The notes under the pieces: model-generated
What the model was told of the DNA's origin: nothing
What the model saw: the letters and a program-made list of their open reading frames with translations, nothing else
Database searches by the model: none
In this document: in pieces, positions 1 through 64,000 of the stretch
Numbering within the stretch: position 1 is the stretch's first letter
Layout of the letters: the number at the start of each line of letters is the position of its first letter
Origin: Escherichia phage vB_EcoM_ASO2A
Sequence record: MZ726793.1
Strand: one strand, 5' to 3'
Length of the DNA stretch: 64,000 bases
Translations under genes and position numbers: made by a program

Positions 1-26
1 GGGCGCACCAAGCGCCCTTTCTTTTT
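1..26 (+). terminator. Rho-independent terminator, conserved GGGCGCAC-N-AAGCGCCC hairpin (copy 1 of 3)
   Basis: gggcgcaccaagcgccc followed by tttcttttt; same hairpin recurs at 3984 and 5122. Confidence 0.65.
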
Positions 27-47
27 ACATGTAGAGGATAAACAAAA

Positions 48-233
48 ATGACTTTAAACGAGCTTAAAACAGCCTATAACGCAACATTAAAAATAGCCGT
101 GCGTTACCGTGACGAATACGGTTTTATTGCGCAGGGTGTGATCCTGGGCTTTTCTGACGATGGTTTGATCTATGTTGATGCACATCACAACAAGGTTAAA
201 CCTGAAAACGTCATTAGCATAAAATATCTTTAA
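48..233 (+). CDS. hypothetical protein (61 aa)
   Basis: ATG ORF directly after terminator, purine-rich leader. Confidence 0.55.
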   Translation: MTLNELKTAYNATLKIAVRYRDEYGFIAQGVILGFSDDGLIYVDAHHNKVKPENVISIKYL

Positions 234-239
234 AAACGC

Positions 240-298
240 TTGACACCATAACCAGGTAGGATAAGATGTATCACATAGGGCGGGAATAGTTCCCGACC
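240..298 (+). promoter_or_regulatory. promoter + 5'-terminal GC hairpin cassette, copy 1
   Basis: -35 TTGACA 240-245, -10 TAAGAT 262-267, cacaTAGGGCGGGAAtagTTCCCGaCC from 276. Confidence 0.6.
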
Positions 299-318
299 AC
301 ATAAAAGAGAAAAACATT

Positions 319-531
319 ATGACCACTATCACAACAAAACAAGAAAAAATTATTACAGACATTGCCGCAGTAGCCGCTATTGCTATTATCGGTACCTACT
401 ATGACACCGCGCGTCCTTCCTCCTTGCATGAGATCGCCGCCGTTGCATCAGTTGGCGTGCTGTTTTACGTTGGTAAACGTTATTTATCACCAATGATTAA
501 CAAGCTGACACCGTGGAAAAATAAAGGTTGA
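319..531 (+). CDS. small membrane protein, two hydrophobic segments (70 aa)
   Basis: leader agagaaaaacattATG; AAVAAIAIIG and AAVASVGVLFYVG segments. Confidence 0.6.
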   Translation: MTTITTKQEKIITDIAAVAAIAIIGTYYDTARPSSLHEIAAVASVGVLFYVGKRYLSPMINKLTPWKNKG

Positions 532-587
532 TCCTGTTTTACATTGTGTTATAGTTATCGTGTAGGGCGGCAATGGTGCCGCGCCCC
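528..587 (+). promoter_or_regulatory. promoter + 5' hairpin cassette, copy 2
   Basis: -35 TTGATC 528-533, -10 TATAGT 550-555, gtgTAGGGCGGCAatggTGCCGCgCCC from 563. Confidence 0.5.
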
Positions 588-602
588 TTTGAGGATGCAA
601 TC

Positions 603-887
603 ATGAGTAAAGCTAACACCGTGCTAATGTTTTCCCTGATTAATGATCCCGCTTACTTGTCCAACATGACGCAGGAGGGTAACACATTAACGGCAACATT
701 CACCAATAAGCTTGACCGAGTGATCATCATCTCACTGAAAACAGTTAGTAAAGGCTTTTACTCGTTAGCTTATCATTGGATCACTGATACCGACGAGACA
801 AGCCAGGACTATAGCGCCCCTTTCCCTGAATCAATGGCACGGGAGATCATCGCCGCCGTTGTAAATGATGGTTTGTTTACTGCATAA
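603..887 (+). CDS. hypothetical protein (94 aa)
   Basis: start moved to ATG 603 (leader ...gcaatcATG, downstream of hairpin); track start 573 lies inside the hairpin. Confidence 0.55.
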   Translation: MSKANTVLMFSLINDPAYLSNMTQEGNTLTATFTNKLDRVIIISLKTVSKGFYSLAYHWITDTDETSQDYSAPFPESMAREIIAAVVNDGLFTA

Positions 888-904
888 ATAATTTAGAAAA
901 AGGC

Positions 905-961
905 TTGCAATCATTTTGAGATAGTGTATATTTAATTCATAGGGCGGCGGGAATAGTTCCC
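905..961 (+). promoter_or_regulatory. promoter + 5' hairpin cassette, copy 3
   Basis: -35 TTGCAA 905-910, -10 TATATT 927-932, tcaTAGGGCGGCGGGAAtagTTCCC from 940. Confidence 0.5.
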
Positions 962-984
962 AAAGCAAACGAGAGGATTACACG

Positions 985-1104
985 ATGAGCAAGTACACAG
1001 TAGAATACACGGTAGAGAATCCGGTAGTATCCGAAGGTAAAAAGATGACATTTGCCATCAGTATAATCGCTTTCGTTGTCACTATCTTATCAATCATCTT
1101 ATAA
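985..1104 (+). CDS. 39-aa peptide with C-terminal transmembrane segment
   Basis: not in track (<60 aa); gagaggattacacgATG; MSKYTVEYTVENPVVSEGKKMTFAISIIAFVVTILSIIL. Confidence 0.45.
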   Translation: MSKYTVEYTVENPVVSEGKKMTFAISIIAFVVTILSIIL

Positions 1105-1114
1105 GGTGCACACC

Positions 1115-1276
1115 ATGAAAATAACAGACATTATCAAAGAGATCGCCCTTGCCGCTGGCGTTGAAGTCGAGGAAGTGATCGCGCTCAATCTTACAGAAAA
1201 CGATCTGCGCAACTATGAAGCGGAAAGCGTGAAAGCAAGCGGCGCGGTCCTGGCATATAATCCGGCTAACAAATAG
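1115..1276 (+). CDS. hypothetical protein (53 aa)
   Basis: taaggtgcacaccATG; track ORF 1076 trimmed to this ATG. Confidence 0.5.
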   Translation: MKITDIIKEIALAAGVEVEEVIALNLTENDLRNYEAESVKASGAVLAYNPANK

Positions 1277-1277
1277 T

Positions 1278-1332
1278 TTGACAAGCTGAATCAACCTGAT
1301 AAGATGTATCACATAGGGGCGACAAGCGCCCC
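1278..1332 (+). promoter_or_regulatory. promoter + 5' hairpin cassette, copy 4
   Basis: -35 TTGACA 1278-1283, -10 TAAGAT 1300-1305, cacaTAGGGGCGacaaGCGCCCC from 1314. Confidence 0.6.
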
Positions 1333-1356
1333 GCCTAACAGAAGAGAGAAAAAATC

Positions 1357-1635
1357 ATGACCATCGTTAAATTAACAACCGAAGAAATGAAAACAATGTT
1401 AACCACTAATTTACAAAATTGGAAAATTGGTGTTGACGTTGAAACAGTGTGCAAGTTGAACGACAAACTAACACCGGACGACATTGAAACGATCATCCGT
1501 GCAGATTTCTATGATGCTTTATACGATGATTCCACAGTCCTTGAAACGATGTTGGATAACGCTTGGATCAATCCCGATTTGGCGGCTTATGGTCATCTTG
1601 CCTTTGAAGCCATCCATAATGTTTATAATCGTTAA
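1357..1635 (+). CDS. hypothetical protein (92 aa)
   Basis: leader agaagagagaaaaaatcATG. Confidence 0.6.
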   Translation: MTIVKLTTEEMKTMLTTNLQNWKIGVDVETVCKLNDKLTPDDIETIIRADFYDALYDDSTVLETMLDNAWINPDLAAYGHLAFEAIHNVYNR

Positions 1636-1645
1636 GGGGGATAAC

Positions 1646-1756
1646 ATGAATCCGAAAGATATGCAAGCATGGAAAGGGTACGACGATCTAAGCGCCTTGC
1701 GCAATAAGTCAAGCCGTAACTTTAGACGGTTGGAAGCAAAGAAAAAGAAAAAATAG
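1646..1756 (+). CDS. hypothetical basic peptide (36 aa)
   Basis: taagggggataacATG; ends in KKKKK. Confidence 0.4.
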   Translation: MNPKDMQAWKGYDDLSALRNKSSRNFRRLEAKKKKK

Positions 1757-1757
1757 T

Positions 1758-1813
1758 TTGACAAGTCCGCGTAGTCTGGTAATATGTATCTTGTAGGGCG
1801 GCAATGGTGCCGC
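1758..1813 (+). promoter_or_regulatory. promoter + 5' hairpin cassette, copy 5
   Basis: -35 TTGACA 1758-1763, -10 TAATAT 1780-1785, cttgTAGGGCGGCAatggTGCCGC from 1794. Confidence 0.6.
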
Positions 1814-1834
1814 TCACAAGAAGAGAGAAAAATC

Positions 1835-2119
1835 ATGAAAATTACAAAAAGCCTAACTAATTATGCAGCACGTCGCGGATTATGCTTAACCGTTGAAAAC
1901 TTAGGGAAAGAAGACTTTTTGTGTTTTTGGGAGCTTGAGAATGATTGCGAGTGGATGTTTTCTTATTCTATCTGCGAAGATCAAAACGGTTGTTTGTTAA
2001 CCTGGCGCGGTAATATCTATTTACCGGAAGAAATTAAAGAAGAGTTACCAGGTACGATCATGACAGAGAGACAGCTTAAAGAAGTGATCAATTTTGTAGG
2101 GCAAAACATTAAAAAATAA
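1835..2119 (+). CDS. hypothetical protein (94 aa)
   Basis: leader agaagagagaaaaatcATG; track start 1784 overlaps promoter/hairpin. Confidence 0.6.
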   Translation: MKITKSLTNYAARRGLCLTVENLGKEDFLCFWELENDCEWMFSYSICEDQNGCLLTWRGNIYLPEEIKEELPGTIMTERQLKEVINFVGQNIKK

Positions 2120-2120
2120 T

Positions 2121-2183
2121 TTGACAGTAGGCAAACAACGTAGTAAAGTTTATTACATAGAGCGGCGGAATGGTCCACCGCTC
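2121..2183 (+). promoter_or_regulatory. promoter + 5' hairpin cassette, copy 6
   Basis: -35 TTGACA 2121-2126, -10 TAAAGT 2144-2149, tacaTAGAGCGGcGGAatggTCCaCCGCTC from 2158. Confidence 0.55.
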
Positions 2184-2204
2184 ACAACAGAAGAGAAACA
2201 AATC

Positions 2205-2375
2205 ATGATCCCGACTATGTTTTATGTATCGCGCAAAGGTCACAATATTTTTTGGTCTGAAGATTTAAATGAAGCTATGACGTTTGCCCATGATCGTGTT
2301 GCTATCGGTGGCGTTAACATCACTGTAACCGATGAAAACGGCATTGAATACTATAACGGCGACGATGAAGAATAA
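2205..2375 (+). CDS. hypothetical protein (56 aa)
   Basis: leader agaagagaaacaaatcATG. Confidence 0.5.
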   Translation: MIPTMFYVSRKGHNIFWSEDLNEAMTFAHDRVAIGGVNITVTDENGIEYYNGDDEE

Positions 2376-2382
2376 TTAATGA

Positions 2383-2405
2383 GGCGGGGGGAGTATTCCC
2401 CGCCG
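2383..2405 (+). promoter_or_regulatory. GC hairpin of the same type but without an upstream promoter
   Basis: GGCGGGGggagtattCCCCGCC, no U tract, followed by aaagaggtaaatcATG. Confidence 0.4.
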
Positions 2406-2423
2406 TCAATAAAGAGGTAAATC

Positions 2424-2693
2424 ATGAAAATATCATTAGACGTTGCAATCAAGGCCATCGAATCCGGTTACATCCTGGTAAAAGATGATAAGGCTAAAAC
2501 CGTGCACCACGTTAACAAGGAAACAGGCGAAAGCATGATCACATATAAAGCCGCCTACTTTCTCCAATCAGTAGCAGATCCGCGCGTACAACGCCAGGTT
2601 ACAGCGGCTATTGCTAAAAAATTATGTGCTTTACAGGGCACAAGTTTTAACGAGATCGCCCCGTGTTTTGACTGGTCGAGCTTGAAAAAATAA
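2424..2693 (+). CDS. hypothetical protein (89 aa)
   Basis: ATG ORF with purine-rich leader. Confidence 0.6.
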   Translation: MKISLDVAIKAIESGYILVKDDKAKTVHHVNKETGESMITYKAAYFLQSVADPRVQRQVTAAIAKKLCALQGTSFNEIAPCFDWSSLKK

Positions 2694-2694
2694 T

Positions 2695-2756
2695 TTGACA
2701 ACAATTATAAATCGGGTAGAATGTATTTCGTAGGGCGGGGCAATAAGGCAACGCCC
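2695..2756 (+). promoter_or_regulatory. promoter + 5' hairpin cassette, copy 7
   Basis: -35 TTGACA 2695-2700, -10 TAGAAT 2717-2722, ttcgTAGGGCGgggcaataaggcaaCGCCC from 2731. Confidence 0.55.
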
Positions 2757-2774
2757 ATTAATGAGGGTAGAATC

Positions 2775-2879
2775 ATGTTAGAGAAAATTTTCACGGTCGT
2801 AGTAGTGGGCCTGGCGTTATCGGTTGGAGTGGTTGCAACTATGGCTAACATGATCCTATCTTCCCACGGTATTGGATAA
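2775..2879 (+). CDS. 34-aa hydrophobic (transmembrane) peptide
   Basis: not in track; gagggtagaatcATG; MLEKIFTVVVVGLALSVGVVATMANMILSSHGIG. Confidence 0.4.
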   Translation: MLEKIFTVVVVGLALSVGVVATMANMILSSHGIG

Positions 2880-2889
2880 GGTGAATCAA

Positions 2890-3105
2890 ATGATCACGAA
2901 TAAGACAGGTAAAACAGAATTTTTACGCGCCTTGCAGATCGGCAAGCCTGAGATCTGGCATTGCACTAAATCCGCGCATAATGAAATGAAAGATTTTACC
3001 GCTACTTTACAACGTGTTAAAATATCTATCACACAGAAAAAAGCCTTGTTAGTAGTAGAAAACGAGATCCCGCAAACTATTATTATTGTCGAGCGTACAG
3101 CATGA
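2890..3105 (+). CDS. hypothetical protein (71 aa)
   Basis: aaggtgaatcaaATG; track start 2872 is TTG. Confidence 0.5.
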   Translation: MITNKTGKTEFLRALQIGKPEIWHCTKSAHNEMKDFTATLQRVKISITQKKALLVVENEIPQTIIIVERTA

Positions 3106-3488
3106 AAACAGAAATCATTATTGAAATCATCAACGGTTATAAAGAAGCCTTTATTTTTGCTGAATCAGCAAGGGATCATGAAGGTAATTTTATTGATAAC
3201 TTAGACGATTATGATTTTTCTCCTAGCGCGGACGAACGGATCGCCCAGGATGTAACAGCCTTTATTAATGCTAATCTTGCCGCTATCTCTGAGGCAATGA
3301 GCGACGGCGCAACAGCCAACCAGATCGGGAATGATTTACATTTTACCCGTAACGGTCACGGCGCAGGCTTTTGGGATCGCCCTGAAATATACACCACTAA
3401 CACGGCGAACCGCCTAACCAATGCAGCTAAGTTTATGCCGAACGTGTCGGCTTACATTGGTGAAGATAATTTGATTTATATTGAATAA
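3102..3488 (+). CDS. hypothetical protein (128 aa) with TRNGHGAGFWD motif
   Basis: ATGA overlap with upstream stop; I recognise the motif but no function. Confidence 0.6.
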   Translation: MKTEIIIEIINGYKEAFIFAESARDHEGNFIDNLDDYDFSPSADERIAQDVTAFINANLAAISEAMSDGATANQIGNDLHFTRNGHGAGFWDRPEIYTTNTANRLTNAAKFMPNVSAYIGEDNLIYIE

Positions 3489-3494
3489 AAAGTA

Positions 3495-3552
3495 TTGACA
3501 CCGATCCCCAATATGGTACTATTTACCACGTAGGCGGGAAATGGTTTCCCGC
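3495..3552 (+). promoter_or_regulatory. promoter + 5' hairpin cassette, copy 8
   Basis: -35 TTGACA 3495-3500, -10 TACTAT 3517-3522, cacgTAGGCGGGAAAtggTTTCCCGCC from 3531. Confidence 0.6.
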
Positions 3553-3576
3553 CAGGTAATCAAAAAGGTAAATACT

Positions 3577-3966
3577 ATGCGCAACCTGGTTTCTGTTTCT
3601 AACGTTGAAAAATTTCAATCTTTACAGGGTATCGTTAACAACGTAGCGCCTTTTTTAGTCAACGGCTTGATTGCAAAGATGAAAAATAAACATCATGCGG
3701 CATGGTCTGCTTACTGCTTTGATAATGATGAAAAAGCGGCTGAAATGATGCTAAATATGCTGTTAGACAGTGTAGAATCATCTTTACCGGAAAACATCGC
3801 AGAAGAGATCACCTATCGTTATAATATGGCGATCACTTACCAGGAGGTTGCGCAATTTAATATGATGGACGATGACGAACAACAGGATCAGGAAATGTTT
3901 TGGGAGTATGCTGATCGTCAATCGGCTTTTGATGAAAAATTAGCGATGTATTATAACGAATATTAA
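3577..3966 (+). CDS. hypothetical protein (129 aa)
   Basis: aaaaggtaaatactATG; track start 3541 lies inside the hairpin. Confidence 0.6.
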   Translation: MRNLVSVSNVEKFQSLQGIVNNVAPFLVNGLIAKMKNKHHAAWSAYCFDNDEKAAEMMLNMLLDSVESSLPENIAEEITYRYNMAITYQEVAQFNMMDDDEQQDQEMFWEYADRQSAFDEKLAMYYNEY

Positions 3967-3983
3967 TACACGGTAAAAGAAAG

Positions 3984-4006
3984 GGGCGCACTAAGCGCCC
4001 TTTTTT
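3984..4006 (+). terminator. Rho-independent terminator, conserved hairpin copy 2
   Basis: GGGCGCACTAAGCGCCC + tttttt. Confidence 0.75.
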
Positions 4007-4071
4007 GTATTCTTTTTTCACGATGGAAACAACACGTAAAGAATAGGCGTAAAGGTGGCGTAAAACCATCT

Positions 4072-4164
4072 AAAACCGACTGTAACCGCTTAAACAAGGT
4101 AGGAATGATTAATCACCTTACCAGGATGAAAAAGCCGTTATAAAGCTATCTAGAGCGTTTAAAG
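4072..4164 (+). repeat. post-terminator non-coding module, copy 1 (related to 5180-5296)
   Basis: shares aaaaccgac ... taccagg..gccgtta.a.agc.at.tagagcg.ttaaa with copy 2, roughly 60-70 percent identical by eye. Confidence 0.45.
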
Positions 4165-4351
4165 CACATAGGAAATAATTTGCTTTTTATCTTGCCTTTT
4201 ACCCTGCTTTTGATTATTATTATGGAACGGGCGGCACCTGGAAGCAGGGGAAGATAATCACCGGAAGACCCCGCTATATATTGATAGCTAACATCTATCA
4301 AACAACAAAACATCAAAGAGATAAACTATCAAATCTTTACAATCCTACCTA

Positions 4352-4410
4352 TTGACACCGGATCACGCTTACATTATCATTTATCACGTAGGGCGGGAAT
4401 GTTTCCCGCC
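4352..4410 (+). promoter_or_regulatory. promoter + 5' hairpin cassette, copy 9
   Basis: -35 TTGACA 4352-4357, -10 TATCAT 4375-4380, cacgTAGGGCGGGAAtgTTTCCCGCC from 4389. Confidence 0.6.
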
Positions 4411-4428
4411 TGATTTAGGAGTCATATC

Positions 4429-4662
4429 ATGATCGAACAAATTAAAAGCACTAAACCAAATGTTAACGGTAATGTTTCTCACTTTATCGGGGATAATGAA
4501 AGAGGTACACCGTACGCCGCCGTAACCGTTCAACCGAACGGGGATTATTGGTTTACCGTGTACGGATCTTACTCTTTTGGACGTTCGGCACATGATAAGA
4601 TCTTGCAAGTGGTTAAGCCTACTGGGAAGAATATCACAGCAGAAAAATTTTATAAAAAATAA
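4429..4662 (+). CDS. hypothetical protein (77 aa)
   Basis: ttaggagtcatatcATG. Confidence 0.6.
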   Translation: MIEQIKSTKPNVNGNVSHFIGDNERGTPYAAVTVQPNGDYWFTVYGSYSFGRSAHDKILQVVKPTGKNITAEKFYKK

Positions 4663-4663
4663 C

Positions 4664-4723
4664 TTGCTTTATAGCTCCTGTTAACTTATAGTTATTGCGT
4701 AGGGCGAGCAATACAGCAAGCCC
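4664..4723 (+). promoter_or_regulatory. promoter + 5' hairpin cassette, copy 10
   Basis: -35 TTGCTT 4664-4669, -10 TATAGT 4687-4692, tgcgTAGGGCgagcaatacagcaaGCCC from 4700. Confidence 0.5.
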
Positions 4724-4741
4724 ACAAAGAGGAAAATAAAA

Positions 4742-5110
4742 ATGAGCAAATCAGCAATTAAAGCACTTGAAAAAGCACAAGAAGTGATCGCAACGTCAAC
4801 CACTGGCGCAAAGGTTAATCTTGTTGGTTATCTGACAGATGAAACTATCCGTAAAAATTGGCGTAATGCTGATTTACTGGCTTGCTTATTGATTAATAGT
4901 GTCGCTAATGCTTTCCAGTGCGAAACAGCCGAGAGCCTGGAGGAAAACTTGTTTGATAATATGGATCAAGCCATTGAAACCTATATACAATCAAACATGG
5001 ATAGCTGGAACAGTAAAACATGGCCCGACAATTTACGCGATACAACTGATCAACTGATCCGCCTTGCCCTGATGGTTGAACGCGATAACGTTCACAACCG
5101 CACAAAGTAA
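4742..5110 (+). CDS. hypothetical protein (122 aa)
   Basis: aaagaggaaaataaaaATG. Confidence 0.6.
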   Translation: MSKSAIKALEKAQEVIATSTTGAKVNLVGYLTDETIRKNWRNADLLACLLINSVANAFQCETAESLEENLFDNMDQAIETYIQSNMDSWNSKTWPDNLRDTTDQLIRLALMVERDNVHNRTK

Positions 5111-5121
5111 GATTATACAAG

Positions 5122-5147
5122 GGGCGCACTAAGCGCCCTTTCTTTTT
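5122..5147 (+). terminator. Rho-independent terminator, conserved hairpin copy 3
   Basis: GGGCGCACTAAGCGCCC + tttcttttt. Confidence 0.75.
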
Positions 5148-6659
5148 GCCTAAATAATGTTGATAGATTCCGCCTATGGAAAACCGACACAGAACAAAAC
5201 TGAATAAATAGCGGTATCGAGCTAATCAACCATTAAACGAATAACCATACCTCCCAGGGTAACAGGCTGTTAGAGAGCCATTTAGAGCGGTTAAAATCGA
5301 TCAACAACCAACAACAAACCATCAAAAACACCCTTTTACCTCCTTTCTAGTGCAATGATAACCATTATCATCTATCCATGTTTATCTATGCAATATAAGT
5401 GCATAACTATAATGTTGATAATAGTTCGCAACAACTAACTAACCAACAACCTAAAACAATAAGCAAACTAATCATAATCAAAGGAATAATAGCAAGATGA
5501 TTGATAACGACAAACAATCAAACTATGATGAATACTAAGCAAGATAACGATAATACGACAAAACAACCAACTAACGAACAATAACAAACGAAACCATTAA
5601 AATAATAACTATTAGCAAAATAGTGCCTGAATGAAATCATTACAAAACGAATCATTCACAGGATCATCATTAGCACGCTATGCCGGACACATAGCGAGCT
5701 AATAATAAGCCAACTACACCCCAACAATCATAACCATCGGTGATGGTTATTTCTTGTTACTGCGTAGCTTGCAATAATTGCAAGCGTAATACGCTTACAC
5801 TTATTGCGCTGGCTTATTATTAGCATTATATGTAATTACCAAGATCATAACATTAGCGCAATAACAATAATCATTGTGGTAATTACAAGATGAAATCATT
5901 AGCAAGATGAATAATTGCACGTAGCAACATGAGCGAATAGCGACAGGTTGCATAGTGTGCACATAGATGTACACGCAGTGTATAAACATACAAGAAAATA
6001 AAGGCTAATCTTTCGGGGGCGAATACTATCGCGTAGCGATATGTTGAGCATCTTCTCTTAAACGTAAATAAAATCAGAAAATTCTTGATTTATTTTAGTT
6101 TTTATGTTAATAAACGTTTAAATAATAATCATTCTCATATAAATAATAGTCTGCTTGTCATGAGCGGGATCAGTTGACAATGTTCCGTCATATGATGAAG
6201 TTGCCAAACCATTGATAAATAAGTGTTTGTGTGATTTATAATCAAGTGGCCCACCTTGTCGCTATGTTGGCATGAGCCTTGCATAAGTCCTTGAATACGA
6301 ATGATAATTATTCTCATTCTCATGATATTTGGGAATTGTCGCTGCGTGGACCTGACGGCCCGAAAATTCGCGTTAAGCACTTCTTACGTATGCGCCATGA
6401 TTTTTGCCATATGATATTGATTCTATTAGATATTCTTGCCATGATTGCCATGAAACAGGGTGTCCCGAAATAATCTCTCCCCGTAGATATTTTGGGTTAC
6501 TTTTTATACAAGAGTGGGGTGTCAAAAATAATCGGTATATATGGGATAATTGATAGGAATCCCCTATGATAATTCGATTGTAATTCCCTGAGATTGATCG
6601 TATGATGTTGGTGATTGATGATTGCCATGAAAGATGGCTAACGATGAGAGGAGATTATC
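5148..6659. other. 1.5 kb gene-free, repeat- and palindrome-rich region
   Basis: no credible ORF. Plus strand is A+C rich and G poor over about 5280-5720. AGCAAGAT(G/A)A occurs at 5491, 5538, 5901. ATCATTAGCA occurs at 5666, 5895. Palindromes at 5730-5750, 5767-5785, 5782-5796. GATTGCCATGAAA occurs at 6443 and 6620. Confidence 0.6.
5180..5296 (+). repeat. post-terminator non-coding module, copy 2
   Basis: see 4072-4164. Confidence 0.45.
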
Positions 6660-7034
6660 ATGCAAGAGAGTAAAAATGTTCCGTTGAGTAGTGCAACATT
6701 GCTTCGCTTCTATAAAGCATGGATTGCCAACTATCCTGCAATGAATCGCACAACGAGTGGCTTATGTGGTTGTCTGGTGGATTATGTAGATGATTTTGTT
6801 GGTGAGACAACTAGAGAAGAAGATAGAAAATGGCGGGATAGTTTGTTGGACCGTTTGAAATATGAAATGAGGAAACAATTTACATGTGCAGGGCTGGACT
6901 ACAATCTTCCGTTCAATGCAGATTGCATGGATTACCTTTCAGAGTGTATAAACTTGGCGTGTCATACCAACACGTTACGTCTTCAATGGGTGAAAGACAG
7001 AATTGAAGATGCAAATAATGCTTGCATTGAATAA
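6660..7034 (+). CDS. GLC/WVKD paralog family, member 1 (124 aa)
   Basis: SD gagaggag; FYKAW, GLCGC, EMRKQF, LPFN, RLQWVKDR. Confidence 0.7.
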   Translation: MQESKNVPLSSATLLRFYKAWIANYPAMNRTTSGLCGCLVDYVDDFVGETTREEDRKWRDSLLDRLKYEMRKQFTCAGLDYNLPFNADCMDYLSECINLACHTNTLRLQWVKDRIEDANNACIE

Positions 7035-7093
7035 AGATGTTTGTATAATGGTTTGCATACCGCGCATAACAGATAGCCAATGAGGAGATTGAA

Positions 7094-7303
7094 ATGTCAA
7101 ATATGAAAACTGTATCCTTGTATTTAGCTAACACTGATCGTGTGCACACCCTTGCTAACGCAAGTCGTGTACTCGTGCAGTTTCGAAACTTCGCACCGTC
7201 CGTTGTGACAGGTAGTGAAACGTGTGTTATCGATTTCATTAACGAATACTTCCGAGGGAATCCGGTTGGTCGTTATTTCATTAAGGGTCTGAAGGATGCA
7301 TAA
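7094..7303 (+). CDS. hypothetical protein (69 aa)
   Basis: SD tgaggag. Confidence 0.6.
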   Translation: MSNMKTVSLYLANTDRVHTLANASRVLVQFRNFAPSVVTGSETCVIDFINEYFRGNPVGRYFIKGLKDA

Positions 7304-7304
7304 T

Positions 7305-7526
7305 ATGAAACGCATGAAAATTCGTATTGAGAATGATGGTGGTTATAAAGGATTGGCACATGCAAAATTTCCACTTGTGCTGGAAGCTACGGTGGAATAC
7401 AGTGGGCTTGCTCATGTGCGATTCTCGAAGATGATGGAAGTGCAGGAATGGTTTTGGGACGAGATAGATGCACGAGAAGGAGAAGATTATGTTTTCTTTC
7501 CTCACGAATATGAAATTGTCTATTAA
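7305..7526 (+). CDS. MKIR/DYVFF small-protein family, copy 1
   Basis: paralog of 11243-11464 (MKIR., FP.V.EA, DYVFF); start ambiguous between 7296, 7305 and 7314. Confidence 0.55.
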   Translation: MKRMKIRIENDGGYKGLAHAKFPLVLEATVEYSGLAHVRFSKMMEVQEWFWDEIDAREGEDYVFFPHEYEIVY

Positions 7527-7538
7527 AGGTTGTGTGCA

Positions 7539-7778
7539 ATGATCACACCACAGCAAAACGAAGCAGCAATGGATCTTCTTGATAGTTTGTATTTCGATAA
7601 TTGGTATTCTGAATGTGAATGGATGAATATGCAAACTCTGAAAGAGAAGACAAAAGCGTTGATTACAGTAGATCAATTTCTTGCAGAGACGGAAAGAATG
7701 AATTATGATATGGCATCTCGCGCACGACGCGTTTCCATTTTCAATAAAATGTTAGCATTATGGGGAGGTAGAAAATGA
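7539..7778 (+). CDS. hypothetical protein (79 aa)
   Basis: ATG after taaagg; track start 7530 is TTG. Confidence 0.5.
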   Translation: MITPQQNEAAMDLLDSLYFDNWYSECEWMNMQTLKEKTKALITVDQFLAETERMNYDMASRARRVSIFNKMLALWGGRK

Positions 7779-8236
7779 GACAATTCACTATACTGGCAGC
7801 TTATGTGCAATGTGTTCACGATTATGTTAGTGCTCATACAGGTTTGCTGGAAGTTAATAGTAAAATTGAAGGCAATATGGGTACTGTCTATGTGCAACAT
7901 ACTTTATCCAATGTGCCGTTTAAAGTGTTCACTGTTGTAGCTGCCGATTACAATCGTGTAGATGTACGTTTCTTGGATCATAATTTTCGTAACGCACTAG
8001 ATAATATCGAAGATTATCTTCCCGTGAAACCTTTGTCATTTCCACCAAGTCGTGCAAATAATGTAGTGACAAACCTTAATGAAAGGAATGTGGCTATGCA
8101 CAAAAAAGTCCGTCAACTGAAAACGCTGATGGAAATGCAAGAAGAGATTGAAAAAGAACTAAAAGAAGATTTTGGTATGCTTCCAAAAGACGCTTTGAAA
8201 TGGTATGATGAACTAAGAGGAGAAAGTTATGAATAA
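7775..8236 (+). CDS. hypothetical protein (153 aa)
   Basis: SD ggggagg, ATGA overlap. Confidence 0.6.
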   Translation: MRQFTILAAYVQCVHDYVSAHTGLLEVNSKIEGNMGTVYVQHTLSNVPFKVFTVVAADYNRVDVRFLDHNFRNALDNIEDYLPVKPLSFPPSRANNVVTNLNERNVAMHKKVRQLKTLMEMQEEIEKELKEDFGMLPKDALKWYDELRGESYE

Positions 8237-8423
8237 AGGAACTACTGTATATTTAGTAACAAAGAATACCCCAGGCTGGAGCCAATGCAGCACTGTCCCT
8301 TACAAGATCTGTGCAACATTAGAACTAGCACAACGTGCAGAAGCAGAAGTGGATGCCATGCAATACAGCTATGGTGAGATCATTCCTTTTACTCTTGAAC
8401 AAGAAGGAGCATACAATGTTTAA
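8229..8423 (+). CDS. hypothetical protein (64 aa)
   Basis: SD agaggag. Confidence 0.55.
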   Translation: MNKGTTVYLVTKNTPGWSQCSTVPYKICATLELAQRAEAEVDAMQYSYGEIIPFTLEQEGAYNV

Positions 8424-8871
8424 AGTAGGGATTACTTATAAATTCAAAAGCGTTGCTGACCAAGGAGATATGGCAACACATGACAAAGCAAATATTGCTG
8501 TTTGCCAAGCGATTGGAAACGAAGTTTTCAAAGTTATGAATACAGATGATAAGTATGGTCATGTTCTTGAGTTTTATATCAATGGTACCCTCTATACAGC
8601 AGGTGTTACCCCAGGGTTTAATTCGTATACTTATTTGATTGATAACGAAGAATTTAAATATTTTGAAGAAGTAAAGGAGGAAACAATGGGTAAAGCAGAA
8701 CCACAATGGCATGTTGTGATCGTAGGATCAGAGTGTGTAGATGTTTGTTCTAGTTTTGAAAAAGCTTCTGAAGTAGCTACAAAAGCTAAGAAGGATTATC
8801 CGTCGAAGACGGTTGAGATTTACGCTCGTGTTGCAGTAGCAAACGCCACAATCACTATTGATAAGGAGTAA
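8416..8871 (+). CDS. MFK tandem paralog 1 (151 aa)
   Basis: SD aaggag then ATG 8416 (MFKVGITYKF); the C-terminal half (WHVVIVG..FEKA.E.A....P...VEIYARV) resembles the next gene. Confidence 0.6.
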   Translation: MFKVGITYKFKSVADQGDMATHDKANIAVCQAIGNEVFKVMNTDDKYGHVLEFYINGTLYTAGVTPGFNSYTYLIDNEEFKYFEEVKEETMGKAEPQWHVVIVGSECVDVCSSFEKASEVATKAKKDYPSKTVEIYARVAVANATITIDKE

Positions 8872-8876
8872 AGCCA

Positions 8877-9332
8877 ATGTTCAAAGAAGGTCATGTCTAC
8901 CGTTTCCAGGATGAAGATTATATGCGACTATATTCTACCTTTGATAACAGTATTGCGGCTATCATCGGAGAGAATTTTTTCGAGGTGTTGAGCACTGATG
9001 CAAATGGTAATATCTTGTCAATTGTTGTGATAGGGAGAGACGGTATTATCACTGCTAGTGATGGGGATCGTTACATAATCAATTCTGCTCATATAGATTA
9101 TTTTGTTGACGGTGGTATTCGTGGTGGTCGTGGAAAACCCCAAGAAGAACCTGTTGATACAACAAAAGAAGAGTGGTATGTTGTAATGACTGATGACACC
9201 TGTATTTCTGGGTTTGAAAGTTATGAAGAAGCTTTGAAAGAGGCAGCAGAGCATAAAATGTCTAATCCTACAGAAGAGGTTGAAGTTTATAAACGTTTGG
9301 TTGTTGCTACCATCGGCGTATCTTTTGTTTAA
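8877..9332 (+). CDS. MFK tandem paralog 2 (151 aa)
   Basis: SD taaggag; MFKEGHVYRF; WYVVMTD..YEEA.KEA...P..EVEVYKRL. Confidence 0.6.
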   Translation: MFKEGHVYRFQDEDYMRLYSTFDNSIAAIIGENFFEVLSTDANGNILSIVVIGRDGIITASDGDRYIINSAHIDYFVDGGIRGGRGKPQEEPVDTTKEEWYVVMTDDTCISGFESYEEALKEAAEHKMSNPTEEVEVYKRLVVATIGVSFV

Positions 9333-9344
9333 AAGGGGAATGTT

Positions 9345-9782
9345 ATGTTTAAAGTTAATGCTGTTTATTGTTTCAAAAGTAAAGCTGCCTGTGAAGCTTT
9401 CTCTATGATCTCTGATGAAAATTTCAAAATGGCAGCTTTGATTGAAGGGTCTTGTTTCCGCGTCGAGGATGTTAGTGAATCAGGGTCTGTTTGCTCATTG
9501 ATTTTATTGGACAGCGGGGATATTATTGAAGCTGGACAGTATCCGTTCAGAAGTTGGGAGATATTGTTAGCTCGCGGAGAGCGTAACTTTTTTATGTGCG
9601 TGTCTGCGGGGGAAGTTGTGAAAGAAACTAAGGATGTTTCTGTTTACAATTCTGAATTTATAAGTTATAGTGAGTATCAACATCTGGAAGGCATTGTTGG
9701 TCACTTGTTATCTCTGATTGACATTGAATGTGACCTGCCTGAATCATTGAAAGAAGAGTTGAAAGCATTAGATTTGTTATAA
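9345..9782 (+). CDS. MFK tandem paralog 3 (145 aa)
   Basis: MFKVNAVYCFKS N-terminus as in the two preceding genes. Confidence 0.6.
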   Translation: MFKVNAVYCFKSKAACEAFSMISDENFKMAALIEGSCFRVEDVSESGSVCSLILLDSGDIIEAGQYPFRSWEILLARGERNFFMCVSAGEVVKETKDVSVYNSEFISYSEYQHLEGIVGHLLSLIDIECDLPESLKEELKALDLL

Positions 9783-9809
9783 TGTTTCGCACAACGAAAG
9801 GAGAATAAG

Positions 9810-10109
9810 ATGAATCTGACCGAACAGTTACGCCGTATTGCAAAAGAAGCTTCCTTCAACTTCCCTGTTGAAGAAGTGATCGAGACATGTTTTGCTGAAG
9901 CACGAGCGGGGAATTCTTCAAGAAATTTCACACCATCTGATTTTGGTCTGGATAATTCCCCTACCCACCCAGGGGCGATCTACAATCAGGTGAAGTGGAT
10001 GGATGAAGCAGTAGCAATTCTTCGTGAGCGTGGGCTTATTGTTTATAAAGAAATGGATCTGAACGGGGCATACGAGTGGATCACTATTGATTGGTCCGAG
10101 GTGAAATGA
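9810..10109 (+). CDS. hypothetical protein (99 aa)
   Basis: SD aaaggag; C-terminal ..LRERG......I.W resembles 17732-18004. Confidence 0.6.
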   Translation: MNLTEQLRRIAKEASFNFPVEEVIETCFAEARAGNSSRNFTPSDFGLDNSPTHPGAIYNQVKWMDEAVAILRERGLIVYKEMDLNGAYEWITIDWSEVK

Positions 10110-10342
10110 TGAAAGGTAACAAGATGAAAGTTAATCAAGTGCCGAGCGCATACACTTTGTGGCTTGCGCGAGCGTTACACCAGACGATCAAAGACCCTAA
10201 GAAGCCAATGAAGAGTGGGAAGAAGTTTATGTCTAAGGGCAAAACAACCTTTGGCTTCACTCGTATGTCTGTTAAGATGAAAAGGCTGGGGTACAAGCCA
10301 AACTACGCTCGTTACCCTTCTGAATACAACTGGTTTGACTAA
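10106..10342 (+). CDS. hypothetical basic protein (78 aa)
   Basis: ATGA overlap with upstream stop. Confidence 0.5.
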   Translation: MMKGNKMKVNQVPSAYTLWLARALHQTIKDPKKPMKSGKKFMSKGKTTFGFTRMSVKMKRLGYKPNYARYPSEYNWFD

Positions 10343-10355
10343 AAGGAGAAAGACT

Positions 10356-10532
10356 ATGGCTACTTTTCAACAACTGAAAGATGTTTCACGTTTAGTAAGA
10401 AAAATCCGAGAAGCAGACGCTGCTGTGCGGAATGCATTAACGCCAGCAGAGCGTGAAGATCTTGAAGAGGAGGTGAAAACAGCCGAGAATGCTTTTGCTG
10501 TGTATCTTTCAACACTGTATACAGGAGGTTAA
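10356..10532 (+). CDS. hypothetical protein (58 aa)
   Basis: SD aaaggag then ATG 10356. Confidence 0.5.
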   Translation: MATFQQLKDVSRLVRKIREADAAVRNALTPAEREDLEEEVKTAENAFAVYLSTLYTGG

Positions 10533-10847
10533 ATGTCAGAAGAACTTAAAGAATTTTATCAAGCATATCATAACTGGCTGTTAGCTGGTGCTCCTGATAA
10601 TAATCCTTTCTGGCATGATAAAGGATTATGTAGTTGCCTCTACCTTTGGACTGGAGGTTATGATGATCTAAATTATGAAATGCAAATGCAATTCCGTGAG
10701 GCAGGATTGTCTGAAGAATACCCGTTTGATGACGGAGACTGGTTTAAATATGATTTTGCACAAAGAAACGGGCTGCTACATTTGAATGCTGCCCGTATAA
10801 AATGGGTAAAAGATCATGCTACACAGGAGGATGTGCAATGCCAATAG
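10533..10847 (+). CDS. GLC/WVKD paralog family, member 2 (104 aa)
   Basis: SD caggagg; FYQAYHNWL, GAP, GLCSC, EMQMQF, YPF, RIKWVKDH. Confidence 0.7.
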   Translation: MSEELKEFYQAYHNWLLAGAPDNNPFWHDKGLCSCLYLWTGGYDDLNYEMQMQFREAGLSEEYPFDDGDWFKYDFAQRNGLLHLNAARIKWVKDHATQEDVQCQ

Positions 10848-11038
10848 TGTTTAGTTTCTTGGTGATTGTTATGGTTGTTCTTTTCGCGGCATGGCTTTGG
10901 GATTTTGACCCAGGAGCAGCGCAGCAAAGAGCTACAGACTGGAAAGAACAATGTATTGTGCTCAAACATGAACGAAATGCGGAGAAATTTCTTGACCTGG
11001 AGTGTGATCGCCTTGTAAGATACAAGCAAGATAAATAA
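10838..11038 (+). CDS. small membrane protein (66 aa)
   Basis: SD caggagg; MPIVFSFLVIVMVVLFAAWLW. Confidence 0.55.
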   Translation: MPIVFSFLVIVMVVLFAAWLWDFDPGAAQQRATDWKEQCIVLKHERNAEKFLDLECDRLVRYKQDK

Positions 11039-11052
11039 CCTTGAGGTGCAAA

Positions 11053-11241
11053 ATGGTAATTGAGATTAAACTTGAATATGCTGGGGCTGTTGCCCTGATC
11101 GCACAAATGTTGGGAGCAAAGATTGAAGAAGTGTGTATCAATGCCTGGAGTGTAGAGATTAATGTTCCTATGGATAACATTGCTAATCGCTTGCTGGTAG
11201 CAGAGTGTGAACGCACCAACATAATCTACAAAGGAGCATAA
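11053..11241 (+). CDS. hypothetical protein (62 aa)
   Basis: SD gaggtg. Confidence 0.5.
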   Translation: MVIEIKLEYAGAVALIAQMLGAKIEEVCINAWSVEINVPMDNIANRLLVAECERTNIIYKGA

Positions 11242-11242
11242 T

Positions 11243-11464
11243 ATGAAAATTAGAGTTTGTGATGTATTGGGTTATGTTGGTTTTGAGAATGTTCAGATTC
11301 CTTTTGTTGTTGAAGCACATCTTGTTAGCGATGACATGACAACATTCTTTGTTACGATAGAAGAAATGTCCAAAGTTGAGGGATGGGAGTGGTTTGAAGA
11401 AGATGTTTGGGAAGGTTGTGATTACGTATTTTTCTCTGACGAAGTGAATATTCTTGCGGAGTAG
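11243..11464 (+). CDS. MKIR/DYVFF small-protein family, copy 2
   Basis: SD aaaggag; paralog of 7305-7526. Confidence 0.6.
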   Translation: MKIRVCDVLGYVGFENVQIPFVVEAHLVSDDMTTFFVTIEEMSKVEGWEWFEEDVWEGCDYVFFSDEVNILAE

Positions 11465-11466
11465 GT

Positions 11467-11673
11467 ATGTCTTGTTTTACAAAAGCAGTGTCCATATGTA
11501 AGAAACAATATGAAAGTGATTACGGAATATTTAATATTCCAGTAGATCATACAGAGTATTGTTCATGTGGTGGCAGAATGAAGAAAACAGTGATTTATGC
11601 GGATAATGGAGATGAACTTGTTCCGGTTGTGGTTTGCAAAGCTTGTCATTCTGTTAAAACATTAAAAGCGTAA
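11467..11673 (+). CDS. small cysteine-rich (zinc-ribbon-like) protein (68 aa)
   Basis: CSCGG ... CKACH. Confidence 0.5.
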   Translation: MSCFTKAVSICKKQYESDYGIFNIPVDHTEYCSCGGRMKKTVIYADNGDELVPVVVCKACHSVKTLKA

Positions 11674-11768
11674 GGAGTCGGGACACCCGACGATTGGAGC
11701 TAAAAATTTTGCGTACAACCCTTTCCGCCCAACAGGGGCGCGTCGGGTAAGTAAAGAGGAGAGTTTAT

Positions 11769-12167
11769 ATGAAAAAGATCATCGTAGGTTTCTTGTTACT
11801 CATTGCATCACTTGGAACAGCAAATGCGTCTCAAGTTTATGAGTGTGTGTCAGATGTGGTTGTTAAAAATCTGAAAGGTGAAGTGATTTCTGGTCCTAAG
11901 AAAATGGCTTCTGTTGTCATTAATAAAGATAACTCCTTTATCCTTAAAAATTCAGGTGGTGCTTTGATGAGTGGCATTCTGCAATACACAGGAGAAAAAA
12001 GTAAAGATGGTAGTGCTATGTATGGTTCACAACAGTTTATTGGCACTACTGAAGTTGTGATGATGCGCACAGAGTATCGAGACACTTTAGCTTGGTTTGC
12101 ATTTCTAAAAAATGATAAAACAATAACGAATGTTCTTACTCTAGAAGCTGATTGTACGCAACGATAA
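11769..12167 (+). CDS. secreted protein with N-terminal signal peptide (132 aa)
   Basis: SD agaggag; MKKIIVGFLLLIASLGTANA-SQ. Confidence 0.65.
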   Translation: MKKIIVGFLLLIASLGTANASQVYECVSDVVVKNLKGEVISGPKKMASVVINKDNSFILKNSGGALMSGILQYTGEKSKDGSAMYGSQQFIGTTEVVMMRTEYRDTLAWFAFLKNDKTITNVLTLEADCTQR

Positions 12168-12177
12168 GGGGGGATTT

Positions 12178-12633
12178 ATGACTAAAATGAGACATTACGC
12201 TGTAAACTGCAACGATGCTTGGCGTTTGTGTCCTGATGATCCGACAGAAGGCACATTTGTAAGATATGAGGATTATAAAGAGTTATCGGATGCTGTAATC
12301 GCATTGTTAACTGATATCCGTTCACGTTATCCAGGACAAGATTTCACTTGCCCTCACATCAAACTTCTTGCTTGCCTGGTAGAAGGTGAGAAAGAAGTGG
12401 AAGATGGCTTCAAGCGTGTAGAGTATCAAGGTGAAACTTTAGATGTTCCTGAATTTGTTAATTATATTGCAACAGATTCAAGTGGCGAGCGTTATGGTTA
12501 CACTCATAAACCGGAGATTCCAGATTTCGCTTATGCGTGGCGTATTCCTTATGAAGTTTTTAATGTTGCAGATTGCTGGTATTTAGGAGAAGGAAACAAC
12601 CTTAATTGGCGTGATTCCTTGTTTCAGGTTTAA
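12178..12633 (+). CDS. hypothetical protein (151 aa)
   Basis: SD aagggggg. Confidence 0.6.
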   Translation: MTKMRHYAVNCNDAWRLCPDDPTEGTFVRYEDYKELSDAVIALLTDIRSRYPGQDFTCPHIKLLACLVEGEKEVEDGFKRVEYQGETLDVPEFVNYIATDSSGERYGYTHKPEIPDFAYAWRIPYEVFNVADCWYLGEGNNLNWRDSLFQV

Positions 12634-12637
12634 CAAT

Positions 12638-12901
12638 ATGAAAGAGACATTGCCAGCAGCATACCGTTTGAATGATGAACGTATTTGGGAGTGGACCGAC
12701 GTTTCTTGTTTTTACCCTGAAATAGTTCAATATTGGCGAGCAAAAGGGTGTGTTGTAGTTATCAACCCATGTGGACCAGTCGATGAAGATTGCTTGTATC
12801 TCGATGGAAAGTGGCACAGTTATTGTCGCTGGCCTTTTGAGTGGATGTGTAAAGAAGATCTCCCAGAGGGTTGGGAGTATCCAAAAGCAAATAGGAGATA
12901 A
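12638..12901 (+). CDS. hypothetical protein (87 aa)
   Basis: ATG 12638; weak SD. Confidence 0.45.
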   Translation: MKETLPAAYRLNDERIWEWTDVSCFYPEIVQYWRAKGCVVVINPCGPVDEDCLYLDGKWHSYCRWPFEWMCKEDLPEGWEYPKANRR

Positions 12902-12902
12902 T

Positions 12903-13265
12903 ATGTCTAAAGATTTTGTTGAAATGTTTGTCAAAGATGAAGAAACTGGTTTAGGCACAGGTTTCATTTGTGAAGAAACCTTTAAACGTGAACAAGAAAA
13001 AGCTATTCTTATGCGAAACTATGATCACGCATTAGAACAATGGAAAAATGCAGAACAAAAATGCAAAAACCTTTATGCAGAAAATAGAAAACTACAAGAT
13101 CAAATGGAGTTGTTAGCTATCAGTTTACGATCTCTCATTTTGGCTGTAGAAGATGGTTTTAAAAATCCAGATGGTTTTCCTGTGAGCGATATTGAACATG
13201 ATTTGTATCTTGCTCGTGGTGCTTACTTCTATGTTAAACAGAAGTCTGTAGAAGGAGAGAAGTGA
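12903..13265 (+). CDS. hypothetical coiled-coil protein (120 aa)
   Basis: SD taggag; track ORF 12771 trimmed. Confidence 0.55.
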   Translation: MSKDFVEMFVKDEETGLGTGFICEETFKREQEKAILMRNYDHALEQWKNAEQKCKNLYAENRKLQDQMELLAISLRSLILAVEDGFKNPDGFPVSDIEHDLYLARGAYFYVKQKSVEGEK

Positions 13266-13462
13266 TGGAAGAAAAACTGGAACGTATTATCGAGTTAGCC
13301 ATGTCTATTGGCTACGACGATTGTTTTCTCCAAACTATTGGAGAAACAGAGAACGATTACGACTCTTGGGTGAAAGAGTTGGAAGAACTTAAAACTTCCT
13401 TGATTGCTGACTTTGCTAAAGCAGAGGATAAAGCAGATCGTTACAACTATCTGTGTCGATAA
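13265..13462 (+). CDS. hypothetical protein (65 aa)
   Basis: SD ggagag. Confidence 0.5.
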   Translation: MEEKLERIIELAMSIGYDDCFLQTIGETENDYDSWVKELEELKTSLIADFAKAEDKADRYNYLCR

Positions 13463-13465
13463 ACC

Positions 13466-13493
13466 TTGACATTTATTTTATGTATGGTATACA
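13466..13493 (+). promoter_or_regulatory. sigma70-type promoter
   Basis: TTGACA 13466-13471, TATACA 13488-13493, overlaps palindrome ATGTATggTATACATACAT. Confidence 0.45.
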
Positions 13494-13524
13494 TACATTA
13501 TCAACGTGAGCAAGGTGGTGTAAT

Positions 13525-13797
13525 ATGAATAAAGATCGGTTTCTTTCTTTAGTCGCGGAAGCTCCTTTTGATGTTCTTGGGGTGAGATTATGGAAAGACA
13601 GAAACTATGGGTTAGATGTTCAAACATACTCTCTTTGGTTGGTTGGGGAGCACAGCTTAGATGAAAGCTTGTGCATGGGTAGGGATTCTCGTTCCCTCTG
13701 TTTAAAGTTCAGAAGCTTAGAACGCGCAAACAAAGAGCAAGAAAAACTAACGAGGTGGCTAAATGAAAACAAGCGCAAGGTTGATGGAGTTTTATAA
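13525..13797 (+). CDS. hypothetical protein (90 aa)
   Basis: SD aaggtgg. Confidence 0.55.
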   Translation: MNKDRFLSLVAEAPFDVLGVRLWKDRNYGLDVQTYSLWLVGEHSLDESLCMGRDSRSLCLKFRSLERANKEQEKLTRWLNENKRKVDGVL

Positions 13798-14089
13798 AAT
13801 TTATCTAGCATGGATTGATGTTGGTGCTCCTGATGGTAAACCTTTTCGGCGGGATTGCGGTTTGTGTGCCAACTTATTCGACTATGTGCACGCGGATGGC
13901 TACAATCCCCTTATAACAACCTTGTCAGATGAAATGCACGCACAGTTTTACCACAAAGGGTTAAGTCAAGAATTACCCTTCAATGAGAACTACGATGCAT
14001 ATGTCTTAGAATCAGATGCAGAGGTATGTCACCTGAATGTGGACAGGATTAATTGGGTAAGAGATCGTATTGCAGAGGAGGATGAATAA
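13763..14089 (+). CDS. GLC/WVKD paralog family, member 3 (108 aa)
   Basis: SD gaggtgg; FYKIYLAWI, GAP, GLCAN, EMHAQF, LPFN, CHLNVDRINWVRDR. Confidence 0.7.
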   Translation: MKTSARLMEFYKIYLAWIDVGAPDGKPFRRDCGLCANLFDYVHADGYNPLITTLSDEMHAQFYHKGLSQELPFNENYDAYVLESDAEVCHLNVDRINWVRDRIAEEDE

Positions 14090-14316
14090 TGTCGGATTAT
14101 AACTGGTATGAACTTGAGGCTGTTTGTCAGTTTTATGACTCAATAGTTCTGCGTGATCCAATCTGTCAAGAATTGAGTCGCCGTGCAAGTGCATTGGCAA
14201 TCCGTGTTAAAATAAACGGTTGGAACGCAGATTTGGAAAAAGAGTTGGAATTTCTCTTAGAAAACACGCGGGTCTTCCGCAAAGTGTTCCCTGAATGGTT
14301 TGAGATGGAAGAATGA
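14089..14316 (+). CDS. hypothetical protein (75 aa)
   Basis: SD gaggagg. Confidence 0.55.
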   Translation: MSDYNWYELEAVCQFYDSIVLRDPICQELSRRASALAIRVKINGWNADLEKELEFLLENTRVFRKVFPEWFEMEE

Positions 14317-14531
14317 TCATGTGGATTGTGCGTCTTAAGTATGATGGCAAGTTTCCGTGGGAGAAAGATGTTTGTGCTTGTGATTCGGCAGCACATGCCA
14401 AAGCAGCGGGTCAGGCAGTAGTTGACATGTATAACAACACTTCCGTTGATCCAGAAATGGCAGGTGTTACAATGAGCATGTTCACTTACTATTCTTTTGA
14501 GGTTTACTATCATGAAGGAGAGTGGAAATGA
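14313..14531 (+). CDS. hypothetical protein (72 aa)
   Basis: ATGA overlap. Confidence 0.5.
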   Translation: MIMWIVRLKYDGKFPWEKDVCACDSAAHAKAAGQAVVDMYNNTSVDPEMAGVTMSMFTYYSFEVYYHEGEWK

Positions 14532-14848
14532 GCGAAGAACTATTAACATTTTACCGCACGTATTTGGCATGGTTGGAAGCTGGTGCTCCTGAAGGCGAAC
14601 CGTTCACCCGTTGCACAGGTTTGTGCTCGAACCTCTATGATTTTTACGATATGGGTGAAAGCGAACGATACGAACCCGTACTGGATGAAATGCATGAGCA
14701 GTTCTACCGCAAAGGTTTGGTTATGGTGTTGCCTTTCAACAGTAATTTTGGAAAGTACACCTTAGAAGCGGAAAAAAGCCGCTGTCACTTGAATGTGGAT
14801 CGTGTGAACTGGGTAAAAGAACGTGTAGCAGAAGAAATAATTGGTTGA
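14528..14848 (+). CDS. GLC/WVKD paralog family, member 4 (106 aa)
   Basis: SD aaggagag; MSEELLTFYRTYLAWL, GAP, GLCSN, EMHEQF, LPFN, CHLNVDRVNWVKER. Confidence 0.7.
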   Translation: MSEELLTFYRTYLAWLEAGAPEGEPFTRCTGLCSNLYDFYDMGESERYEPVLDEMHEQFYRKGLVMVLPFNSNFGKYTLEAEKSRCHLNVDRVNWVKERVAEEIIG

Positions 14849-14873
14849 CAGAGGGATCTATCTTTGTCATAAT
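14845..14873 (+). promoter_or_regulatory. sigma70-type promoter
   Basis: TTGACA 14845-14850, 17 nt, CATAAT 14868-14873. Confidence 0.5.
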
Positions 14874-14902
14874 CATCTCATCGAAACAGAGAGGAGAGAA
14901 TC

Positions 14903-15316
14903 ATGAAAAAGTTTATTTGCACCCGTTCCACTAACAGTGATATCCTTGTAGGTAAGGTTATCAAAGGAGAACTCTTCCATGCAAACGGTAAGAAATATAT
15001 TCTGCTGAAAGATTCTTTCAACGGGGAATATCCGCGCTGCACTTTCTTCAATTACAACACTCCATTTGCTTTAGAAGGAGATGCTTGGGATTGGGCTGAA
15101 CTCAATCCTTGTTGTGAGGAAGAAGAATCTATGTTCTTAGGTTTAAACGTTTACCGTGTAGATTACACCATGTGCGGAGCGGAACATTCTGTTCGCGTAG
15201 AAGCCGAATCCAAGCTACAAGCACCTTTCAAGGCGGGATTGACTTTGGGTCATTGTTTGGCAAACATTGAAGATGTTGTGATCCAAAGAGTTGTTTTAGA
15301 GAAAGAGGCTATTTGA
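14903..15316 (+). CDS. hypothetical protein (137 aa)
   Basis: SD agaggagag. Confidence 0.6.
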   Translation: MKKFICTRSTNSDILVGKVIKGELFHANGKKYILLKDSFNGEYPRCTFFNYNTPFALEGDAWDWAELNPCCEEEESMFLGLNVYRVDYTMCGAEHSVRVEAESKLQAPFKAGLTLGHCLANIEDVVIQRVVLEKEAI

Positions 15317-15341
15317 CAGAAAACGGTGCAATATTTAAAAT
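15313..15341 (+). promoter_or_regulatory. sigma70-type promoter
   Basis: TTGACA 15313-15318, 17 nt, TAAAAT 15336-15341. Confidence 0.5.
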
Positions 15342-15369
15342 ATAAAGATTAACCACAAAAGGAGAGAAA

Positions 15370-15669
15370 ATGCAAGTTGAAGACCTGATCCAGATTCTAA
15401 ATAAAGCCAAAGAGAAGGGTGCTATCAAAGACTGGAAACGTGAAACGAGTGAAGACCTATCTCACTGTTGCCGAGAATTTTACATCGAAGGTATTGCTGA
15501 CGATCATTATATTATCGAATGGTATATCAACTTAATGACTCTTAAGCACGGTTCGTTTGAGGTTTGGTTTGATGACATTGATGTAAATGGTTTTCATCCT
15601 GGCTATAAAATCGCTATGCAGTTATCTTATCGTAGAGAAGTTGTAGCACATTTGGGTTTACATAACTAA
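15370..15669 (+). CDS. hypothetical protein (99 aa)
   Basis: SD aaaggagag. Confidence 0.6.
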   Translation: MQVEDLIQILNKAKEKGAIKDWKRETSEDLSHCCREFYIEGIADDHYIIEWYINLMTLKHGSFEVWFDDIDVNGFHPGYKIAMQLSYRREVVAHLGLHN

Positions 15670-15679
15670 GGAGAAAAGA

Positions 15680-16003
15680 ATGCAAGCAGTTGTTAACGAA
15701 GCTATTATGAACTTATCCTTCTTGTTAGCTGGTTTAGGAGGTGTTCTCATAGGTTTGGCTCTTATCTGGTGTATTCGTCGATTAGTCGGGTACCGACAAA
15801 AAGGTGTTTCATGTTTTGTATCTTACAATTTTACAACTGCTTACAGCAATGAGGTTGGATCTGGCAATGCTCAAGCATTTTTACCAACATATCCTCCTAC
15901 GGTGGAAGATATTCGAAACTTGGAAGTAGAACTTATGGGACTAAGTGATAACTATACATCTCTAGTTATTCAAAATATTTTTCGACTAAAACAGGGGGCG
16001 TGA
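15680..16003 (+). CDS. membrane-anchored protein (107 aa)
   Basis: SD taaggag; LSFLLAGLGGVLIGLALIWCI segment. Confidence 0.6.
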   Translation: MQAVVNEAIMNLSFLLAGLGGVLIGLALIWCIRRLVGYRQKGVSCFVSYNFTTAYSNEVGSGNAQAFLPTYPPTVEDIRNLEVELMGLSDNYTSLVIQNIFRLKQGA

Positions 16004-16216
16004 ATGAAGGTACATTACCCTCATCCGTTTGATCCTAAAAACAAAGCCGTAATTCTTCGTCAGTGGCAACGGGTTTGTCGTACTAAATGTCCAATCAATA
16101 GCCCACACAATGTAGACAAGGACTATCTTGGGACATTTGTTGAATACACTTACATAGACAAAAACAAGCGTAAACAACATGTCGAGGAATACTGCTTAAG
16201 AGTAGAATGGCTGTAA
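16004..16216 (+). CDS. hypothetical protein (70 aa)
   Basis: SD aggggg. Confidence 0.5.
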   Translation: MKVHYPHPFDPKNKAVILRQWQRVCRTKCPINSPHNVDKDYLGTFVEYTYIDKNKRKQHVEEYCLRVEWL

Positions 16217-16228
16217 ATAATAAATACC

Positions 16229-16257
16229 TTGACAAATGTTTATTCGTTTTGTAAAGT
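16229..16257 (+). promoter_or_regulatory. sigma70-type promoter upstream of the recombinase
   Basis: TTGACA 16229-16234, 17 nt, TAAAGT 16252-16257. Confidence 0.5.
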
Positions 16258-16286
16258 GAGAATACAGCAATGGTTTAGGAGTGGTT

Positions 16287-16958
16287 ATGAAAAAGTTTGT
16301 TGTTTACAGTCGTCTTTCTAAACAGAAAAAAGGTGAGGCACAATATGGTATGGAGAGCCAAGAGAACGATATCCGTTACTTCTTAGACTCTGTACCTGAT
16401 GCGGAAGTTATTGGTCAATTTTCTGAATACTATTCGGGTAAGGGCGATTGGAAGCAACGTAAGGAACTGGTTAAAGCGGTTGAAATGTGTAAAGCTACCG
16501 GAGCAACTTTATTGGTAGCTAAAGTTGACCGCTTGGGTCGTAACAACGCCTCCGTAGCAACTCTTCTAGAAATGATCGATGTTAAGATAGCCATCATGCC
16601 AGACGCAGATAAAATGGTTATACAGCTTCTGTCTGTTCTGGCTGAACAAGAAGTTAGAGGTATTGCTGATCGTATTAAAAAGGGTCTTGCTGTAGCAAAA
16701 AGCAAAGGTGTTTTATTAGGCAGTGCTAATCCTAAAACTGCCGCTGCACGTAGAAAAGGAAAAATGGAATACAACTCTGTTAAAGCAGACGCTTTTGCAG
16801 AGACATTCCGTGAACGTTTGGAGATCCTTAGAGATTTAAATACACCTTACAAAACTATTGCTGAAAAATTCAATAGTAAGAAAATAGCAACAGCACGTGG
16901 TGGTAAATGGGATGCTAAAACTGTTTCTCGTTTGTGTGCCAGACTGAACATTAAATAG
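16287..16958 (+). CDS. small serine recombinase (resolvase/invertase family, 223 aa)
   Basis: SD aggag then ATG 16287. VYSRLSKQ (catalytic Ser region), LLVAKVDRLGRN, EQEVRGIADRIKKGL; C-terminal HTH-like TIAEKFN...GGKWDAKTVSRL. Confidence 0.85.
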   Translation: MKKFVVYSRLSKQKKGEAQYGMESQENDIRYFLDSVPDAEVIGQFSEYYSGKGDWKQRKELVKAVEMCKATGATLLVAKVDRLGRNNASVATLLEMIDVKIAIMPDADKMVIQLLSVLAEQEVRGIADRIKKGLAVAKSKGVLLGSANPKTAAARRKGKMEYNSVKADAFAETFRERLEILRDLNTPYKTIAEKFNSKKIATARGGKWDAKTVSRLCARLNIK

Positions 16959-16966
16959 GAGAGGAT

Positions 16967-17389
16967 ATGAAACAAGAAAATGAATCTGTAGATCACTTAA
17001 TCATGCTGTCAGCCCTTTTTGCCGGATGGGACGTATTTTTTGAAAATTTGTTCAATTCTGCTACAGATGGTTCCGATTTTATGCGCCAGTTTAAACGACG
17101 AACTGTTGAGGACTATGCTTTCTATTCAGGTCGGATTGAAAAAGGTTACGAAGATACAAATACAACACTCACCATTAAAGTTTTAGATGTGATGTTTAGT
17201 GTTATAGATGCTATCGACGAAAGTCTTCCGATCCTAGATAATTGTAATACGAAAGTCTATGTTTACAAAATAGCTCGTGCTTATGTGTCTGCAAACAGTT
17301 GTCTTCTTTCCACCCAGATTGCCGTGAACAATCTTGCCAACTTGTTTGATGAAGGAGAAACTTTTTATGACAATCGATTTGAAGTGTAA
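16967..17389 (+). CDS. hypothetical protein (140 aa)
   Basis: SD taggagagg. Confidence 0.6.
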   Translation: MKQENESVDHLIMLSALFAGWDVFFENLFNSATDGSDFMRQFKRRTVEDYAFYSGRIEKGYEDTNTTLTIKVLDVMFSVIDAIDESLPILDNCNTKVYVYKIARAYVSANSCLLSTQIAVNNLANLFDEGETFYDNRFEV

Positions 17390-17732
17390 GAGGATTCTTT
17401 TAGATTTCTATAATAATTGGTTAGAACACCTCCGGCTCTTTCCAAGAGAAAGTGGTTACGCTGATGTTGGCTTATGCCGAGGTCTACGTATGTATATAAG
17501 TGATGAATTTCGGGCCGAGCATTCTTTAGCATATTCTGTTTATGGTATGCAATTAGCCAGTTTTGAAAACGCTGGCTTAGATACAACTTTCCCATTTAAC
17601 ACAGCAAAATCTTTTGAGCAAGAGTGTAAGGAAAAACGTTGCATGTTTAATGAAAAACGTGTACAGTGGGTTAAGGATCGAGTTAAACAACTGGAACAAG
17701 AGTTGGATTTCTTCTATGATGAGGCAGAATAA
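17367..17732 (+). CDS. GLC/WVKD paralog family, member 5 (121 aa)
   Basis: SD aaggag then ATG 17367; FYNNWL, GLCRG, FPFN, RVQWVKDR. Confidence 0.65.
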   Translation: MTIDLKCKRILLDFYNNWLEHLRLFPRESGYADVGLCRGLRMYISDEFRAEHSLAYSVYGMQLASFENAGLDTTFPFNTAKSFEQECKEKRCMFNEKRVQWVKDRVKQLEQELDFFYDEAE

Positions 17733-18004
17733 TGGATAGACAAACCTTAAAAACAATGGCAGATGCCACTAATTCCCCGTACTTTGAAAAAGTAAGTAAA
17801 TTGGTAGCTCAAGCCGCAGAGGAAGGATATTATAACATAAACATCCACAACCCAAGTCTTATACTAGAAATGCCAAGTGATAAGAAGATACAAGAGAGTA
17901 TCTGTGAAGGTATTGTTAGTTACTGGCGCGAGCGTGGGTGTGGTGCAAACATGGCTTTAGACAGTGCAAACATTGTAAGATATATAAATATTTCTTGGGG
18001 GTGA
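17732..18004 (+). CDS. hypothetical protein (90 aa)
   Basis: TAATG overlap; C-terminal WRERG......I.W as in 9810-10109. Confidence 0.55.
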   Translation: MDRQTLKTMADATNSPYFEKVSKLVAQAAEEGYYNINIHNPSLILEMPSDKKIQESICEGIVSYWRERGCGANMALDSANIVRYINISWG

Positions 18005-18008
18005 TTTT

Positions 18009-18620
18009 ATGATTCAATGCACTCATATCCAAATTACTTGGAGAGATGAACTTTACCATTTGGGACAATTTACTGTAGGGGAAACATACCCTGTCATTAA
18101 ACATAATCCTAACATCGCAAACTTTGATAGGATGGTTCTTGTTGAGGACGATCTGGGTCAAACTTATTCTTTAGATCTAAAATATCCGTTTTCTTACGGC
18201 TACGATTGGATCGTTACTTTTGAAGACGTGGAGGAAAATAAAACAATGAACGAAAAAAATTCTTGGTATTATCGTTGTGAACTGCCGCCAGTAGGTGAAA
18301 AGGTTATCTTTGTTCCTGATTTGGAAAGATATTCTTGGGACAGTTCTTATTCTGTTCCTAAAGAAGGCACCGAAGTTGAAGTTATTGCACATCGCACGAC
18401 TTCGCATGGTAACGATGTAGCAGTTGTTTTCTGGGATGATGAAGGCGCTGCTTGTGCAGGTGGCTTTGTTGCAGGTAACTTTGAACCCCTGCCAGATCCT
18501 TTGAAGGAGGCAATTTTAGGCGTAGCTTCTTTTGGACTCTCTTACACGTCTGCACAGGAGATCGTAGAAGGTATTTTAAACGGTACTGTTCCAAACGAAA
18601 TTTTCAAACAGATTAAGTAA
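18009..18620 (+). CDS. hypothetical protein (203 aa)
   Basis: SD gggggtg. Confidence 0.6.
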   Translation: MIQCTHIQITWRDELYHLGQFTVGETYPVIKHNPNIANFDRMVLVEDDLGQTYSLDLKYPFSYGYDWIVTFEDVEENKTMNEKNSWYYRCELPPVGEKVIFVPDLERYSWDSSYSVPKEGTEVEVIAHRTTSHGNDVAVVFWDDEGAACAGGFVAGNFEPLPDPLKEAILGVASFGLSYTSAQEIVEGILNGTVPNEIFKQIK

Positions 18621-18626
18621 CAGTTG

Positions 18627-18650
18627 CACCCCGTTCTGCGGGGTGTTATT
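18627..18650 (+). terminator. hairpin / weak terminator
   Basis: CACCCCGttctgCGGGGTG + ttatt. Confidence 0.45.
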
Positions 18651-18671
18651 GTATATGTAAAGGAGGCGCTA

Positions 18672-19010
18672 ATGTATTACACTGAAGACTACATATTGTA
18701 TAACTTTTTTAAAGGTTGGTTGAAATGGGCGGAACAAGCTCCTGTCGGAGATTGTGTTTTTCCTTGGGATTCTCGTCAAGGCTTGTGTCGTTGTTTGGAA
18801 GATTGGCTTATAACCACAAACTACAATTCAGAAACTAAGAAATCTACATCAAACAGATTAAAAATGTTGTTTGAAGAAGATGGTTTAGATCCAATTTATC
18901 CTTTCGGTGAGGAAAGTTTCCACAATGGTCTTTTCCTTGGCACTCAACATTATGATAAAGATCGTGTAGATTGGGTAAAAGAAAAGGTAGCACAGTATGA
19001 ATGGGGTTAA
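18672..19010 (+). CDS. GLC/WVKD paralog family, member 6 (112 aa)
   Basis: SD aaaggagg then ATG 18672; FFKGWLKW, GLCRC, YPF, RVDWVKEK. Confidence 0.65.
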   Translation: MYYTEDYILYNFFKGWLKWAEQAPVGDCVFPWDSRQGLCRCLEDWLITTNYNSETKKSTSNRLKMLFEEDGLDPIYPFGEESFHNGLFLGTQHYDKDRVDWVKEKVAQYEWG

Positions 19011-19200
19011 GAATTATCACCGCTGGTTAGAAAGCTATCTTAAGAAATGTGAACTTGGTGTTCCAGGTTATACTTACGACACGGACGAGATTCTTGATGA
19101 AATGGAAGTTTGGTTTAAAGAGCCTCGTGAACTATTGGAAAACATTCTAATGGCTTGGGATGGTACGGCACAAAGCATTGAAGGAGGTAGAAATGAGTAA
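18997..19200 (+). CDS. hypothetical protein (67 aa)
   Basis: ATG ORF overlapping the upstream gene end. Confidence 0.5.
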   Translation: MNGVKNYHRWLESYLKKCELGVPGYTYDTDEILDEMEVWFKEPRELLENILMAWDGTAQSIEGGRNE

Positions 19201-19327
19201 GAAATTGTTTAATATTCGTGAGAACCGTGATGGATCGTTCTCTGTAGTCAATGAGTTTAACGTTTCGGTTGGGACTTTTATTACTAAACGTCAAGCAGAA
19301 CAAGTAAGAGATACTTTAAACAAGTAA
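19193..19327 (+). CDS. hypothetical protein (44 aa)
   Basis: not in track; SD aaggagg; MSKKLFNIRENRDGSFSVVNEF... Confidence 0.45.
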   Translation: MSKKLFNIRENRDGSFSVVNEFNVSVGTFITKRQAEQVRDTLNK

Positions 19328-19345
19328 ATTTTTAAGGGGGGACTT

Positions 19346-19765
19346 ATGTTAGGTAAGATCAAAGCTTTTTTCAAACGTATTGTTGAAGGAAGTCCAACAG
19401 AAGGTGCATTAGGAAGATCTCTAACAGGAGAACCACTTGCCATAATTTCTATCAGTCGGTATGGTGGATATTCAATTAAACAAACACCTTTAGGTATAAA
19501 AGGTAGTATGCTTTCTTGGACAATATCTCAAGTTGGTGATAACAGACTTGCAGCTATAGCATTGCTTCGTGGGGAGTATGACTATTGTTTATCAGCATCT
19601 TGTAAAAAGCACCTCATAGAGCACATTAGAGACAGAGTAGAAAGAGAAGGCGGATACTTCTTCGAAACTAAGAGAAACGAACAAGGAACTCTTGACTTCA
19701 CTAAGGTTTACTGGGACAATCATACTCGTCAAACTGTTGAACAACTTCTGGAGGAAAGATGTTAA
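19346..19765 (+). CDS. hypothetical protein (139 aa)
   Basis: SD aagggggg. Confidence 0.6.
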   Translation: MLGKIKAFFKRIVEGSPTEGALGRSLTGEPLAIISISRYGGYSIKQTPLGIKGSMLSWTISQVGDNRLAAIALLRGEYDYCLSASCKKHLIEHIRDRVEREGGYFFETKRNEQGTLDFTKVYWDNHTRQTVEQLLEERC

Positions 19766-19968
19766 AAGCTTTTGCTGTATACTCTACTGTAGGATTCTTT
19801 TATTGGATTATAGTTGTTGTTGGATGTTGGTTGGGTTCTTCTGTTGTGATGGGAGAATGGTTAACATACAATGTATTTGAATGGGATGTAGTTTGTAGAT
19901 CATTACTTGTTATATGGACTGCTATTGTTTGTTGGATAACTGTTAGTCTAACATTAGATCTATATTGA
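19759..19968 (+). CDS. polytopic small membrane protein (69 aa)
   Basis: SD ggagg; FFYWIIVVVGCWLG and LLVIWTAIVCWITVSL segments. Confidence 0.6.
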   Translation: MLKAFAVYSTVGFFYWIIVVVGCWLGSSVVMGEWLTYNVFEWDVVCRSLLVIWTAIVCWITVSLTLDLY

Positions 19969-20261
19969 TTAATAGATGGTAGATAGATGATCATAGTTTA
20001 TCTACCTTCACTTACGTTTCATACCTCACTATCGTGAGTAACATGAAACATTATTATATAGAAATCTACTACTCGCTATCGCTCGTAAACATATGTTTAG
20101 GGTACCATATTTTTTTGAAAAAGTCAATGTTGATTCACCTATCAATTATCTGTTTAAGATAAATCTTACCTATCAATCTAACTCTTAACTAGTATTGCAC
20201 CTATAGTAAGACTATTCCTATAGTTATTAACCCTCTTCTTCTGTAGAATGTAATTAGATCC

Positions 20262-20291
20262 TTGACAAACTCACAAAGCTTGTGTTACATT
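20262..20291 (+). promoter_or_regulatory. sigma70-type promoter
   Basis: TTGACA 20262-20267, TACATT 20286-20291. Confidence 0.5.
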
Positions 20292-20328
20292 GTGTCTCAC
20301 AAGTGAATAATACCGAACAGGAGGAAGA

Positions 20329-20544
20329 ATGAGTTCCAATTTTCTATACAAAGCAAAAGATTCACGAGATGGAGAGAACCATTGGTGGTTGATCACAGAA
20401 GATGGTGTTATCATCCTACCGTGGGACGGAGAGACGAAAGTTCAAATACTAGAGAAAGTAAAAGGTGTTAGTTTTAATGTTAGTCATGATATAACAACTT
20501 TCAAAGCTTTTGCTATGAATCCTAGTCTTGTTGCTGAATGGTAA
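20329..20544 (+). CDS. hypothetical protein (71 aa), ..VAEW family copy 1
   Basis: SD caggagg; same C-terminus (AEW) as the next gene. Confidence 0.6.
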   Translation: MSSNFLYKAKDSRDGENHWWLITEDGVIILPWDGETKVQILEKVKGVSFNVSHDITTFKAFAMNPSLVAEW

Positions 20545-20557
20545 TCCAGGAGAAGAT

Positions 20558-20776
20558 ATGACTAAAATGTATGCAGCCGTTGATAAGCTGGATGGGTCTG
20601 ATTCTGTTTTTATTTTGAATAAAATGGGTGTCTTAGTTTATGCCCGAACTTCTCAAAACATAGAGCACCAAGTGGAAGCAGCACAAATTTTAGAGCAAAT
20701 AACCCCTCCATACCTATACTCAAATGTTGAGCGTTTTAACGATGCACTTGGTTTGACGTTAATAGCGGAATGGTAA
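20558..20776 (+). CDS. hypothetical protein (72 aa), ..IAEW family copy 2
   Basis: SD aggag then ATG 20558. Confidence 0.55.
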   Translation: MTKMYAAVDKLDGSDSVFILNKMGVLVYARTSQNIEHQVEAAQILEQITPPYLYSNVERFNDALGLTLIAEW

Positions 20777-20778
20777 TA

Positions 20779-20976
20779 ATGGCGAAAATGTTGAAAATTG
20801 ATAATGTCGTAACAATCACTACGTCCATACCTTGTCCTCCTATGCCTTGCCCCTATTGTGGTGGTGCAGGATATGTTATGGCGGATGTAGGTCAAATTTA
20901 CGAGTGTAACCCGTGCAAAACCACAGGTTATATCCAAATAGAATCAGAGGAGAAACACTATGAGCCAAAACGCTAA
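20779..20976 (+). CDS. stand-alone DnaJ-type zinc-finger mini-protein (65 aa)
   Basis: CPYCGGAG ... CNPCKTTG (CxxCxGxG twice). Confidence 0.55.
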   Translation: MAKMLKIDNVVTITTSIPCPPMPCPYCGGAGYVMADVGQIYECNPCKTTGYIQIESEEKHYEPKR

Positions 20977-21409
20977 AGAAAAAGAAGTAATCACGGTAAT
21001 CCGTCAGATGGAAGGTGCCGAAAACAATGCTTTTGTTACTAAGATTCTTCTTAATATTTTTGAAGATGTTATTTTAAACAATCCTGGTCATAAAGATTAT
21101 CAGTATGATGTTATGATGGGTGCTTTGCTTGAGATTAACAAAAACACTTTTGCTGAATATGAGCAACACATGCTTTTACCAGAGGAAGATCAGGATTATT
21201 TGTTATCTGGTGCTTTAAGTGCACAAGAAAATTTCTACCACGTTCTTAATATGGCTTATGCAGATGAACTTGCTGTCTCCCTTGAAGAGCGGATTCAAAT
21301 GGTTCGTGACGTAATGAATGAACAAATCCAAGAAGTTGAAGATCTGGTAGCAGAGCCTTTAGCAGAAATTCGTGCAGCTATTGAAAAACAAAAAGGAACT
21401 CAATCATGA
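20960..21409 (+). CDS. hypothetical protein (149 aa)
   Basis: SD agaggag. Confidence 0.6.
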   Translation: MSQNAKEKEVITVIRQMEGAENNAFVTKILLNIFEDVILNNPGHKDYQYDVMMGALLEINKNTFAEYEQHMLLPEEDQDYLLSGALSAQENFYHVLNMAYADELAVSLEERIQMVRDVMNEQIQEVEDLVAEPLAEIRAAIEKQKGTQS

Positions 21410-21573
21410 TGCAAGTAGGTGATGTGGTTTGTCTTAAAGGTGCAAACAAACAAATGACAGTAATAGAAAGTTATGGTGAATCTTGTAAAGTAACTTGGTT
21501 TGATGAAAACGGGGATTTGCAACACGCTATATTCGATCAAAAAGCTTTGAGGAAGGTTGAAGAAAAAGAATGA
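21406..21573 (+). CDS. small protein resembling the YodC/DUF2158 pattern (55 aa)
   Basis: not in track; MMQVGDVVCLKGANKQMTVIE...CKVTWFDENG. Confidence 0.45.
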   Translation: MMQVGDVVCLKGANKQMTVIESYGESCKVTWFDENGDLQHAIFDQKALRKVEEKE

Positions 21574-21833
21574 GCCATCCGTCAATATTTTTCTGTTTTG
21601 TAGATCTTGAAAACGAGTCTTTAATCGTTGATAGTGAGGGTTACTTCACTTATTGGGAATCCGAGCACGAAACTATAAGTGTAGTGAAAGAAATTATGCA
21701 AACCAATCCAAACCTACCAGCGCATAAGTACGGTATTGCAAAAGTGTTTGTTACTAAAACAGAGTACACAAAAGAGCGAAGCACTTTGTACCATAATATT
21801 GAAGTGATTCACTATTTCAAAGATGTTATTTAG
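21570..21833 (+). CDS. hypothetical protein (87 aa)
   Basis: ATGA overlap. Confidence 0.55.
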   Translation: MSHPSIFFCFVDLENESLIVDSEGYFTYWESEHETISVVKEIMQTNPNLPAHKYGIAKVFVTKTEYTKERSTLYHNIEVIHYFKDVI

Positions 21834-21841
21834 GAGGTTAT

Positions 21842-22450
21842 ATGGAAGAGAAGATTTGGGATGGTAAAGATCCTTTAGAAGTTGGACACGTAGCACGTGT
21901 CAAAAAATCTACTACAGGTCCTGGTTTTTCTGGTTTGTATCATATACCAGAAGAAGGTCAGCACGTTACAATTTTGGCTCGTGACAAACAAAACGGAGCA
22001 ACGCCTGTGTGGATTGTTCGTTGGTATGACAAAGATCTTAACATTTGCTTGTCACCTATTATGGCTCATTTGCTGGAAGCCCCTTGCTCTGAAGAAGCTC
22101 TAATTTTTGTTTCGGCTTTTCAGAAAGCCACAGGTTTAACATTAGATGCAAAAGATGTGCAAAAAGCATTTGACATTATTCAGGAAGACAACGATACTAC
22201 ATCTAACGACGAACTGGTTGAAGTTACAATCTTATCTTCAGCAGATATCCGAGAGATTGATAATTGTGATTTTCCAATCACATTTAAAATGTCGCAGAAA
22301 GACATGCAGTCATCTGGAAGTTGTTTTGGTATACCTCGTTGGTTTTTTGATTCTATCAAAAATTCTACTACAGAGGGATCAGACTATGATCAAGATGACA
22401 TGCTTTGGTTCTTAAAAAACCGAGAGATTGTTCTCTCACCACTTAAATAA
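21842..22450 (+). CDS. hypothetical protein (202 aa)
   Basis: SD taggagg. Confidence 0.65.
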   Translation: MEEKIWDGKDPLEVGHVARVKKSTTGPGFSGLYHIPEEGQHVTILARDKQNGATPVWIVRWYDKDLNICLSPIMAHLLEAPCSEEALIFVSAFQKATGLTLDAKDVQKAFDIIQEDNDTTSNDELVEVTILSSADIREIDNCDFPITFKMSQKDMQSSGSCFGIPRWFFDSIKNSTTEGSDYDQDDMLWFLKNREIVLSPLK

Positions 22451-22459
22451 GGAGAAATA

Positions 22460-22561
22460 ATGGTTTCATTTATCGTAGGTGTAGTTGTAGGCTATCTTAT
22501 TAACAAATATCAAGACGTTATCACGGCAAAAGTAAAAGACATTTTAGACTCATCTAAATAA
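22460..22561 (+). CDS. 33-aa membrane peptide
   Basis: not in track; SD taaggag; MVSFIVGVVVGYLINKY... Confidence 0.4.
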   Translation: MVSFIVGVVVGYLINKYQDVITAKVKDILDSSK

Positions 22562-22613
22562 TCTATCAAAGCTGCATCTTCAATAGGTGCAGCCTTTTAA
22601 AAGGAGATATGGC

Positions 22614-22784
22614 ATGACTAAACGCACTGATTTTAAATGTATGCATTGTGGGAAATCTTTTGGGGATCATCAAGCTCGCACATTCAACTGTCCACGTAAA
22701 GGTCGCGGAAATTTTAAAGGTTTTAATCCCGCACATGTTTATTCTCCAGATTACGATAAGCCAGAAGAAAAATTTGTTATTTAA
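22614..22784 (+). CDS. small cysteine/histidine-containing protein (56 aa)
   Basis: SD aaaggag; CMHCG ... H ... C. Confidence 0.5.
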   Translation: MTKRTDFKCMHCGKSFGDHQARTFNCPRKGRGNFKGFNPAHVYSPDYDKPEEKFVI

Positions 22785-22796
22785 TAAGGAGGTCAT

Positions 22797-23078
22797 ATGG
22801 AACTCGTTCAAGAATTGTATAATGCTTTAGGAGCAAAAGGAAAAGATTGGCCCGAACATGCGCTTATTGCTATAAGAGACTCCGATGGTGAGATTAAGTT
22901 TTCAAGCGTAAGTAAAGAGCACATCGTAGAAACAAAACTGGGTATTTACATGCGTGGAACTTATTGCTTATTCAACACTAGAATGGTAGAAGCCCCTGTT
23001 ATCGAGGATGGAACAAAAGGTTGCCCCACAATCGTAACAAAATCTGAATATGAGAAGTTTTTCTACGCTAAGGCTTGA
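22797..23078 (+). CDS. hypothetical protein (93 aa)
   Basis: SD taaggagg. Confidence 0.6.
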   Translation: MELVQELYNALGAKGKDWPEHALIAIRDSDGEIKFSSVSKEHIVETKLGIYMRGTYCLFNTRMVEAPVIEDGTKGCPTIVTKSEYEKFFYAKA

Positions 23079-23123
23079 CACAGAAACAATACTATAGGAT
23101 AGTGATCCTATCGTAGCAATAGA

Positions 23124-23145
23124 ACCCGCTTCGGCGGGTTTTTTC
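23124..23145 (+). terminator. Rho-independent terminator
   Basis: ACCCGCttcgGCGGGT + tttttt. Confidence 0.75.
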
Positions 23146-23169
23146 ATATCTGTAGCAATAGGAGGTCGT

Positions 23170-23400
23170 GTGTTAAATAAAATCGAAGAAGGTTGTATGG
23201 CATTTTTGGTAGATAACCCGTTTCCCTTTATGGTTAAGGTCCATGTAGGAGAGTATTTAGGTTATGACGAATGGGATTGTAGTATCAATAGTGAAATGCA
23301 CCACTACCAACCAACAATACTTAAGACGGATCAAATGGCGCGTATTACAGTAGAGGATGAATTGATCATCGAGTTATACGAGAGAGCACTGCACAAGTAA
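23170..23400 (+). CDS. hypothetical protein (76 aa)
   Basis: SD aggagg then GTG. Confidence 0.5.
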   Translation: MLNKIEEGCMAFLVDNPFPFMVKVHVGEYLGYDEWDCSINSEMHHYQPTILKTDQMARITVEDELIIELYERALHK

Positions 23401-23442
23401 GCTAGAACCCACCTAAATCGAACAGAGACGCTCTAAAATAGA

Positions 23443-23470
23443 AAAGGCACCCACTTGGGTGCCTTTGTTT
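23443..23470. terminator. bidirectional terminator at the convergence of the plus and minus blocks
   Basis: aaaAGGCACCCacttGGGTGCCTttgtttt. Confidence 0.7.
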
Positions 23471-23742
23471 TATTCTTCGTTAGATTGCGTCTCAGACGCG
23501 TTAAATTCGGTTTCAGTACAACTTGCTAGGTAACTTATATTTTGCATCACTACAACTACAGGTGTTTGAAGTTTATCTTCTAGCCCCGCAGCCACTTGAG
23601 CCAAGGCATTATCAATATTTGATTTCCTAACGCCTGTTCCATGTCCTGTTGCCAAGTAAAGATTACCTTCCCCTTTTTGTGTAGCATTAGCAAAGTAGTA
23701 AACGTAATGTGCAAGGTAGTAATCACGGATTTCTTCAGTCAT
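23470..23742 (-). CDS. hypothetical protein (90 aa)
   Basis: SD aggag. Confidence 0.6.
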   Translation of the reverse strand: MTEEIRDYYLAHYVYYFANATQKGEGNLYLATGHGTGVRKSNIDNALAQVAAGLEDKLQTPVVVVMQNISYLASCTETEFNASETQSNEE

Positions 23743-23751
23743 TTTATTCTC

Positions 23752-23778
23752 CTAATAAGAAAGGGGCCGAAGCCCCTT
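23752..23778 (-). terminator. hairpin terminator (GGGGCttcgGCCCC type)
   Basis: minus strand aaGGGGCttcgGCCCCtttcttatt. Confidence 0.6.
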
Positions 23779-23785
23779 GAGTGGT

Positions 23786-24586
23786 TTATTTGTTTAAGTG
23801 GTCTTCGACCATTTTAATGAAACCTTCATTGCTGAAGGCTGTTGCAGCTTTTTCTCGGTAAACAAAAACTCCACGATCTTCATAGAGAAGTGTTTCTTCG
23901 TAATTAACTCCAGGGTTAACTACAACCATTTTTGTCCCGATATTAAGAGCAGGAAAAAGCTCCCAGTTAAAATTGATAACTTGATTAGAGCAACCCACTA
24001 CAATCACCATATCTTGAGCCGTCAAGCCGTCTAAGATGTGGTACATATCGTTATACAATGGGGCAGTCTCCCCAAAGAACACTACATTGGGCTTCACATA
24101 CTTGTAATCATCCACATCGATAGCAGCATAGCCAACATCTTTGATGATTCTATTGTCTACGATCACTTCAGGCAGGAAGCCGTGAACATGTAGAACATCT
24201 TCATGAACAACACCCGCTTGTTCCAGAAGATCATCTACGTTTGTCGTGATGTTGATAACACGATCACAGCCGTACTCTTGAAACCATTCCGCGATCTGGT
24301 AATGCGCAGCGTTAGGAGACACACTATCCATCTCTACGCGACGTTTATTGTAGAAGTCATGAGTTTTACGGTAGAGGTTGTATCCCTCTGCATCTAATCC
24401 ACCAACAGCGCCAGGAACACACTGTTCTTGCTGGTAGCCAGCACGGAAATTGAAAATGTCACACACTTCAGAAAGGTCGTATTCATCCCACAAAGCTTTA
24501 CCACTTTCTGTGTCAGTGCGGAAAGTACGAATACCGCTATCGGCGCTTAAGCCAGCGCCGCTAATCACTATTAATCGTCTTGGCAT
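23786..24586 (-). CDS. SIR2-family NAD-dependent protein (deacetylase/NADase-like), no zinc ribbon (266 aa)
   Basis: SD gaggagg. ISGAGLSADSGIRTFR, TTNVDDL, LHVHG, KPNVVFFGE. No CxxC pairs between the HG and FGE motifs. Confidence 0.8.
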   Translation of the reverse strand: MPRRLIVISGAGLSADSGIRTFRTDTESGKALWDEYDLSEVCDIFNFRAGYQQEQCVPGAVGGLDAEGYNLYRKTHDFYNKRRVEMDSVSPNAAHYQIAEWFQEYGCDRVINITTNVDDLLEQAGVVHEDVLHVHGFLPEVIVDNRIIKDVGYAAIDVDDYKYVKPNVVFFGETAPLYNDMYHILDGLTAQDMVIVVGCSNQVINFNWELFPALNIGTKMVVVNPGVNYEETLLYEDRGVFVYREKAATAFSNEGFIKMVEDHLNK

Positions 24587-25056
24587 TCTTCCTCCTCAAA
24601 TGGATCATAAGAATCGTACTCGTAAGTATCATCTTCTGAAAATTCTACTTCGAAATAAATATCAAACTCTGCAAACAGACGTAGGATGTTAGACATGCTG
24701 TAATAATTATCGTAGGCAGATTCAGCTTCATAGTAAACATAAAGCAAATGGTTAGCCTTATCATCTTCCAAATATTTCCCGTCTGCATACGCATAGTCTG
24801 CATATGCTTTACCTGCATCTTCCACAAGAGAACGATCAAGCAGAGTAGGAAATGGTTTCTCTTTTTCTTTTAGTTTGCTCACCAACCAATGTGCAATATC
24901 ATTCCATTCTGCATCCATACCACTAAAGCAACTTGCTTCTTCTCCAAAAGAAGCTTCTCCTAAATCGCCACTAATACGAACAACATTAGATGAACTATAG
25001 CCACACGTTTCACAATCAGAGTAACTATTATGCACATTGACATTTACTTGAAACAT
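24571..25056 (-). CDS. hypothetical acidic protein (161 aa)
   Basis: SD taggaggg. Confidence 0.6.
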   Translation of the reverse strand: MFQVNVNVHNSYSDCETCGYSSSNVVRISGDLGEASFGEEASCFSGMDAEWNDIAHWLVSKLKEKEKPFPTLLDRSLVEDAGKAYADYAYADGKYLEDDKANHLLYVYYEAESAYDNYYSMSNILRLFAEFDIYFEVEFSEDDTYEYDSYDPFEEEECQDD

Positions 25057-25072
25057 ATTCCCTCCTATAAAA

Positions 25073-25097
25073 GAAAAGCCCCCTGAAACAGGAGGCT
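25073..25097 (-). terminator. Rho-independent terminator
   Basis: minus strand AGCCTCCTgtttcAGGGGGCT + tttctttt. Confidence 0.55.
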
Positions 25098-25114
25098 TTG
25101 TTCAGATATCGGCA

Positions 25115-25768
25115 CTATACCAGACTTTGAAGGTATTTGTCAAGTGCTTCTTGATCACCTTGACAAACATAGCAACGGAAGTCTTGAGCAGAAGGTTCTT
25201 TGTCCTCGTCCCAATCCCAATAGACAGTACCTTTATAGCGTGAGCCTGGGAACTCGAAGTATGCCACATGAGTAATATGGTGTGGGCCACCCCAAAACTC
25301 TGTAAAAGTAAATTGAGGATACGCTGCTTTAACTGTATTTTCAAACCAAGTTTTACGATCTAATGCTTCGTTTATAAAATAAGCATGGCGTTCCATTTCA
25401 TCCCACGTTTTCCAGACACTTCTCTCATCAGGAGAAAAGACAAGCCATTCTGGAAGGTAGAGAGTGTCATAGTAATCATCATATTCGATCTCGGAGACGC
25501 ACGAAGCTGACTCCTCCAGTTTTGAGTAATCAAAAGCAGAATATACCCACCAACCATCTTCCAGTAACGCTTTGATAGGGACGAAGCCTTTATCAGCATA
25601 TTGATCGAATTGTTTGACACGGTGGCTTGTGCAGTCTTCAAACTCACATTCTAAACGATATGCACCTTTTCGACGAGCCTCAAGACCGTGTGCACTGAAA
25701 ATAACAACACTTCCTTCACCATCATTACGATCTACTTGATAAGCAACTACTTGTTTTGAATTTGACAT
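25115..25768 (-). CDS. hypothetical protein (217 aa)
   Basis: SD taaggag, TAATG overlap. Confidence 0.65.
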   Translation of the reverse strand: MSNSKQVVAYQVDRNDGEGSVVIFSAHGLEARRKGAYRLECEFEDCTSHRVKQFDQYADKGFVPIKALLEDGWWVYSAFDYSKLEESASCVSEIEYDDYYDTLYLPEWLVFSPDERSVWKTWDEMERHAYFINEALDRKTWFENTVKAAYPQFTFTEFWGGPHHITHVAYFEFPGSRYKGTVYWDWDEDKEPSAQDFRCYVCQGDQEALDKYLQSLV

Positions 25769-26451
25769 TATTTCTCCTTATCTAGAAGATTGTTAGACAA
25801 AAACACTGCACGAGCAAAACCACGTGCGGTTAAGGATCTAAGTTGTTTTGTTTTTGCACTAGCTCCACCTAAGCTTTTCCAACCCCAGAAGCAGCCTATA
25901 TGATCTACTGGTTTCTTCACTGGTTGAACAAAACCATTGCCGTGCCAAATACAAGTTTTCTTTGTATACCCATCACGGGTAGGCATTTTAGGATGAAAGC
26001 TTCCTTCCTCTTCAAACAAATACCCACCATACTCATAAGGATCAAAGTAAAAATCGGGTTTACGCCATAAGGTTGAAAGTTTACCTACTGGGTTCTCAAT
26101 CATCCAAGGAACATTATATTTGTTACCCAAAGCTTCCACTACACGAATATTAGCTAAAGCTTCATCTAGTTCCTCTGTGCTACGTTCGTGTTTGCTACCA
26201 CTACCTGCTAACATAGTGCAAGGTGGAAATCCAAAAATAATATCGGGTTTAGGTATCCCATGATCTTCAGGGTTGAATGTAGAATCTATCCAGGCATTCA
26301 CATAGGTTATGTTTGGGTGCTCCATCCTAACCTCGTATTTACCGTGATCCCCTTCATCAGCGTTTACACAAAAACACTTGTGACCTGCTTCGGCATAACG
26401 TAACACCATAATCCCAGATCCGTCAAACATAGACAAAACTGTTTTACTCAT
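25768..26451 (-). CDS. cytosine-C5 methyltransferase-like protein (227 aa)
   Basis: SD ggagggg then ATG 26451. SMFDGSG (motif I-like), GFPPCT (PC motif), IENPVG (ENV-like). Shorter than canonical Dcm enzymes. Confidence 0.5.
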   Translation of the reverse strand: MSKTVLSMFDGSGIMVLRYAEAGHKCFCVNADEGDHGKYEVRMEHPNITYVNAWIDSTFNPEDHGIPKPDIIFGFPPCTMLAGSGSKHERSTEELDEALANIRVVEALGNKYNVPWMIENPVGKLSTLWRKPDFYFDPYEYGGYLFEEEGSFHPKMPTRDGYTKKTCIWHGNGFVQPVKKPVDHIGCFWGWKSLGGASAKTKQLRSLTARGFARAVFLSNNLLDKEK

Positions 26452-26839
26452 TACCCCTCCATTCAAGACAAGCCATAACTTTACGCCAATCACTTTCTGT
26501 AAGAAAAATCTCGTTTGCTTTCTTCCACAAATCTAAATCGTGAAGGGTTGGAATACGATATGTTAGTTCACAGAATCTATGCTCTTCTTCTGTAATATAA
26601 CCAAAATGCAGAGCCACATCGTGAAACCAACACCAACCATGCATCTCTCGAACAACATGGTCATGCTGAGACATTGTTTTATGCCGTAAACCTAACCAAC
26701 AAGGAACAGATACTTTAGTAGTCTTTAATCTGTGATCAACAGTATTAGAGTATTCAATAATAGCTGTCAGTTTCAATCGTGCTTTTTCTAAATCCTCATG
26801 GGTCACTTTGAAATAACTTTCTGAAAGATATCCACACAT
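26444..26839 (-). CDS. hypothetical protein (131 aa)
   Basis: SD aaggagg then ATG 26839 (track start is TTG 26857). Confidence 0.6.
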   Translation of the reverse strand: MCGYLSESYFKVTHEDLEKARLKLTAIIEYSNTVDHRLKTTKVSVPCWLGLRHKTMSQHDHVVREMHGWCWFHDVALHFGYITEEEHRFCELTYRIPTLHDLDLWKKANEIFLTESDWRKVMACLEWRGNE

Positions 26840-26840
26840 A

Positions 26841-27782
26841 TTAATAACCTCCTTCAAAAGGCTTAACTACATGTTGATTAGCTTTAAAACGTTCAACATA
26901 GTCGTTTTCGCCCATGTTTTCATATAGCTTAGTAACAACATAAAAGTTTTCCCAAGCATATTCCCTAAACCAACCACTAGTGATGGATGTGCAGACTTTA
27001 GATAAAGCCATTATAAAACTTTGCTTAGGGGTTGGACCTCCGATCTCTTCACCGAAAGGAATTTGTGAACGTTCCAAAGCCAAAACACACGCTTCTTCAT
27101 AAACACCTAACAGGCGCACATGTTTTGGTTGAGCAAAAAACTTTTCTTTGCTGGTCATAACTTCACTTCCATCTTTCATATAAGATTTATATGCTGGAGC
27201 ATCCATTAACGCGATTGCTTCATGGATAGAATCATGATCATAAACATAGGGAACCTCGTCACCTTTAAAGAAGTCTTTACTTTTTACGTTTAAGTTCGGA
27301 TGAGAGTAAGTGTATGTTTCTTTCTCACGTAACTCATAAATACTCTTAAGATTTTCTGGGATCTTTGCGCCCAGTGACCGCATGAAATGAATATCTTTCA
27401 TAGTTTTAAAGAAGTGAGGACTATCCTTTTTAAAACGATGACTCATTTTAAGAAGGTAGAGCACATCTAAAGGAGCAACAACATGTCCAGCGTAAGTTCG
27501 ACGAACATCATCAGAATCTTCACAATAACTAATCAAAGCTTCTGTGCTATCTCCTTGAGAAGCAATATCATATTCCAAATGTGCACCAGCTATCATTTTG
27601 ACGTGGCCTTTGTTCCTTTTACGTTCTACAAGTTCAACAAACTCGTCTTGAGAGAACATTTTTGATAATTCTTCCCACTCTTGTTCTGTACACAGGTAAT
27701 CTAAATCTACACAAGGGCGATACAAGTCTTTTCCCATGTCCATAGCATGAATTTGTAATGCACGGCTACCAATTAACACCAT
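26841..27782 (-). CDS. hypothetical protein (313 aa)
   Basis: SD agaggag; the N-terminal IGSRAL...DLDY faintly resembles a Pol-beta nucleotidyltransferase signature (weak). Confidence 0.65.
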   Translation of the reverse strand: MVLIGSRALQIHAMDMGKDLYRPCVDLDYLCTEQEWEELSKMFSQDEFVELVERKRNKGHVKMIAGAHLEYDIASQGDSTEALISYCEDSDDVRRTYAGHVVAPLDVLYLLKMSHRFKKDSPHFFKTMKDIHFMRSLGAKIPENLKSIYELREKETYTYSHPNLNVKSKDFFKGDEVPYVYDHDSIHEAIALMDAPAYKSYMKDGSEVMTSKEKFFAQPKHVRLLGVYEEACVLALERSQIPFGEEIGGPTPKQSFIMALSKVCTSITSGWFREYAWENFYVVTKLYENMGENDYVERFKANQHVVKPFEGGY

Positions 27783-27812
27783 AATATTTCTCCTCTATTG
27801 GTTGATAGGTTA

Positions 27813-27841
27813 AGTTTATCAAGCTTCCAGATTCCTGTCAA
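27813..27841 (-). promoter_or_regulatory. sigma70-type promoter
   Basis: minus strand TTGACA (27841-27836), 17 nt, TAAACT (27818-27813). Confidence 0.5.
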
Positions 27842-27864
27842 TAAAAAACCCGCCGAAGCGGGTT
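27842..27864 (-). terminator. Rho-independent terminator
   Basis: minus strand ACCCGCttcgGCGGGT + tttttt. Confidence 0.7.
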
Positions 27865-27872
27865 ATTATTTA

Positions 27873-28145
27873 CTAACACATTGAGGAAGAAGAGATCCAA
27901 ACACCTCTTGTGGTTAAACCATTTTCATCCAACTCTACACCATAATCTTCACAAATGAAATCAATATAGTGATCTGCGGCTGGCGTTCCTGTAGGGTAAT
28001 AAGTTTCTCCGTTACCGTAGTCACCTATCCAAGCTTGTTCCTGAAACTGTTCACAGAGTTCTTCAATTTCCTTACGAAACTTTCTTTGTGCTTGTTCCAT
28101 CTCTTTAACTTTCTTTTTTATCAGCAGTTCGCCTTCAGACTCCAC
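27873..28145 (-). CDS. small acidic protein ending ..GVWISSSSMC (W-x-S-S-x-C family, copy 1)
   Basis: SD aaggagag then GTG. Confidence 0.55.
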   Translation of the reverse strand: MESEGELLIKKKVKEMEQAQRKFRKEIEELCEQFQEQAWIGDYGNGETYYPTGTPAADHYIDFICEDYGVELDENGLTTRGVWISSSSMC

Positions 28146-28154
28146 AATCTCTCC

Positions 28155-28373
28155 TTAACAGCTACTACTGTGCCAAACGCCTTGAGAATTAACGACGAAA
28201 CCATCATCACCTTCACCATAACAAGAAGAGGATTGCCAATCTTCAAAACAGATTGCGTCATCTTCTAAGCTAAGACCAAAACCAGCATCTTCGGCTTCTT
28301 TTGTAAGTTCGTCCACTAAAGCCATAATAGCTTGGGCTTTTTCAGTTAATTCTTCAATGTTACGATAACTCAT
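28155..28373 (-). CDS. small acidic protein ending ..GVWHSSSC with internal DWQSSSC (family copy 2)
   Basis: SD agaggag then ATG 28373. Confidence 0.55.
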   Translation of the reverse strand: MSYRNIEELTEKAQAIMALVDELTKEAEDAGFGLSLEDDAICFEDWQSSSCYGEGDDGFVVNSQGVWHSSSC

Positions 28374-28642
28374 TAGTATTTCTCCTCTGGTTGGAAAACG
28401 GAACGACAGGCCCACATAGAAGCTTCTTTCAACTTAGTCTTTGCTATTGAAATTTGGTCAAGGCGGGTGGATATATTGGTAGACTCTTCCAAATCTTCAC
28501 AATCATCCAGTTCAGCCCACAATTCAGACATTAGAGCATCAAAGATTAATCCTAATCGAACTTCAGCATCTTTAATAGCATTCACTTTACCAATTTTGTC
28601 ATCGGTATGCGGTTTATAACCTTTGATATCTTCGATTCCCAC
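28373..28642 (-). CDS. hypothetical protein (89 aa)
   Basis: SD taggagg then GTG 28642. Confidence 0.5.
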   Translation of the reverse strand: MGIEDIKGYKPHTDDKIGKVNAIKDAEVRLGLIFDALMSELWAELDDCEDLEESTNISTRLDQISIAKTKLKEASMWACRSVFQPEEKY

Positions 28643-28653
28643 TTTACCTCCTA

Positions 28654-28851
28654 TTAACAACTTAAAGAAGATGGATGCCAATTTGTTCCAGTATTCTCAT
28701 TTTCATCTTCTGGATCATAATAACCACCCATCCCATATTCAGGAGAGAAACTGAAACCTTCACCAGTCTCGTCTGCTAACTGTTCTGCTTCCGCTAAAGC
28801 CTCATAAGCTGCTTTTACGGCTTCTTCTACTGTTTTAAACTTGGTCGTCAT
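28654..28851 (-). CDS. small acidic protein ending ..NWHPSSLSC (family copy 3)
   Basis: SD agaggag. Confidence 0.55.
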   Translation of the reverse strand: MTTKFKTVEEAVKAAYEALAEAEQLADETGEGFSFSPEYGMGGYYDPEDENENTGTNWHPSSLSC

Positions 28852-29125
28852 AAAATTTCTCCTCTCCTAAAGACATGTTGACATGAAATGCGCGGTATGT
28901 AAATTCGTTGTCCGTTGTGTTAGAATAAAACTCAAATTGAACAACACCGTCTTGAGAAGACAAATACATGCCAATTTGAACTGTTCCTTCTGGTACCAGG
29001 TAAGCATACTCTGGACGTAGTGTTACATTGTAAAAATAAAGTTCCCCAACACCCATTTCATCCCAAGCTTCCCAAGCGGTAACGAAGTTACTTTCAAAAC
29101 TTGTTACTGATCCGAACTCTGCCAT
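28835..29125 (-). CDS. hypothetical protein (96 aa)
   Basis: SD tgaggagg. Confidence 0.6.
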   Translation of the reverse strand: MAEFGSVTSFESNFVTAWEAWDEMGVGELYFYNVTLRPEYAYLVPEGTVQIGMYLSSQDGVVQFEFYSNTTDNEFTYRAFHVNMSLGEEKFYDDQV

Positions 29126-29616
29126 AAAACCTCCTCAATCTTGTAGTTTGACTCCATCTCCAACACATTTCCACGAACATCTCTCCGAAGAAAGGCATAA
29201 GCTTTATTAGGTATTGTAGACTCATATTTAACCATATCTGGCACAGCAAAAGATACTACTACTCCTGCTGGGCTTCTGTCAAGAGCCTTATTAATATTTC
29301 TAAGGATATCGTTAGCCAAGATTTCTGCCAATTCTCCAAGAACAGTTTCGGTTATATCTTTATATCCCATTAAATATTTGTTGATATCTTTCATCTCTGT
29401 ATTGTTCAGAGTATAGTCTAAAGGATAAAAATTCAAAGAGGAGTCACTTTTATGTGTCCACATGAAATGCACCCGATCCGAGCAGAATCGTAACCCTCTA
29501 CGAAGAATATCTTCTACAACAGGGAGAATTTCTTTTGTCACATCATTAACCATGTTGTAATCTAAGATTTCTGCCAAGTTTGTTCTTTGTTCACCACGTT
29601 TACGTCTAGGAATCAC
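29104..29616 (-). CDS. hypothetical protein (170 aa)
   Basis: GTG start after gaggg; start uncertain. Confidence 0.5.
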   Translation of the reverse strand: MIPRRKRGEQRTNLAEILDYNMVNDVTKEILPVVEDILRRGLRFCSDRVHFMWTHKSDSSLNFYPLDYTLNNTEMKDINKYLMGYKDITETVLGELAEILANDILRNINKALDRSPAGVVVSFAVPDMVKYESTIPNKAYAFLRRDVRGNVLEMESNYKIEEVLWQSSDQ

Positions 29617-30187
29617 TTGTTATTGCCCTCATTACCAAAGGTCGTAGAAAATCGTAAATCTCTTGTTTTGTTTTCCCACGAATGTTTAAACAAGGAACAT
29701 TATTGGCTTTAGCTATCTTCCAAGCCGTAGCTGTTCCACCTTTTGCATCTCCATGTTTATCAGTATTAGTACAAGCCAACAAGAAACATGATGGAGCAGG
29801 ATTCTCCAAATCTCTGCCTAACACTTGATGCACATTACGTTGGTGCAATTTTCTAGCACCCTGCTTAAGCTTTTCATAAGCTGGGTGAACATCTTTGATC
29901 CATTGCACAGAGATAGCATAGTTCATTGTATCTGGTTTTGCAAGAACAATAACATCACCTGGAATCTGATTACCTTTGAAATTTTCCCAAGGAACATAAA
30001 TTTCCTTGTTAGTAGGATTTTCAGACTCTTGGACACCTGTTTCAAAAGCAGAATCACTACCCTCTGCCTTACCAGACCGTAATTTAAACCCAAGGTTTGA
30101 AAGCCATTTCCCTATGCCTACCATCAAAGCCCACTCTTCTTCAGATATGTCCCTACTTCCAACTCCCGTATAGAACAGTTCTGCCAT
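29606..30187 (-). CDS. Rossmann-fold SLOG/DprA-like nucleotide-binding protein (193 aa)
   Basis: SD gaggtg then ATG 30187; FYTGVGSR ... SGKAEGSDSAF pattern. Confidence 0.4.
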   Translation of the reverse strand: MAELFYTGVGSRDISEEEWALMVGIGKWLSNLGFKLRSGKAEGSDSAFETGVQESENPTNKEIYVPWENFKGNQIPGDVIVLAKPDTMNYAISVQWIKDVHPAYEKLKQGARKLHQRNVHQVLGRDLENPAPSCFLLACTNTDKHGDAKGGTATAWKIAKANNVPCLNIRGKTKQEIYDFLRPLVMRAITSDS

Positions 30188-30194
30188 AATCACC

Positions 30195-30503
30195 TCAACA
30201 AGTAATTTCAAAAGGTGTATAGGGTTCCGTATTTCTCATAATCCAAGGACTGCTAGGATTGCTCGGATCATAAGGACCAAAAGGTTTTATGGTAGGTTGT
30301 GTTTCTTTCTTCTGAATCTCTTCAAAAATACGACGAAGTTCAGAATATTCTTGATCCACCATAAGATTCGGTGCATCTGATTCTACAGTTTGCAGGTTAT
30401 CTTCCTTAAGAACAATCTCACGAACAAGATTAACATCTTCTGTTTCTAAGATAACTTCTTTACGGATATTACCTACACTTTGAATAATTGTAATTTTATA
30501 CAT
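30195..30503 (-). CDS. hypothetical protein (102 aa)
   Basis: SD tgaggagg, TAATG overlap. Confidence 0.6.
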   Translation of the reverse strand: MYKITIIQSVGNIRKEVILETEDVNLVREIVLKEDNLQTVESDAPNLMVDQEYSELRRIFEEIQKKETQPTIKPFGPYDPSNPSSPWIMRNTEPYTPFEITC

Positions 30504-31246
30504 TAATCCTCCTCAAGAGTTGAATAAAATTGAAGACCACCATCCATATCGAAATAAGCAAATGTTAAGTTATTATTGAACACAGATCCAGTATCCATAT
30601 AAACACGATTCGCATTGATAATAGGTGTTTTTACATAAGAGTGTCCATGAAACACATAATCCACACCCATCACAACAGGAAGTTTCATTCCCTCTTTAGC
30701 ACAGTCTACCATATCTCTGTCCCACATAAGTGCTTCAGCAAAACGGTTTTCCTGTGTTTTTGTCATCTTCGAAATGTATTCTGGAAGATCTGTTACAGGG
30801 AGATATTCCAAAGAAGATGGATACCCACCATGAATAAACGCAAGTTTCATGCCTCTGTAGTTAACAATGAGAACAACAGGTAAATCTTCTGTCATCATTG
30901 CTAAGGCTGTAGCTCCTTCTTCACCACATTCTTCAAATACCGTATATCCTCCATTTTGATACCAACACTCGTAGTAGCTACGATCTCCTTCCAGCATACC
31001 TTTAATCATCATGTCTTCATGATTGCCACGAATAGCGTAGCGATTGTGTTTACGAGTAAATTCTAAAACACAACGAAAGTTTTGCTTTCCACGATCAGTA
31101 AGATCTCCTAAAGATACAACTACATCTGTATCTCGGATACCTAACTTTGCCTTTCCTTTTTCATACAGATTATAACAACCATGTAGATCTCCAATTATAA
31201 AAAGGTCTTGATCGCTTTTAACAGTAATTTCTCTATGTATGATCAC
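30503..31246 (-). CDS. Ser/Thr protein phosphatase (lambda PPase-type metallophosphoesterase)
   Basis: GDLHGC, GDLTDRG, RGNHE, HGG, GH motifs; SD gaggagg then GTG. Confidence 0.9.
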   Translation of the reverse strand: MIIHREITVKSDQDLFIIGDLHGCYNLYEKGKAKLGIRDTDVVVSLGDLTDRGKQNFRCVLEFTRKHNRYAIRGNHEDMMIKGMLEGDRSYYECWYQNGGYTVFEECGEEGATALAMMTEDLPVVLIVNYRGMKLAFIHGGYPSSLEYLPVTDLPEYISKMTKTQENRFAEALMWDRDMVDCAKEGMKLPVVMGVDYVFHGHSYVKTPIINANRVYMDTGSVFNNNLTFAYFDMDGGLQFYSTLEED

Positions 31247-31572
31247 TTATCCTCCTCAAAATCTAAGAAAATAAAAATATTCACCTTTCCTTCAATCTCT
31301 TGTTCTAAAACAAGATCGGCAAATTCTGCATAAGCTTTCTCTTCAACTTTTTCAATATGCTCTGCGGCATCTTTAAAAGGCGTATCCCCATCCACCTTTA
31401 CTAATAAGAAAAGAGATCGCATTTCTACGCTTTTACTGTTACGAGGAAGGAAATCTACAGCTTCAACAATTCTCCAACCCAAATAGCCAGGGGTTTTATG
31501 AATCTCTCCTAAATACTTTTCTAAGATTTTACGACCCTCGTCGATAAGGGCTTGTTCTGTAGTAATTTCCAT
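31243..31572 (-). CDS. hypothetical protein (109 aa)
   Basis: SD tgaggagg. Confidence 0.6.
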   Translation of the reverse strand: MEITTEQALIDEGRKILEKYLGEIHKTPGYLGWRIVEAVDFLPRNSKSVEMRSLFLLVKVDGDTPFKDAAEHIEKVEEKAYAEFADLVLEQEIEGKVNIFIFLDFEEDK

Positions 31573-31582
31573 TCCTTCCTCC

Positions 31583-32155
31583 TCAAATTATTAACGAAAC
31601 CGCATGACTAAATCTTGGTTCAGATATAACCTCTGCTACAGTAACATATGTATCGTGCAGCCAAAAAGATTCTACTCTACAAACACAAATACCGTTGATA
31701 ATGAAATCTACACAGGCTTTATTATTTTCGCACACTTGTTGACTATAAACAACCCCTAAAGAGTCATAAAGTGATCTCACTGTTGCTACCATTTCATCTG
31801 TTTCGTCTTCCTGTGAAACAAAGAAAACGAATACAGACAAGTTATTAGCGAAAGTATTGCTATTCTCTACTTCAACCGACTTACAAGGTAAAAAGGAGTA
31901 ATATTTACCATTAGGTATCAATTTCGCCTCAACCTGGTTAAGTATGCTTTGAGATGGTTTTGTTACATAAAAAAGATTTTCTGTTGGGTTTTCAACATTA
32001 CTCCTTACTATGCAACGAGTGGGGTTCGAAGGATCAAAAACATGATCGAAATCGACACACACAGGTAAGTTAACAACTTTAAACTTTTTGCTAAGAATGC
32101 TTACTGCTGTAAAAATCAAACCAGCATTTATTTTGCCAGTGAAAGTTGAACGCAT
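31583..32155 (-). CDS. hypothetical protein (190 aa)
   Basis: SD gaggag then ATG 32155; alternative ATGA-coupled start at 32173. Confidence 0.55.
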   Translation of the reverse strand: MRSTFTGKINAGLIFTAVSILSKKFKVVNLPVCVDFDHVFDPSNPTRCIVRSNVENPTENLFYVTKPSQSILNQVEAKLIPNGKYYSFLPCKSVEVENSNTFANNLSVFVFFVSQEDETDEMVATVRSLYDSLGVVYSQQVCENNKACVDFIINGICVCRVESFWLHDTYVTVAEVISEPRFSHAVSLII

Positions 32156-32169
32156 AACTACTCCTCGGA

Positions 32170-32364
32170 TCATTCTACCAAAGAGAATTCCGCCTCTTCC
32201 AGGTAGATTACAGACCTTGTTGCATGATATTTAACGCTCCAGAAATTACCTTCGCGCCGTAAAAGTATCTCATTCACATCAAGATTGCTTAGAAAAACCA
32301 TATAACTTAAAGCTTGTTGACGCGTTGAGAATTGTTTCTCTAAAAGTTCTTCTCCGCTCTGCAT
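32170..32364 (-). CDS. hypothetical protein (64 aa)
   Basis: SD taaggaggg. Confidence 0.55.
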   Translation of the reverse strand: MQSGEELLEKQFSTRQQALSYMVFLSNLDVNEILLRREGNFWSVKYHATRSVIYLEEAEFSLVE

Positions 32365-32375
32365 AATCCCTCCTT

Positions 32376-32402
32376 AAAATACTCCCTCCGAAAAGGGAGT
32401 AT
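32376..32402 (-). terminator. hairpin terminator
   Basis: minus strand TACTCCCTtttcggAGGGAGTA + tttt. Confidence 0.5.
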
Positions 32403-32409
32403 AAGTATA

Positions 32410-32613
32410 TCACGTAGTTGTTATGTTGTCTTCTTGGATTCTAGAATCCACTTCTGCAAACATATCTTCTGCACTGTAATTATTTCCAGTCCAGCGTGAT
32501 AAAAGGATAGCACCAATCTCTTTTGCATGAGATTCGGACTCCGCATAAACGTTAGTCCCAGTGTCACCTTTTTTCTTTTCATGTGCATAAATGCAGTAAT
32601 AATTGTAAGCCAT
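32410..32613 (-). CDS. hypothetical protein (67 aa)
   Basis: TAATG overlap. Confidence 0.5.
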   Translation of the reverse strand: MAYNYYCIYAHEKKKGDTGTNVYAESESHAKEIGAILLSRWTGNNYSAEDMFAEVDSRIQEDNITTT

Positions 32614-32849
32614 TAGTCTTCCCAGTCATTGCCCTCGGTAGAGTGAACCAAAGCTCGCACGATACCGCCGTAATCTACTGCCTGATTTGCAGCATGTTCG
32701 GCATAAACTTCAATGGCTTTTTTGAAGAAAAGAGCAGTAGCTGCTTCAATATTATCCATTTCGCCATCTACGTCAGTAGAAAGTGAAAGGTTGAGGCTTT
32801 CATCTACTTCATCAAAATCAATAGCCACTGTCATAATTAGTTTACCCAT
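32613..32849 (-). CDS. hypothetical acidic protein (78 aa)
   Basis: SD taaggag. Confidence 0.55.
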   Translation of the reverse strand: MGKLIMTVAIDFDEVDESLNLSLSTDVDGEMDNIEAATALFFKKAIEVYAEHAANQAVDYGGIVRALVHSTEGNDWED

Positions 32850-32861
32850 AGTTCACACTCC

Positions 32862-33371
32862 TTAAACAAAATAAAATGGTTGAGAGAGGCCCAAACGATT
32901 CTTTGGGTCGTATACATACCAAGCGTATGCTGTCTTATCTGTTCCACCTGCAACAAACGAAGGCCGTTCTGAAAGGACTATAAGGTTTGTTGGTGGATTC
33001 TTTTGATGGAACTCTCGTCGTTTCTTTGACTCCAAGAAGCCCAACCGAAGAAGATAAATACAAACATCCGCCTCTTTTAAGCTCTTTTCCAAGAACTCCA
33101 TTGCTAACTTAAATGGAGGATTTGTGATTATAATATCGGGACGATTTTCCCATTTATGACTAAAATAATCTTTACCTTCTTCAAGTTCGCAATATTCTGA
33201 ACCTTCAGGAAAATGGCGATAAATCGCTTCAGCTTCACCTCTACAAGGTTCTGCAAAAACCCAACCTTCTTCCTTTAGATTTTTGAAATCTATAACACTA
33301 AACAAACTATTGATTGCTTTTTGCGGTGTCGGATAATAATCGCTCGTTGGGCGATCATAATCTAATGCCAT
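32862..33371 (-). CDS. small DNA N6-adenine (or N4-cytosine) methyltransferase (169 aa)
   Basis: DYYPTP, EPCRG (SAM pocket-like), IITNPPF catalytic motif. Confidence 0.65.
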   Translation of the reverse strand: MALDYDRPTSDYYPTPQKAINSLFSVIDFKNLKEEGWVFAEPCRGEAEAIYRHFPEGSEYCELEEGKDYFSHKWENRPDIIITNPPFKLAMEFLEKSLKEADVCIYLLRLGFLESKKRREFHQKNPPTNLIVLSERPSFVAGGTDKTAYAWYVYDPKNRLGLSQPFYFV

Positions 33372-33789
33372 CTAAAATCTCCTCTTTTGTAATATTATCC
33401 AACTCTTTAAAGGATGAAATCTCGTTTAATAATCCTATTTGATCAGCCTCTAGAGGATAAGTGTTTTTATCTGTTTTTCTAGACAGAATATCTTCAACAA
33501 ACTTATCAATAGCCAAAGAAGAATCATAAAATTTTAAAAGTTGGTAATCCATAGGAGATATTTTGTCATCTCTTAGAAATATTTCTAACATGTTTTCAGT
33601 AGTATCGTGGTTTAGTGTATGTTCACCAAAAATATTAACTTCGTAAACATCTTTGCCAAACCAACGTTTCTTCTTTTCAACAGTATAGGTTTTTGCCACC
33701 AGACCATCTAAACAGTTTCTTGCCCTCTTACATGTTTGACGGTAAGAGTGGATAGCGCCTTCAACAAACTTAGCAGGAACTTGTAACAT
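33355..33789 (-). CDS. hypothetical protein (144 aa)
   Basis: SD taggag. Confidence 0.6.
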   Translation of the reverse strand: MLQVPAKFVEGAIHSYRQTCKRARNCLDGLVAKTYTVEKKKRWFGKDVYEVNIFGEHTLNHDTTENMLEIFLRDDKISPMDYQLLKFYDSSLAIDKFVEDILSRKTDKNTYPLEADQIGLLNEISSFKELDNITKEEILDGIRL

Positions 33790-33815
33790 TATTAATCTCC
33801 TATGTTTAAGAAATG

Positions 33816-33833
33816 CCCCCGAAGGGGCAGTTT
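33816..33833 (-). terminator. hairpin terminator
   Basis: minus strand TGCCCCttcgGGGGCA + tttctt. Confidence 0.55.
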
Positions 33834-33834
33834 G

Positions 33835-34527
33835 TTAAATAGCGGTTCCTTCGAAATCCGCCACATTTACGAGATTAATATTTTCAGATTTAGAAGTCAA
33901 GTTGTTTTCTGCAACAGATTTTTCTTCAGTATCCGCCTCGTTACCTGCCACGTTACGAGGTTCTTCTTCACCGTAGGGATTACCGAATTTCAAAAGATTG
34001 ATCAATTCTTCTTTGGAGAAGTTTTCTAAATCATCGTCTGTTAATTCAATAATCTCGTCTTGTTCTTCAATAAATGTTTCACCACCAGAAAAAGCATCTC
34101 GCTTTTTAGCTACTTCCATAGCTTGTTCTGGTGTTGCCCCTGCGTCAAGAGCAGCTAAAGCAAAGTCTGACCCACTTCCTACTGCATAATATTCTTCATC
34201 AATCGGATATGCACGTGTTGGGTTGTTACCTTCGTGCAAGAAAATACGTCCGTCTGGATGAACAACAAGTGCAATAAACTCTTCATCTTCTTTATCTGGA
34301 TCAGAGTGAATCATCAAACCAGGGACAGCATCACGTGCTGCTTCGCACTGTAGATTTTGTTCAAACCATTGAAAGAAAGAAAGCACGGAGGTCAGACGAC
34401 CAGCACCACCTACAAGGTAATCTCCAATTTTTCGGACCTTTTTGAAATTAATAGAATCTACACGTCCACCAAAAGTTACCTTACCGTCACTCAAAATCTT
34501 ATTTTTGGTTGCAATAATTGTCGTCAC
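33835..34527 (-). CDS. HslV-like / proteasome beta-type Ntn-hydrolase peptidase with acidic C-terminal extension (230 aa)
   Basis: N-terminus M-TTIIATKN (Thr nucleophile after Met removal, cf. HslV MTTIVSV), KVRKIGDYLVGGAG, YAVGSGSDFALAALDAG; SD gaggagg then GTG. Confidence 0.65.
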   Translation of the reverse strand: MTTIIATKNKILSDGKVTFGGRVDSINFKKVRKIGDYLVGGAGRLTSVLSFFQWFEQNLQCEAARDAVPGLMIHSDPDKEDEEFIALVVHPDGRIFLHEGNNPTRAYPIDEEYYAVGSGSDFALAALDAGATPEQAMEVAKKRDAFSGGETFIEEQDEIIELTDDDLENFSKEELINLLKFGNPYGEEEPRNVAGNEADTEEKSVAENNLTSKSENINLVNVADFEGTAI

Positions 34528-35027
34528 TATTCTTCCTCCTCTGTTAATGTTTTAAGAACCGCTTTCCCGCCATTCACATATTTGCAGATGTATTCTATCG
34601 CACGTAGTGTCTCTTTGTCAACAAAAATTTGATCAGACGTTGCGAGCGGGTTATTAAGAAGATCACTGCAATCACGAACAAGCAGTGCTTTCTTATTAAA
34701 CAAATTACTTAAGAACAGTAACTTCGCCTCTTCTTCTGTTATGTGCAGAAGGCTAGGATCGGAGCCAGCTATTCCTATTATACAATCAAACAAGCTTTCT
34801 TTACTATCAGAAAGTTCTTGAAAATGGTTTAAAAGCCAATCTTCTCCTAGACACCAACATTTAAACATTTCCAGTTTATCTCGGAGGGTCATATTCTCTA
34901 AAGTAAGAGCAATCTCTTTTTCAATATGGTTTACACAAATTTGACGAAATTCGTTAGGTTTTACGAGTCCCGTTTGATAGCACTCATCTATACCGCTTCT
35001 TCCGATAGCTATTGTTGCTACACCCAT
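34527..35027 (-). CDS. hypothetical protein (166 aa)
   Basis: SD aaggagg. Confidence 0.6.
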   Translation of the reverse strand: MGVATIAIGRSGIDECYQTGLVKPNEFRQICVNHIEKEIALTLENMTLRDKLEMFKCWCLGEDWLLNHFQELSDSKESLFDCIIGIAGSDPSLLHITEEEAKLLFLSNLFNKKALLVRDCSDLLNNPLATSDQIFVDKETLRAIEYICKYVNGGKAVLKTLTEEEE

Positions 35028-35062
35028 CAATCCTCCTTATAAATGGCTTCCCTGCCATGTCA

Positions 35063-35821
35063 TTAAATAAACACTTCAGTAATCAGTTTAGACAAACGTC
35101 CACGTTTATTATCGTCCGTTGTCAGTTCAACGTATCCAATAAAATCTACAATTGGCTCACGAACACCTTCTTCATTTTCTGGATATAAAAGTTCCAAAAT
35201 TTGATGCAGACCATTGCTACGTTTTTTAATTGCATATGTCTGGCGAACATCGCCTAATACAATAACATGCGTATTAATACCTGCACGTTCAATAAGAAGT
35301 TTAAGTGTTTCTGTTGACATAAGTTGTGCTTCGTCAATAATGACGATTGTATTATCCAGGGTGGCCCCCAACAAATAGTTAGGAATATTCAATTCGATCT
35401 TACCTGATCCAATATCGTTTTCCAATTTGTTGGCTGTCATGAATTGCTGGAAAATACGTTTTGTAGATTCATAGTGTGCTGCTAGTTTATCTGTTTTATC
35501 TCCAGACAAGAAACCAATCTGGTCATCTCCGACTTCAGTAGGGTTCTTGATAAAAAGTAGTTTACGGAAGTCTCCTGAACGAAGCATCTGCAAAGCTTTC
35601 CATAAAGCAACAGAGGTTTTACCAGTCCCTGCCGGAGCATTTACAACAGTCAGATCATTCCAAATCATGCTTTGAACAATCTTATTTTGGTCCCCTTCAG
35701 GCATAAATTCATCTAAACGGTAATCGTCATTACCTACCGCTTTTGCTGCATAACGGCTTTCAATCTTTGCTGAATTAGCCAGTTTCTGCCGTTGTGTTTT
35801 AGCTGCGGTTTTATTTCCCAT
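35063..35821 (-). CDS. phoH: PhoH-like ATPase
   Basis: SD aaggag then ATG 35821. NAPAGTGKTSVAL (Walker A), VIIDEAQ (Walker B). The track start 35872 would run through a hairpin. Confidence 0.9.
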   Translation of the reverse strand: MGNKTAAKTQRQKLANSAKIESRYAAKAVGNDDYRLDEFMPEGDQNKIVQSMIWNDLTVVNAPAGTGKTSVALWKALQMLRSGDFRKLLFIKNPTEVGDDQIGFLSGDKTDKLAAHYESTKRIFQQFMTANKLENDIGSGKIELNIPNYLLGATLDNTIVIIDEAQLMSTETLKLLIERAGINTHVIVLGDVRQTYAIKKRSNGLHQILELLYPENEEGVREPIVDFIGYVELTTDDNKRGRLSKLITEVFI

Positions 35822-35858
35822 AGTAGCACTCCTTTTAGAAGGGGCCGAAGCCCCTTTA

Positions 35859-36359
35859 TTAGTTGTAAGCATCTAAAGTTCCAGAAGTCAGAACTTTAAT
35901 TACTCGTTCAGCACGGTTTGGCGTCTGGCTATACCATCGGCTTTTACGCATGTTTTTACCTGCTTGAGTATAATATGCATTGCTGATTAAAGTCAAGCTA
36001 TTTTGAAACCCTTCAGCACCTTTTAACCCCAACTGGAAAACCATGTTGATTATTCCCAATTTACGAGTATCACTAACCTTATCATAGATTGGTGATAAGA
36101 TAGCACTGTTTTTTATGTCTCTCTTCACTTTTGCAACATCGTCAGCAAAGATTTGACGGGCTTCTTTTTCTGTGATAACTCCATTAGTCTTACGACCAAG
36201 AAGATTATCTAAGATTTGAATAGCCTTTGCTTTATCTTTTATTTTAGTCAGAAGGTGTCCTATGCCGACTGTCCAATAACCAAGATGGTCTTGATAAACA
36301 GTAAGCTTCAGTCCTTCATCGACTCGTAGCATATCAAACTCATCTACTACTTTAGCCAT
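35859..36359 (-). CDS. T4-type lysozyme (GH24 endolysin)
   Basis: FDMLRVDEGLKLTVYQDHLGYWTVGIGHLLTK ... SRWYSQTPNRAERV aligns by eye with T4 gp e. Confidence 0.95.
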   Translation of the reverse strand: MAKVVDEFDMLRVDEGLKLTVYQDHLGYWTVGIGHLLTKIKDKAKAIQILDNLLGRKTNGVITEKEARQIFADDVAKVKRDIKNSAILSPIYDKVSDTRKLGIINMVFQLGLKGAEGFQNSLTLISNAYYTQAGKNMRKSRWYSQTPNRAERVIKVLTSGTLDAYN

Positions 36360-36366
36360 TTACTTC

Positions 36367-36516
36367 CTATTCGTCGTCTCCTACTCCGTGATCCAACTCG
36401 TTAAACAACAGATGTTCTGGAGAAGTTTCACGTTTTGGTTTCGTTTTCTTTATGTTGGACTTCAGCTCATTTGCCAAAGCACGAGAAAAGATCTTACGTT
36501 TCTGTTTACTTTTCAT
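36367..36516 (-). CDS. 49-aa basic peptide
   Basis: not in track; SD ggag 8 nt upstream; MKSKQKRKIFSRALANELKSNIKKTKPKRE... Confidence 0.4.
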   Translation of the reverse strand: MKSKQKRKIFSRALANELKSNIKKTKPKRETSPEHLLFNELDHGVGDDE

Positions 36517-36521
36517 AATTG

Positions 36522-36782
36522 TTACTCCGCAATTTGAGCCATGAGATCACGCAGTTCGGTAAAACCGCCTACGTATGTTACCTCCCCGTTCACTTCGGAC
36601 AGAATTTGTGGAAATGTGCGTGGAGGAACTCCGGTAAGATCAACAACTGTTTTAGTCATTGATTCTAAATCATAGTCTTGATCAAGACTTAAATATTCAA
36701 ACTGTTTATTGCGCATGGTTAATAGTTGTTTTGACATTTCACAAAATTGACAGTTAGGTTTACCAAAAATTACAAATTCCAT
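36522..36782 (-). CDS. glutaredoxin / NrdC-like thiol-disulfide oxidoreductase (86 aa)
   Basis: FGKPNCQFCEMSKQLL (CxxC), ..TFPQI..., GGF..L; TAATG coupling to rmlD. Confidence 0.8.
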   Translation of the reverse strand: MEFVIFGKPNCQFCEMSKQLLTMRNKQFEYLSLDQDYDLESMTKTVVDLTGVPPRTFPQILSEVNGEVTYVGGFTELRDLMAQIAE

Positions 36783-37624
36783 TACCTCTCCTTATTAAGT
36801 AATACTGCTAAAGACTGTTCAATACCTTTATTTAAATCTGATTTTGTAAGATAGTGACTGGTTACTAGTTGTGACTTCACCGGACGTGCTGCTGGAGCAT
36901 TATAGGTTGAAGCTGATACCGCCGATATCTTAACAGGTTCTGGCATCTGTGTCAAGATCTTTTCCGCAAACTCCGCCCAAGAAATAAGATGGCTTCCTGC
37001 AAAATGGTAAGTCTTAACAGACCTTGACCAACCTGTTTTTAATACTTCAAAAATAGCTTCTGCTAAATCTGGAGCATATGTTGGACAAGAGAACTGATCA
37101 GCAACAATAATAAAATCACGTTGTCCATCATTATAGCGAGACAACATGGTTTTTAGAAAGTTATTTCCAAATTCGCTATATACCGAGGCTGTTCGAATAA
37201 TATATGCATTTGGGTTAACTCCTCGCACCATTTTTTCACCAAGTTCTTTCGTATACCCATAATTGTTTATTGGGTTAGGTGTAGTATCTTCAAAAATAGG
37301 ATGAGAATAATTAAAAATATAGTCTGTAGAAATATGCACAAAATCAATTTTAAGTTTGCTGCACACTGCCGCAATATTTGCAGGTCCATACGCATTAACA
37401 GCCAAAGCAGTAGCAAAATCATGTTCTGCTTTATCTACAGCCGTATAAGCGGCGCAATTAATAACACCATCTACATAATCTTCAATAATAGCGTTTCGCA
37501 CAGCTTCAAAATTTGTAATATCTACACGTTCTTTAGGATAAATTAAAGATACATTTGAAGGAGCCACTTTACGTAAAGCTTGTCCCAGTTGTCCATTACC
37601 GCCCAATACCAGATATGTTAGCAT
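36782..37624 (-). CDS. rmlD: dTDP-4-dehydrorhamnose reductase
   Basis: LVLGGNGQLGQAL Rossmann N-terminus, 280 aa, position after rmlC, overlapping start. Confidence 0.9.
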   Translation of the reverse strand: MLTYLVLGGNGQLGQALRKVAPSNVSLIYPKERVDITNFEAVRNAIIEDYVDGVINCAAYTAVDKAEHDFATALAVNAYGPANIAAVCSKLKIDFVHISTDYIFNYSHPIFEDTTPNPINNYGYTKELGEKMVRGVNPNAYIIRTASVYSEFGNNFLKTMLSRYNDGQRDFIIVADQFSCPTYAPDLAEAIFEVLKTGWSRSVKTYHFAGSHLISWAEFAEKILTQMPEPVKISAVSASTYNAPAARPVKSQLVTSHYLTKSDLNKGIEQSLAVLLNKER

Positions 37625-38184
37625 ACACCCTCGCTACGTAACTGTTGAAAAGATTTAGCCATTGCATCTTTTGTTGATAGAATAGGTTTAAAACCTTCGT
37701 CAAAAATCATATCGAAGCCCCAATCGATCCCTATATCAGGATCATCCCAACGTAAACTTTGTTCACTAGAAGGGTCGTATGGAGTTGTGCATTTGTATTC
37801 AAAGATAGCATCCATACTCAAAACTATAAAACCATGAGCCAAACCAGGCGGAAGCCAAAACTGCGTATGGTGTCGTGCACGAAGAACAACACCGTCCCAA
37901 GCACCGTAAGTTGGACTATCTTTACGTAAATCTACAGCGAAATCCAATACTTCCCCACTTACACAACGAACTAGCTTACCTTGCGGGTTATTTGTTTGAA
38001 AGTGCATTCCTCGCAAAACACCGAAGTTTGATTTAGACATGTTATCTTGAACGAAAGTTTGTCTACCAATAATATCTTCGTATTTTTGTTCATTATATGT
38101 TTCTAGAAAGAAACCACGATCATCTTTATAAACGTCTGGTTTGATAATTACCGCACCTTCAATTTTTGTTTTTTCTACTTTCAT
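37618..38184 (-). CDS. rmlC: dTDP-4-dehydrorhamnose 3,5-epimerase
   Basis: start ATG 38184 (ATGA overlap with the rmlA stop); [50 protein letters not shown]. Confidence 0.9.
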
Positions 38185-39059
38185 TTTCTCTCCGCTAATT
38201 TGAGTAGGTATTGCCCGTACTCTGTTTTCTTCAGTGAGTTTCCATGATACACCAAAGTCTCTAAAGAAATCCACCCTTTTTTGAAAGCAATTTCTTCCAG
38301 GCACGCAATCTTCAATCCTTGACAGTTCTCAATAGTCTGCACGAATTGACCAGCTTCCATCAGACTGGCGTGTGTTCCTGTGTCAAGCCAAGTAAATCCT
38401 CGTCCGAGAACTTCCACTTGTAACTTCCTGTCTTCTAGGTAGCTGCGATTGATATCAGTGATCTCCAGTTCTCCACGCGCGGAAGGGGTTACTTCTAATG
38501 CACGTTGAATAACAGAGTTATCATAGAAATACAAACCTGTGACAGCATAATCTGATTTAGGATTTTCAGGTTTCTCTTCAATAGAAATAGCTTGACGATT
38601 ACTCCCAAATTCAACCACACCGAATCGTTCAGGATCTTTCACCAAATACCCGAAAATACAAGCTCCGCCCCAAACATCTACCATCTCACTGGCGTTAATC
38701 AGTAGTTTACCAAAGCTTTGTCCGAAGAATAGGTTGTCACCTAAAATAAGAGCAACAGAGTCTTCTCCGATAAAATCTTTACCTATGATGAAAGCTTCCG
38801 CAAGACCTCGTGGCTCGGATTGGATTGCGTAAGTGAGTTTTATCCCAAACATAGACCCATCTCCGAGAAGATACTCAAAGTCTTCCTGATCACCTGGTGT
38901 GGTGATGATTAAAATATCCTTAATGTCAGCCAACATCAATACCGATAAAGGGTAGTAGATCATGGGTTTGTCATACACAGGGAGCAATTGCTTGCTCACA
39001 CTGCGTGTTACCGGATGAAGGCGGGTTCCGCTTCCTCCCGCCAAAATAATACCTTTCAT
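38181..39059 (-). CDS. rmlA: glucose-1-phosphate thymidylyltransferase
   Basis: [37 protein letters not shown]. Confidence 0.95.
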
Positions 39060-39067
39060 AACCCTCC

Positions 39068-40060
39068 TTAAATTTTCTCACTCCACCATTGAGGGTTGTT
39101 TAAGTACCATTCAATCGTTGAGTAGAGATCTTGTTCAAATGTAGAGTTTGCACTCCAGCCCAGTTCAGACTCTATCTTAGAAGGATTGATTTCATAACGC
39201 AAGTCATGTCCTTTACGATCTTCAACAAAAGTTATCAAGTTGGAAGAAGGGTAGGTTACTGCTTCTGGATGTACAGTATCCATATAGTCACAAACCATAT
39301 AGATGATCTCCATATTGGTTTTGGGATTACGTGTTCCAACATTATACGTTTGACCTGGTTCTCCACCTGTTGCCACTTGAAGAATAGCTCGCGCATGATC
39401 CTCAACAAAAAGCCAGTCTCGCACCTGGTCGCCTTTACCATACACCGGAATCTCTTTATTCGTCAAGATACTTGTGATGATTTTTGGGATCAGCTTTTCT
39501 GGATGTTGATAAGGCCCAAAGTTATTGGAGCAGTTGGTTATCACAACAGGCAAATCGTAGGTGCGGTGCCAAGCTTTCACAAGATGGTCAGATGCCGCCT
39601 TAGACGCACTGTATGGGCTTGAAGGGGCATAAGCTGTCTCTTCGGTAAAAGGAACGCCAGAGTCTGCCATATCGCCGTACACTTCGTCTGTGGAGACGTG
39701 TACGAACATCTTCAGTTTATTTTTTGGGAGGAGCCTTGCAGCTTCCAATAAATTGTATGTACCAATAATATTGGAGTCAATGAAAACTCGTGGATTCTTG
39801 ATAGAATTATCCACATGACTCTCTGCCGCTAAGTGAATGATGAAATCGGGATTGCACTCTACTACTAAACTTTTGACCTGGGTTTCGTTTGCCAAATCTG
39901 TCATGCTTAGTTTAATGTGAGTGATATCGCCTACATTCTCAATATCTGCTGCATAGCCCATCTTATCAACGACAAAAACTTCGTTATTAGGATCTTGACA
40001 AAGAGAGCGCACCACGGCACTCCCAATAAAACCAAGACCACCTGTTACCAGATAGCGCAT
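39068..40060 (-). CDS. rmlB: dTDP-glucose 4,6-dehydratase
   Basis: [30 protein letters not shown]. Confidence 0.95.
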
Positions 40061-40069
40061 CAGTTCTCC

Positions 40070-40396
40070 TTACCAGACATGTTGAGAAATAATAGTTTCC
40101 GTTTTAATGTTATATTTTTCAAGTAGTTTTGCATAGGCTTCTTTTGCATTCTCATTCAATTGCTCAAGATCTACAGCTATGCTTCCCTCTCCGCCTTCTA
40201 AATCAAGGCCATATATGCAATAAGACTCATCCGCATCGTAGAAAGGAGAGATGCGGCTTAAGTCCAGACCTTCTTGTAAGAACCAGTTAAAATCTCCATC
40301 AAATTCTTCTTCAATTCTAGGATCTTCTCCTACAGCCTCTTCCCATTTATTAAAAGGTGCACCCTGTAACATACGCCATGCAATATCAACTCCCAC
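40070..40396 (-). CDS. hypothetical acidic protein (108 aa)
   Basis: GTG start; overlaps the end of the upstream mini-ORF. Confidence 0.5.
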   Translation of the reverse strand: MGVDIAWRMLQGAPFNKWEEAVGEDPRIEEEFDGDFNWFLQEGLDLSRISPFYDADESYCIYGLDLEGGEGSIAVDLEQLNENAKEAYAKLLEKYNIKTETIISQHVW

Positions 40397-40532
40397 TATC
40401 TTCCTCCTCTTCTTTTTCTTCTGTATGAACGAAACCTAAGCCGTTACAATTCCAACAAGGAATAAATTGTTCCATACTAACAATAAAATTCCCAGTGCCG
40501 CCGCAGATAGGACAAATACTTACATCATCCAT
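40386..40532 (-). CDS. stand-alone DnaJ-type zinc-finger mini-protein (48 aa)
   Basis: not in track; SD gaggag; MDDVSICPICGGTGNFIV...CWNCNGLGFV. Confidence 0.5.
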   Translation of the reverse strand: MDDVSICPICGGTGNFIVSMEQFIPCWNCNGLGFVHTEEKEEEEDSGS

Positions 40533-40534
40533 TA

Positions 40535-40717
40535 TTAAAGCTCCTCAATCTTTTCTAACATCTGTTTTAACTCATTCTCTGTTAACAGAATTTCTGTGAT
40601 ACCATCATAAGTTTCTACCATCAGAGTAAAACATTTTTCCCCATCTGAACACACAAAAGCGCCACCTTCATCTTCTGTTAAGTCAGAATTAATATCTACA
40701 TCACCAAAATCAATCAT
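40535..40717 (-). CDS. hypothetical acidic protein (60 aa)
   Basis: SD aaggag then ATG 40717. Confidence 0.5.
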   Translation of the reverse strand: MIDFGDVDINSDLTEDEGGAFVCSDGEKCFTLMVETYDGITEILLTENELKQMLEKIEEL

Positions 40718-40928
40718 CTTTTTCTCCTTTGATAATTTCAAACTTGGCTACACCATTAACTATAATGTGACCACAAGACATAACTCCTAGCCAAGGATCG
40801 CCGTTTTTCTTCAGGCGTTTACCGAATACATCACAAAAACCATTCTTCATTTCGGAGGCTTCATAAGAAGCCCCTTTATCAAAAACGTCTTTGAATGTGT
40901 CGATTATACCAACACATCTCAAAATCAT
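40710..40928 (-). CDS. hypothetical protein (72 aa)
   Basis: TAATG overlap with the nrdB stop. Confidence 0.5.
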   Translation of the reverse strand: MILRCVGIIDTFKDVFDKGASYEASEMKNGFCDVFGKRLKKNGDPWLGVMSCGHIIVNGVAKFEIIKGEKDD

Positions 40929-42013
40929 TAGAAGTCAAGCTCCTCATCATCAGAGAGATCTTTGTTAGCTGAATTCAATTTGTAATTAGTTAACTGAATC
41001 TCTTGGGCTGCTGACTGAATCAAATCAGGATTCAACCATTTTTCCATCCAAGCTAAAGGACTATGTTTAGGTGCTTTAAACTTGGCTTTCATTTTCAATC
41101 GACGATAAATAGGAGCAGCATTGAAATAAACCCACTGTTTAGACAATTCGGCGTTAAGACCTACAATAAAACGACCTTCACTAAACAGGTAGTCACACCA
41201 CTGTTCCTCTTGTTCAACAACAGTGTCGAGGATCAAAGTCAACTCTTCAATATTGTCTTCGTAAATTTTACGCCAAATTGGGTCATGCATCAATGCATCA
41301 ATTACAGCATAATCCATCTTAACATGCAAGATTTCATCTAGCATAATTTTCTGGATCAGTTTACAAGCCCCAACAAACAGTTGTTGTTCTGCCATAGCAA
41401 AAGTAGCAGAGAAGGAAGATATAAACTGAATACCTTCTAATCCAATCAGGGCTACCATCCCTTTAAGAATCAGCAGTCGAAGTTCATCGTTAGCTTCAAT
41501 CAATCCTAGAGCATACTTATGACCAGCTTCTTCCAACTGACCCATGATATCAGCAATGATACCCATACGATTGAAAATTTTATCATTAATCATAATCTGA
41601 TTGATGACTTCAATTGGATCTGGAGTACATTGACGGATTATTTCAGAATACGTTAACGCATGGAGAACTTCCATTTCACTCTGCTTCATCATCATAGCAC
41701 AGGCTTCATTGTTACTCAAGAATGGAGAGAACAAAGTGATGATTGATTTTGCAAGAGAATCATTTTCCCATTGGAACGATAAGTTTTTAATCATAACATC
41801 ATAGTTGTTTTTAGAACAAGCTACGAAATCTTTACGTGTCTGATCCAGATTAACTTCGTTTTCATCCCAATCTTGTGCTTTTTGAAGTTTGTAGAGTTTG
41901 TGCATTTCAGGGTAAGTCACGTTGATAGAATCAAAAATCCCCAACTGTTCCCCCATGAAAACTGGATATTTACCTGTTTTGTAAGTCTCGTTATGTAAAT
42001 TAATTGCTGCCAT
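40928..42013 (-). CDS. nrdB: ribonucleotide reductase class Ia beta subunit
   Basis: 361 aa; EVLHALTYSEII, EGIQFISSFSATFA, DEILHV iron-site helices; acidic C-terminal tail. Confidence 0.95.
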   Translation of the reverse strand: MAAINLHNETYKTGKYPVFMGEQLGIFDSINVTYPEMHKLYKLQKAQDWDENEVNLDQTRKDFVACSKNNYDVMIKNLSFQWENDSLAKSIITLFSPFLSNNEACAMMMKQSEMEVLHALTYSEIIRQCTPDPIEVINQIMINDKIFNRMGIIADIMGQLEEAGHKYALGLIEANDELRLLILKGMVALIGLEGIQFISSFSATFAMAEQQLFVGACKLIQKIMLDEILHVKMDYAVIDALMHDPIWRKIYEDNIEELTLILDTVVEQEEQWCDYLFSEGRFIVGLNAELSKQWVYFNAAPIYRRLKMKAKFKAPKHSPLAWMEKWLNPDLIQSAAQEIQLTNYKLNSANKDLSDDEELDF

Positions 42014-42338
42014 TTAAATCCTCCACTATTTCACAAAAACCTCTTAAGCTTAAAATATCTTCTTCCTCAAAATCATTGCTCCGGTAGAAAGCTTCCAGTG
42101 CTTCCCATACGCTTCTACCAAGTATAACAGTCACTGTTTCTTCACTTCTTGCCCTTGTTATTGCGTAAGCCGTGGCTTCTGGATAAAAAGATTCCCAAAT
42201 CTGCATGTTAGCTATTTCAAGACCGCCAAGATAATGGTGACACCAAGTAGGGGTAAAATCTTCAGGGCGAATCAACAGAGGCTTAAACCCAGGTCGGTAG
42301 ATTGGGGTTACTCCAGGTAAAACTATAATTGTGCTCAT
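42000..42338 (-). CDS. hypothetical protein between nrdA and nrdB (112 aa)
   Basis: SD gaggagg then ATG 42338. Confidence 0.55.
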   Translation of the reverse strand: MSTIIVLPGVTPIYRPGFKPLLIRPEDFTPTWCHHYLGGLEIANMQIWESFYPEATAYAITRARSEETVTVILGRSVWEALEAFYRSNDFEEEDILSLRGFCEIVEDLNGSN

Positions 42339-42349
42339 AATCCTCCTCA

Positions 42350-42371
42350 ATAAAAAGGGGCTGAAGCCCCT
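42350..42371 (-). terminator. hairpin / attenuator after nrdA
   Basis: minus strand AGGGGCttcaGCCCCT + tttta. Confidence 0.5.
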
Positions 42372-42378
42372 AGTTTCA

Positions 42379-44619
42379 TCACATTTTGCAAGCTTCACAA
42401 CCACCATCAGAATCTTCTTGTGCTAAAGAGTCTGCTGATTTTGTTCTACTGTTAAGGTAATACAATGACTTGCCACCCAGTCTAGCAAAATTCAGAATAA
42501 ACTGCATCTCAGCTTTCACTGATAAACGTCCACCTACCAATTTAGAATAATCTAGCCAAGAATCACAAGAAATTCCTTGGTCCGTAAACTTGGTAAAGAT
42601 ACCATACATTTCTGCAAGATCTTTAGCCGGAGTGTCCCAGGCAGACTGGTAGAACATTTTCAGTTTTTCATAGTCTGGAACAATAAATAATACACTACCT
42701 TTCTGACTTTGTTTATACATAATAGTATCACGAACAGGATACAGAGAGTTAGTAGTATTGCTTACCAAACTGCTGGACTCATTAGGTGCAATAGCAGCCA
42801 AGACACTGTTACGGATACCACCTTGTTCAATGATTTCAGCACGTAAGCCTTCCCAGTCCATTTTAAGATCAAAATTACCGATACTATCTACTGTTTTAGC
42901 ATAAGTGTCAATTGGTAGCCAACCTTGAGGCCATTTGGTCTTATCGATCCATTCTGCATTACCTTTTTCCTTAGCCAGACGCAGAGAGGCTTTTGCCAAC
43001 CAAAAGTAATGACGTTCTGCAAGTTCATGCATTAATTTTTTAGCATAAGCGTCTGAATAATTTACAAAATTACTTGCCAAATAATGCGCTAAGTTTGTAA
43101 TGCCTACACCAATAGATCTACGTGCTTTAGCAGTTATTTCGTTATGTTTAAATGGATAATCCATTGTTTCAATAACGTTGTCAATTGTCAATACAGTGTA
43201 GTATGCAACATCCTCATATTCTTCAGGTAAGACACGACCAGCAACAATAGAAGATAAGAAGCATAAAGCCAATTCTTGATTTTCTGTATTCTCACCAGTA
43301 AAGAGATCCGGCATACTGTGGAAAGCTTTAGTTGGTAAGAAGATCTCTTGACACAGGTTTGATTGATACACCGTATCCAGGAAAGGTGTATGGTTGTTAA
43401 CGTTGTCAGCAAAGAACATGTAAATACGTCCTGTTTCTGCACGTTGAACAATAATCTCTGTCAGAAGATCACGAGCCTTAACAAATTTTTTCTTAATGCG
43501 ACGACGGCTTACTTTGTCATAAACTGCATCAAACTCTTCTTCACTTTTATACAAAGCTTCATAAAGTTCAGGAGCATCATCACAACTAACTAACATCCAA
43601 TCTTCGTTTTTTGCTGCTCGACGCAAGAACGAACGGTTAACAACAATAGAATAATCCAGTTTGTCTACTCGTTTATCTATAGGTGTTGTTGGATTCTTCA
43701 GTCGAATCAGATCGTCGAAGTCTGGTTCAAGTATGGTAAAGGTAACTGTAGCACTACCTCCACGGCTTGCTTGCTTCGAAGCTCCAACACTATCTTCCAT
43801 CCATTTCAGATACGGAAGAAGACCACCATGAATAATACGATTATTCTTAACACCTTGACCTGTGGCACGAGTTTGAAGATTAACACCAATACCTGCGTTA
43901 TTCAACGTATACTCATGAGCTAAGTAATTAGCAATGGCTAAAGACTCTGCCGTATCGTCTGCACGGAACAAACAACAAGACGCACTTCCTTTGATTGGAG
44001 TTCGTAGAGTTGTCAGATACGGCGATGGCAGATTAATCTTAAGATCGCTAACATAAGTATAAAGTTTTTTAATATCTTCTATACGGCGTTCTTTTGGTTG
44101 GATCTCCATAACCTTCATTGCGATACCAATGAAAAGAAACTGTGGAGACTCATGCACCACATCGTTTACTGCATCTCGAATAAGATATTTATCTACCATC
44201 TGACGTAAAACAGAATAACCATAAGTTAGATTTTTATTATGCTTTACAATCTTACCGATTTCTTTGATCTCTTCATCAGTATAATCCATTTTAGCCCAAT
44301 GTCCACGTTCTACCATATCATGATAAAAGGTATTCAGTGAAGGGATACTGTGGTATCCCCCATGAGCCTGTTTGTAAATCATACCCAGAAGAAGTCTTCC
44401 TGCCATATCACTGTAAGCTTGTGTTTTCTTGTCAATACACGCTGCAATCATTGCTTTATGCAGATCACGTGTAGACACACCGTCATAACACCGCTTCACA
44501 GCTTCTAATTCAATTTCAGACCAGTTTAGTTTACCTGCTGCAAATTCAGACCACTTGCGAAGTTTTTCTGGATTAAACTCCTCTGTCTTACCGTTAGATT
44601 TAGTTACAAAACGAATCAA
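42379..44619 (-). CDS. nrdA: ribonucleotide reductase class Ia alpha subunit
   Basis: 746 aa; N-terminal ATP-cone-like VTKSNGKTEEFNPEKL, ..SCCL.., NLCQEI, C-terminal CEAC pair; TTG start after gggaggag. Confidence 0.95.
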   Translation of the reverse strand: MIRFVTKSNGKTEEFNPEKLRKWSEFAAGKLNWSEIELEAVKRCYDGVSTRDLHKAMIAACIDKKTQAYSDMAGRLLLGMIYKQAHGGYHSIPSLNTFYHDMVERGHWAKMDYTDEEIKEIGKIVKHNKNLTYGYSVLRQMVDKYLIRDAVNDVVHESPQFLFIGIAMKVMEIQPKERRIEDIKKLYTYVSDLKINLPSPYLTTLRTPIKGSASCCLFRADDTAESLAIANYLAHEYTLNNAGIGVNLQTRATGQGVKNNRIIHGGLLPYLKWMEDSVGASKQASRGGSATVTFTILEPDFDDLIRLKNPTTPIDKRVDKLDYSIVVNRSFLRRAAKNEDWMLVSCDDAPELYEALYKSEEEFDAVYDKVSRRRIKKKFVKARDLLTEIIVQRAETGRIYMFFADNVNNHTPFLDTVYQSNLCQEIFLPTKAFHSMPDLFTGENTENQELALCFLSSIVAGRVLPEEYEDVAYYTVLTIDNVIETMDYPFKHNEITAKARRSIGVGITNLAHYLASNFVNYSDAYAKKLMHELAERHYFWLAKASLRLAKEKGNAEWIDKTKWPQGWLPIDTYAKTVDSIGNFDLKMDWEGLRAEIIEQGGIRNSVLAAIAPNESSSLVSNTTNSLYPVRDTIMYKQSQKGSVLFIVPDYEKLKMFYQSAWDTPAKDLAEMYGIFTKFTDQGISCDSWLDYSKLVGGRLSVKAEMQFILNFARLGGKSLYYLNSRTKSADSLAQEDSDGGCEACKM

Positions 44620-44635
44620 CTTCTCCTCCCTATTA

Positions 44636-44878
44636 TTAATGCATATTCAAAACATCTACATCATAACCGAACTTCATTTCATTAAAAAGTCCATTAGCAT
44701 ATAGAAAACCTTCAAAATGAGTTATGTCATCAAACCCTTTTGCTTTTGCTCGACGGTCTGCTTCTTGTCTTTTAGGAGATAAACGTTTTGAAGTGTCTAG
44801 AATTACAGTTACATTACAACCAACAGTTTCATCAAAATAGACTTCGATTTCACAGCCTTCATATTTATTATCAGTCAT
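44636..44878 (-). CDS. hypothetical protein (80 aa)
   Basis: ATG 44878 after gagaggg; alternative start at 44890. Confidence 0.5.
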   Translation of the reverse strand: MTDNKYEGCEIEVYFDETVGCNVTVILDTSKRLSPKRQEADRRAKAKGFDDITHFEGFLYANGLFNEMKFGYDVDVLNMH

Positions 44879-44886
44879 TGTCCCTC

Positions 44887-45297
44887 TCATTGATTAGTAT
44901 CATCTGCTTTCGCAGGATCATAAGAGTTACCGAAATCATCCATCTTAATATGTGACGCACCCCAACCTGTAAATTCTTCATCACCAAAATGAAAAATATC
45001 ATTTTCTTGATAGATTCGTTTAAAACCACAATTAGGTGAAACAGGGAAAGTGAAAAGCGTTGTATTTGAAAACACTACTCGCTTATCGTTATTGCTTCGG
45101 ATATTCACATTACGCTCAACAGAATAGTGTGAATCTTCAGCCATACCCAGCATTACAAGCGACGCTCTAATAACAGCATTTTGTTTCTCGTGTGGGATAT
45201 TGCCATTGTGTTTATTTGATTCTAGTTTCCAGATAGGGGTAGACATTACAGTAGACATGCTTACGGTAGCCCAAGTTGTAGTATTTACTAATGACAT
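44887..45297 (-). CDS. hypothetical protein (136 aa)
   Basis: SD aaggag then ATG 45297. Confidence 0.55.
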   Translation of the reverse strand: MSLVNTTTWATVSMSTVMSTPIWKLESNKHNGNIPHEKQNAVIRASLVMLGMAEDSHYSVERNVNIRSNNDKRVVFSNTTLFTFPVSPNCGFKRIYQENDIFHFGDEEFTGWGASHIKMDDFGNSYDPAKADDTNQ

Positions 45298-45351
45298 ATT
45301 TTCTCCTTCATTTTGAATGGGAGGACTCACCTCCTCCCAGTATTGTGCTAT

Positions 45352-45379
45352 ATTATACTAAAACTAATACTAAAGTCAA
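45352..45379 (-). promoter_or_regulatory. sigma70-type promoter followed by a GGAGG-containing leader hairpin
   Basis: minus strand TTGACT (45379-45374), TATAAT (45357-45352); leader hairpin GGGAGGAggtgagTCCTCCC at 45338-45319. Confidence 0.6.
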
Positions 45380-45395
45380 TAACTATTTAAACAGA

Positions 45396-46394
45396 TCACC
45401 ATTTAGTATGATTTGTTAAAAGTTGACGATGTTGAATCCAGCCTTTGAAATTGCCAGACCAAAACTTACCATTACGATCTACATGGGTAATACCTGGTTC
45501 CCAAGAGTTAAAATCCCAAGGAGCATTGATAAACAAATCTTCAAAACAGTTCTCTCCATATTGTTCGCATGTTTCTTGAATTGGAGTGGCTTGATGTTCA
45601 AACGGAGAAGCATGAACCTTGCGCCCAGTCAGCAAACGACCATAGATATCTAAAGCTTTATCTTTAGTTGCATTTAAACGACGATAGCTAACCTGTGCAC
45701 AACATGAAGCTGAAATAGCTTTGGCTTCTTCCAAGGTAAGCACAACAACTTCTCCAGATTCATCTTGAACGTAGTATCCACCAAAAACAAAATGATCGTC
45801 ACCTTCTGTGCCAATATTATCGTAGAAATGGTCTACATAAGGTGTGTGCCATTGCCCTGGTTTCAGCACTTCTGGTGTAGATCCTTCATACTCTTTGTGC
45901 ATCTCTTTAGCCAAAGCTTCGATAGTAGGATCGGCTTCTTTGTCATCACGTAGCCACCAGAAATTTTCATATTCTGTTGCTGTCAGAACTGTTTTAATTC
46001 GTTGGAAAGGTTCCAGAAGACGGTTTGCAACTTGTTTGTGGTACCCTGCCAAAGAGAATTCTTCTGCAAAACGTGCTGCACTAAGCGCGGCAAGATCCCA
46101 CCACTCTTGAGCAGTATAACCTGCATCAATAAGAGCGTCATGATCAACACCTTTATCCTGCATACCAGGTTGGTTAGCCCCAAAACGATAAGGACGAGCA
46201 GGTTGATTTCGCACCATTTCAATCAGTGTTTTAACAGGTATAGCACGGCTAGAAGCAGCATTACGACTGAACAGGCGGTGAGTCATCAATTCTGAATGAA
46301 TAATACGTGGATATTCTAGTTCAAAAGTTACAATCTCTTTTCCGTCTTCAGTGATGGAATGCGCAATAATACTAGCCGAAATCTGTTTTGTCAT
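45396..46394 (-). CDS. thyX: flavin-dependent thymidylate synthase
   Basis: THRLFSRNAASSRA matches the ThyX RHRxxSxxxxSxR motif; SD taaggag; 332 aa, longer than typical. Confidence 0.85.
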   Translation of the reverse strand: MTKQISASIIAHSITEDGKEIVTFELEYPRIIHSELMTHRLFSRNAASSRAIPVKTLIEMVRNQPARPYRFGANQPGMQDKGVDHDALIDAGYTAQEWWDLAALSAARFAEEFSLAGYHKQVANRLLEPFQRIKTVLTATEYENFWWLRDDKEADPTIEALAKEMHKEYEGSTPEVLKPGQWHTPYVDHFYDNIGTEGDDHFVFGGYYVQDESGEVVVLTLEEAKAISASCCAQVSYRRLNATKDKALDIYGRLLTGRKVHASPFEHQATPIQETCEQYGENCFEDLFINAPWDFNSWEPGITHVDRNGKFWSGNFKGWIQHRQLLTNHTKW

Positions 46395-46403
46395 TTTTTC
46401 TCC

Positions 46404-47012
46404 TTAGTTTTTAAAATTGTTCAAAGTGTTAAAAACATCCAAACATGTTAGCCACTGATCTTCTAAACCTGTGATCACAACATTTGGTTTTTTCTTTAGT
46501 TCTTCTAGATGGTTATCTTTATAAGGCGTATTAAAATATATTTTAACCACTTCATCTGGAAAATATAGTAGGTTATCAGCCCTGTCATCTATTGCTATAT
46601 CACAAGGCAATAAGTATTTTTCTTTCGTAGCAAAAAAGCCGTTACCAGATCCTTTGCTAAAATCAATCGTATCTAACGTTCTTAAAACATGCTTATGTTT
46701 AGAACTTAAGTGACCACCTTTTGTCACACTTGCGATCAAAAGATTGCTACCTTTCCTTGAAACATACTTTAAGAAATCTGGCATACCTGGAACAAAACCC
46801 ATTGTATCATAGAGATGAGGATTATCCAGAAATCCGTAAGGATCTATATTGAACTCCTCCCTGAAACCAGGAAAGTAGTTGGTAAGATCATAGTCTGCAT
46901 TTTTTGTGAATGTGTCTATCTTAACACCAAGTCCACTAATCTTATTCAACCATTCTAACCAAGCAACATCTAATGGAGCCACAACTAAATCCCAATCACA
47001 TACTATCTGCAT
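46404..47012 (-). CDS. HAD-superfamily phosphatase, 5'(3')-deoxyribonucleotidase-like
   Basis: VCDWDLVV (DxDxV motif I), LLIASV, SKHKH, IAIDDRADN. Confidence 0.55.
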   Translation of the reverse strand: MQIVCDWDLVVAPLDVAWLEWLNKISGLGVKIDTFTKNADYDLTNYFPGFREEFNIDPYGFLDNPHLYDTMGFVPGMPDFLKYVSRKGSNLLIASVTKGGHLSSKHKHVLRTLDTIDFSKGSGNGFFATKEKYLLPCDIAIDDRADNLLYFPDEVVKIYFNTPYKDNHLEELKKKPNVVITGLEDQWLTCLDVFNTLNNFKN

Positions 47013-47030
47013 AAAACCTCCTCTCTCTTT

Positions 47031-47059
47031 TAGTATAGTTATCTTATACTAACTTTCAA
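47031..47059 (-). promoter_or_regulatory. possible promoter
   Basis: minus strand TTGCAG (47059-47054), 17 nt, TAAGAT (47036-47031). Confidence 0.35.
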
Positions 47060-47624
47060 TTTCCTGCAATAGGATTTTGACTATTTGTTTGCGGCGTTTC
47101 GCTACTGTGCTTTCAGGTTCTATTTTACGCTTCTTCAACCAAGCTTTATCTTTCTTAGCTCTACACAAAGCTATTGCTTCTTTTTCAGCTTTCGCTTCTT
47201 CAAAAGATATACCTTGTTTATCTGCATAAGCAAGAATAGAGTTGCACAATTTACAAACCATTCGCAAATCTTCTTCTTTCACATAGATCAAACGGAAAAC
47301 AAAAAGGGGAATATCCTCAAAACATTGAAGTTGTTTTGCTGCGTGAATATGATCCACTTGGAAGTCTTTCATTCCTCCTCTGTGTCCACATATTTCGCAC
47401 TCACAATTCCAAACTTGTTTTGGTTTTCCAGTTTTCTTGTCTATCATCACATTGCCGTCTTTATCTACACGATCAACTTTAAAACGCCTTGCATTGATAA
47501 CCTTAATTTTATTAGGGTGTCTCATCCATGCTTTTCTAAAACATCCCCTAAGATAAGTATAAAATTCAGCTTGTGTTTTCCAGGGTGTTCCTTCACCCCA
47601 CATTATTTTTGGTTCACCTGCCAA
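47049..47624 (-). CDS. HNH-type homing endonuclease-like protein (191 aa)
   Basis: CECEICGH...FQVDHIH...CKLCNS (CxxC..DH..H..CxxCN); TTG start after aaggtgag. Confidence 0.6.
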   Translation of the reverse strand: MAGEPKIMWGEGTPWKTQAEFYTYLRGCFRKAWMRHPNKIKVINARRFKVDRVDKDGNVMIDKKTGKPKQVWNCECEICGHRGGMKDFQVDHIHAAKQLQCFEDIPLFVFRLIYVKEEDLRMVCKLCNSILAYADKQGISFEEAKAEKEAIALCRAKKDKAWLKKRKIEPESTVAKRRKQIVKILLQEIES

Positions 47625-47808
47625 TATTGCTCACCTTTTTAGCTGTATATTCCCCTGGTGGGATATTGTGTTTAAAAAACAAAAGGCGGTCTAACCCCGC
47701 CTTGCACATTGTTTCTGGAATAGTCAAAGTTAGTAAAAGTTTATCACCTTTTCGGTTGAATATTTTATAAACTTCTCCTGCTCCATATTGTTTAGTATTG
47801 CTCGCCAC
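47614..47808 (-). CDS. small protein, possibly AbrB/SpoVT-like fold (64 aa)
   Basis: GTG 47808 after aaggaa; KGDKLLLTLTIPETMCKAGL; start uncertain. Confidence 0.35.
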   Translation of the reverse strand: MASNTKQYGAGEVYKIFNRKGDKLLLTLTIPETMCKAGLDRLLFFKHNIPPGEYTAKKVSNIGR

Positions 47809-48193
47809 TAATACGTTCCTTAAGTTGTTTAATAGCTTCGATTGCATCTAAATAAGAAGAGTTATACATGTGTTTCAGTGCTACTCGTACTAAAGGATCT
47901 TTTGTGAAGAAATCAATAAGAAGCATAGCTTGATCATGTTTAGCTGCATTTGTCATAGATGGATAATTTTCACGAACCATATACGTGCTATTTTGCATAA
48001 GGGTTCTTTCTAGTTCAATACAATGAATAGCTTTATCTAGGTTAATCTGACGTTCACCTTTAATACGTGTTGCGTATTTTGCCAATTTGCAAAAACAAGG
48101 TGTGCCACCAACCAAATAAGCTAGTTCAATAGGTTGCATTGCCATTTTTGTGTAGTGATCACCGTCAACCTGATTATCAAAAGCATTAGACAT
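47792..48193 (-). CDS. DUF3310-type protein (T7 gp1.7 nucleotide-kinase-like family)
   Basis: QVDGDHYTKMAMQPIELAY...FCKLAKYATR.KGE...DLDKAIHC pattern. Confidence 0.55.
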   Translation of the reverse strand: MSNAFDNQVDGDHYTKMAMQPIELAYLVGGTPCFCKLAKYATRIKGERQINLDKAIHCIELERTLMQNSTYMVRENYPSMTNAAKHDQAMLLIDFFTKDPLVRVALKHMYNSSYLDAIEAIKQLKERISGEQY

Positions 48194-48413
48194 AATTTTC
48201 CTCCTGAATTCCTACTGCACCTTCTTCTGGGTAGTCTGCATAATAAGCTACCCTACCTTGATAGATAACATCACCATCATTATTGTAGATTGCTGTATCT
48301 TCTTGAATTGTTATTTCAACATCAAGTAAATCTGGGTCTTTCTCGATGGTATAGTTCAAACCTAACATTTCAAACAGTTCGAAAATTTCGTTACCTGTTA
48401 ATGTAATGCTCAT
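48186..48413 (-). CDS. hypothetical protein (75 aa)
   Basis: SD aaaggagg then ATG 48413. Confidence 0.55.
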   Translation of the reverse strand: MSITLTGNEIFELFEMLGLNYTIEKDPDLLDVEITIQEDTAIYNNDGDVIYQGRVAYYADYPEEGAVGIQEENYV

Positions 48414-48440
48414 ATTTCCTCCTTTTATTGTGGTTAGCAG

Positions 48441-48469
48441 AGTATACACTAATATAAAATTTTTGTCAA
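48441..48469 (-). promoter_or_regulatory. sigma70-type promoter
   Basis: minus strand TTGACA (48469-48464), 17 nt, TATACT (48446-48441). Confidence 0.6.
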
Positions 48470-48472
48470 TAA

Positions 48473-48495
48473 AAAAGGGAGCAATAAGCTCCCTG
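48473..48495 (-). terminator. Rho-independent terminator
   Basis: minus strand GGGAGCttattGCTCCC + tttttt. Confidence 0.65.
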
Positions 48496-48499
48496 ATTA

Positions 48500-49459
48500 T
48501 TAGATTCCAATAATAGTTGCTGCTCGTTTATCCTTGGATCTGGTGTTTGCTCTACTACGTGACAAACCGCCGCAAGATTCACAACGAATGATATCGAAAG
48601 AACTTACCGCAGTGTGGTATTGTTTACCAGTAACAACGTGAACGTGATCACTGCCACAACGAGAACAACGGACCTTCTCATCTGGGTAATAAGCGGATAA
48701 GTTAGGATGCTGTGGAATCCACGGAAGGATTTTCATATACAAATCACGGAGTGAAACAACATCACCATCATTGTAAATCTGCATACGTTCAAAAGCATCA
48801 CGATCACCTTCACAACATGCTTTCCATAAAGGGAATCCCTCGTTATCCAGTTTTTCACTTTCTGTTTCGAAATATGCTCCCATTTCTTTAAGGGAGTTGG
48901 AAGGAAGTGCAAATTGTTTCTTAGCTGCCTTCAATGTATCAACAACTACATAATTAGAAGGAGGAGCCATATCGTGATATGCAAATCGTTGGTTAATGTA
49001 TGCACGGTCAAACTTATACCCGTTGTGTGCCACAACTACATCTGCCTCATTCAGAAGGTTCCAAAGATCTTGGCAAAGCTCCCAATCATCTGTATGATCA
49101 ATATCAAAAAGAGGATAAGAAGACAAGTTCTTACCTTCCACTTCACCAGTATACAGGTCAGCAGAAGAGTAAGATAACAAATAACCCCTACGAATTACTT
49201 GATCTGGAGAAATGAAGGCTTTGAATCGACGGAAAGTATATGCAATCTCTGGTGCAGTTTCAACATCAATAATTTTAATAACGGGTTGTTTCTTTTTAAC
49301 TGGCTCTTGTTTACTTGCTCCAAATCGTGCAAGGAAATCGTTCACTGTGCTTTTTCTTGTTGGACTACCTAAAACAATTGCTGCAATATTACGAGAAGAC
49401 ATACCCTCTGCACTCATACTAAGGATATCTGCTTTCTGCTCTTCTGTTAATCTGCTCAC
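48500..49459 (-). CDS. DEDDy-type 3'-5' exonuclease (RNase H-like fold) with N-terminal HTH and C-terminal zinc ribbon
   Basis: IIDVETAP (Exo I), VVAHNGYKFD (Exo II), YNDGDV (Exo III), CSRCGS...CESCGG. Confidence 0.65.
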   Translation of the reverse strand: MSRLTEEQKADILSMSAEGMSSRNIAAIVLGSPTRKSTVNDFLARFGASKQEPVKKKQPVIKIIDVETAPEIAYTFRRFKAFISPDQVIRRGYLLSYSSADLYTGEVEGKNLSSYPLFDIDHTDDWELCQDLWNLLNEADVVVAHNGYKFDRAYINQRFAYHDMAPPSNYVVVDTLKAAKKQFALPSNSLKEMGAYFETESEKLDNEGFPLWKACCEGDRDAFERMQIYNDGDVVSLRDLYMKILPWIPQHPNLSAYYPDEKVRCSRCGSDHVHVVTGKQYHTAVSSFDIIRCESCGGLSRSRANTRSKDKRAATIIGI

Positions 49460-50574
49460 TCTGCCTCCTGTTGTGAGATGTATGACTGAAGCATACTCTC
49501 AAATGTTGTATCGTCATTATCCCAGCGTTTCATGTATACCAACTGGAAAATTGTTTCTATCCATTCATCTGTTGTCATATGGACTTCTTCTCCATCCCAA
49601 GAAGTAAAATTAACACCATCTGGGAACCATGAGTAGTAAGTATCTTTAACTGTTTGGAAAAGTTCTGCTTGAGTTTTACAAGCTGAAAGAAGATTAAAAC
49701 AAGTAATATCTCCGAACTTAATATCAAAATCTTGATAAGGTCGGATACTATCTGTTTTATCTCCCATTAGCATCTGATATGCTAACCAGTAACTGCCCCA
49801 ACCTTTAACTTCTTTCTTTTTACCTTTATCTACGATCCATATATCGCCAATAGACTCGTCAATAAGAATTATATCTGGATTTTTAAATACTCCATCCTCT
49901 TTGTAGAAATTAAAAAGGATACTAGGAGTATGTAAACTATCTTTATCTATAGATACTACGATATAAGAAAATTTACCCGTCCTTTTATAATCTTTATAAC
50001 CTTGGAAACCATACTTCTCTAACTCATCATCAGCTTCTATTACAGTAACAACATCACCATTGTGGAACTCCACAAGATAATCTTTGGTTTCTGAAAGCTG
50101 AAGTGGTTTGATATCTAATCGTTCAGATTTATATTCTACAGGCATTTTGAAGGCGTGTCTGAAAGTTTTTCCTACGCCAATAACTCCGCAATATTTTTCT
50201 AAACGTAGATGTTTTAGAATACCTAAGACTTTTGTTTTAGCTGCTTGGAAGGTGTGTCCGATATCTTCTGGCGGGTATTGCTTATCAATGATTTCGAACT
50301 CTTCCTTTGTGAAGGGACGTTTGTTTTTGGAGGATCTTTCTGCATTTGTATCTCCTAGCCAACCTCCAATTTTAGTCTTGCTTTTACCCCAAAACTCTGT
50401 CTTATTTTTAAATTCCTTTTGAGCACCTGAAGGGATGTGCTTCGCAATGATTGTTCTTTTCTCTAATGCAGACGCTGCTTGGAAAGCGATCTGATCATAA
50501 TCAATTGCAGCTATTGTTTCTTCATTGACATATAAATGAAGATCTTCAGGTTTAATTAAAATATAACCGCTAAT
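49456..50574 (-). CDS. T7 gp6-like 5'-3' exonuclease (FEN family); no canonical start codon, AUU 50574 proposed
   Basis: The frame is open from 50586 to 49456. The N-terminal AIDYDQIAFQAASA resembles T7 gp6 VMDGDWLVFQAMSA. SIDKD and LMGDKTDSI motifs are present. The first ATG/GTG/TTG is codon 148 (50145). Confidence 0.6.
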   Translation of the reverse strand: MSGYILIKPEDLHLYVNEETIAAIDYDQIAFQAASALEKRTIIAKHIPSGAQKEFKNKTEFWGKSKTKIGGWLGDTNAERSSKNKRPFTKEEFEIIDKQYPPEDIGHTFQAAKTKVLGILKHLRLEKYCGVIGVGKTFRHAFKMPVEYKSERLDIKPLQLSETKDYLVEFHNGDVVTVIEADDELEKYGFQGYKDYKRTGKFSYIVVSIDKDSLHTPSILFNFYKEDGVFKNPDIILIDESIGDIWIVDKGKKKEVKGWGSYWLAYQMLMGDKTDSIRPYQDFDIKFGDITCFNLLSACKTQAELFQTVKDTYYSWFPDGVNFTSWDGEEVHMTTDEWIETIFQLVYMKRWDNDDTTFESMLQSYISQQEAE

Positions 50575-50586
50575 ATTTCCCCCTAG

Positions 50587-50796
50587 TTATTCATCGTCAT
50601 CCTCTGTTGAGAATGTTTTAGTATACGGACATTGACGACTTTTCGGGATTGCTATAACTTCATCTTGGTTAGCGTTAGAATAGTAGCAATATTTTGTATT
50701 GCCATTAACTTCAGAATCAGACAAGATTAAAGTAATTTGACCTGCTGCTACTGTGAAACTAAAAGCTAAAAGAACGACTGTCAGAATCTTTTTCAT
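50587..50796 (-). CDS. small secreted protein with signal peptide (69 aa)
   Basis: SD taggagg; MKKILTVVLLAFSFTVAAG-Q; two Cys. Confidence 0.6.
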   Translation of the reverse strand: MKKILTVVLLAFSFTVAAGQITLILSDSEVNGNTKYCYYSNANQDEVIAIPKSRQCPYTKTFSTEDDDE

Positions 50797-50805
50797 AACG
50801 CCTCC

Positions 50806-50831
50806 TAAAAAGCCTACCTCATTAAGTAGGT
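50806..50831 (-). terminator. Rho-independent terminator
   Basis: minus strand GCCTACCTacttaatgAGGTAGGC + ttttt. Confidence 0.65.
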
Positions 50832-50868
50832 AGGCATAATATCATAACTAATCCCGCAAGTCAAGAAC

Positions 50869-51747
50869 TTATTTAAGGATTGTTGCTTTGGTTAAATCTT
50901 CCATCAGACCTCGAATCTCATTGAAGCACAGAAGGACTGAAGCTTCAATACTGCCTTCTTCGTCTGCAAAATATTTCGGAAAACGTAGTTTAGAAAGTTT
51001 AAACTCTTTATCCACTACGAAATCTACAACACCGTCATATTCAAGACCGATTGCAACAACATCTTTACCATCTTCTTTTAGTTCGACAGCTTTAGACTCG
51101 TATAGGGATTCTTTACTCCAAACAACAACGCCCTCGCTATCCTCCATTTTGATATAATTTCCGAGAGTAATACGATCTGCTTCGTGATTCTCCAGCAATT
51201 CACCAAAACCTTTTACAATAGCTTCTTCATGCACACTAAAACCTACCGAAGGGAAAGTCCCCAGAACGGAACGGAGGAAAGAAGTAATCTCTTCTGCAAC
51301 CTTTTTACTTCCATTAAGAACATAAAGAAGATTCGTAGTTTTATCCAAGACAACATAGTTAAAGAAATCTTCAGGTTCTGTTTCAGGCAATAGTGCAAAT
51401 TCAATATCTTCCTTCATTGCTTTTACTACTTCTTTATCGACATAAAACTCTTTACCTTCGCTCTCCATGTCCTGACGCATTTCTTCTAGACGTTCATTCA
51501 GAATACGTTTAACTTTCTTTTTATCTACCTTCTTCACAGATTGACCTACATTAAGCAGTTCAAGATCTGAAAACTCTTTTACAAATTTAGAGTCATCTTC
51601 GAAACGAACAAGACCGATAGTGTGTGACTGGGAGCCTTCTGCTGTTACAAATTCCAGAGGAATATCTGTAATGTTGTTAAGGGATGCTACAGAAGCATTG
51701 TCACCAACAACCATAGGCAGAGCGGATTTAAAAGATTTTACAAACAT
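50869..51747 (-). CDS. RdgC-like recombination-associated protein (292 aa)
   Basis: size and MF.K N-terminus; VLDKTTNLLYVLNGSKKVAEEITSFLRSVLGTFPSV resembles RdgC [36 protein letters not shown]. Confidence 0.45.
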   Translation of the reverse strand: MFVKSFKSALPMVVGDNASVASLNNITDIPLEFVTAEGSQSHTIGLVRFEDDSKFVKEFSDLELLNVGQSVKKVDKKKVKRILNERLEEMRQDMESEGKEFYVDKEVVKAMKEDIEFALLPETEPEDFFNYVVLDKTTNLLYVLNGSKKVAEEITSFLRSVLGTFPSVGFSVHEEAIVKGFGELLENHEADRITLGNYIKMEDSEGVVVWSKESLYESKAVELKEDGKDVVAIGLEYDGVVDFVVDKEFKLSKLRFPKYFADEEGSIEASVLLCFNEIRGLMEDLTKATILK

Positions 51748-51803
51748 GTTTCCTCCTATTTAATACATCTCACATTACCGCCCGTAAAGGGCGGCTTACA
51801 ACA

Positions 51804-52529
51804 TTACTTGTTAATAATACCTGCAATATTAGGTTTGACAAAGGTCGATGGTTTCATGATCTTACCTTTATCATCAAAGAACACATACACTTTCTGTTTT
51901 TCATTATAAACAGCATGAACACCAGTGTATGCCCCTTCTGGACGATTGGCATTTCGTTCTTCAATTGCAGCGCATTCTTGTGCAATGGCTGAATCGATAT
52001 CCGAAGTTTTCCAAGTTTTCAGCAACTGTTGTTTAGTTGGATACTTGGAATCATTACTTTTCAATACCTCTTTAATAACTTTCTTTTCTGGATATTTTGA
52101 ACGGATTAGAGTGTCACGAGACATACGCATAATACCAGCAGCCATTAGTGCCATTTGAACTGGCTCTGTAAATGTTTGTTCCAAAGCATCAAAATCAGTA
52201 TACACAGTTGGAGTAAAAACATCGCCTACAGCATAGTCCAAGAAATTCATCGTATGTTCTTCACCAAAGAACATGTAAGTCAGATAACTGGATACTACAA
52301 AAATATCCGCTGCTGCATCCAAGAGTTCTACATGATCGTTTACTTTCGCGGCTGTTTCATACTCTTTAAGCTCTTCACGAACGAACCCGATTTGGGACAT
52401 AAATAACTCTTGAGTGAATTCAGGTTGTTCACCACCTCGTGCTTTGGCATTCCAATCAATTACGTGCTTTGCTGCATTTTTGAAAAATTCAGTATCGAAT
52501 TTAATATCTTTAAAAAAATTCTCGATCAT
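51804..52529 (-). CDS. MazG-like all-alpha NTP pyrophosphohydrolase (241 aa)
   Basis: REELKEYETAAKVNDHVELLDAAADI fits an ExxE...ExxD signature. Confidence 0.45.
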   Translation of the reverse strand: MIENFFKDIKFDTEFFKNAAKHVIDWNAKARGGEQPEFTQELFMSQIGFVREELKEYETAAKVNDHVELLDAAADIFVVSSYLTYMFFGEEHTMNFLDYAVGDVFTPTVYTDFDALEQTFTEPVQMALMAAGIMRMSRDTLIRSKYPEKKVIKEVLKSNDSKYPTKQQLLKTWKTSDIDSAIAQECAAIEERNANRPEGAYTGVHAVYNEKQKVYVFFDDKGKIMKPSTFVKPNIAGIINK

Positions 52530-52538
52530 TATAACTCC

Positions 52539-52721
52539 TTATTTAAAATAGCTTTCTAGAAAGTTGCTAATATTTACTACAGACTCACCCATGTAAATCC
52601 CTGCGAAACCGAAAACAAGCATACGTGGAATATTGAAATACCATTTATCTGCCGGAAAAGATGCCAGAATTACAATAGCAATTGCTATCAACATCATAAG
52701 AATTGTTGCTAAAATTATCAT
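52539..52721 (-). CDS. small membrane protein (60 aa)
   Basis: SD tggagg; two hydrophobic helices. Confidence 0.55.
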   Translation of the reverse strand: MIILATILMMLIAIAIVILASFPADKWYFNIPRMLVFGFAGIYMGESVVNISNFLESYFK

Positions 52722-52774
52722 AAAAATGCCTCCAGGTATTTTTCACAATGATAAGCTAAGAACATTTTTCCTCC

Positions 52775-53890
52775 TTATTCTGCTGGTTCCCAAGTGCCTG
52801 GGATCATTTCTCGAATACGAACACCAACAGGTTTTGTTGGAATACCTTCATCTGAAAATTCTTCATACTCTATTTCAACGAACTGATTAATCAAGGTAGA
52901 AGCATTCTCTGCTTTACGATAATTGATAGTCTCATGAGCATCTTTACGCATTAAGAATTCGACTACTTTACCATTTTCCATCTCGCCTGTCAACACTCCA
53001 TCACCATTTTTATCACTTTTTGAATTTATTACTTTAACTTCAAGCGTATGACGAGGCTTACGTTTAATAACATCATAAGAACGTTTATCAAATTCGTAAA
53101 CTCCGTGAGCATTACGATATACTACACCTTCAGCTTTCTCAAGTAAAGCTTTTTCATAGAAAGCATCAAACTGTTCTTGGTTTTCAATATACTCTGTATG
53201 AACTACACAAATAAGCTCATCAAGACCATAATCCTCCACTACTGCCTTAAGAGCAGTAAGAACATCAACACGTTTTTCAAACGGTAGATCTGGAACTGGA
53301 ATATCGTATACGTAATAGTTCAGCAAAGGTGTATTTGCATTATGCTTCTTCCAGGCACTGTTAATTTGTTGTAGACTAAGGACACCTAACCCAGCAAACA
53401 CTTCACCATCAAGAGGATGACCAACAACTTCACTAATAAAGTTTGGAATACCTTTCCAATGAGGTGGCAGGTTATACACTTCCCCAGCTTTTGATAAACA
53501 CTCCCCTTTCATGTTAATCATAGAACGTAACCCGTTCAGTTTGTATTGTGCATAACCAGGGAACACAACCCTTTCAGGATAATCTTTATAATCCTGGCAT
53601 TTCATTGGTGTGGAAGGAACATGGTTTTCAGCTTCTTCTTTTGTTTTATAATAGCCATTCTTTAACTGTTTTGTCCATTTGGCAAAAGCTTCAAGTTCAG
53701 CTTGTTCTTCCGGTGTTGTTTCATTGGAACGACCAATGTTTTTTGCTTCTGCTGTATAAGATTTTTCTGTGATTTTTCCACCTACCCTTCCATGAGCTAC
53801 AGTAACAACTGCACCATCTGTATACACTGTCCACTGTTTAAGTTTTCCTTTTGAATCTTTACCATACAGCGTTTGATTTGTTTGTTGCAT
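52775..53890 (-). CDS. ATP-dependent DNA ligase (371 aa)
   Basis: start ATG 53890 (TAATG overlap, GGAGGA upstream). QYKLNGLR (motif I with N for D), LDGEVF (III), YYVYD, AEGVVYR (IV), VIKRKP (V). Confidence 0.8.
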   Translation of the reverse strand: MQQTNQTLYGKDSKGKLKQWTVYTDGAVVTVAHGRVGGKITEKSYTAEAKNIGRSNETTPEEQAELEAFAKWTKQLKNGYYKTKEEAENHVPSTPMKCQDYKDYPERVVFPGYAQYKLNGLRSMINMKGECLSKAGEVYNLPPHWKGIPNFISEVVGHPLDGEVFAGLGVLSLQQINSAWKKHNANTPLLNYYVYDIPVPDLPFEKRVDVLTALKAVVEDYGLDELICVVHTEYIENQEQFDAFYEKALLEKAEGVVYRNAHGVYEFDKRSYDVIKRKPRHTLEVKVINSKSDKNGDGVLTGEMENGKVVEFLMRKDAHETINYRKAENASTLINQFVEIEYEEFSDEGIPTKPVGVRIREMIPGTWEPAE

Positions 53891-54111
53891 TAGTCCTCCC
53901 ATTTAAAAACTGAAATTTTCAATCTGTTACACACTTCATCCAAATCTGCGTCGAGTAACGTTGTAGATGTTGCCAACATATAATCAATGCTTGTGAAACC
54001 TTGCCCTTTGGCATAGTCAAACATATCTTCATACATATCTTCAAGATCACCGTCATCAAAAGTAGCTAGAAAATCCTCGTCCCCACTACGAACATAAAAT
54101 GCAGTACTCAT
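53890..54111 (-). CDS. hypothetical acidic protein (73 aa)
   Basis: ATGA overlap. Confidence 0.5.
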   Translation of the reverse strand: MSTAFYVRSGDEDFLATFDDGDLEDMYEDMFDYAKGQGFTSIDYMLATSTTLLDADLDEVCNRLKISVFKWED

Positions 54112-54296
54112 TCATCTTCATCCCAAGATTCAAAAACGCAGCAATCATCGGTTTCTATAATACCAACACGTCCGCAGGTATTGCAAGTGATTTTATCACC
54201 GTAGAATAAATAATTTTTATCACCCTCTGTGTTTACAGAGATTTCATGACTGCCACAAGGACAAGTCAGCCAATCAACAACGATATCTTTTTTCAT
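54108..54296 (-). CDS. zinc-ribbon protein (62 aa)
   Basis: SD taaggaggg; CPCG ... CNTCG. Confidence 0.55.
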   Translation of the reverse strand: MKKDIVVDWLTCPCGSHEISVNTEGDKNYLFYGDKITCNTCGRVGIIETDDCCVFESWDEDE

Positions 54297-54305
54297 AATC
54301 CCTCC

Positions 54306-54632
54306 TTAAGCGTTCAGTTCGTTGTTGAGTTCGTAAATCTCTTCTTGAAGAGCATCAATCTCTTCCTCCAAACGGGAGATCTCTTCTTTTAGATATACCA
54401 TTTCTGATTCTTTCTCTTCTAACTCATTTTCAAATTTTACTTTATTCGCCTCATTTTCATAATGGAGTTCAGCGTAATCATCGCGCATTTGTTCAATAAG
54501 ATGAATCAGAGACAAGATGTAATTATCTCCCGTTTCATCACGCCATTCTTCACCGTGGCGGAGAACGGTAATTCGTCCAGTATCTTCATCTAAAATTGTC
54601 TCATATTTACGATCATCTGTATAAATCTGCAT
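54306..54632 (-). CDS. hypothetical coiled-coil protein (108 aa)
   Basis: SD taaggag. Confidence 0.55.
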   Translation of the reverse strand: MQIYTDDRKYETILDEDTGRITVLRHGEEWRDETGDNYILSLIHLIEQMRDDYAELHYENEANKVKFENELEEKESEMVYLKEEISRLEEEIDALQEEIYELNNELNA

Positions 54633-54641
54633 TATTACTCC

Positions 54642-55046
54642 TTATTGAAGTTTAAGTGAACCACGAAGACGTTTCTCTTGCTGATCACGAATATATTGTG
54701 GAACCTCGTGAATTGAATCATTACCGTGCCTATTTTCAACAACTAAAGAGATAACTTGATAACCAAACTCTTCAGCAAGAGTTAGATAAGGTTTAAGTTC
54801 TTTCTCTGTGGTTGAAGTGTTAGAAACAATAATCTTGTTAAGATTAGATGCCATAGCATCACGAACAATACTCTGACACCATGCGTGTGCTTTACCTACG
54901 TTTTCTGGCTTCCAATCGTAAACACCACTTTCTGTGTAATGATATTGATCTGCCTCACAGATAGGCCAATAACCTTCAGAAATAATTTCTGCTACTGTAG
55001 ATTTACCAGCACCTGAAACGCCACGTAAAATGATAAGTTGTTTCAT
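54642..55046 (-). CDS. P-loop polynucleotide 5'-kinase-like protein (T4 Pnk kinase-domain-like, 134 aa)
   Basis: LILRGVSGAGKST, EADQYH, IIVSNTSTTEKELKPYLTLAEEFGYQV parallels T4 Pnk [45 protein letters not shown]. Confidence 0.6.
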   Translation of the reverse strand: MKQLIILRGVSGAGKSTVAEIISEGYWPICEADQYHYTESGVYDWKPENVGKAHAWCQSIVRDAMASNLNKIIVSNTSTTEKELKPYLTLAEEFGYQVISLVVENRHGNDSIHEVPQYIRDQQEKRLRGSLKLQ

Positions 55047-55979
55047 TTATCCTCCAAAGAAGTTTTCGATTTTTTCACGTCGCTCCTGCTGATTTAAAGC
55101 AGCCCATTGAGTCTTCGTAAAATTATTTCGAATCCATTCTAACAAAGCGTAATATTCTTCGTCAACAATTTGTTTGGCATTTTTTGGATTATCCCAAATC
55201 AGATCCCACTTTTTATCTCCACCACGCATAAGAAACTTCTTAGTAAGATAGTGTGGTGATTTAATTTTTAAAAGTAAGTTGAACGGATAGTTTGTTTCAC
55301 GAACTACAAATCCTTCGTGTTTACAATGTTTAGACATTTCAACAACATCTGAAAACTTAACCATTGGATGAACTTCAGGACGCTTAAATTTGGTGACAGA
55401 AGCAATTCCATCAAGAGCACCTTCAGGTAACATAAAACTTGTCCCATCAGGATTTTGAATTCTGGCACCAATTAAGTATGCACCTGGTTCTTCTTCGACA
55501 ATATGCGGATCAGAAGGATCACAGATTTCAAAAAGGAAAGTTGCTTTTGCACTCTCTATCCATTTGATGAAATGTTCTATGTCATCACACTCTGAAATAA
55601 TATGATTCTTTGCAATACTTGCAAAATCTGATTCAAGGCTTCCTGTTGTCGATACAATAAGTTGACCTTTATATACACCTACAGAGGCCATAAAACCATT
55701 TACTTTACGAACCACATCTACAAATTCATCCGCTGGTAGATCTGTGCCATTCTCAAAACGATTAAAAATCTTAGTGAAAGGCCAAATAACAACATTGTCA
55801 TCATCGTCAACAACGATTCCGCGACATTCTAGAAGACGAGAATCAATGTTCCACAGGTTATCCCAGAAAACTTTGTTCTTATACTTAAGAACAGATAGAC
55901 CAGAATACTCTCCTTCTTTATATGTTTTCTTATGAACTAAACCTTTTTCAACCAAATCGTCGCAATTAAATTTAGCCAC
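55047..55979 (-). CDS. Rnl1-type RNA ligase (310 aa)
   Basis: LECRGIVV and PFTKIFNRFE parallel T4 Rnl1 LECRGIMF/PMEKFFNLNE; RKVNGFM as the nucleotidyl-lysine motif; GTG start after aaggagag. Confidence 0.7.
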   Translation of the reverse strand: MAKFNCDDLVEKGLVHKKTYKEGEYSGLSVLKYKNKVFWDNLWNIDSRLLECRGIVVDDDDNVVIWPFTKIFNRFENGTDLPADEFVDVVRKVNGFMASVGVYKGQLIVSTTGSLESDFASIAKNHIISECDDIEHFIKWIESAKATFLFEICDPSDPHIVEEEPGAYLIGARIQNPDGTSFMLPEGALDGIASVTKFKRPEVHPMVKFSDVVEMSKHCKHEGFVVRETNYPFNLLLKIKSPHYLTKKFLMRGGDKKWDLIWDNPKNAKQIVDEEYYALLEWIRNNFTKTQWAALNQQERREKIENFFGG

Positions 55980-55980
55980 A

Positions 55981-56532
55981 TTACTCTCCTTTGATTATTT
56001 TGTGATGGTCTACAGTTACGATATCTCGTTTACTCATCATAGAAATTATCTCATCAAAATGTAAGATTTTTCCGTGTGCATCCCAACCCACATCTAACAT
56101 TTTACCATAAGCTTCATCAGGGAAAGATCCGTGGGAATGCCCGTGTAGCATGATTGATCCACGACCTTGCTTATTCCAGGAGGCCATAGGGTAATGGCTT
56201 AAGACGAAGAACAGCTTCTGATATTTCACTTCGTCATAATACACCACTTCTCCATACTCTGCAAGCACTTCTCGGTGTTTGCTGTAATCATGGTTCCCAA
56301 CACAATAAGTGATATCCCCTTGGAGGCGGGAAGCAATCTTACGGGTATCTTCTTCAGTCCCGAAACAGAAGTCACCCAAATGCCACATCTTGACACCTGG
56401 ACTCGTAGCGCATTTATTCCATGCTTCGATCAGTGCTTCTGTCATGTGGTCCATATCTTCCCACGGTCGATATTCAGGAGCAAACTCTCGTATACGTTTG
56501 TGCATAAAATGCAAATCACTTGTAATAAACAT
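55981..56532 (-). CDS. calcineurin-type metallophosphoesterase (183 aa)
   Basis: SDLHFMH, LGDF, VGNHD, LHGHSHG. Confidence 0.8.
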   Translation of the reverse strand: MFITSDLHFMHKRIREFAPEYRPWEDMDHMTEALIEAWNKCATSPGVKMWHLGDFCFGTEEDTRKIASRLQGDITYCVGNHDYSKHREVLAEYGEVVYYDEVKYQKLFFVLSHYPMASWNKQGRGSIMLHGHSHGSFPDEAYGKMLDVGWDAHGKILHFDEIISMMSKRDIVTVDHHKIIKGE

Positions 56533-56888
56533 TAGTATAATCCCTCGCTAAATAGGTCACGATCATGACCATTACGTTCGTAGTCAATCTGGTCTGCGTG
56601 TTTTGCAATAATGTATGCATCTTCACGACTCCACCAATTGTAGTATTGATCAATAAAACCTTGATTGTTTGGAAGACAATGCACTTTATCAAGCACACCT
56701 GCTTCTTTCAATACATTCAATTGTGCTGATAATATAGGATTTGCATGTCGAACACAAGGAATAATTAACTCTTCACCATTTTTCAGAATATATTTATTCG
56801 CAGCACAGACGATAACACGTTGCGCATAATGACCCTCACCAATCCAGGTAAGAGGTTGGTAACAAATATTGTTTTCAATACCACTCAT
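56532..56888 (-). CDS. hypothetical protein (118 aa)
   Basis: coupled to the downstream gene (TAATG). Confidence 0.55.
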   Translation of the reverse strand: MSGIENNICYQPLTWIGEGHYAQRVIVCAANKYILKNGEELIIPCVRHANPILSAQLNVLKEAGVLDKVHCLPNNQGFIDQYYNWWSREDAYIIAKHADQIDYERNGHDRDLFSEGLY

Positions 56889-56894
56889 TGTTTC

Positions 56895-57038
56895 CTAATC
56901 CTCCTCTCTTAAGTTATCCTCGATAAAACTAGTATCTGGAAGTAAAAGATCATTACTTGTGTCGGGCCAATCCTCTTCTTCTCGGTAGATAAAATAACCT
57001 TCGTCCTCTTCTTGTTCCGACCAAACCGAATGATGCAT
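56895..57038 (-). CDS. 47-aa acidic peptide
   Basis: not in track; SD aaggagag; MHHSVWSEQEEDEGYFIYREEEDW... Confidence 0.4.
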   Translation of the reverse strand: MHHSVWSEQEEDEGYFIYREEEDWPDTSNDLLLPDTSFIEDNLREED

Positions 57039-57047
57039 GTTCTCTCC

Positions 57048-57404
57048 TTAATAGTGCACACGAATCATTTTAATACCATAACGCAGCATGGATTCTTTTG
57101 CAAGCATGAATTTATCCCCAGCGGCTGGATTAGAAGTATGCACGAAAATGGTAGGTGAACCAAAGCAAGGTTTACCAAACGCCAGAAGTTCTTCCAGGCA
57201 CAGGAAAACATCATACCCATCTTGGTCAGAATCTTCACCCAAATCGTTGTCAAAATGCCACTCGTCTACAAAACGATAACCCTTCTGCACCTCATTCATG
57301 TAGCGAGAGGCAAGAAGTTCCTGTGATGTTTTAAACCAGATTGCATCTGGACAACCATAATCTTTTGGATCACGTAAATCATCAAGCCAAATAATAGTAC
57401 CCAT
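57048..57404 (-). CDS. receiver-like domain protein, possibly the cyclic-phosphate-processing REC family seen in RNA-repair loci (118 aa)
   Basis: IIWLDDLRDP, WHFDNDLGE, VHTSNPAAG; assignment from memory of the motif pattern only. Confidence 0.3.
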   Translation of the reverse strand: MGTIIWLDDLRDPKDYGCPDAIWFKTSQELLASRYMNEVQKGYRFVDEWHFDNDLGEDSDQDGYDVFLCLEELLAFGKPCFGSPTIFVHTSNPAAGDKFMLAKESMLRYGIKMIRVHY

Positions 57405-57414
57405 ATAACCTCCT

Positions 57415-57885
57415 CTAAGCTGGCATGATTAAAAAAGAACTCTCCACTTCAAAATGCCAATCATCTACAAGCCCTGATTCCCAATCCTTCTCTTCATGGA
57501 AAGAGCAAATCCAACGGTACATACCTGGCGGTGTATTCTCAACATCTTCTGGCAACCCGTAATCCAAAGCTGTCAAACCGTTCTCTGTAAAACTAGAATG
57601 GAGATTAGGAGCTTTCAATACAGAAACCCTGCCTCCAACATCTACAGCCACAATCCACTCTGTCATGTATGGGCTGTCATATTGAGGCTCATCAGAACCT
57701 ACCTCAACAGCCTCTGTGCGTAAGATGATAAGAGGCTGCTCTGTGATTGGGGCTTTGACAATATACCCGTGATCCTCAAAAAGATCGATAACCTCGAACT
57801 CATCGCCGTTTTCGACACCATAACTCTTATTCAAAGAGATAAACTTCGGGTTATCATCGTAAGCTTTAGTTACTTTAATTCTCAT
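57415..57885 (-). CDS. hypothetical protein (156 aa)
   Basis: SD gaaggagg. Confidence 0.6.
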   Translation of the reverse strand: MRIKVTKAYDDNPKFISLNKSYGVENGDEFEVIDLFEDHGYIVKAPITEQPLIILRTEAVEVGSDEPQYDSPYMTEWIVAVDVGGRVSVLKAPNLHSSFTENGLTALDYGLPEDVENTPPGMYRWICSFHEEKDWESGLVDDWHFEVESSFLIMPA

Positions 57886-58088
57886 TTTTCCTCCTTCACT
57901 TTAACCTCAAATTCTACAGGCTTACCCTCAATGTAAAAACACTGATACTCTGCCTTATCATCCTCATCACGAGGCCAAGTTACCAAGGAGTTATAGCAAT
58001 CTTCTGGTGTTTTGAAGATGTTTTTAGTCTCCACAGTAACATTCCCATTAAGTGTTGCCAATACCACCCACCCAGCTACAGGGATCAT
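57882..58088 (-). CDS. hypothetical protein (68 aa)
   Basis: ATGA overlap, ggagg upstream. Confidence 0.5.
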   Translation of the reverse strand: MIPVAGWVVLATLNGNVTVETKNIFKTPEDCYNSLVTWPRDEDDKAEYQCFYIEGKPVEFEVKVKEEK

Positions 58089-58267
58089 AGTGCCTCCACT
58101 TTCCACGTTTTACCCTTATCAACCAAGGTCTTTGCTACAGCATACTCCTTCCCATTAACAAGGAAATAATAAACGATAAAAGATTTCCCGATTGTTACTG
58201 TCTTAGTAACCTCTACACGTTTAACACCTTGCATGTATTTTGCCTTACCGGAATAGAGTAAAATCAT
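58085..58267 (-). CDS. hypothetical protein (60 aa)
   Basis: ATGA overlap. Confidence 0.5.
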   Translation of the reverse strand: MILLYSGKAKYMQGVKRVEVTKTVTIGKSFIVYYFLVNGKEYAVAKTLVDKGKTWKVEAL

Positions 58268-58545
58268 TTTGCATTCCTCTTGTTGTTGATAACATCCATA
58301 GCAGTATATGGTTTATTAGTGCCATGATACTCCAGAATCATTGGAGAGCCTTCTTGCACTACTTCAAAGATACCATAAACAGAACTTTCAGCAAATACCA
58401 TTTGCTTCGTGCCTTCATCGTTTACAACGAGAGAAAACTTCTTGCCTGTCCCGTTGAGGATCTCGTATTTCTTGCCAGCAGTGAATAATCCAGAGTACCA
58501 CTCATTATCTGTTGCTTTTACACACTTCAGGAAAGTCTTGATCAT
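58264..58545 (-). CDS. hypothetical protein (93 aa)
   Basis: ATGA overlap. Confidence 0.55.
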   Translation of the reverse strand: MIKTFLKCVKATDNEWYSGLFTAGKKYEILNGTGKKFSLVVNDEGTKQMVFAESSVYGIFEVVQEGSPMILEYHGTNKPYTAMDVINNKRNAK

Positions 58546-58895
58546 TTCTTTTTGCTCCTCTTTTTAGATTTCTCATACAAACCTAACACAGCCGCTTCTT
58601 TTGCACAAGTAGGAACTGAAGTCATCCCTCTTCTTTTTGCTTCTGGTAGTTGCAAAGTCCATATTCCCCACCAATAAATTTGGTCTGCCGTGAGTGGTTC
58701 AGCCATTGGATCTGCCTCCTGCTCCTCAAGACGTTGCAACGCTTCTTCAATCTTCTCGATTGGTGTGTCAAAGACGAATGCCTCCGTATCAAATTTATCT
58801 TTCTTAGGAACTGATTTGGCTACTTTGAGAACCTCGTTTTTCGGTTTCTTAGTAACGTTCTTTGGCTTTGATAACTTCTTCGGTGTTTTCGCCAC
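58542..58895 (-). CDS. lysine-rich basic protein (117 aa)
   Basis: SD ggagg then GTG; MAKTPKKLSKPKNVTKKPKN... Confidence 0.55.
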   Translation of the reverse strand: MAKTPKKLSKPKNVTKKPKNEVLKVAKSVPKKDKFDTEAFVFDTPIEKIEEALQRLEEQEADPMAEPLTADQIYWWGIWTLQLPEAKRRGMTSVPTCAKEAAVLGLYEKSKKRSKKK

Positions 58896-59088
58896 TTACT
58901 ACCTCCATACGATCTAAAAAGTCATTCACAAATCTCCAGTAACGTTGACCTGTTCTAAGATCTTCATAGATAACCACAGGATCAAACACTTTAGATATTC
59001 CGGCAGGTTTTGGAAATTCCACTACTGTATATAAACCACCTTTTGCTACACAAGAATAGGTTACGCCTGTAATTGGATAGTTGCTCAT
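58849..59088 (-). CDS. hypothetical protein (79 aa)
   Basis: ATGA overlap; 47-nt overlap with the next gene. Confidence 0.5.
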   Translation of the reverse strand: MSNYPITGVTYSCVAKGGLYTVVEFPKPAGISKVFDPVVIYEDLRTGQRYWRFVNDFLDRMEVVSGENTEEVIKAKERY

Positions 59089-59279
59089 TTCTTTACGTAC
59101 TCCATGATTGGGGTATGGTCGCCAGTAAGCGTAACACGGCTGTAGGACACATCTTGTGTCTTCAACGTATCAATCCACTCTAAGAAGTGTTCTTTAGCTT
59201 CTGTGTAGTTCTGTGTGCCTTTAACAACGTGTATACCATCTAGCGTTACACGGAATACCATTTGAATAACGTCTTTCAT
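59085..59279 (-). CDS. hypothetical protein (64 aa)
   Basis: SD aaaggagg. Confidence 0.55.
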   Translation of the reverse strand: MKDVIQMVFRVTLDGIHVVKGTQNYTEAKEHFLEWIDTLKTQDVSYSRVTLTGDHTPIMEYVKK

Positions 59280-59391
59280 TTCTTACCTCCTTTGTTGTCA
59301 AAGTAGCTTACCAGAACATCGTGAACCACACACATGGCAAAAATCAGAACAATTGTTGCCAGGATTGGGTTCTCACTAATTAGTGCTATCA
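59275..59391 (-). CDS. 38-aa membrane peptide
   Basis: not in track; SD ggaggtgg; MIALISENPILATIVLIFAMCVVHDVLV... Confidence 0.45.
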
Positions 59392-59699
59392 TCTTTAACC
59401 ACCTCCAATTGCCTTTCTAGTTTGACTCTGTTTGAGAACTGATAATGACACAACTTACATTGCATGTCAACAATCTGATCGTGATTTAACCCTACAATTT
59501 TAACTTCCTTTGCACCATCCCACTCCAAATACTCAAAGCCATCCAAATGATTACTCTTGTACAACAGGAATGCTATCTGCTTCCATTCAATCTGAATATC
59601 ATTTAAATGATATGCTGCACAGAAGATATCCTCATAGTAAAAGACGATCATTGTCATTGCTTCGTCAAGTACAACTACCTCTTGTCTTGTAAATCTCAT
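59376..59699 (-). CDS. hypothetical protein (107 aa), first gene of the minus-strand block
   Basis: SD taggagg; leader hairpin GCGTCagaGACGC. Confidence 0.6.
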   Translation of the reverse strand: MRFTRQEVVVLDEAMTMIVFYYEDIFCAAYHLNDIQIEWKQIAFLLYKSNHLDGFEYLEWDGAKEVKIVGLNHDQIVDMQCKLCHYQFSNRVKLERQLEVVKDDSTN

Positions 59700-60178
59700 T
59701 CTAGCCTCCTAAACGCGTCTCTGACGCACTTTTATATATAAGATGATAAATCACCTTACCTAGTAAGTAAACTTGCTCTACAGCCTCTTATGAAGCTTAT
59801 GTTATAGGCTATACTATTGCTACCTGTTTAAGCAAGGTTTTTGCACACAGAAAATAATTTTTAATAAAACTCTTGACTTTTGTGTTCGAAGTATGCTACC
59901 CTAGAAATCTATTAACGAGCGCAGCGAGTTAAGGTTTTAGGTTGGTGATGTAGTACTCTGTACTCAAGTACTGTACTCCGTACTAGATTAATAATTATTA
60001 AATATTAATAATAAATAATTATTAGATCTAACAAACAGGTACAGTGTATCAGAACTGGTACGTACAGATCAACTTCTATCAATTAAAAATAAAATAATAA
60101 ATTATTATAAATAATACTTGATCTATAGATTAGTATGAAGTACAGTACGAAACATCTTAACAAGAATGGAGGTGTGCA
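59700..60178. other. divergent intergenic region with a GTAC(T) array and two pure A/T tracts
   Basis: GTACT at 59953, 59960, 59968, 59973, 59980. GTAC at 60039, 60058, 60062, 60140, 60145. A/T-only runs at 59987-60024 and 60081-60116. Three GATC sites. Confidence 0.6.
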
Positions 60179-60364
60179 ATGATTAGTGAGAATCCGTGCA
60201 AATGGCATCATGTGCCTATTAAAGATTGTATGTCTTGTAATCCACGTTCTATTTATAACATTGCATCTTATGATGATGACAATGTGTTAGACGATGATGA
60301 AGGCTGGGAGGATTTAGATTGGACTGGTTATGAAACCAAAAAGGATAAAATTATTCCTAGTTGA
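60179..60364 (+). CDS. hypothetical acidic protein (61 aa)
   Basis: SD ggaggtg. Confidence 0.55.
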   Translation: MISENPCKWHHVPIKDCMSCNPRSIYNIASYDDDNVLDDDEGWEDLDWTGYETKKDKIIPS

Positions 60365-60389
60365 CTTAAGATATCCTTCGTGCTAAACT
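60361..60389 (+). promoter_or_regulatory. extended -10 promoter
   Basis: TTGACT 60361-60366, 17 nt, TGcTAAACT ending at 60389. Confidence 0.5.
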
Positions 60390-60401
60390 AGAAGTGAGGA
60401 G

Positions 60402-60653
60402 ATGCCGATCACTCCCCATTTGGGGTTCGAAGGATATATGCAAAATAGCTTTTATTTTAGGTGCCGTGCTTGTAATAGGCATTTGACAAACCACTCCAGA
60501 CGTGATAAAAATGGAGTCATCAAGGAATCAGACCTCTGTTCTATTTGCACAGGTTTGGCTTTTGATGATAGTCCCGAAAGGGTTTATCAGCATCAATGTA
60601 TAACAGACGTTCTCGTGTCAAACTTGGTAGAGGACGAACAACTAACAGATTAG
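60402..60653 (+). CDS. zinc-ribbon protein (83 aa)
   Basis: CRACNRH ... CSIC; start may instead be ATG 60438. Confidence 0.5.
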   Translation: MPITPHLGFEGYMQNSFYFRCRACNRHLTNHSRRDKNGVIKESDLCSICTGLAFDDSPERVYQHQCITDVLVSNLVEDEQLTD

Positions 60654-60661
60654 GAGGAACA

Positions 60662-60910
60662 ATGTCTCTATTAGAAAAACACGTGTTTGAAGATGGTAAC
60701 GGCAATGCAGTTTTTCTTTTCCATCCAGAAAAATACACATCTGAAAACAATGGTACAACTTCTATTGTAATCACTAAAGATGTTAAAGTTATTGATTTCT
60801 TGGCTCTGATGCGAGAGATGGATCTTGAAATTAATACTTTTAACGCAGAAGCTTTGGTTGTTGCTCTTCTGGAAAAGAAAGATAGTGAAGAAGTAGCAGA
60901 ATATGCTTAA
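60662..60910 (+). CDS. hypothetical protein (82 aa)
   Basis: SD taggagg then ATG 60662. Confidence 0.6.
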   Translation: MSLLEKHVFEDGNGNAVFLFHPEKYTSENNGTTSIVITKDVKVIDFLALMREMDLEINTFNAEALVVALLEKKDSEEVAEYA

Positions 60911-60917
60911 ATAACTA

Positions 60918-60947
60918 TTGACAAACGTATCCTTCATATGTTAGGAT
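60918..60947 (+). promoter_or_regulatory. tRNA-operon promoter P1 (CTATTGACAA type, extended -10)
   Basis: TTGACA 60918-60923, 18 nt, TGtTAGGAT ending at 60947; 9-bp inverted repeat ACGTATCCT/AGGATACGT at 60925-60951. Confidence 0.6.
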
Positions 60948-60960
60948 ACGTTCATCAAGT

Positions 60961-61150
60961 GTGGTAACAGGGTCGTTGACTTTTGTTAAGAGGGGCTTGC
61001 ACTGCGGTAGTGTTAGAGACTACTTCTTCAGAGGTTAGCTACCAAAGAGGAAAAGGAATAGTCTCGGCTCAAGAACTTTTACGCTGAAAGTTGGGCTTGG
61101 TCTTAGAGAATGTAGCGGTTCTCTACAATCGTCAGCGTCTCTGTTACCAC
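60961..61150 (+). ncRNA. about 190-nt structured non-tRNA RNA, first transcript element of the tRNA operon
   Basis: 10-bp closing stem GTGGTAACAG (60961-60970) / CTGTTACCAC (61141-61150), extendable by cgttgac/gtcagcg; no ORF; ends 6 nt before tRNA-Met. Confidence 0.4.
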
Positions 61151-61156
61151 ATTTAT

Positions 61157-61231
61157 GGCCCTGTAGCTCAATGGGAGAGCTGTCGGCTCATAACCGATAG
61201 GTAGCTGGATCGAAACCAGCCAGGGCCACCA
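61157..61231 (+). tRNA. tRNA-Met (CAT), CCA encoded
   Basis: acceptor GGCCCTG/CAGGGCC, anticodon loop CTCATAA, T arm GCTGG-ATCGAAA-CCAGC. Confidence 0.85.
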
Positions 61232-61233
61232 AC

Positions 61234-61308
61234 GTCTTTATGGTGTAATGGATAGCACAGGAGTCTTCTAAACTCTTAGTCAAGGTTCGATTCCTTGTAA
61301 AGACACCA
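61234..61308 (+). tRNA. tRNA-Arg (TCT), CCA encoded
   Basis: acceptor GTCTTTA/TAAAGAC, loop CTTCTAA, T arm CAAGG-TTCGATT-CCTTG. Confidence 0.85.
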
Positions 61309-61309
61309 G

Positions 61310-61492
61310 AACATTTTAACATGAATTAGCTCAAGTGATTTGAACCCACTACTGATCATGGTGGCAGAGAATGAGGCAAGTATGTCAGACATTATAAACA
61401 AAGGCCACGGTTATATTAGAAGACATAAATGCTCGAAGAGCACCGTTCGTGGAGAACGGGGTTGGTGGAGTCACCATTCATGGTAAAATGTT
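61310..61492 (+). ncRNA. about 180-nt structured non-tRNA RNA
   Basis: 17-nt closing stem AACATTTTAACATGAAT (61310-61326) / ATTCATGGTAAAATGTT (61476-61492), 16 of 17 paired; internal hairpin CCGTTCgtggaGAACGG. Confidence 0.45.
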
Positions 61493-61503
61493 TTAAAAAA
61501 CTA

Positions 61504-61533
61504 TTGACAACTAACATTATTTTATGTTAGATT
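61504..61533 (+). promoter_or_regulatory. tRNA-operon promoter P2
   Basis: aaaaCTATTGACAA, 18 nt, TGtTAGATT; inverted repeat CTAACAT/ATGTTAG at 61511-61530. Confidence 0.6.
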
Positions 61534-61541
61534 ATAAGTAT

Positions 61542-61632
61542 GGAAGGGCAAATCGACGTGGCGACGAAAACGGTCTTGAAAACCGCCGAGCTTGAAAGAG
61601 CCTTGGGAGTTCGACTCTCCCTCCTTCCGCCA
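61542..61632 (+). tRNA. tRNA-Ser (TGA), type II
   Basis: acceptor GGAAGGG/TCCTTCC, G73, loop CTTGAAA, long variable arm GCTTgaaaGAGC, T arm GGGAG-TTCGACT-CTCCC; D arm atypical in my hand fold. Confidence 0.75.
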
Positions 61633-61637
61633 GATTA

Positions 61638-61723
61638 GGTAGATTGGTGAAATGGTAGCCACGACAGTTTGCTAAACTGTAGTCGGAAACGGCGTGTAGG
61701 TTCGAGTCCTACATCTACCGCCA
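61638..61723 (+). tRNA. tRNA-Ser (GCT), type II
   Basis: acceptor GGTAGAT/ATCTACC, G73, loop TTGCTAA, variable arm GTCGgaaaCGGC. Confidence 0.85.
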
Positions 61724-61853
61724 AGTTCTTTTTAATATAGCTTACTTTAGCAGAGTAAATCTTCGGCAAGTGGCGGTAACCACTTTACCGATAACTCATA
61801 GTTAGTGGTGTGAACACTGGCTATTTTAAAAAGAATTTAAATATTAGTATTTA

Positions 61854-61941
61854 GGTGAGTTAATTCCGTAGGGGTAGCGGGGCAGACTGTAAATCTGTTA
61901 TCATTGCGATTCGGGTGGTTCGACTCCATCACTCACCACCA
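61854..61941 (+). tRNA. tRNA-Tyr (GTA), type II
   Basis: acceptor GGTGAGT/ACTCACC, A73, GCAGA-CTGTAAA-TCTGT as in E. coli tRNA-Tyr; D-arm junction atypical. Confidence 0.8.
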
Positions 61942-61947
61942 AATTAA

Positions 61948-62033
61948 GATGAGTTGGCTGAATGGTTTAAGCGGCGGACTGTTAATCCGTGTTCGAAAGA
62001 ACGATATAGGTTCAAATCCTATACTCATCGCCA
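61948..62033 (+). tRNA. type II (long variable arm) tRNA with GTT (Asn) anticodon and G73
   Basis: acceptor GATGAGT/ACTCATC, D stem GCT/AGC, GCGGA-CTGTTAA-TCCGT, variable arm GTTCgaaaGAAC+gat, T arm ATAGG-TTCAAAT-CCTAT. Confidence 0.6.
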
Positions 62034-62040
62034 GAATTAT

Positions 62041-62117
62041 GGACTTGTAGAGTTAAGGTAAACCCCCAGTCGCCAAGAGGCTTCTGGAATTGCAGGTATC
62101 GAATCCTGCCGAGTCCC
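62041..62117 (+). ncRNA. tRNA-like element without an anticodon loop
   Basis: acceptor GGACTTG/CGAGTCC, D arm with GG, T arm GCAGG..CCTGC (8-nt loop). The anticodon arm is replaced by CCAGtcGCCaagaGGCttCTGG. No CCA. Confidence 0.35.
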
Positions 62118-62123
62118 AGCTTT

Positions 62124-62198
62124 GCTCCTATAGTATAATGGCTATTACAACGGTTTTGTAATCCGTGGATCTCTGTTCGATTCAGAGTGGGAGCACCA
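62124..62198 (+). tRNA. tRNA-Thr (TGT)
   Basis: acceptor GCTCCTA/TGGGAGC, loop TTTGTAA, T arm CTCTG-TTCGATT-CAGAG. Confidence 0.8.
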
Positions 62199-62473
62199 AC
62201 ACAACATTAAGGGCACTGTGATTGATCGTCGTATCCTGTGCACAAGGTCTGTTCGAAAGACAGTGTTCTTAGTATTGTGTTGATCACACAAAAAGAGTTA
62301 CCTGAAACTTGACCGGAGTAGGGTTGGATGGGGCAAAAGAAGAAGCGGCTCTCCCATCGACAGCAACGAAGAATAATATTTGACTTTGGTTTTGTATTAT
62401 TTTAAGTTAGCTTACCGAACGTAGGGCTAGTCACCCAACGGGATACTCGTCACTGTCCCACTCAATAAAACTA

Positions 62474-62503
62474 TTGACAACCAATAGTAAAATGTAGTAT
62501 AGT
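62474..62503 (+). promoter_or_regulatory. tRNA-operon promoter P3
   Basis: aaaaCTATTGACAA, 18 nt, TATAGT 62498-62503. Confidence 0.6.
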
Positions 62504-62524
62504 AAAGATGTAGGGCGTTCTTGG

Positions 62525-62598
62525 TGTAGCGGTAGCATTCCGTCCTTCCAAGTCGGCGGCACGAGTTCGATCCTCGTAGAACGCTCCAAATTATTTAA
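62525..62598 (+). tRNA. tRNA-Gly (TCC)
   Basis: acceptor GCGTTCT/AGAACGC, loop CTTCCAA, T arm ACGAG-TTCGATC-CTCGT. Confidence 0.8.
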
Positions 62599-62678
62599 TA
62601 AAGGGTTGCCAGAAAACTTTCTCTTTTACTCATGGTTTTCTCCTTCTCTCACACCTCTTCTGGTTGCCCTTCATTAAA
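62594..62678 (+). ncRNA. long hairpin RNA with a 43-nt pyrimidine-rich loop
   Basis: arms TTTAATAAAGGGTTGCCAGAA / TTCTGGTTGCCCTTCATTAAA (about 18 of 21 paired); the loop contains TCTCCTTCTCTCACACCTC. Confidence 0.45.
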
Positions 62679-62686
62679 TGATTTAT

Positions 62687-62762
62687 TGGTTTGTAGTGTA
62701 GTCCGGTAGCACACGACACTTTGACTGTCGTAGGTTTGGTTCAAATCCAGACAGACCAGCCA
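62687..62762 (+). tRNA. tRNA-Gln (TTG)
   Basis: U1-A72 acceptor TGGTTTG/CAGACCA, G73, loop CTTTGAC. Confidence 0.8.
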
Positions 62763-62855
62763 TATAACAAAGGTGAGTCACTACCTCAAGTGTGAAGTTA
62801 AAAACGAGGAGCCGCCGAACACTTTCTTTTGCGGTGTACCTTTAGAATGTTATGA

Positions 62856-62932
62856 CGGAATTTAGCTCAGTTTGGTAGAGTGTACGCTTTGGGAGCGTAT
62901 TGTCGCAGGTTCGAATCCTGCAATTCCGACCA
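62856..62932 (+). tRNA. tRNA-Pro (TGG)
   Basis: acceptor CGGAATT/AATTCCG, loop TTTGGGA, T arm GCAGG-TTCGAAT-CCTGC. Confidence 0.85.
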
Positions 62933-62938
62933 ATTAAA

Positions 62939-63012
62939 TGTTTCGTAGTTCAATGGTAGAACCCACGACTGATAATCGTGAGATACAAGTTCGATTCTTG
63001 TCGAAACAACCA
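62939..63012 (+). tRNA. tRNA-Ile (GAT)
   Basis: acceptor TGTTTCG/CGAAACA, loop CTGATAA, T arm ACAAG-TTCGATT-CTTGT. Confidence 0.8.
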
Positions 63013-63014
63013 GT

Positions 63015-63084
63015 TTCCCGTTAGACTTACAGGATAAGAGTTCCACAATTTATTGTGACGCTGGTTCGAATCCAGCACGGGATA
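63015..63084 (+). ncRNA. tRNA-like element without an anticodon loop
   Basis: acceptor tTCCCGT/ACGGGAt and T arm GCTGG-TTCGAAT-CCAGC are intact. The anticodon arm is CACAA-ttta-TTGTG (4-nt loop). No CCA. Confidence 0.35.
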
Positions 63085-63090
63085 CATAAT

Positions 63091-63169
63091 AGCGGGATAG
63101 AGGAGTCTGGTCGTCCTCGCCAGTTTCATATGCTGGAGATCATTGGTTCAAATCCAATTCCCGCCTCCA
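63091..63169 (+). tRNA. tRNA with CAT anticodon (Met, or Ile2 if lysidine-modified), 1:72 mismatch
   Basis: acceptor aGCGGGA/TCCCGCc, loop TTCATAT, T arm ATTGG-TTCAAAT-CCAAT, CCA encoded. Confidence 0.75.
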
Positions 63170-63284
63170 AATATCGCTTGCCAGCGGTATCTTTGAAGAC
63201 CTTGCCTGGTTCCTTCTAAGATGGAGGGGTGCGACTCCTTAACGCACAATTATAATAAAGCATTTCAAATTAACAGTATTTATT

Positions 63285-63307
63285 AGCCTCCTTATTGGAG
63301 GCTTTTT
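63285..63307 (+). terminator. Rho-independent terminator closing the tRNA operon
   Basis: AGCCTCCttatTGGAGGCT + ttttt. Confidence 0.75.
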
Positions 63308-63326
63308 GCTATCTATTGAATAAAAC

Positions 63327-63355
63327 TTGACTTATTATTTTTTATATGTTAAGAT
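63327..63355 (+). promoter_or_regulatory. extended -10 promoter
   Basis: TTGACT 63327-63332, 17 nt, TGtTAAGAT ending at 63355. Confidence 0.55.
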
Positions 63356-63376
63356 AAAGTTTAGGAGGATTTTATT

Positions 63377-63673
63377 ATGCCTAAACTAAAACGTGGTCGT
63401 GGAAGACCAACAGCCGAAATGCAACAGATTTACGCAATGGATGCGGCGCAAGCAAGTGTAAAAGAATTATTTGCAGAGCATTATTTAGAAGCTATGCGGT
63501 ATATTGTTGAACTTGTTAATGATAAGGATGCAGCAAAACCTCTCCGCTTCCAAGCAGCTAAAGCTATTAAAGAGCAAGTAGAAGAATGGTTAGAAGAACA
63601 TTATGAAGCTATGGAAGAAGAAACCCCTGCCGTGCAGAATACAGATGACGTTCCTAAAAAGATCGTAATCTAA
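63377..63673 (+). CDS. small protein with N-terminal AT-hook-like motif (98 aa)
   Basis: SD taggagg; KRGRGRPT; acidic C-terminus. Confidence 0.6.
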   Translation: MPKLKRGRGRPTAEMQQIYAMDAAQASVKELFAEHYLEAMRYIVELVNDKDAAKPLRFQAAKAIKEQVEEWLEEHYEAMEEETPAVQNTDDVPKKIVI

Positions 63674-63722
63674 TCCCTCTCCTCTCTTGGGGCTTTGCCC
63701 CTCCTCCTTGTTATTTTTAACA

Positions 63723-63752
63723 CCCCTCTCCGAAAGGTTAGGGGCTTTTTTA
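63723..63752 (+). terminator. Rho-independent terminator
   Basis: CCCCTctCCgaaaGGttAGGGG + ctttttta. Confidence 0.55.
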
Positions 63753-63762
63753 TTTTTAATGC

Positions 63763-63792
63763 TTGCAATTATATATCATTTTGTGATAAGAT
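63763..63792 (+). promoter_or_regulatory. extended -10 promoter
   Basis: TTGCAA 63763-63768, 18 nt, TGaTAAGAT ending at 63792. Confidence 0.5.
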
Positions 63793-63813
63793 CAGATATG
63801 AGGAGGATAAAAT

Positions 63814-63984
63814 ATGCGCAATTTTGTAGTTAAAAATGATTTTAACCGTTCTTCTTATCATAAAGATAAAAAGAATGATTACACACGGGCTTGGAACTTG
63901 GAGGAAGAACTTTATGATGACAGAGAAGACTTGGGAAGAGATCCTAGCGGAGGCTCAACCAATGGAAGTGAAGAAGATAGTTAA
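63814..63984 (+). CDS. hypothetical protein (56 aa)
   Basis: not in track; SD gaggagg; MRNFVVKNDFNRSSYHKDKKNDYTRAW... Confidence 0.5.
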   Translation: MRNFVVKNDFNRSSYHKDKKNDYTRAWNLEEELYDDREDLGRDPSGGSTNGSEEDS

Positions 63985-64000
63985 CAACGCCCCTTCTCTT

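Follow-up and report, generated by a model that had tools for sequence, protein, structure and literature searches.

A putative nuclease gene in the 64,000-nt stretch of DNA analyzed here (the window), which is a Phapecoctavirus (phAPEC8-like) genome, raises the question of where translation begins when no canonical start codon precedes the conserved part of a reading frame. Re-reading the minus-strand frame confirmed the original prediction that it runs without a stop through 376 codons (50586 to 49459; TGA, 49458-49456), and that its earliest ATG, GTG, or TTG is codon 148 (ATG, 50145-50143). An in-frame TAA (50589-50587) closes the frame on the upstream side. ATT is found at codons 5 (50574), 9, and 11; the first of these lies 4 codons after the frame opens, with 144 codons more to the next canonical one. 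Based on the composition of the window, a stop-free run of 147 codons has a chance probability of ∼4e-5, and 143 coding codons lacking ATG, GTG, and TTG have one of ∼3e-4. Of the 71 frames in the window that span at least 120 codons from stop to stop, 5 had more than 40 codons preceding the first canonical start, and the nuclease frame was by far the longest of these 5. The other 4, which are short and overlap longer frames or run against the local gene direction, are taken to be noncoding.

Table 1. Positions of the nuclease gene, its candidate start signals, and neighboring features in the window
Feature	Position	Strand	Remarks
Full-length flap-endonuclease (5'-3' exonuclease) gene, redefined	49456..50574	-	372 codons, ATT 50574-50572 to TGA 49458-49456
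Candidate initiation codon ATT (AUU)	50572..50574	-	best anti-Shine-Dalgarno duplex energy among in-frame candidate codons
Shine-Dalgarno AGGGGG	50579..50584	-	followed by 4-nt spacer AAAT (50578-50575), then ATT
N-terminal codons 2-143	50146..50571	-	first strand and helix with Asp25/Asp27 (50502-50494), insertion, long helix, Arg139 of FRH..YK..R motif
Met-148 ATG (residue 144 from ATT)	50143..50145	-	start in the Phapecoctavirus annotations inspected; within motif TFRHAFK-M-PVEYKSER
Upstream small ORF, 69 codons	50587..50796	-	hydrophobic, signal-peptide-like N terminus; phrog_4641; TAA 12 nt before ATT
Downstream 3'-5' exonuclease-like gene (RNase_H_2 fold)	48500..49459	-	GTG start overlaps nuclease stop as GTGA
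Promoter-like TTGACT-17-TATTAT, extended TG	50864-50836	-	consensus scan only
Terminator-like hairpin and T-run	50835-50812	-	abuts promoter-like site; both upstream of small ORF
Phage initiator-like tRNA	63091-63169		A1.C72 mismatch, A11:U24; without the three G:C pairs of the anticodon stem that are checked by IF3

We examined what the full frame encodes. The predicted model is a single globular domain (pLDDT, 96.3; average for the first 10 residues, 87) with the FEN fold (PIN-like; PF02739 plus PF01367), and phrog_107 (PHROG 107) spans residues 14 to 371. Searches of Pfam, NCBIfam, and PDB sequences with the single protein gave nothing useful, including no Pfam match for the window protein, and PDB sequences searched with the family profile gave nothing relevant; the comparison therefore had to be made at the level of the fold. 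PF02739 was matched by 16 of the 64 family members, with relatives scoring 26 to 28 bits (E, ∼1e-6), below the gathering threshold of 34.3. Nine acidic residues were invariant or near-invariant in the 64-sequence alignment (D25, D27, E180, D182, D183, D210, D212, D272, and D275). They include the acidic residues expected of a two-metal active site, one of them on the first strand; we presume their assignment to metal sites from the resemblance of the motifs to those of the T5 and Taq enzymes. By these comparisons, the protein is a divergent branch of the FEN/5'-3' exonuclease superfamily, recognized by PHROG 107, with a predicted 5' nuclease/flap endonuclease activity. The FEN-type 5'-3' nuclease originally proposed thus holds on the FEN-fold model and the phrog_107 match, but its description as T7 gp6-like stands only at the superfamily level. 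An hhalign comparison with T7 gp6 gave 88.9% probability (E = 2.4e-6) for window residues 130 to 280 only (central 124 columns), and the N-terminal motif match that had been quoted was not significant (pairwise BLASTP of the N-terminal 143 residues, E = 5.4).

The codons upstream of Met-148 belong to this enzyme. Compared with 12 relatives, the N-terminal codons had pN values of 0.09 to 0.29 and pS values of 0.65 to 0.88 (saturated). D25 and D27 are near-invariant, and the invariant residues R139, Y148, and K149 flank the Met-148 ATG. Purifying selection, the conserved Asp and Arg residues, and the model all place the 147 upstream codons in the FEN core, as anticipated for the catalytic part. 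The frame is therefore coding and conserved upstream of every canonical start and is closed just upstream of the ATT at 50574.

That ATT had been named as the best candidate start, behind AGGGGG, and comparison with relatives also favors it over any other start: it has the best duplex energy among in-frame candidates both in the window and in all 20 clusters of related loci (at least 50% protein identity). The duplex of AGGGGG with the 3' end of 16S rRNA is worth -9.3 kcal/mol, and the 4-nt spacer is the commonest at the strong Shine-Dalgarno sites of this phage (19/64, with 5 nt at 16/64). A strong Shine-Dalgarno site followed by ATT, ATC, or ATA was matched 6 more times in the window, and in each of these ATG or GTG comes immediately after it; the nuclease start is the sole such site in the window without an adjoining canonical start. 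No RNA structure was evident around the start (126-nt fold; z = -0.31). On this sequence evidence, AUU, not AUG, is almost certainly the start of the nuclease gene in phAPEC8-like coliphages.

To follow the start codon in relatives, we used 38 loci that formed 20 clusters at a threshold of at least 50% protein identity. At the homologous position, 11 clusters had ATT, 5 had ATC, 3 had ATA, and 1 had CTG, and every cluster had an AGGAGG, AGGGGG, or TGGAGG site (-9.3 to -12.9 kcal/mol) with a spacer of 4 to 5 nt. AUU initiation as originally proposed is thus upheld for the window but not for the clade, where AUU, AUC, AUA, or CUG occurs. A canonical codon at this position, for which relatives were to be checked, was found in 0 of 20 clusters, although this count overstates independence because the lineages are phylogenetically related; we estimate ∼10 independent lineages, which gives a p of ∼0.1 under neutral third-position drift. 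Canonical codons fall arbitrarily in the relatives, anywhere between codons 6 and 196 counted from the start. In locus L013, TAA directly precedes ATC, and the frame opens exactly at the homologous start codon. Two loci with 92%-identical proteins (L048 and L049) have ATA and CTG, respectively, and this change is not synonymous. Codon 2 (Ser) alternates between AGC and TCT/TCA among relatives, which indicates that constraint at the protein level starts at codon 2. Taken by itself, part of the start-codon pattern would be compatible with an Ile conserved inside the protein, a reading opposed only by the opening of the frame in L013, the ATA/CTG pair, and the absence of an upstream start.

More distant, Vequintavirinae-type relatives have an ATG, TTG, or GTG start at the homologous position, with an excess of TTG (7 of 15 distinct sequences versus 3 of 77 window genes; Fisher p = 7e-5). 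The codon drifts among AUU, AUC, AUA, and CUG in the Stephanstirmvirinae-like clade without becoming canonical, and the starts of the sister lineages are canonical, with a large UUG excess. Selection appears to keep the start codon weak. We also looked at Nankokuvirus RP7, Barbavirus, and ICP1, which are more distant and have split-looking annotations; their starts are ordinary ATG or GTG codons.

The explanation that we favor, and regard as quite probable, is a 372-residue flap endonuclease/5'-3' exonuclease initiated with fMet at AUU (50574), with a weak start that is kept by selection and yields a low level of nuclease. The strong AGGGGG 4 nt upstream would position the 30S subunit, and initiator fMet-tRNA would pair with AUU despite the third-position mismatch, to give a protein beginning Met-Ser-Gly-Tyr-Ile-Leu-Ile-Lys (N-terminal peptide, (M)SGYILIKPEDLHLYVNEE). 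Near-cognate starts in E. coli reach a few percent of the AUG level, and IF3 discriminates against them; such a start would cap output despite the strong ribosome-binding site and may thereby limit a potentially harmful nuclease. Ribosomes that finish the upstream ORF, with its stop 12 nt before AUU, may add initiation by coupling.

The order RdgC, small ORF, nuclease, and RNase_H_2-type exonuclease is kept in relatives. The promoter- and terminator-like region (50812..50864) probably marks a transcription-unit boundary, judging from its sequence elements, and the record of one relative annotates a terminator in this region.

How far initiation depends on the upstream ORF is a matter of degree, since termination-reinitiation is a variant of the AUU explanation and not an exclusive alternative to it. 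Reinitiation from the 69-codon ORF, aided by the Shine-Dalgarno site, may be the main route, but we think this rather unlikely. In each of the 14 relatives measured, an upstream ORF ends 8 to 21 nt ahead of the near-cognate start, including relatives that have another gene upstream (L023, a 34-codon ORF; L033, a methyltransferase). An AUU junction of the infC type gave ∼2 times the output of a similar single-cistron reporter (PMC3592434). Against this, phage genes are so tightly packed that proximity is weak evidence, de novo initiation needs just such a very strong Shine-Dalgarno site with the commonest spacing, and the closest stop cluster upstream of the start in L034 lies ∼35 nt off. The observation that had suggested reinitiation, an upstream stop in the same frame, is correct for the window, and coupling is possible there, but the frame relation is not conserved. 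The upstream stop is out of frame in 5 of the 14 relatives, which argues that neither readthrough nor fusion is the mechanism. A nuclease made as a fusion with the small ORF, by TAA readthrough or frameshifting, is accordingly hardly credible: it would draw on the in-frame stop in the window and on a 444-residue fusion protein in the protein database (P0005), but L013 carries two in-frame stops, L023 and L033 have a different upstream gene, and a signal-peptide-like leader makes little sense on a DNA nuclease. We did not retain P0005 as evidence for readthrough, as the locus returned for it has TAG and its translation does not give P0005; we infer that this fusion most likely arose from gene calling with TAG decoded as Gln.

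Other readings place the start elsewhere or dispute the sequence itself. Several in-frame ATH codons follow the AUU at 50574, and initiation could use one of them (e.g., ATT, codon 9 or 11; ATA, codon 25). This seems improbable, given that these codons are at least 16 nt from the Shine-Dalgarno site, that the first ten residues are modeled with a mean pLDDT of 87, and that residues 2 to 8 (SGYILIK) are kept at the protein level through synonymous and Ser-family codon switches, which indicates that they are translated. If instead the annotation is right, only a 229-residue product is made from Met-148 and the 147 upstream codons are an untranslated relic. The Phapecoctavirus records inspected annotate the gene in this way and ATG-148 is the first canonical start, but the strong purifying selection on the N-terminal codons and the position of D25, D27, and R139 upstream of Met-148 make this very improbable, as do the location of Met-148 inside the FRH..YK..R motif, a one-domain model in which the first strand and helix are part of the FEN core, and relatives without Met at any equivalent functional boundary. 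A sequencing or assembly error that deleted a canonical start or added an indel is a negligible prospect. No evidence in its favor was found; the 1.6-kb region recurs in 64 independent phage records with an identity of 95% or higher, and the same architecture is present in 20 of 20 diverged lineages, from isolates and metagenomes. The ATT is identical in the records inspected, namely, phAPEC8, iGC_PHA_EC001, and one IMG/VR contig, and the proposed check of the assembly around the start excluded an error.

Starting from the AUU at 50574, one can ask whether the weak start is itself a regulatory device, with the nuclease translated in proportion to relaxed start-codon proofreading in the infected cell. 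We consider this doubtful. Proofreading could relax with a drop in the IF3-to-ribosome ratio after host shut-off, or because the phage initiator-like tRNA competes at initiation. If so, the near-cognate start would serve as a timer or sensor by which a DNA-degrading enzyme is delayed or gated. The initiator-like tRNA is not clade specific, as similar ones occur in many unrelated phages, and we therefore place no weight on it.

The position of the start affects existing annotations. The five GenBank/RefSeq records inspected carry only a truncated gene: it is called from Met-148 in phAPEC8 (both versions), iGC_PHA_EC001, and Ro121lw and from a GTG at codon 33, which drops Asp25/Asp27, in ECGD1 and UAB_1. 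Codons 2 to 143 are unannotated in the phAPEC8-group records inspected, and the Phapecoctavirus matches listed in a wider search have nothing or "hypothetical protein" over them. The annotated nuclease in the five records is thus predicted to be a catalytically dead fragment. Around 130 public Stephanstirmvirinae records carry the gene, and the matches listed suggest that the same error is widespread; gene callers limited to ATG, GTG, and TTG will go on repeating it. Correct boundaries are needed to clone or delete the nuclease, for example, in work on defense-system triggers or phage engineering.

Compared with known flap endonucleases (T5 D15 exonuclease, T4 RNase H, E. coli ExoIX, mycobacterial FenA, and T7 gp6), the phage protein is ∼100 residues longer, has an insertion after the first strand and helix, and is too dissimilar for detection from a single protein in Pfam or PDB sequence searches; its relation to T7 gp6 is visible only by profile comparison. 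Homologous nuclease genes are present in the Vequintavirinae and relatives (rV5-like, PVP-SE1-like, Ro1, and Kashira), where the orthologous gene has 37 to 43% identity and shares the Gly-Tyr-Pro-type N terminus directly behind a strong Shine-Dalgarno site. These orthologues differ in having canonical starts (ATG, 6; GTG, 2; TTG, 7 distinct sequences) and are annotated at full length.

AUU, AUC, AUA, and CUG form the near-cognate class, which initiates at 1 to 2% of AUG; N-terminal Met was found from an AUC start, and the only confirmed AUU starts in E. coli are those of infC and pcnB (bioRxiv 10.1101/063800). In reporters, AUU output was 6- to 8-fold below that of AUG (PMC3592434), and raised IF3 represses noncanonical starts (PMC2268962). 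We found no report of this nuclease start codon, or of any other phage AUU start, in the open-access literature. If our reading is true, this would be a third natural near-cognate start beside the two confirmed in E. coli, deeply conserved and in a coliphage. Its codon varies among precisely those four near-cognates with an initiation level of 1 to 2% of AUG, and such drift would be an evolutionary readout of selection for weak initiation; the start would also be a convenient system for studying IF3 discrimination during infection. Unlike infC (IF3) and pcnB [poly(A) polymerase], this is a phage gene, and the case for its start is comparative. In infC the AUU is kept, whereas the phage start varies among AUU, AUC, AUA, and CUG across the clade, and no autoregulatory loop is evident for the phage gene because it encodes a nuclease rather than an initiation factor. 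With both genes it shares an AUU behind a functional Shine-Dalgarno site, and with infC an upstream cistron that ends a few nucleotides before the AUU. With pcnB, whose product is harmful in excess, it would share a limit on translation set by an inefficient start, which has been shown for pcnB and is expected for the nuclease.

The minus-strand frame of the predicted FEN-type 5'-3' nuclease is open for 376 codons, with ATT at codons 5, 9, and 11 and the first ATG, GTG, or TTG at codon 148, and our frame scan thus agrees with the original prediction. Given the composition of the window, the probability of 147 stop-free codons is ∼4e-5; from window codon usage, the probability of 143 coding codons without a canonical start codon is ∼3e-4. 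Of the window's stop-to-stop frames, 71 reached 120 codons or more; five of them had more than 40 codons ahead of the first canonical start, and the nuclease frame was by far the longest of the five. The other four late-start frames were assumed to be non-coding. Identity over the 1.6-kb region was 100% with Escherichia phage MRostami-2023b and 99.9% with phAPEC8 (Stephanstirmvirinae, Phapecoctavirus), and 64 phage records matched the region at ≥95% identity. The missing canonical start is real and is not an assembly artifact.

Features of the nuclease locus and the tRNA cluster
Feature	Coordinates	Strand	Remarks
Promoter-like site and terminator-like hairpin	within 50812-50864	-	
TAA stop	50589-50587	-	closes the 69-codon ORF just upstream of the nuclease frame
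Nuclease frame	50586 to 49459	-	376 open codons
Proposed ATT start	50574	-	codon 5
First ATG/GTG/TTG	50145	-	codon 148
40-codon ATG ORF, other frame	50223-50345	-	"hypothetical protein" in phAPEC8 and Ro121lw
GTGA junction	49456-49459	-	GTG start of RNase_H_2-type exonuclease gene overlaps nuclease TGA
tRNA(CAT), initiator hallmarks	63091-63169	+	A1.C72 mismatch, A11:U24, TTCAAAT T-loop
Second tRNA(CAT), one of two in cluster	61157-61231	+	normal G1:C72 pair
Eleventh tRNA	61854-61938	+	Rfam, 39 bits; absent from ARAGORN output

The predicted enzyme includes the upstream 143 codons, which are coding. PHROG 107 ("exonuclease") covers residues 14 to 371, numbered from the ATT (E = 8e-56), and the N-terminal part matched it by itself (E = 5e-7). 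More than 900 phage records aligned over at least 80% of the frame as translated DNA, and the N-terminal codons compared with 12 relatives had a pN of 0.09 to 0.29 and a saturated pS of 0.65 to 0.88. In a 64-sequence alignment, D25 and D27 were near-invariant, and R139, Y148, K149, E180, D182, D183, D210, K211, D212, D272, and D275 were invariant. An AlphaFold model computed from this alignment was a single domain (pLDDT, 96.3; pTM, 0.90) beginning with a short strand (5-7) and a helix (9-14), followed by a strand (16-25) and a helix (26-37). PF02739 was matched by 16 of the 64 family members over profile positions ∼30 to 145, with E values of up to 1.7e-6, under the Pfam cut-off. The "T7 gp6-like" description held as profile-level kinship (88.9% probability, residues 130 to 280) and no further; the N-terminal motif match to T7 gp6 aligns as claimed but is non-significant alone (E = 5.4). 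Counted from the ATT, Met-148 of the ORF becomes residue 144, and it lies within the motif TFRHAFK-M-PVEYKSER. A product starting there would be without the aspartate-bearing first strand, the insertion, the long helix at 105-123, and R139, and cannot be the enzyme.

The proposed near-cognate start bears directly on the annotation of this gene. In phAPEC8 (GenBank and RefSeq), iGC_PHA_EC001, and Ro121lw, only a 229-residue product from Met-148 is annotated, as "putative exonuclease" or "RNaseH", and we take the 40-codon ORF inside the N-terminal region to be a spurious by-product of the missed start. When the N-terminal 143 residues were used as a tblastn query, most of the listed Phapecoctavirus records (≥98.6% identity) had no annotation over this stretch, and two had a "hypothetical protein" there. 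In Justusliebigvirus ECGD1 and UAB_1, the annotated start is a GTG 28 codons past the ATT, and the IDYD motif is therefore lost from the annotated protein.

Homologous DNA was drawn from phages in GenBank, from IMG/VR, and from Logan/ENA assemblies. At each locus, we compared ATG, GTG, TTG, ATT, ATC, ATA, and CTG in frame and picked as the start the codon with the best anti-Shine-Dalgarno (anti-SD) duplex near the frame opening. A near-cognate codon was picked at all 38 loci where protein identity was ≥50%, 0 to 10 codons downstream of the frame opening and behind AGGAGG, AGGGGG, or TGGAGG (duplex, -9.3 to -12.9 kcal/mol; spacer, 4 to 5 nt). Clustering these loci at 95% nucleotide identity gave 20 clusters (ATT, 11; ATC, 5; ATA, 3; CTG, 1), none with an ATG or other canonical codon at the equivalent position. 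The proposed AUU behind AGGGGG (TAA-CT-AGGGGG-AAAT-ATT-AGC-GGT-TAT) is backed by these homologous codons. In this phage, a 4-nt spacer is the commonest among strong SD cores (19/64, with 5 nt in 16 more). No significant RNA structure was found around the start site. The downstream ATT codons were rejected as starts, with the SD too distant and residues 2 to 8 conserved. The canonical-codon-free stretch after the start was 196 codons in the relative L047 and 143 codons in L017/L031; this long stretch is not a conserved trait, because other relatives have an ATG, GTG, or TTG within 6 to 45 codons.

Three observations mark this codon as a start and not an internal isoleucine: an in-frame TAA lies immediately 5' of the ATC in L013/L040; two proteins that are 92% identical (L048 and L049) have ATA versus CTG at this site; and protein-level constraint begins at codon 2 (Ser, as AGC or TCT/TCA), the upstream "Gly-Gly" being the SD read as codons. 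Readthrough or fusion joining the upstream ORF to the nuclease was likewise rejected: in 5 of 14 relatives, the upstream stop stands in a different frame relation to the nuclease, two stops intervene in L013, and the upstream gene is another one in L023 and L033. The 444-residue database protein P0005 appears as such a fusion, but its returned locus (L017) has TAG where the protein has Gln; we read it as a gene call with a recoded-stop table and as a caution on fusions derived from large protein collections. Translational coupling is a plausible contributor to initiation: among relatives, the distance was measured in 14, and in these an upstream ORF ends 8 to 21 nt ahead of the nuclease start. 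In metagenomic L023, an extra hydrophobic 34-codon ORF (597-701) lies between a small signal-peptide-like ORF and the nuclease and stops 15 nt ahead of the ATT.

Further upstream in the window, a candidate sigma-70-like promoter (near-consensus TTGACT-17-TATTAT with extended TG) ends 1 base before a terminator-like hairpin and T-run; transcripts arriving from upstream would stop at the hairpin, and those from the promoter-like site would begin inside it and escape termination. The layout is similar in L012 and L013. Downstream, the GTG of the exonuclease gene is preceded by AGGAGG and a 4-nt spacer, and the GTGA overlap is a typical coupled junction. The initiator-like tRNA lacks three consecutive G:C pairs in its anticodon stem; its best match is E. 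coli tRNA-fMet (54/79), and it is annotated as tRNA-fMet in one BASEL phage record. Both Phapecoctavirus and Justusliebigvirus conserve this tRNA, and many unrelated phages have similar tRNAs. The second tRNA(CAT) resembles E. coli ileX (58/76 identity), the lysidine-modified, AUA-reading tRNA-Ile2.

Relatives at 37 to 43% identity (Vequintavirinae and allies) have a canonical start at the homologous position, followed immediately by Gly/Ala/Ser-Tyr-Pro. The 15 distinct Vequintavirinae-type sequences (L052 to L072) use TTG in 7, GTG in 2, and ATG in 6, whereas the 77 window genes use ATG in 62, GTG in 12, and TTG in 3 (strong excess of TTG, a weak start codon; Fisher P = 7e-5). The more distant RP7, Barbavirus, and ICP1 lineages start with ATG or GTG. 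Both this TTG excess and the drift among all four near-cognates without reaching ATG fit selection for weak initiation, which is suggestive rather than proven given that the lineages are related.

In E. coli, AUU, AUC, AUA, and CUG form a near-cognate class that initiates at 1 to 2% of AUG and inserts Met (bioRxiv 10.1101/063800). Reporter output from AUU was 6- to 8-fold under that from AUG, and an infC-type junction yielded ∼2 times as much as a comparable single-cistron construct (PMC3592434). We favor, as the most parsimonious interpretation, a strong SD paired with a deliberately weak start codon, which would keep nuclease output low. Raised IF3 represses non-canonical starts (PMC2268962), and we speculate that nuclease timing during infection may be IF3 dependent. 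The original prediction was essentially right, and comparison among homologues makes an infC/pcnB-type near-cognate start well supported. Confirmed natural cases in E. coli are limited to infC and pcnB (bioRxiv 10.1101/063800), and this gene would add to that known but rare type of start.

Follow-up and report, generated by a model that had tools for sequence, protein, structure and literature searches.

A predicted RNA healing-and-sealing cassette of separate small proteins in Escherichia phage vB_EcoM_ASO2A

The locus described here lies at 54642-57404 in a window of 64,000 nt, the whole stretch of DNA that was analysed, from Escherichia phage vB_EcoM_ASO2A (MZ726793.1), a phage of the Phapecoctavirus type. 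A preliminary description placed a kinase, a ligase, a phosphoesterase and a receiver-like protein (cREC) at this locus, and an ORF check found the reading frames to be real and all on the minus strand. Each has a PHROG family match (E 1e-29 to 1e-71), and many Phapecoctavirus genomes, 94-99% identical over the region, carry the same CDS annotations. The cassette and the other features considered below are:

23786-24586, minus strand: Sir2-family protein (Pfam SIR2, E 3e-20; PHROG 2162, E 7e-102)
51804-52529, minus strand: MazG-like nucleotide pyrophosphohydrolase (PRA-PH, E 2.7e-6; PHROG 671)
52775-53902: ATP-dependent DNA ligase, three genes and 740 nt downstream of the kinase
54642-55046, minus strand: kinase, 134 aa
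55047-55979, minus strand: Rnl1-family ligase, 310 aa, with a GTG start and a GGAG Shine-Dalgarno sequence
55981-56532, minus strand: metallophosphoesterase (MPE), 183 aa
56532-56888, minus strand: Arn.3 homologue, 118 aa
56895-57038, minus strand: small acidic ORF, 47 aa
57048-57404, minus strand: cREC, 118 aa
61157-63169, plus strand: tRNA bank, 10 tRNAs by ARAGORN

The cassette had been presented as four consecutive genes, which is not the case, as two ORFs part cREC from the kinase, ligase and MPE. Spacing is tight: the gaps between kinase, ligase, MPE and Arn.3 homologue are 0, +1 and -1 nt, and those onward to cREC are 6-10 nt. This is not a special trait, however, since all of the minus-strand genes between 58895 and 51804 are tightly packed, with gaps of -22 to +10 nt and a single exception of 53 nt. 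Promoter- and terminator-like sites in the region show no excess over shuffled expectation, and the surrounding block consists of genes for DNA and nucleotide metabolism, including the DNA ligase. Because the cassette lies inside a long, uniformly tight run with such genes, its adjacency in this single genome carries little weight. The packing of the entire run would also fit a set of early or accessory genes with no functional relation, made neighbors by syntenic ancestry, as would the fact that the synteny of the related loci L001-L016 represents a single lineage.

The 134-aa protein is supported by its sequence as a polynucleotide-5'-kinase-like P-loop kinase, with phosphorylation of 5'-OH RNA as its predicted activity. 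It belongs to Pfam AAA_33 (E 4e-10) and matches PHROG 2071 as well as phrog_505, 'polynucleotide kinase'. The family comprises 7437 cluster representatives, 32 members of which were scored for residue conservation. The Walker A motif (GxxGxGK[ST]) is present as G9-V-S-G-A-G-K15-S-T17, with G14 invariant and G9, G12, K15 and T17 each at least 90% conserved, and further family-specific residues are H54/C57, N76-T77, E104-N-R106-H107 and H113. The top PDB matches of the kinase profile are T4 Pnk (1LY1, E 2.3e-8), the CthPnkp kinase (4GP7, 1.5e-7), Pnkp1 (4XRP) and PSTK, all full length and spanning E 2e-8 to 2e-5. Invariant D33 aligns with the catalytic D35 of T4 Pnk, the residue that activates the 5'-OH, in the profile-to-PDB comparison, and this alignment, together with best matches to the kinase domains of T4 Pnk and bacterial Pnkp, bears out the earlier call of a stand-alone Pnk-like kinase. 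T4 R38, which contacts the acceptor phosphate, is replaced by H36, a site where family members have F, H or Y, so that the arginine is not conserved, and the conserved R106 of the E-N-R-H motif lies near T4 R122/R126 (R126 being the lid arginine) at a place where the alignment is gapped. No fused C-terminal HAD (DxDxT) 3'-phosphatase of the T4 Pnkp kind was found, the 134 aa being the kinase domain alone. End healing would be split over separate polypeptides, as had been proposed, with MPE and cREC encoded by other genes. Adenylate and nucleoside kinases align with the protein over the P-loop only, and its closest solved relatives are polynucleotide kinases, not (d)NMP or nucleoside kinases.

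The neighboring ligase scores 57.3 bits against Pfam PF09511 (RNA_lig_T4_1; cut-off 28.3) and 23 bits against the NCBIfam equivalog TIGR02308, below its cut-off of 242, and is therefore a member of the family and not a T4 RnlA equivalog. It falls in PHROG 562 (E 1e-70). The top PDB match of its profile is T4 Rnl1 (2C5U, E 4.7e-9, residues 52-249), and hhalign pairs columns 48-265 with residues 48-266 of the 374 in T4 RnlA at 96% probability. K92-V-N-G95 (motif I), E151 (III), E222-G223 (IV) and K238/K240 (V) are invariant in 22 homologues and align with T4 K99, E159, E227-G228 and K240/K242, in keeping with the Rnl1-type assignment of the preliminary description. The Rnl1-specific N-terminal elements (T4 R54, K75 and F77) are likewise present as R53, K70 and F72: LECRG (R53) and P-F-T-K70-I-F72-N align with LECRG and PMEKFFN of T4. 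The all-helical C-terminal domain of T4 Rnl1 (~255-374, 120 aa), which confers tRNA specificity, is mostly absent from the cassette ligase, in which the alignment ends at 266 and ~40 residues remain. Many public records call the ligase a 'tail fiber protein attachment catalyst', which would suit a set of unrelated neighbors in which it served mainly in tail-fibre attachment like T4 gp63. The label derives from carried-over T4 gp63 annotation rather than from a test, and the catalytic residues of the ligase are all invariant, which argues against this account.

By its sequence, the MPE is a complete binuclear calcineurin-like enzyme of the aq_1665/MJ0936 type and a candidate 2',3'-cyclic phosphodiesterase/3'-phosphatase. 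It exceeds the Pfam Metallophos cut-off (25.4 bits against 21.5), belongs to PHROG 547 (E 9e-56) and has all of the metal-binding motifs, mostly invariant: D6-x-H8, G53-D54, G79-N-H81, H113 and G131-H132-x-H134. Its profile matches aq_1665 (1XM7, E 1.6e-18) and the MJ0936 phosphodiesterase (2.6e-3) and nothing else in the PDB, so a lambda-phosphatase or Pnkp-type identity was rejected; the lambda-phosphatase-type MPE of this phage is a separate gene (30503-31246). With its metal-binding motifs complete, the enzyme remains the calcineurin-type phosphoesterase that had been described, while the likeness to bacterial Pnkp drawn at the same time is an analogy, given the aq_1665/MJ0936 clade.

The receiver-like protein is a member of the Pfam family cREC ('cyclic-phosphate processing receiver'; PF20274, 51.6 bits, cut-off 27, E 1.6e-13), which is found in 53/53 homologues. 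The LDD, DND and HTSNP motifs noted earlier do occur, do not vary within the family, and form part of a REC-like pocket of D8-D9, D52-N-D54, H89-T-S91-N-P93 and K98. An AF2 model (pLDDT 93.7) has a clear CheY-like fold in which the acidic pocket is conserved. cREC, a family defined by Iyer et al. (Viruses 2021, PMC7824862), is predicted to be a metal-independent cyclic phosphodiesterase, an enzyme rather than a regulator, and this function is a prediction of that paper and of PMC9503650. The same two papers also propose cADPr or ADPr>P as substrates of cREC, which would favor a different role for part of the cassette: cREC and MPE, perhaps with Arn.3, may act on small-molecule immune signals such as cyclic nucleotides or ADP-ribose-derived cyclic phosphates, leaving the ligase and kinase as a separate matter. 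Such a role is consistent with the deposition of MJ0936, the nearest characterised relative of the MPE, as a phosphodiesterase, and with cREC genes that lack RNA-repair neighbors, as no ligase, kinase or MPE was found within 8 kb at 12 distant cREC loci.

To look beyond a single genome, linkage was scored at 80 diverse viral contigs drawn via the kinase family (34-50% identity), with 77 loci drawn via Arn.3 as a baseline. Within 6 kb of the kinase, the same MPE family occurs at 41/80 loci, the Rnl1 ligase at 31/80 and cREC at 19/80, compared to 3/77, 3/77 and 0/77 in the baseline. The MPE lies on the same strand and at most 300 nt from the kinase at 27 of the 80 loci, and the ligase at 17. The 31 sampled loci that contain the ligase have the MPE only in 14 cases, cREC only in 13 and both in 2. 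Kinase-Rnl1 fusion proteins occur in both domain orders, another protein joins an N-terminal MPE to a C-terminal kinase, and in one related locus (L016) the MPE is fused to a PF09414 RNA ligase. At loci L034, L036 and L038 the MPE-kinase pair adjoins a PF09414 ligase that carries an OB fold at its N-terminus, a case of ligase displacement, and among rV5-like and phAPEC8-like phages the gene order is shuffled while adjacency is kept. The cassette genes are thus linked in many unrelated phages, with varied gene orders, fusions and displacement of the ligase family, and a chance assembly of unrelated neighbors is accordingly very improbable. The close relatives L003 and L010 have kept cREC and MPE and lack both ligase and kinase, as a small-molecule role for that pair would allow. 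Against such a role, in diverse phages MPE and cREC are about ten-fold enriched beside the kinase and ligase, often abutting or overlapping them, and the L016 fusion joins the MPE directly to an RNA ligase. We regard the small-molecule account as unlikely, and the two roles are not mutually exclusive.

A further alternative is that the kinase and MPE heal DNA ends (5'-OH/3'-phosphate nicks) for the nearby DNA ligase, as a PNKP-like DNA-repair set. The DNA ligase gene keeps its place in most of the syntenic relatives L001-L016, the block around it concerns DNA and nucleotide metabolism, and T4 Pnk acts on DNA ends too. However, outside this lineage the partners of the kinase-MPE pair are Rnl1-type or PF09414 RNA ligases and not DNA ligases, the known kinase fusions are to Rnl1, and here an Rnl1-family ligase sits directly between kinase and MPE. 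We therefore think DNA-end repair a poor prospect, though a slightly better one than chance assembly.

We favor, with moderate confidence, a reading in which the cassette serves the phage for RNA 'healing and sealing', its activities being carried by separate small proteins. Counting against this are the largely missing C-terminal domain of the ligase, the lack of a T4 R38 equivalent in the kinase, the loci L003 and L010, and the 12 distant cREC loci. In silico, RNA repair is supported by the presence and conservation of the genes, their intact catalytic motifs, their family and fold assignments and their linkage across phages, all observed here; from these we infer the substrates, the sequence of reactions, how MPE and cREC share the work, and a role against anticodon nucleases. 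A metal-independent host ribonuclease would cut RNA, most plausibly tRNA, to leave a 2',3'-cyclic phosphate and a 5'-OH. The P-loop kinase would phosphorylate the 5'-OH using ATP, and the 3' end would be cleaned by MPE and/or cREC, with cREC perhaps opening the cyclic phosphate and the MPE hydrolysing phosphate, cyclic and/or linear, to give a 3'-OH. Sealing of the 3'-OH to the 5'-phosphate would then fall to the Rnl1-family ligase, with K92 as the residue that is adenylylated. The Sir2 protein encoded 30 kb away may use NAD+ to strip a 2'-phosphate, a role already suggested in rV5-like phages. More speculatively, and with real doubt, cREC could be a true RNA 2',3'-cyclic-phosphate end-healing enzyme, interchangeable with the aq_1665-type MPE, and the kinase and MPE a widespread and portable 'healing duo' that serves different RNA-ligase families. 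If true, the CheY fold would have a new catalytic role in cREC, and this lineage may have kept both MPE and cREC for different end chemistries, or to feed the 2'-phosphate/NAD+ (sirtuin) branch.

The proposed module resembles several known repair systems. T4 PseT (Pnkp) and RnlA (Rnl1), which counter PrrC, likewise require a 5'-kinase, 3'-end healing and an ATP-dependent ligase of the Rnl1 family; the kinase and ligase of the two systems are homologous in their catalytic cores, and both systems are encoded by E. coli myoviruses. They differ in that the cassette kinase stands alone, with no fused HAD-type phosphatase and no equivalent of T4 Pnk R38, that a metallophosphoesterase and/or a receiver-fold protein is proposed for 3' healing, and that the ligase is 64 aa shorter, with the C-terminal domain of T4 Rnl1 mostly absent. 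Bacterial Pnkp (Clostridium thermocellum Pnkp/Hen1) also combines a P-loop kinase, 3' healing by a metallophosphoesterase and a ligase, and its kinase domain (CthPnkp) is one of the best PDB matches noted above. In contrast to the cassette, Pnkp is one kinase-phosphatase-ligase polypeptide; its phosphatase is lambda-phosphatase-like, whereas the cassette MPE falls in the aq_1665/MJ0936 clade, and its ligase domain is of a different family, often called Rnl4. Existing annotation lists no Hen1 within 20 kb of the cassette. Fungal and plant Trl1 (ligase-kinase-CPD) with Tpt1 shares a PF09511 ligase, a P-loop kinase and a cyclic phosphodiesterase, but Trl1 unites three functions in one protein and its CPD is of the 2H type. 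The NAD+-dependent removal of the 2'-phosphate in this system is a counterpart to what has been proposed for the phage sirtuin (PMC9503650).

The closest precedent comes from comparative genomics, which has already predicted modules of this kind, and the present cassette is a further instance. Iyer et al. (Viruses 2022, PMC9503650) described a sirtuin-centred type-2 RNA-repair neighborhood in Escherichia phage V5 and Proteus phage Mydo, and predicted RNA repair for rV5/Mydo-type neighborhoods (also PMC7824862); in rV5-like phages these comprise ligase, cREC, kinase and MazG, with or without a calcineurin-like protein, around the sirtuin. MazG is a listed component of this neighborhood type (PMC9503650), and the MazG-like gene is syntenic across L001-L016. 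Ligase, cREC, kinase, MazG and calcineurin-like phosphoesterase all lie within 51804-57404 on one strand here, and the rV5-like loci L004-L009 and L012 share homology and synteny with the window. In those loci the sirtuin abuts the kinase or cREC, whereas here its orthologue (phmmer E 1e-103 against the L005 sirtuin) lies outside the neighborhood. The order also differs, being MPE-ligase-kinase here and ligase-cREC-kinase there, and in this phage the Arn.3 homologue and the acidic ORF intervene between MPE and cREC.

These two intervening genes are probably bystanders. The 118-aa product is a homologue of T4 arn.3 (hhalign 99.95% probability, E 2e-38) of family PF26092, 'T4_Y16D'; with any module gene within 6 kb at just 6/77 of the Arn.3-sampled loci, it is probably only loosely linked and not core to the module. 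The 47-aa protein is highly acidic, matches PHROG 18323 (E 3e-34) and is confined to close relatives (L001-L003, L010, L013 and L014).

Only circumstantial evidence links the cassette to the tRNA bank or to anticodon nucleases. The bank is real, although it begins 3.75 kb from cREC, not about 3 kb as described earlier, and is on the opposite strand. tRNAs occur within 6 kb at 18/80 kinase loci, the presence or absence of the ligase making no difference, and their proximity is not clearly above background. In the annotation of the T4 record, rnlA acts with PseT to repair tRNA in prr hosts, and no tRNA-Lys is among the tRNAs found in the bank by ARAGORN and Rfam. Its contents are Met, Arg-UCU, Ser-GCU, a weak Tyr-like tRNA, Asn, Thr, Gly, Gln, Pro, Ile and Met. 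Rfam places 11 above the gathering score, including one at 61854-61938, along with a sub-threshold tRNA-like element at 61542-61628, and the PNJ1809-36 record annotates the bank's extra tRNA as tRNA-Tyr. In an unrelated phage, cREC is embedded in a bank of 22 tRNAs.

The genes at 54642-57404 probably form an RNA healing-and-sealing cassette. Its proposal from sequence alone as an RNA-repair cassette is supported in silico, and the observation itself is confirmed. The window derives from a Phapecoctavirus, a phAPEC8-like E. coli myovirus of the Stephanstirmvirinae, and its 54300-57900 region shares 99.1% identity with Escherichia phage PNJ1809-36 and 94-99% identity with dozens of further records in which the same CDSs are annotated. 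Every open reading frame of the preliminary description is present on the minus strand at the expected position, and each cassette ORF is strongly matched by a phage protein family (PHROG). The principal features are:

54642-55046, minus strand: P-loop kinase (Pfam AAA_33; PHROG 'polynucleotide kinase' also matched)
55047-55979, minus strand: Rnl1-family ligase (PF09511 above threshold)
55981-56532, minus strand: metallophosphoesterase (MPE) with complete binuclear-site motifs
56532-56888, minus strand: u118, a T4 Arn.3 homologue (hhalign 99.95%; Pfam PF26092 'T4_Y16D')
57048-57404, minus strand: receiver-like protein, cREC (Pfam PF20274, 'cyclic-phosphate processing receiver domain')

In the proposed pathway, the kinase would phosphorylate the 5'-OH, the MPE and/or cREC would strip the 2',3'-cyclic or 3'-phosphate, and the Rnl1-like ligase would seal the break; we infer all of the substrates and the order of the steps. 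This chemistry parallels that of T4 PseT and RnlA, and the T4 record itself assigns rnlA, acting with PseT, a role in tRNA repair in prr hosts.

Comparisons of the ligase, kinase and MPE to solved structures required profiles, as single-sequence searches of the PDB with these three proteins returned nothing, or P-loop noise only. With a profile, the solved relatives of the ligase are T4 Rnl1 entries only (E 4.7e-9), and the residues invariant across 22 homologues are the Rnl1 catalytic set: R53, K70/F72, K92-x-N-G95, E151, E222-G223 and K238/K240. The catalytic domain thus belongs to the Rnl1 family as first described, but equivalence to T4 RnlA fails: the protein falls far below the cut-off of the NCBIfam T4-RnlA equivalog model, and its hhalign match to RnlA (96% probability) covers residues 48-266 of 374, with most of the T4 C-terminal domain missing.

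Stand-alone relatives of the kinase, ~135 aa in length, make up a very large family: an exhaustive search at E<=1e-3 yields 7437 cluster representatives. Conserved features include the Walker A motif (K15), an invariant D33, and the family-specific H54/C57, N76-T77, E104-N-R-H107 and H113. A profile of 32 members finds T4 polynucleotide kinase (1LY1, E 2.3e-8) as its top PDB match, followed by the kinase domain of C. thermocellum Pnkp, by Pnkp1 and by seryl-tRNA(Sec) kinase, each match spanning the full length of the cassette kinase. In the alignment to T4, D33 falls on D35, while the position of T4 R38, which is not conserved, is occupied by H36. It had been suggested that proper alignment might reveal a dNMP kinase instead; this identity is not supported, since polynucleotide kinases match over the full length and nucleotide kinases align through the P-loop only. 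The Pnk-like assignment therefore holds, and members of the family also occur as fusions with Rnl1-type ligases in both orders (P0299, P0349).

For the 3' end, the cassette offers two possible enzymes. The nearest solved relatives of the MPE are Aquifex aq_1665 (1XM7, E 1.6e-18), a protein of unknown function, and then the MJ0936 phosphodiesterase. None of these nearest profile matches in the PDB is the lambda-phosphatase-type domain found in bacterial Pnkp, and therefore the likeness to bacterial Pnkp that had been drawn for this protein survives as an analogy at the level of the fold superfamily only. The assignment of the second protein as receiver-like is borne out by PF20274 and by its invariant LDD, DND and HTSNP motifs, which fall on the acidic pair, phospho-Asp, Thr/Ser and Lys positions of the receiver pocket. 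Iyer et al., who introduced the cREC family, predict that it acts as a metal-independent cyclic phosphodiesterase on RNA>p or ADPr>P (PMC7824862, PMC9503650).

A second MPE is encoded elsewhere in the window (30503-31246, minus strand). It is a lambda-phosphatase/NinI orthologue (1G5B, E 6e-27), and a further match is to the phosphatase segment within PHROG 8238, a family labelled 'RNA ligase' whose first ~109 positions are matched by the cassette kinase. This second MPE is a further candidate 3'-end-healing enzyme and, compared with the cassette MPE, is nearer to the Pnkp type.

Within the rV5/phAPEC8 lineage, which counts as a single lineage, the four enzyme genes remain together despite altered order; the arrangements observed are MPE..ligase-cREC-kinase, MPE-ligase-kinase, and one in which kinase and MPE occupy the opposite strand. 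As an independent sample, we scanned with local HMMs 80 viral contigs gathered by kinase-family matches of 34-50% identity. A same-family MPE lies within 6 kb of the kinase at 41/80 loci, an Rnl1-type ligase at 31/80 and a cREC at 19/80; on the same strand and within 300 nt, the MPE is found at 27/80 and the ligase at 17/80. The baseline, 77 loci chosen by Arn.3, yields three MPEs, three ligases and no cREC. At three viral loci with only MPE and kinase of the module (L034, L036 and L038, ~6650-8180), the pair sits beside a PF09414 ligase with the PHA02142 N-terminal OB fold in place of Rnl1. The module of the related locus L016 has two ligases, and there a 524-aa fusion of a cassette-type MPE to a PF09414 RNA ligase (8733-10307) adjoins a separate 378-aa Rnl1-type ligase (10455-11591) and the kinase. 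Taken together, the linkage in the kinase sample, the Arn.3 baseline, the displacement of the ligase and the MPE-ligase fusion support a view of kinase and MPE as a portable end-healing pair that partners RNA ligases.

Among the 31 ligase-containing loci, 14 have the MPE only, 13 cREC only, two both and two neither, an exclusivity for which the Fisher's test value (p = 5e-5) is inflated by kinship of the loci; in a neighbor-joining tree of the kinase, 9 or 10 of these 13 cREC-type loci group into a single clade. That MPE and cREC are mostly alternatives in such loci is a lead, not a result. Two close relatives, the IMG/VR contigs L003 and L010, are partial deletions that arose in nature: they keep cREC (77% and 58% identical to that of the window, respectively) and the MPE while both ligase and kinase are lost, and L010 is also without Arn.3; these losses limit the claim of a module. 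Distant cREC loci failed as independent support for it, as no ligase, kinase or MPE was found near any of the 12 (L017-L028).

Two further genes lie within the cassette. The family of u118 abuts the kinase in 3/80 loci and is beside an MPE in the viral contig L029. We set it aside as a hidden component of the module and take it as loosely linked, because in the reciprocal sampling only 6/77 independent Arn.3 loci have any module gene within 6 kb. The Arn.3 family occurs in 1612 phage records, with invariant R-H, Q-G-F-x-D, R and C-terminal S-E-x-L-Y motifs, and its confidently predicted structure has no fold match in the PDB. Many public records call u118 an 'anti-restriction nuclease', a label that appears to have been transferred from the adjacent T4 gene arn. 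The other gene, a 47-aa acidic ORF, is restricted to close relatives.

The cassette genes had also been described as translationally coupled. Their tight junctions are real, with gaps of 0, +1 and -1 nt from kinase through ligase and MPE to the next ORF and of 6-10 nt onward to cREC, but the entire minus-strand run from 58895 to 51804 shares this tight packing, and therefore such coupling is not peculiar to the cassette. Neither promoter-like sites (37 vs a shuffled expectation of 29.5±5) nor terminator-like sites (8 vs 5.8±2.3) were in excess.

The neighboring tRNA bank is likewise real, comprising 11 tRNAs above the Rfam threshold and a sub-threshold tRNA-like element, with tRNA-Lys absent by both ARAGORN and Rfam. 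Its proximity as a functional link is suggestive at best: tRNA genes lie within 6 kb of 18/80 kinase loci, equally with or without a ligase, which is not a clear enrichment. ARAGORN overlooked two plus-strand elements of the window, a tRNA at 61854-61938 (39 bits with the tRNA model of Rfam; tRNA-Tyr in PNJ1809-36) and a tRNA-like element at 61542-61628, just upstream of tRNA-Ser, that scores below threshold on the tRNA-Sec model (37.4 bits vs a cut-off of 47). In L017, an unrelated ~104-kb phage contig, a cREC gene (7962-8309) is enclosed by a bank of 22 tRNAs, where it shares their strand and lies between tRNA-Met and tRNA-Gly.

In rV5-like phages a SIR2 sirtuin adjoins the cassette, directly next to the ligase, cREC and kinase genes, whereas the orthologous gene of the window (23786-24586, minus strand, E 1e-103) lies 30 kb away among unrelated neighbors, namely unknown PHROGs and a DNA methyltransferase. 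The window therefore counts as a rearranged member of a computationally predicted kind. We found no paper that puts this kind to the test, nor one that connects RNA repair with Phapecoctavirus or phAPEC8; because the concept itself is already published, the cassette extends prior work and opens no new direction.

Defenses that cut tRNA are now seen as widespread, and the counter-measures known from phages are the supply of replacement tRNAs and repair by the Pnkp/Rnl1 pair of T4. The cassette offers a tractable E. coli phage case of a different repair toolkit, one widespread among metagenomic phages, and a testing ground for cREC and the aq_1665-type MPE as putative RNA-end enzymes. If active, it would confirm a published prediction, provide a function for thousands of phage genes labelled 'ATPase' or 'phosphoesterase', and tell whether tRNA banks and repair complement each other as anti-defense strategies.

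Immediately downstream of the kinase are two minus-strand genes kept in close relatives only. One (54306-54632) encodes a 108-aa coiled-coil protein of PHROG 'hol-like chemotaxis', the other (54108-54296) a protein of 62 aa in which a CxCG...CxxCG pattern resembles a zinc ribbon. Farther away, at ~36780-40060 on the minus strand, the window carries four dTDP-rhamnose pathway genes (rmlA, B, C and D-like, per the PNJ1809-36 annotation), which adjoin ribonucleotide reductase and thymidylate synthase genes.

Follow-up and report, generated by a model that had tools for sequence, protein, structure and literature searches.

Four predicted sigma-70-type promoters and a lineage-specific GTACT array in the divergent intergenic gap of Phapecoctavirus

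Introduction

The question raised by this locus is whether a noncoding gap that combines clustered GTAC tetranucleotides with long, pure A/T tracts at a point of divergent transcription is a replication origin, a transcriptional control region, or both. The window analyzed here is the whole 64,000-nucleotide stretch of Escherichia phage vB_EcoM_ASO2A (MZ726793.1), a Phapecoctavirus (phAPEC8-like E. coli myophages of the subfamily Stephanstirmvirinae, with genomes of ~150 kb). Phapecoctavirus and its relatives are among the coliphages that are isolated most frequently and have been proposed for therapy. Literature searches found no transcriptome for Phapecoctavirus or Stephanstirmvirinae, no origin or replication study for Stephanstirmvirinae and no GTAC study for this phage group. 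No description of the promoter hub, the GTACT array or the promoter-plus-leader module presented below was found in the searchable literature.

A first-pass annotation of the DNA, made from the letters alone, drew attention to the gap as a candidate origin or regulatory hub. The motifs of the gap, their genome-wide statistics and their distribution among related phages were analyzed here, and the possible functions of the region were weighed against these data.

Results

The gap occupies positions 59700-60178, between a minus-strand ORF (59376-59699) and a plus-strand ORF of 61 aa starting at 60179, and these flanking coordinates bear out the 480-bp separation of minus-strand and plus-strand gene blocks that the first-pass annotation had described. 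According to the annotation of relatives, a leftward nucleic-acid-metabolism block (RNA ligase, DNA ligase, exonucleases, ribonucleotide reductase and others) lies to the left of the gap, and the rightward block on the other side runs from the 61-aa ORF through 10-11 tRNA genes to the terminase and structural genes. The region 58500-61500 was matched by 152 phage records, the best of which were Phapecoctavirus genomes of 99.7% and 99.6% identity. The 61-aa ORF matched PHROG 26411, of unknown function. None of eight flanking ORFs had a Pfam match at the curated cut-off, their best-matching PHROGs were likewise of unknown function, and no DNA-binding domain was detected with Pfam or PHROG in the first gene on either side of the gap. 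When Rfam 15 was searched at gathering and permissive thresholds, only tRNAs reached the gathering score in the window, and the gap itself gave nothing better than E = 1.

Four sigma-70-type promoters were predicted in the gap (Table 1). All four (P(-)prox, P1, P3 and P2) were recovered by two independent scans, with -35 and -10 hexamers separated by 17-18 bp. The start of the minus-strand operon ORF (59699) is located ~40 nt downstream of the predicted P(-)prox. P1 and P3 belong to a set of matches to the pattern TTGA[CT]N-N13-15-TGN-TANNNT, which occurs 38 times in the genome compared to 4.3 times in shuffles, and most of these matches lie 20-100 nt upstream of a Shine-Dalgarno sequence and an ORF. 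The promoter-plus-leader module to which the P1 leader hairpin belongs is found again at other places in the genome. P1 and P3 are oriented towards each other, and their transcripts would therefore overlap in antisense orientation, over 128 nt in silico.

Table 1. Predicted promoters, repeats, A/T-only runs and the first rightward gene in and beside the divergent gap (positions are those of the window).
Feature	Position	Strand	Length	Description
P(-)prox	59743-59771	-		TTTACT-17-TATCAT; predicted by consensus scan
A/T-only run before P1	59851-59869		19 bp	Abuts the P1 -35, in UP-like position
P1	59873-59902	+		Predicted, extended -10; TTGACT (59873-78)-18-TGc-TACCCT (59897-59902); predicted start ~59909
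Leader hairpin	59912-59932	+		TTAAC-GAGCGCAGCGA-GTTAA; contains conserved GAGCG(N1-2)AGCGAG
GTACT array	59953-59984			Five units, within the stretch predicted to be transcribed from both P1 and P3
Imperfect inverted repeat	59968-60023 and 60093-60148			Two arms, 71% complementary
A/T run 1	59987-60024		38 bp	Lineage-specific; no adjoining -35 box
P3	60072-60043	-		Predicted, extended -10; TTGATC (60072-60067)-18-TGa-TACACT (60048-60043); predicted start ~60036, facing P1
A/T run 2	60081-60116		36 bp	Fills the space between the P3 and P2 -35 boxes
P2	60118-60146	+		Predicted; TTGATC (60118-23)-17-TACAGT (60141-46); predicted start ~60153
Shine-Dalgarno GGAGG and 61-aa ORF	60168-72 (SD), 60179-60364 (ORF)	+		First gene of the rightward block

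The arrangement was compared in six lineages, namely the phAPEC8-like phages (this window), phiWec188, phi92, FKP3, Tr1 and L037, where phiWec188/179 is a divergent Phapecoctavirus clade and L037 an IMG/VR contig. Homologues of the 107-aa protein encoded first in the leftward operon, with 34-58% identity, are found in diverged Stephanstirmvirinae, among them phi92, Klebsiella phage FKP3 and Citrobacter phage Tr1, and in these three phages the homologue again opens a divergent gap of ~400-500 bp. All six lineages share a layout of P(-)prox, P1, a leader of the GAGCG(A/C)AGCGAG type, P3, an A/T run and P2. The order and orientation of the four promoters are kept, and the intervening sequence is unalignable. 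Indeed, the P1 -10 region (GTATGCTACCCT) is near-identical across the six lineages, the P3 counterpart abuts the A/T run in each, and P2 counterparts are present in all six, with the spacer and -10 deleted in the EP57 record. Counterparts of P(-)prox are found at the equivalent place in phi92, FKP3, Tr1 and L037. From the promoter coordinates, the P1 and P3 transcripts of the five other lineages are predicted to overlap by 90-98 nt. The proposal of a regulatory hub at the divergent switch point was thus given substance, as four predicted sigma-70-type promoters in a layout kept in six diverged lineages.

Among close relatives, the small substitutions observed fit promoter constraint and not GATC or GTAC constraint. 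In phAPEC8 the GATC within the P3 -35 is changed, producing TTGATA, which is still a good -35, and in tuntematon the change in P1 is confined to the free n of TGn. A search of IMG/VR with the flanking 107-aa protein returned no relatives, and a DNA-pattern scan returned 59 loci, 8 of which looked related. The match of Seunavirus to the 61-aa protein was weak and not syntenic, and the divergent point of rV5 is a 100-bp gap between different flanking genes; the hub was therefore not traced beyond Stephanstirmvirinae.

The two A/T-only runs of 38 and 36 bp that had been noted after the array were confirmed (Table 1). In PNJ1809-36, whose 150-kb genome is 99.6% identical, there are three A/T-only runs of at least 25 bp in total, and the two longest are in the gap. 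By nearest-neighbor energy, the gap contains both the least stable 40-bp and the least stable 200-bp duplex of the ~150-kb genome, the latter at -216 kcal/mol compared to a genome mean of -258 ± 9. For both P3 and P2, A/T run 2 lies where a UP element would, at about -38 to -59. Of 136 promoter-like matches genome-wide, an A/T content of 85% or more over the 45 bp preceding the -35 was seen in just three: P2, P3 and one that abuts the third-longest A/T run of the genome. In our own comparison, 13 of 17 positions upstream of P2 agree with the published UP consensus, and a single A/T run equivalent to run 2 is present in all six lineages. Run 1 has no neighboring -35 box, and a UP explanation therefore does not cover it. 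A T4-type late promoter motif (TATAAATA) inside run 2 was also considered; with 10 copies in the genome it is rare, it is not positioned before late genes, and for these reasons the late-promoter reading was rejected.

The gap was said to hold ten GTAC sites in about 200 bp, where fewer than one would be expected by chance. Ten sites are indeed found within 196 bp, and the genome's own GTAC frequency predicts 0.2 per 200 bp. Five of them (starts at 59953, 59960, 59968, 59973 and 59980) form the near-tandem array GTACTCT GTACTCAA GTACT GTACTCC GTACTAG, present as described; the remaining five start at 60039, 60058, 60062, 60140 and 60145. In the window, GTAC occurs 70 times, whereas a Markov model predicts 177 occurrences and base composition 225, and 250-bp windows outside the gap contain at most 3 sites each. 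PNJ1809-36 has 160 GTAC sites in 150 kb compared to 461 expected, with 10 per 200 bp in the gap and 4 in the next-best window. A depletion of GTAC elsewhere in the genome, which the first-pass annotation had suggested looking for, was therefore found: observed/expected ratios are 0.35-0.39 genome-wide, an approximately three-fold avoidance. The ratio in a 50-kb sample of E. coli K-12 is 0.85, and the avoidance is a property of the phage, not of the host. CCGG and GGCC are likewise avoided in the phage genome (observed/expected 0.40 each). Genome-wide statistics could have made the GTAC frequency of the gap unremarkable; instead the cluster stays exceptional, and far beyond chance on account of the genome-wide counts and the next-best windows. 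The three interspersed GATC sites are present as well (starts at 60025, 60067 and 60120), and since three per 480 bp is close to the genome average, GATC is not enriched in the gap.

Five of the ten GTACs in the gap fall within the P2 and P3 core promoters, and the other five are the GTACT array. The site at 60039 is between the P3 -10 and the P3 start, those at 60058 and 60062 are in the P3 spacer, and those at 60140 and 60145 overlap the P2 -10 (GTACAGTAC). Both P3 and P2 carry a -10 box that can be written as (G)TAC(A)(G/C)T(AC).

The GTACT array and run 1 were found together in 63 phage records, all of the phAPEC8-like cluster. Over the 101-bp stretch that comprises both, 59 of the 63 records are at least 95% identical to the window and the other 4 are 86-94% identical. 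Unrelated sequence or GATC-rich words take the place of array and run 1 in phiWec188, phi92, FKP3 and Tr1. Conservation of the array in related phages, another check that had been suggested, is thus confined to the phAPEC8-like cluster, where its copy number varies: dw-ec retains three units, two having been lost, and one GTAC site is missing from phAPEC8 and one from anhysbys. The records with the array are only 1-7% diverged, and conservation among those 63 is therefore weak evidence. The neighboring AAGGTTTT motif and the A/T runs vary in length among relatives.

An imperfect inverted repeat spans the region (Table 1), and the array and run 1 resemble an inverted copy of run 2 and the P2 core. 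When read on the minus strand, they align to run 2 and the P2 spacer and -10 (TAGTACGGAGTACAGTAC compared to TAGTATGAAGTACAGTAC). The score of this inverted, gapped alignment was 40, compared to 25.5 ± 3.8 and a maximum of 37 in 300 block shuffles. Inside the array, GTACTCTGTACT and GTACTCCGTACT constitute a tandem pair with 20-bp spacing. The simplest history would be that the P2 region was duplicated in inverted orientation and that slippage then produced a tandem duplication of ~20 bp, and the array is best read, from its sequence and distribution, as a recent, lineage-specific addition to a conserved promoter cluster.

Discussion

We consider it somewhat probable, judging by motifs and their conservation, that the gap is a compound transcription-control region of four host-type (sigma-70) promoters. 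That the promoters themselves are real is held with more confidence than any statement made here on the role of the array. The leftward operon would be served by P(-)prox (proximal) and P3 (distal), and the rightward operon, consisting of the 61-aa ORF, the tRNA cluster and the late block, by P1 (distal) and P2 (proximal). P3 and P2 would stand back-to-back around run 2 as a common UP region. Because of this shared A/T-rich UP region, the inner promoters P3 and P2 should be strong, and a strong P2 would suit the tRNA cluster downstream. Firing of P1 should interfere with P3 and vice versa, and such interference may set up a toggle, with the leftward nucleic-acid-metabolism genes on one side and the rightward tRNA and late block on the other. 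The GTAC excess would have two sources, the core promoters of P3 and P2 (five sites) and a lineage-specific insertion in the P1/P3 overlap (five sites, together with run 1).

The components of this arrangement are of kinds already known, namely sigma-70 extended -10 promoters, UP-like tracts and convergent promoters. As in the UP-element promoters rrnB P1 and the T5 and T7 early promoters, the hexamers are 17-18 bp apart and a pure A/T stretch adjoins the -35, from about -38 to -59. The hub would drive a stable-RNA (tRNA) cluster, as rrnB P1-type promoters do, and P1 and P3 carry the TGn of extended -10 promoters. Unlike in the UP-element promoters, a single 36-bp A/T block is available here to two back-to-back promoters, and run 1 is without a promoter. 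The facing pair P1 and P3 resembles the pR/pL switch of phage 186 and the Pe/Pc switch of phage P2, in which convergent promoters have overlapping transcripts that each enter one of two opposed blocks. In contrast to those switches, the phage studied here is lytic and no repressor gene is recognizable on either side, the overlap amounts to about 90-128 nt, and each operon has a second, proximal promoter outside the collision zone. The P1 leader recalls the nut boxB of lambda and P22: about 10-25 nt after the start it carries a short G/C-rich hairpin with a G...A loop, which is kept throughout the subfamily and found again at other promoters. It is, however, a resemblance only, as the P1 leader is without boxA/boxB sequence similarity and no N-like protein is known. 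The new variants are the interleaved four-promoter arrangement that is kept across the subfamily and the lineage-specific GTAC and A/T insertion. Concrete coordinates are thereby provided for a four-promoter control region conserved across Stephanstirmvirinae, along with a reusable promoter-plus-leader module.

Some observations fit a promoter hub less well. A canonical UP element is shorter than a pure A/T run of 36-38 bp, which counts against the promoter account. The gap is also the least stable duplex and the minimum of cumulative GC skew, and this combination equally suits an origin. Furthermore, the ten GTACs are kept in the 63 records despite the approximately three-fold avoidance; the motif itself could be under selection, which the promoter account leaves unexplained. 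We think it rather unlikely that the array and run 1 are functional instead of a by-product, serving as an origin unwinding or loading site, or as GTAC methylation sites or protein operators that time the switch from leftward to rightward transcription. If they were, the genome-wide avoidance of GTAC would keep the signal unique.

An unlikely alternative is that the gap is, or doubles as, a transcription-activated origin, in which a P1 (or P3) transcript would invade the A/T tracts and prime replication or open the duplex. The primary origin of T7 consists of the phi1.1A/B promoters and an A/T-rich region, and oriF and oriG of T4 consist of a middle promoter and a downstream unwinding element. 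The gap is similar in that the genome's most easily melted DNA lies within ~100 bp downstream of a predicted promoter: P1 is predicted to read into A/T-only run 1 ~80 nt downstream (59909 to 59987), and the least stable 40-bp and 200-bp stretches and the two longest A/T-only runs are all in the gap. The replisome is likewise T7-like, with an annotated family-A DNA polymerase and gp4-type primase-helicase encoded by the phage (PMC3606486), and the region as a whole has dyad symmetry. The gap differs from the T7 and T4 origins in that its promoters are of the host sigma-70 type and its conserved A/T tract is upstream of promoters, not only downstream. The global minimum of the cumulative GC skew is located at the gap as well; however, the skew follows the direction of transcription at all four strand switches and therefore cannot discriminate an origin, and the authors of the rV5 study came to the same conclusion that GC skew tracks transcription (PMC3606486). 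Against an origin of this type, a shared UP region would explain the conserved A/T run completely, the additional run 1 and the array are confined to one species-level cluster, and neither iterons nor a neighboring initiator gene nor, on reading by eye, DnaA boxes were found in the gap region.

The layout originally invoked for an origin was of the classic type, with repeated protein-binding boxes flanking easily melted DNA, and in that form the claim found no support in a comparison with iteron origins. Like lambda ori, oriR of bacteriophage P1 and the origins of theta plasmids, the gap has short repeats beside an A/T tract with GATC nearby, and it does supply an adjacent A/T-rich unwinding element. 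In those origins, however, the repeats are phased and ~19-22 bp in length, whereas here 5-bp cores are found, and no initiator gene is recognizable next to them. The GTACT cores succeed one another at 7, 8, 5 and 7 bp, a spacing of 5-8 bp, and do not constitute at least three direct repeats of ~17-22 bp in helical phase. Sister lineages do not keep the repeats (phiWec188, phi92, FKP3 and Tr1 have none), and copy number varies, with three in dw-ec. Half of the GTACs are promoter parts, no initiator-like gene is recognizable beside the gap, and reading of the gap by eye revealed neither DnaA boxes nor good sites for IHF or FIS. As the striking motif cluster can for the most part be explained by promoter cores and a recent duplication, the origin claim is tempered. 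The gap is nonetheless the single likeliest place to seek a replication origin in Phapecoctavirus; an ORF-poor stretch at 3967-6659 of the window offers a place for comparison.

It seems to us distinctly unlikely that a sequence-specific DNA-binding protein uses the GTAC units as operators, or that the units form a methylation-sensitive switch, so that P2 and the conflict of P1 and P3 would be controlled through them, possibly with looping between two GTAC-N-GTAC sites 172 bp apart. The GTAC-N-GTAC arrangement occurs twice in 150 kb, and both occurrences are in the gap, one in the array and one over the P2 -10. The retention of GTAC in the gap against the genome-wide avoidance also points in this direction. 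On the other hand, the neighboring small proteins gave no Pfam match at the curated cut-off and no candidate binder was identified, and the 5-8-bp spacing would place successive GTAC sites on different faces of the helix. Sister lineages, moreover, keep the four-promoter hub without a GTAC array, and single sites in phAPEC8 and anhysbys and two units in dw-ec have been lost.

With respect to methylation, the BI-EHEC assembly, made from nanopore reads only, has miscalls at 32 of 45 GTAC sites, mostly to ATAC, and GTAC therefore seems to carry a modification in at least one preparation of virions. An N6-adenine methyltransferase-like protein with an NPPF motif is encoded in the phage genome, but it had no match in Pfam, NCBIfam or PDB from which a target sequence could be assigned. 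GTAC is kept in the record of dw-ec, which comes from the same country as BI-EHEC, and this hints at modification by the host and not by the phage in BI-EHEC.

A role for the array as RNA is very unlikely in our estimation. The array would act as an attenuator or short leader, by way of a hairpin of self-complementary GUAC units in the P1 transcript followed by an A/U tract, and a P1/P3 antisense duplex would also be processed. The 270-nt P1 leader has a fold with z = -3.1, equaled by 1 of 200 shuffles, in which the array pairs with the region 60130-60150; the array alone folds at -12.9 kcal/mol (z = -1.8), and P1 and P3 are predicted to be convergent. An inverted duplication of DNA would, however, yield this fold signal in any case, and short folds are not significant. 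A terminator scan of 59300-61300 gave one site (59715-59727), with none in the array or in either A/T run; the hairpin is followed by mixed A and U and not by a run of U, and no Rfam match was obtained.

That the repeats are a pac site, in the manner of the hexamer repeats in the pac site of bacteriophage P1, or a genome terminus is scarcely credible: short repeats do flank an A/T-rich core ~3 kb upstream of the terminase gene, and the GenBank record of nieznany starts and ends inside the gap, but the nieznany break is at an A/T run, a frequent assembly break point, and many Phapecoctavirus records begin 53-57 kb upstream of the gap. This reading is disfavored by BME3, of a sister genus, which has 342-bp direct terminal repeats according to PhageTerm (PMC12210895) and whose annotated repeat region aligns to ~5100-6600 of the window, ~54 kb from the gap. 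In three GenBank records, repeat_region features mark 55-bp A/T tandem-repeat calls and not terminal repeats.

GTAC avoidance and possible modification

Three tetranucleotides were specifically avoided across the whole window and the genome of PNJ1809-36, a relative of 99.6% identity, with observed/expected ratios of 0.35 for GTAC, 0.40 for CCGG and 0.40 for GGCC. No avoidance of GATC was found in the same sequences (ratio 1.0). The corresponding values in a sample of E. coli K-12 were 0.85 for GTAC, 1.05 for CCGG and 0.50 for GGCC. The phage pattern is consistent with restriction avoidance, and this phage group is described as unusually sensitive to restriction-modification systems in the BASEL study (PMC8594841).

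The relative BI-EHEC (L009, OL505078) was compared with the window over 49 kb (window 15790-62882), and 32 of 45 GTAC sites were altered in its record, mostly to ATAC and in several cases as GTATAC, with changes found in coding regions too. The BI-EHEC genome was assembled exclusively from nanopore data (Guppy 4.0.11, Flye, Medaka; PMC8686590). The pattern therefore resembles systematic miscalling of a modified motif and would imply that GTAC is modified in BI-EHEC virion DNA. GTAC was retained in the record of the relative dw-ec.

A protein of 264 amino acids annotated as an N6-adenine DNA methyltransferase contains the motifs EPSAGEGAF and NPPFG and is encoded between the DNA polymerase and primase-helicase genes of MT944117.1. 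Searches of Pfam, NCBIfam and PDB returned no match to it.

Features located in the window and in related genomes.
Feature	Location	Strand	Remark
2.7-kb stretch in early block	window ~3967-6659		between annotated-gene homologues 3541-3966 and 6660-7034
Promoter-plus-leader module	window 20072-20104	-
Promoter-plus-leader module	window 59897-59928	+
Promoter-plus-leader module	PNJ1809-36 ~31058	-
61-aa ORF	window 60179-60364	+	first gene of rightward block
Eleventh tRNA	window 61854-61938	+	Rfam, 39 bits
Annotated methyltransferase, 264 aa	MT944117.1 2399-3193		outside window

Variation in the regulatory gap

In phiWec188 and Tr1 (L005/L017), diverged lineages without the GTAC array, the interval equivalent to the array contained four to five GATC sites, mostly AGATCT, and the word GATCTAACA(G/A)AC was found again and again from one lineage to another. 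Several of the -35 boxes are TTGATC; together with the GATC sites, these make Dam methylation of the hub promoters possible.

Length differences among close relatives indicate that the gap is a slippage hotspot. The motif AAGGTTTT, directly 5′ of the array (window 59933-59947), is present once in the window and three times in anhysbys (L004), the second A/T run is 12 bp longer in BI-EHEC than in the window, and the first is 3 bp shorter in phAPEC8. The record of EP57 (L078, OR544956) lacked 38 bp comprising the spacer and -10 box of the predicted rightward promoter P2 and the last two GTACs. Either a genuine deletion or a fault in the assembly may explain this loss, since the whole EP57 record is only 130.7 kb.

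A repeated promoter-plus-leader module

The consensus TTGACT-N14-15-TG(C/G)TACCCT ... GAGCG(N1-2)AGCGAG, a promoter followed by a leader, was present in three copies per Phapecoctavirus genome and in at least two in Justusliebigvirus genomes. The word GAGCG(N1-2)AGCGAG can fold as a small hairpin with a GC/GC stem, a G-N(1-2)-A loop and flanking G.A pairs, and the pairs flanking the hairpin co-vary in part (UUAAC/GUUAA, UUGCC/GGUAA, UGAC/GUUA). This conserved word could have a regulatory role, as an element of either RNA or DNA.

Flanking genes and probable genome ends

In the 61-aa protein, whose sole family assignment is one PHROG of unknown function, a C-x2-H-H ... C-x2-C pattern precedes a very acidic tail (DDDNVLDDDEGWEDLDW); this small protein may bind zinc or mimic DNA. 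Unlike Rfam, ARAGORN made no tRNA call at the eleventh tRNA; at the equivalent site PNJ1809-36 carries a tRNA-Tyr annotation.

The genome ends probably lie in the 2.7-kb stretch. The region of the sister-genus phage BME3 that carries 342-bp direct terminal repeats aligned to this stretch at 70-80% identity, and the start of many Phapecoctavirus records falls around it. Its ORFs were only short, overlapping and unannotated (at most 122 aa), and it includes a 100-bp segment, at ~6050, that ranks among the least stable in the genome. In PNJ1809-36 this stretch is ~1.1 kb shorter than in the window.
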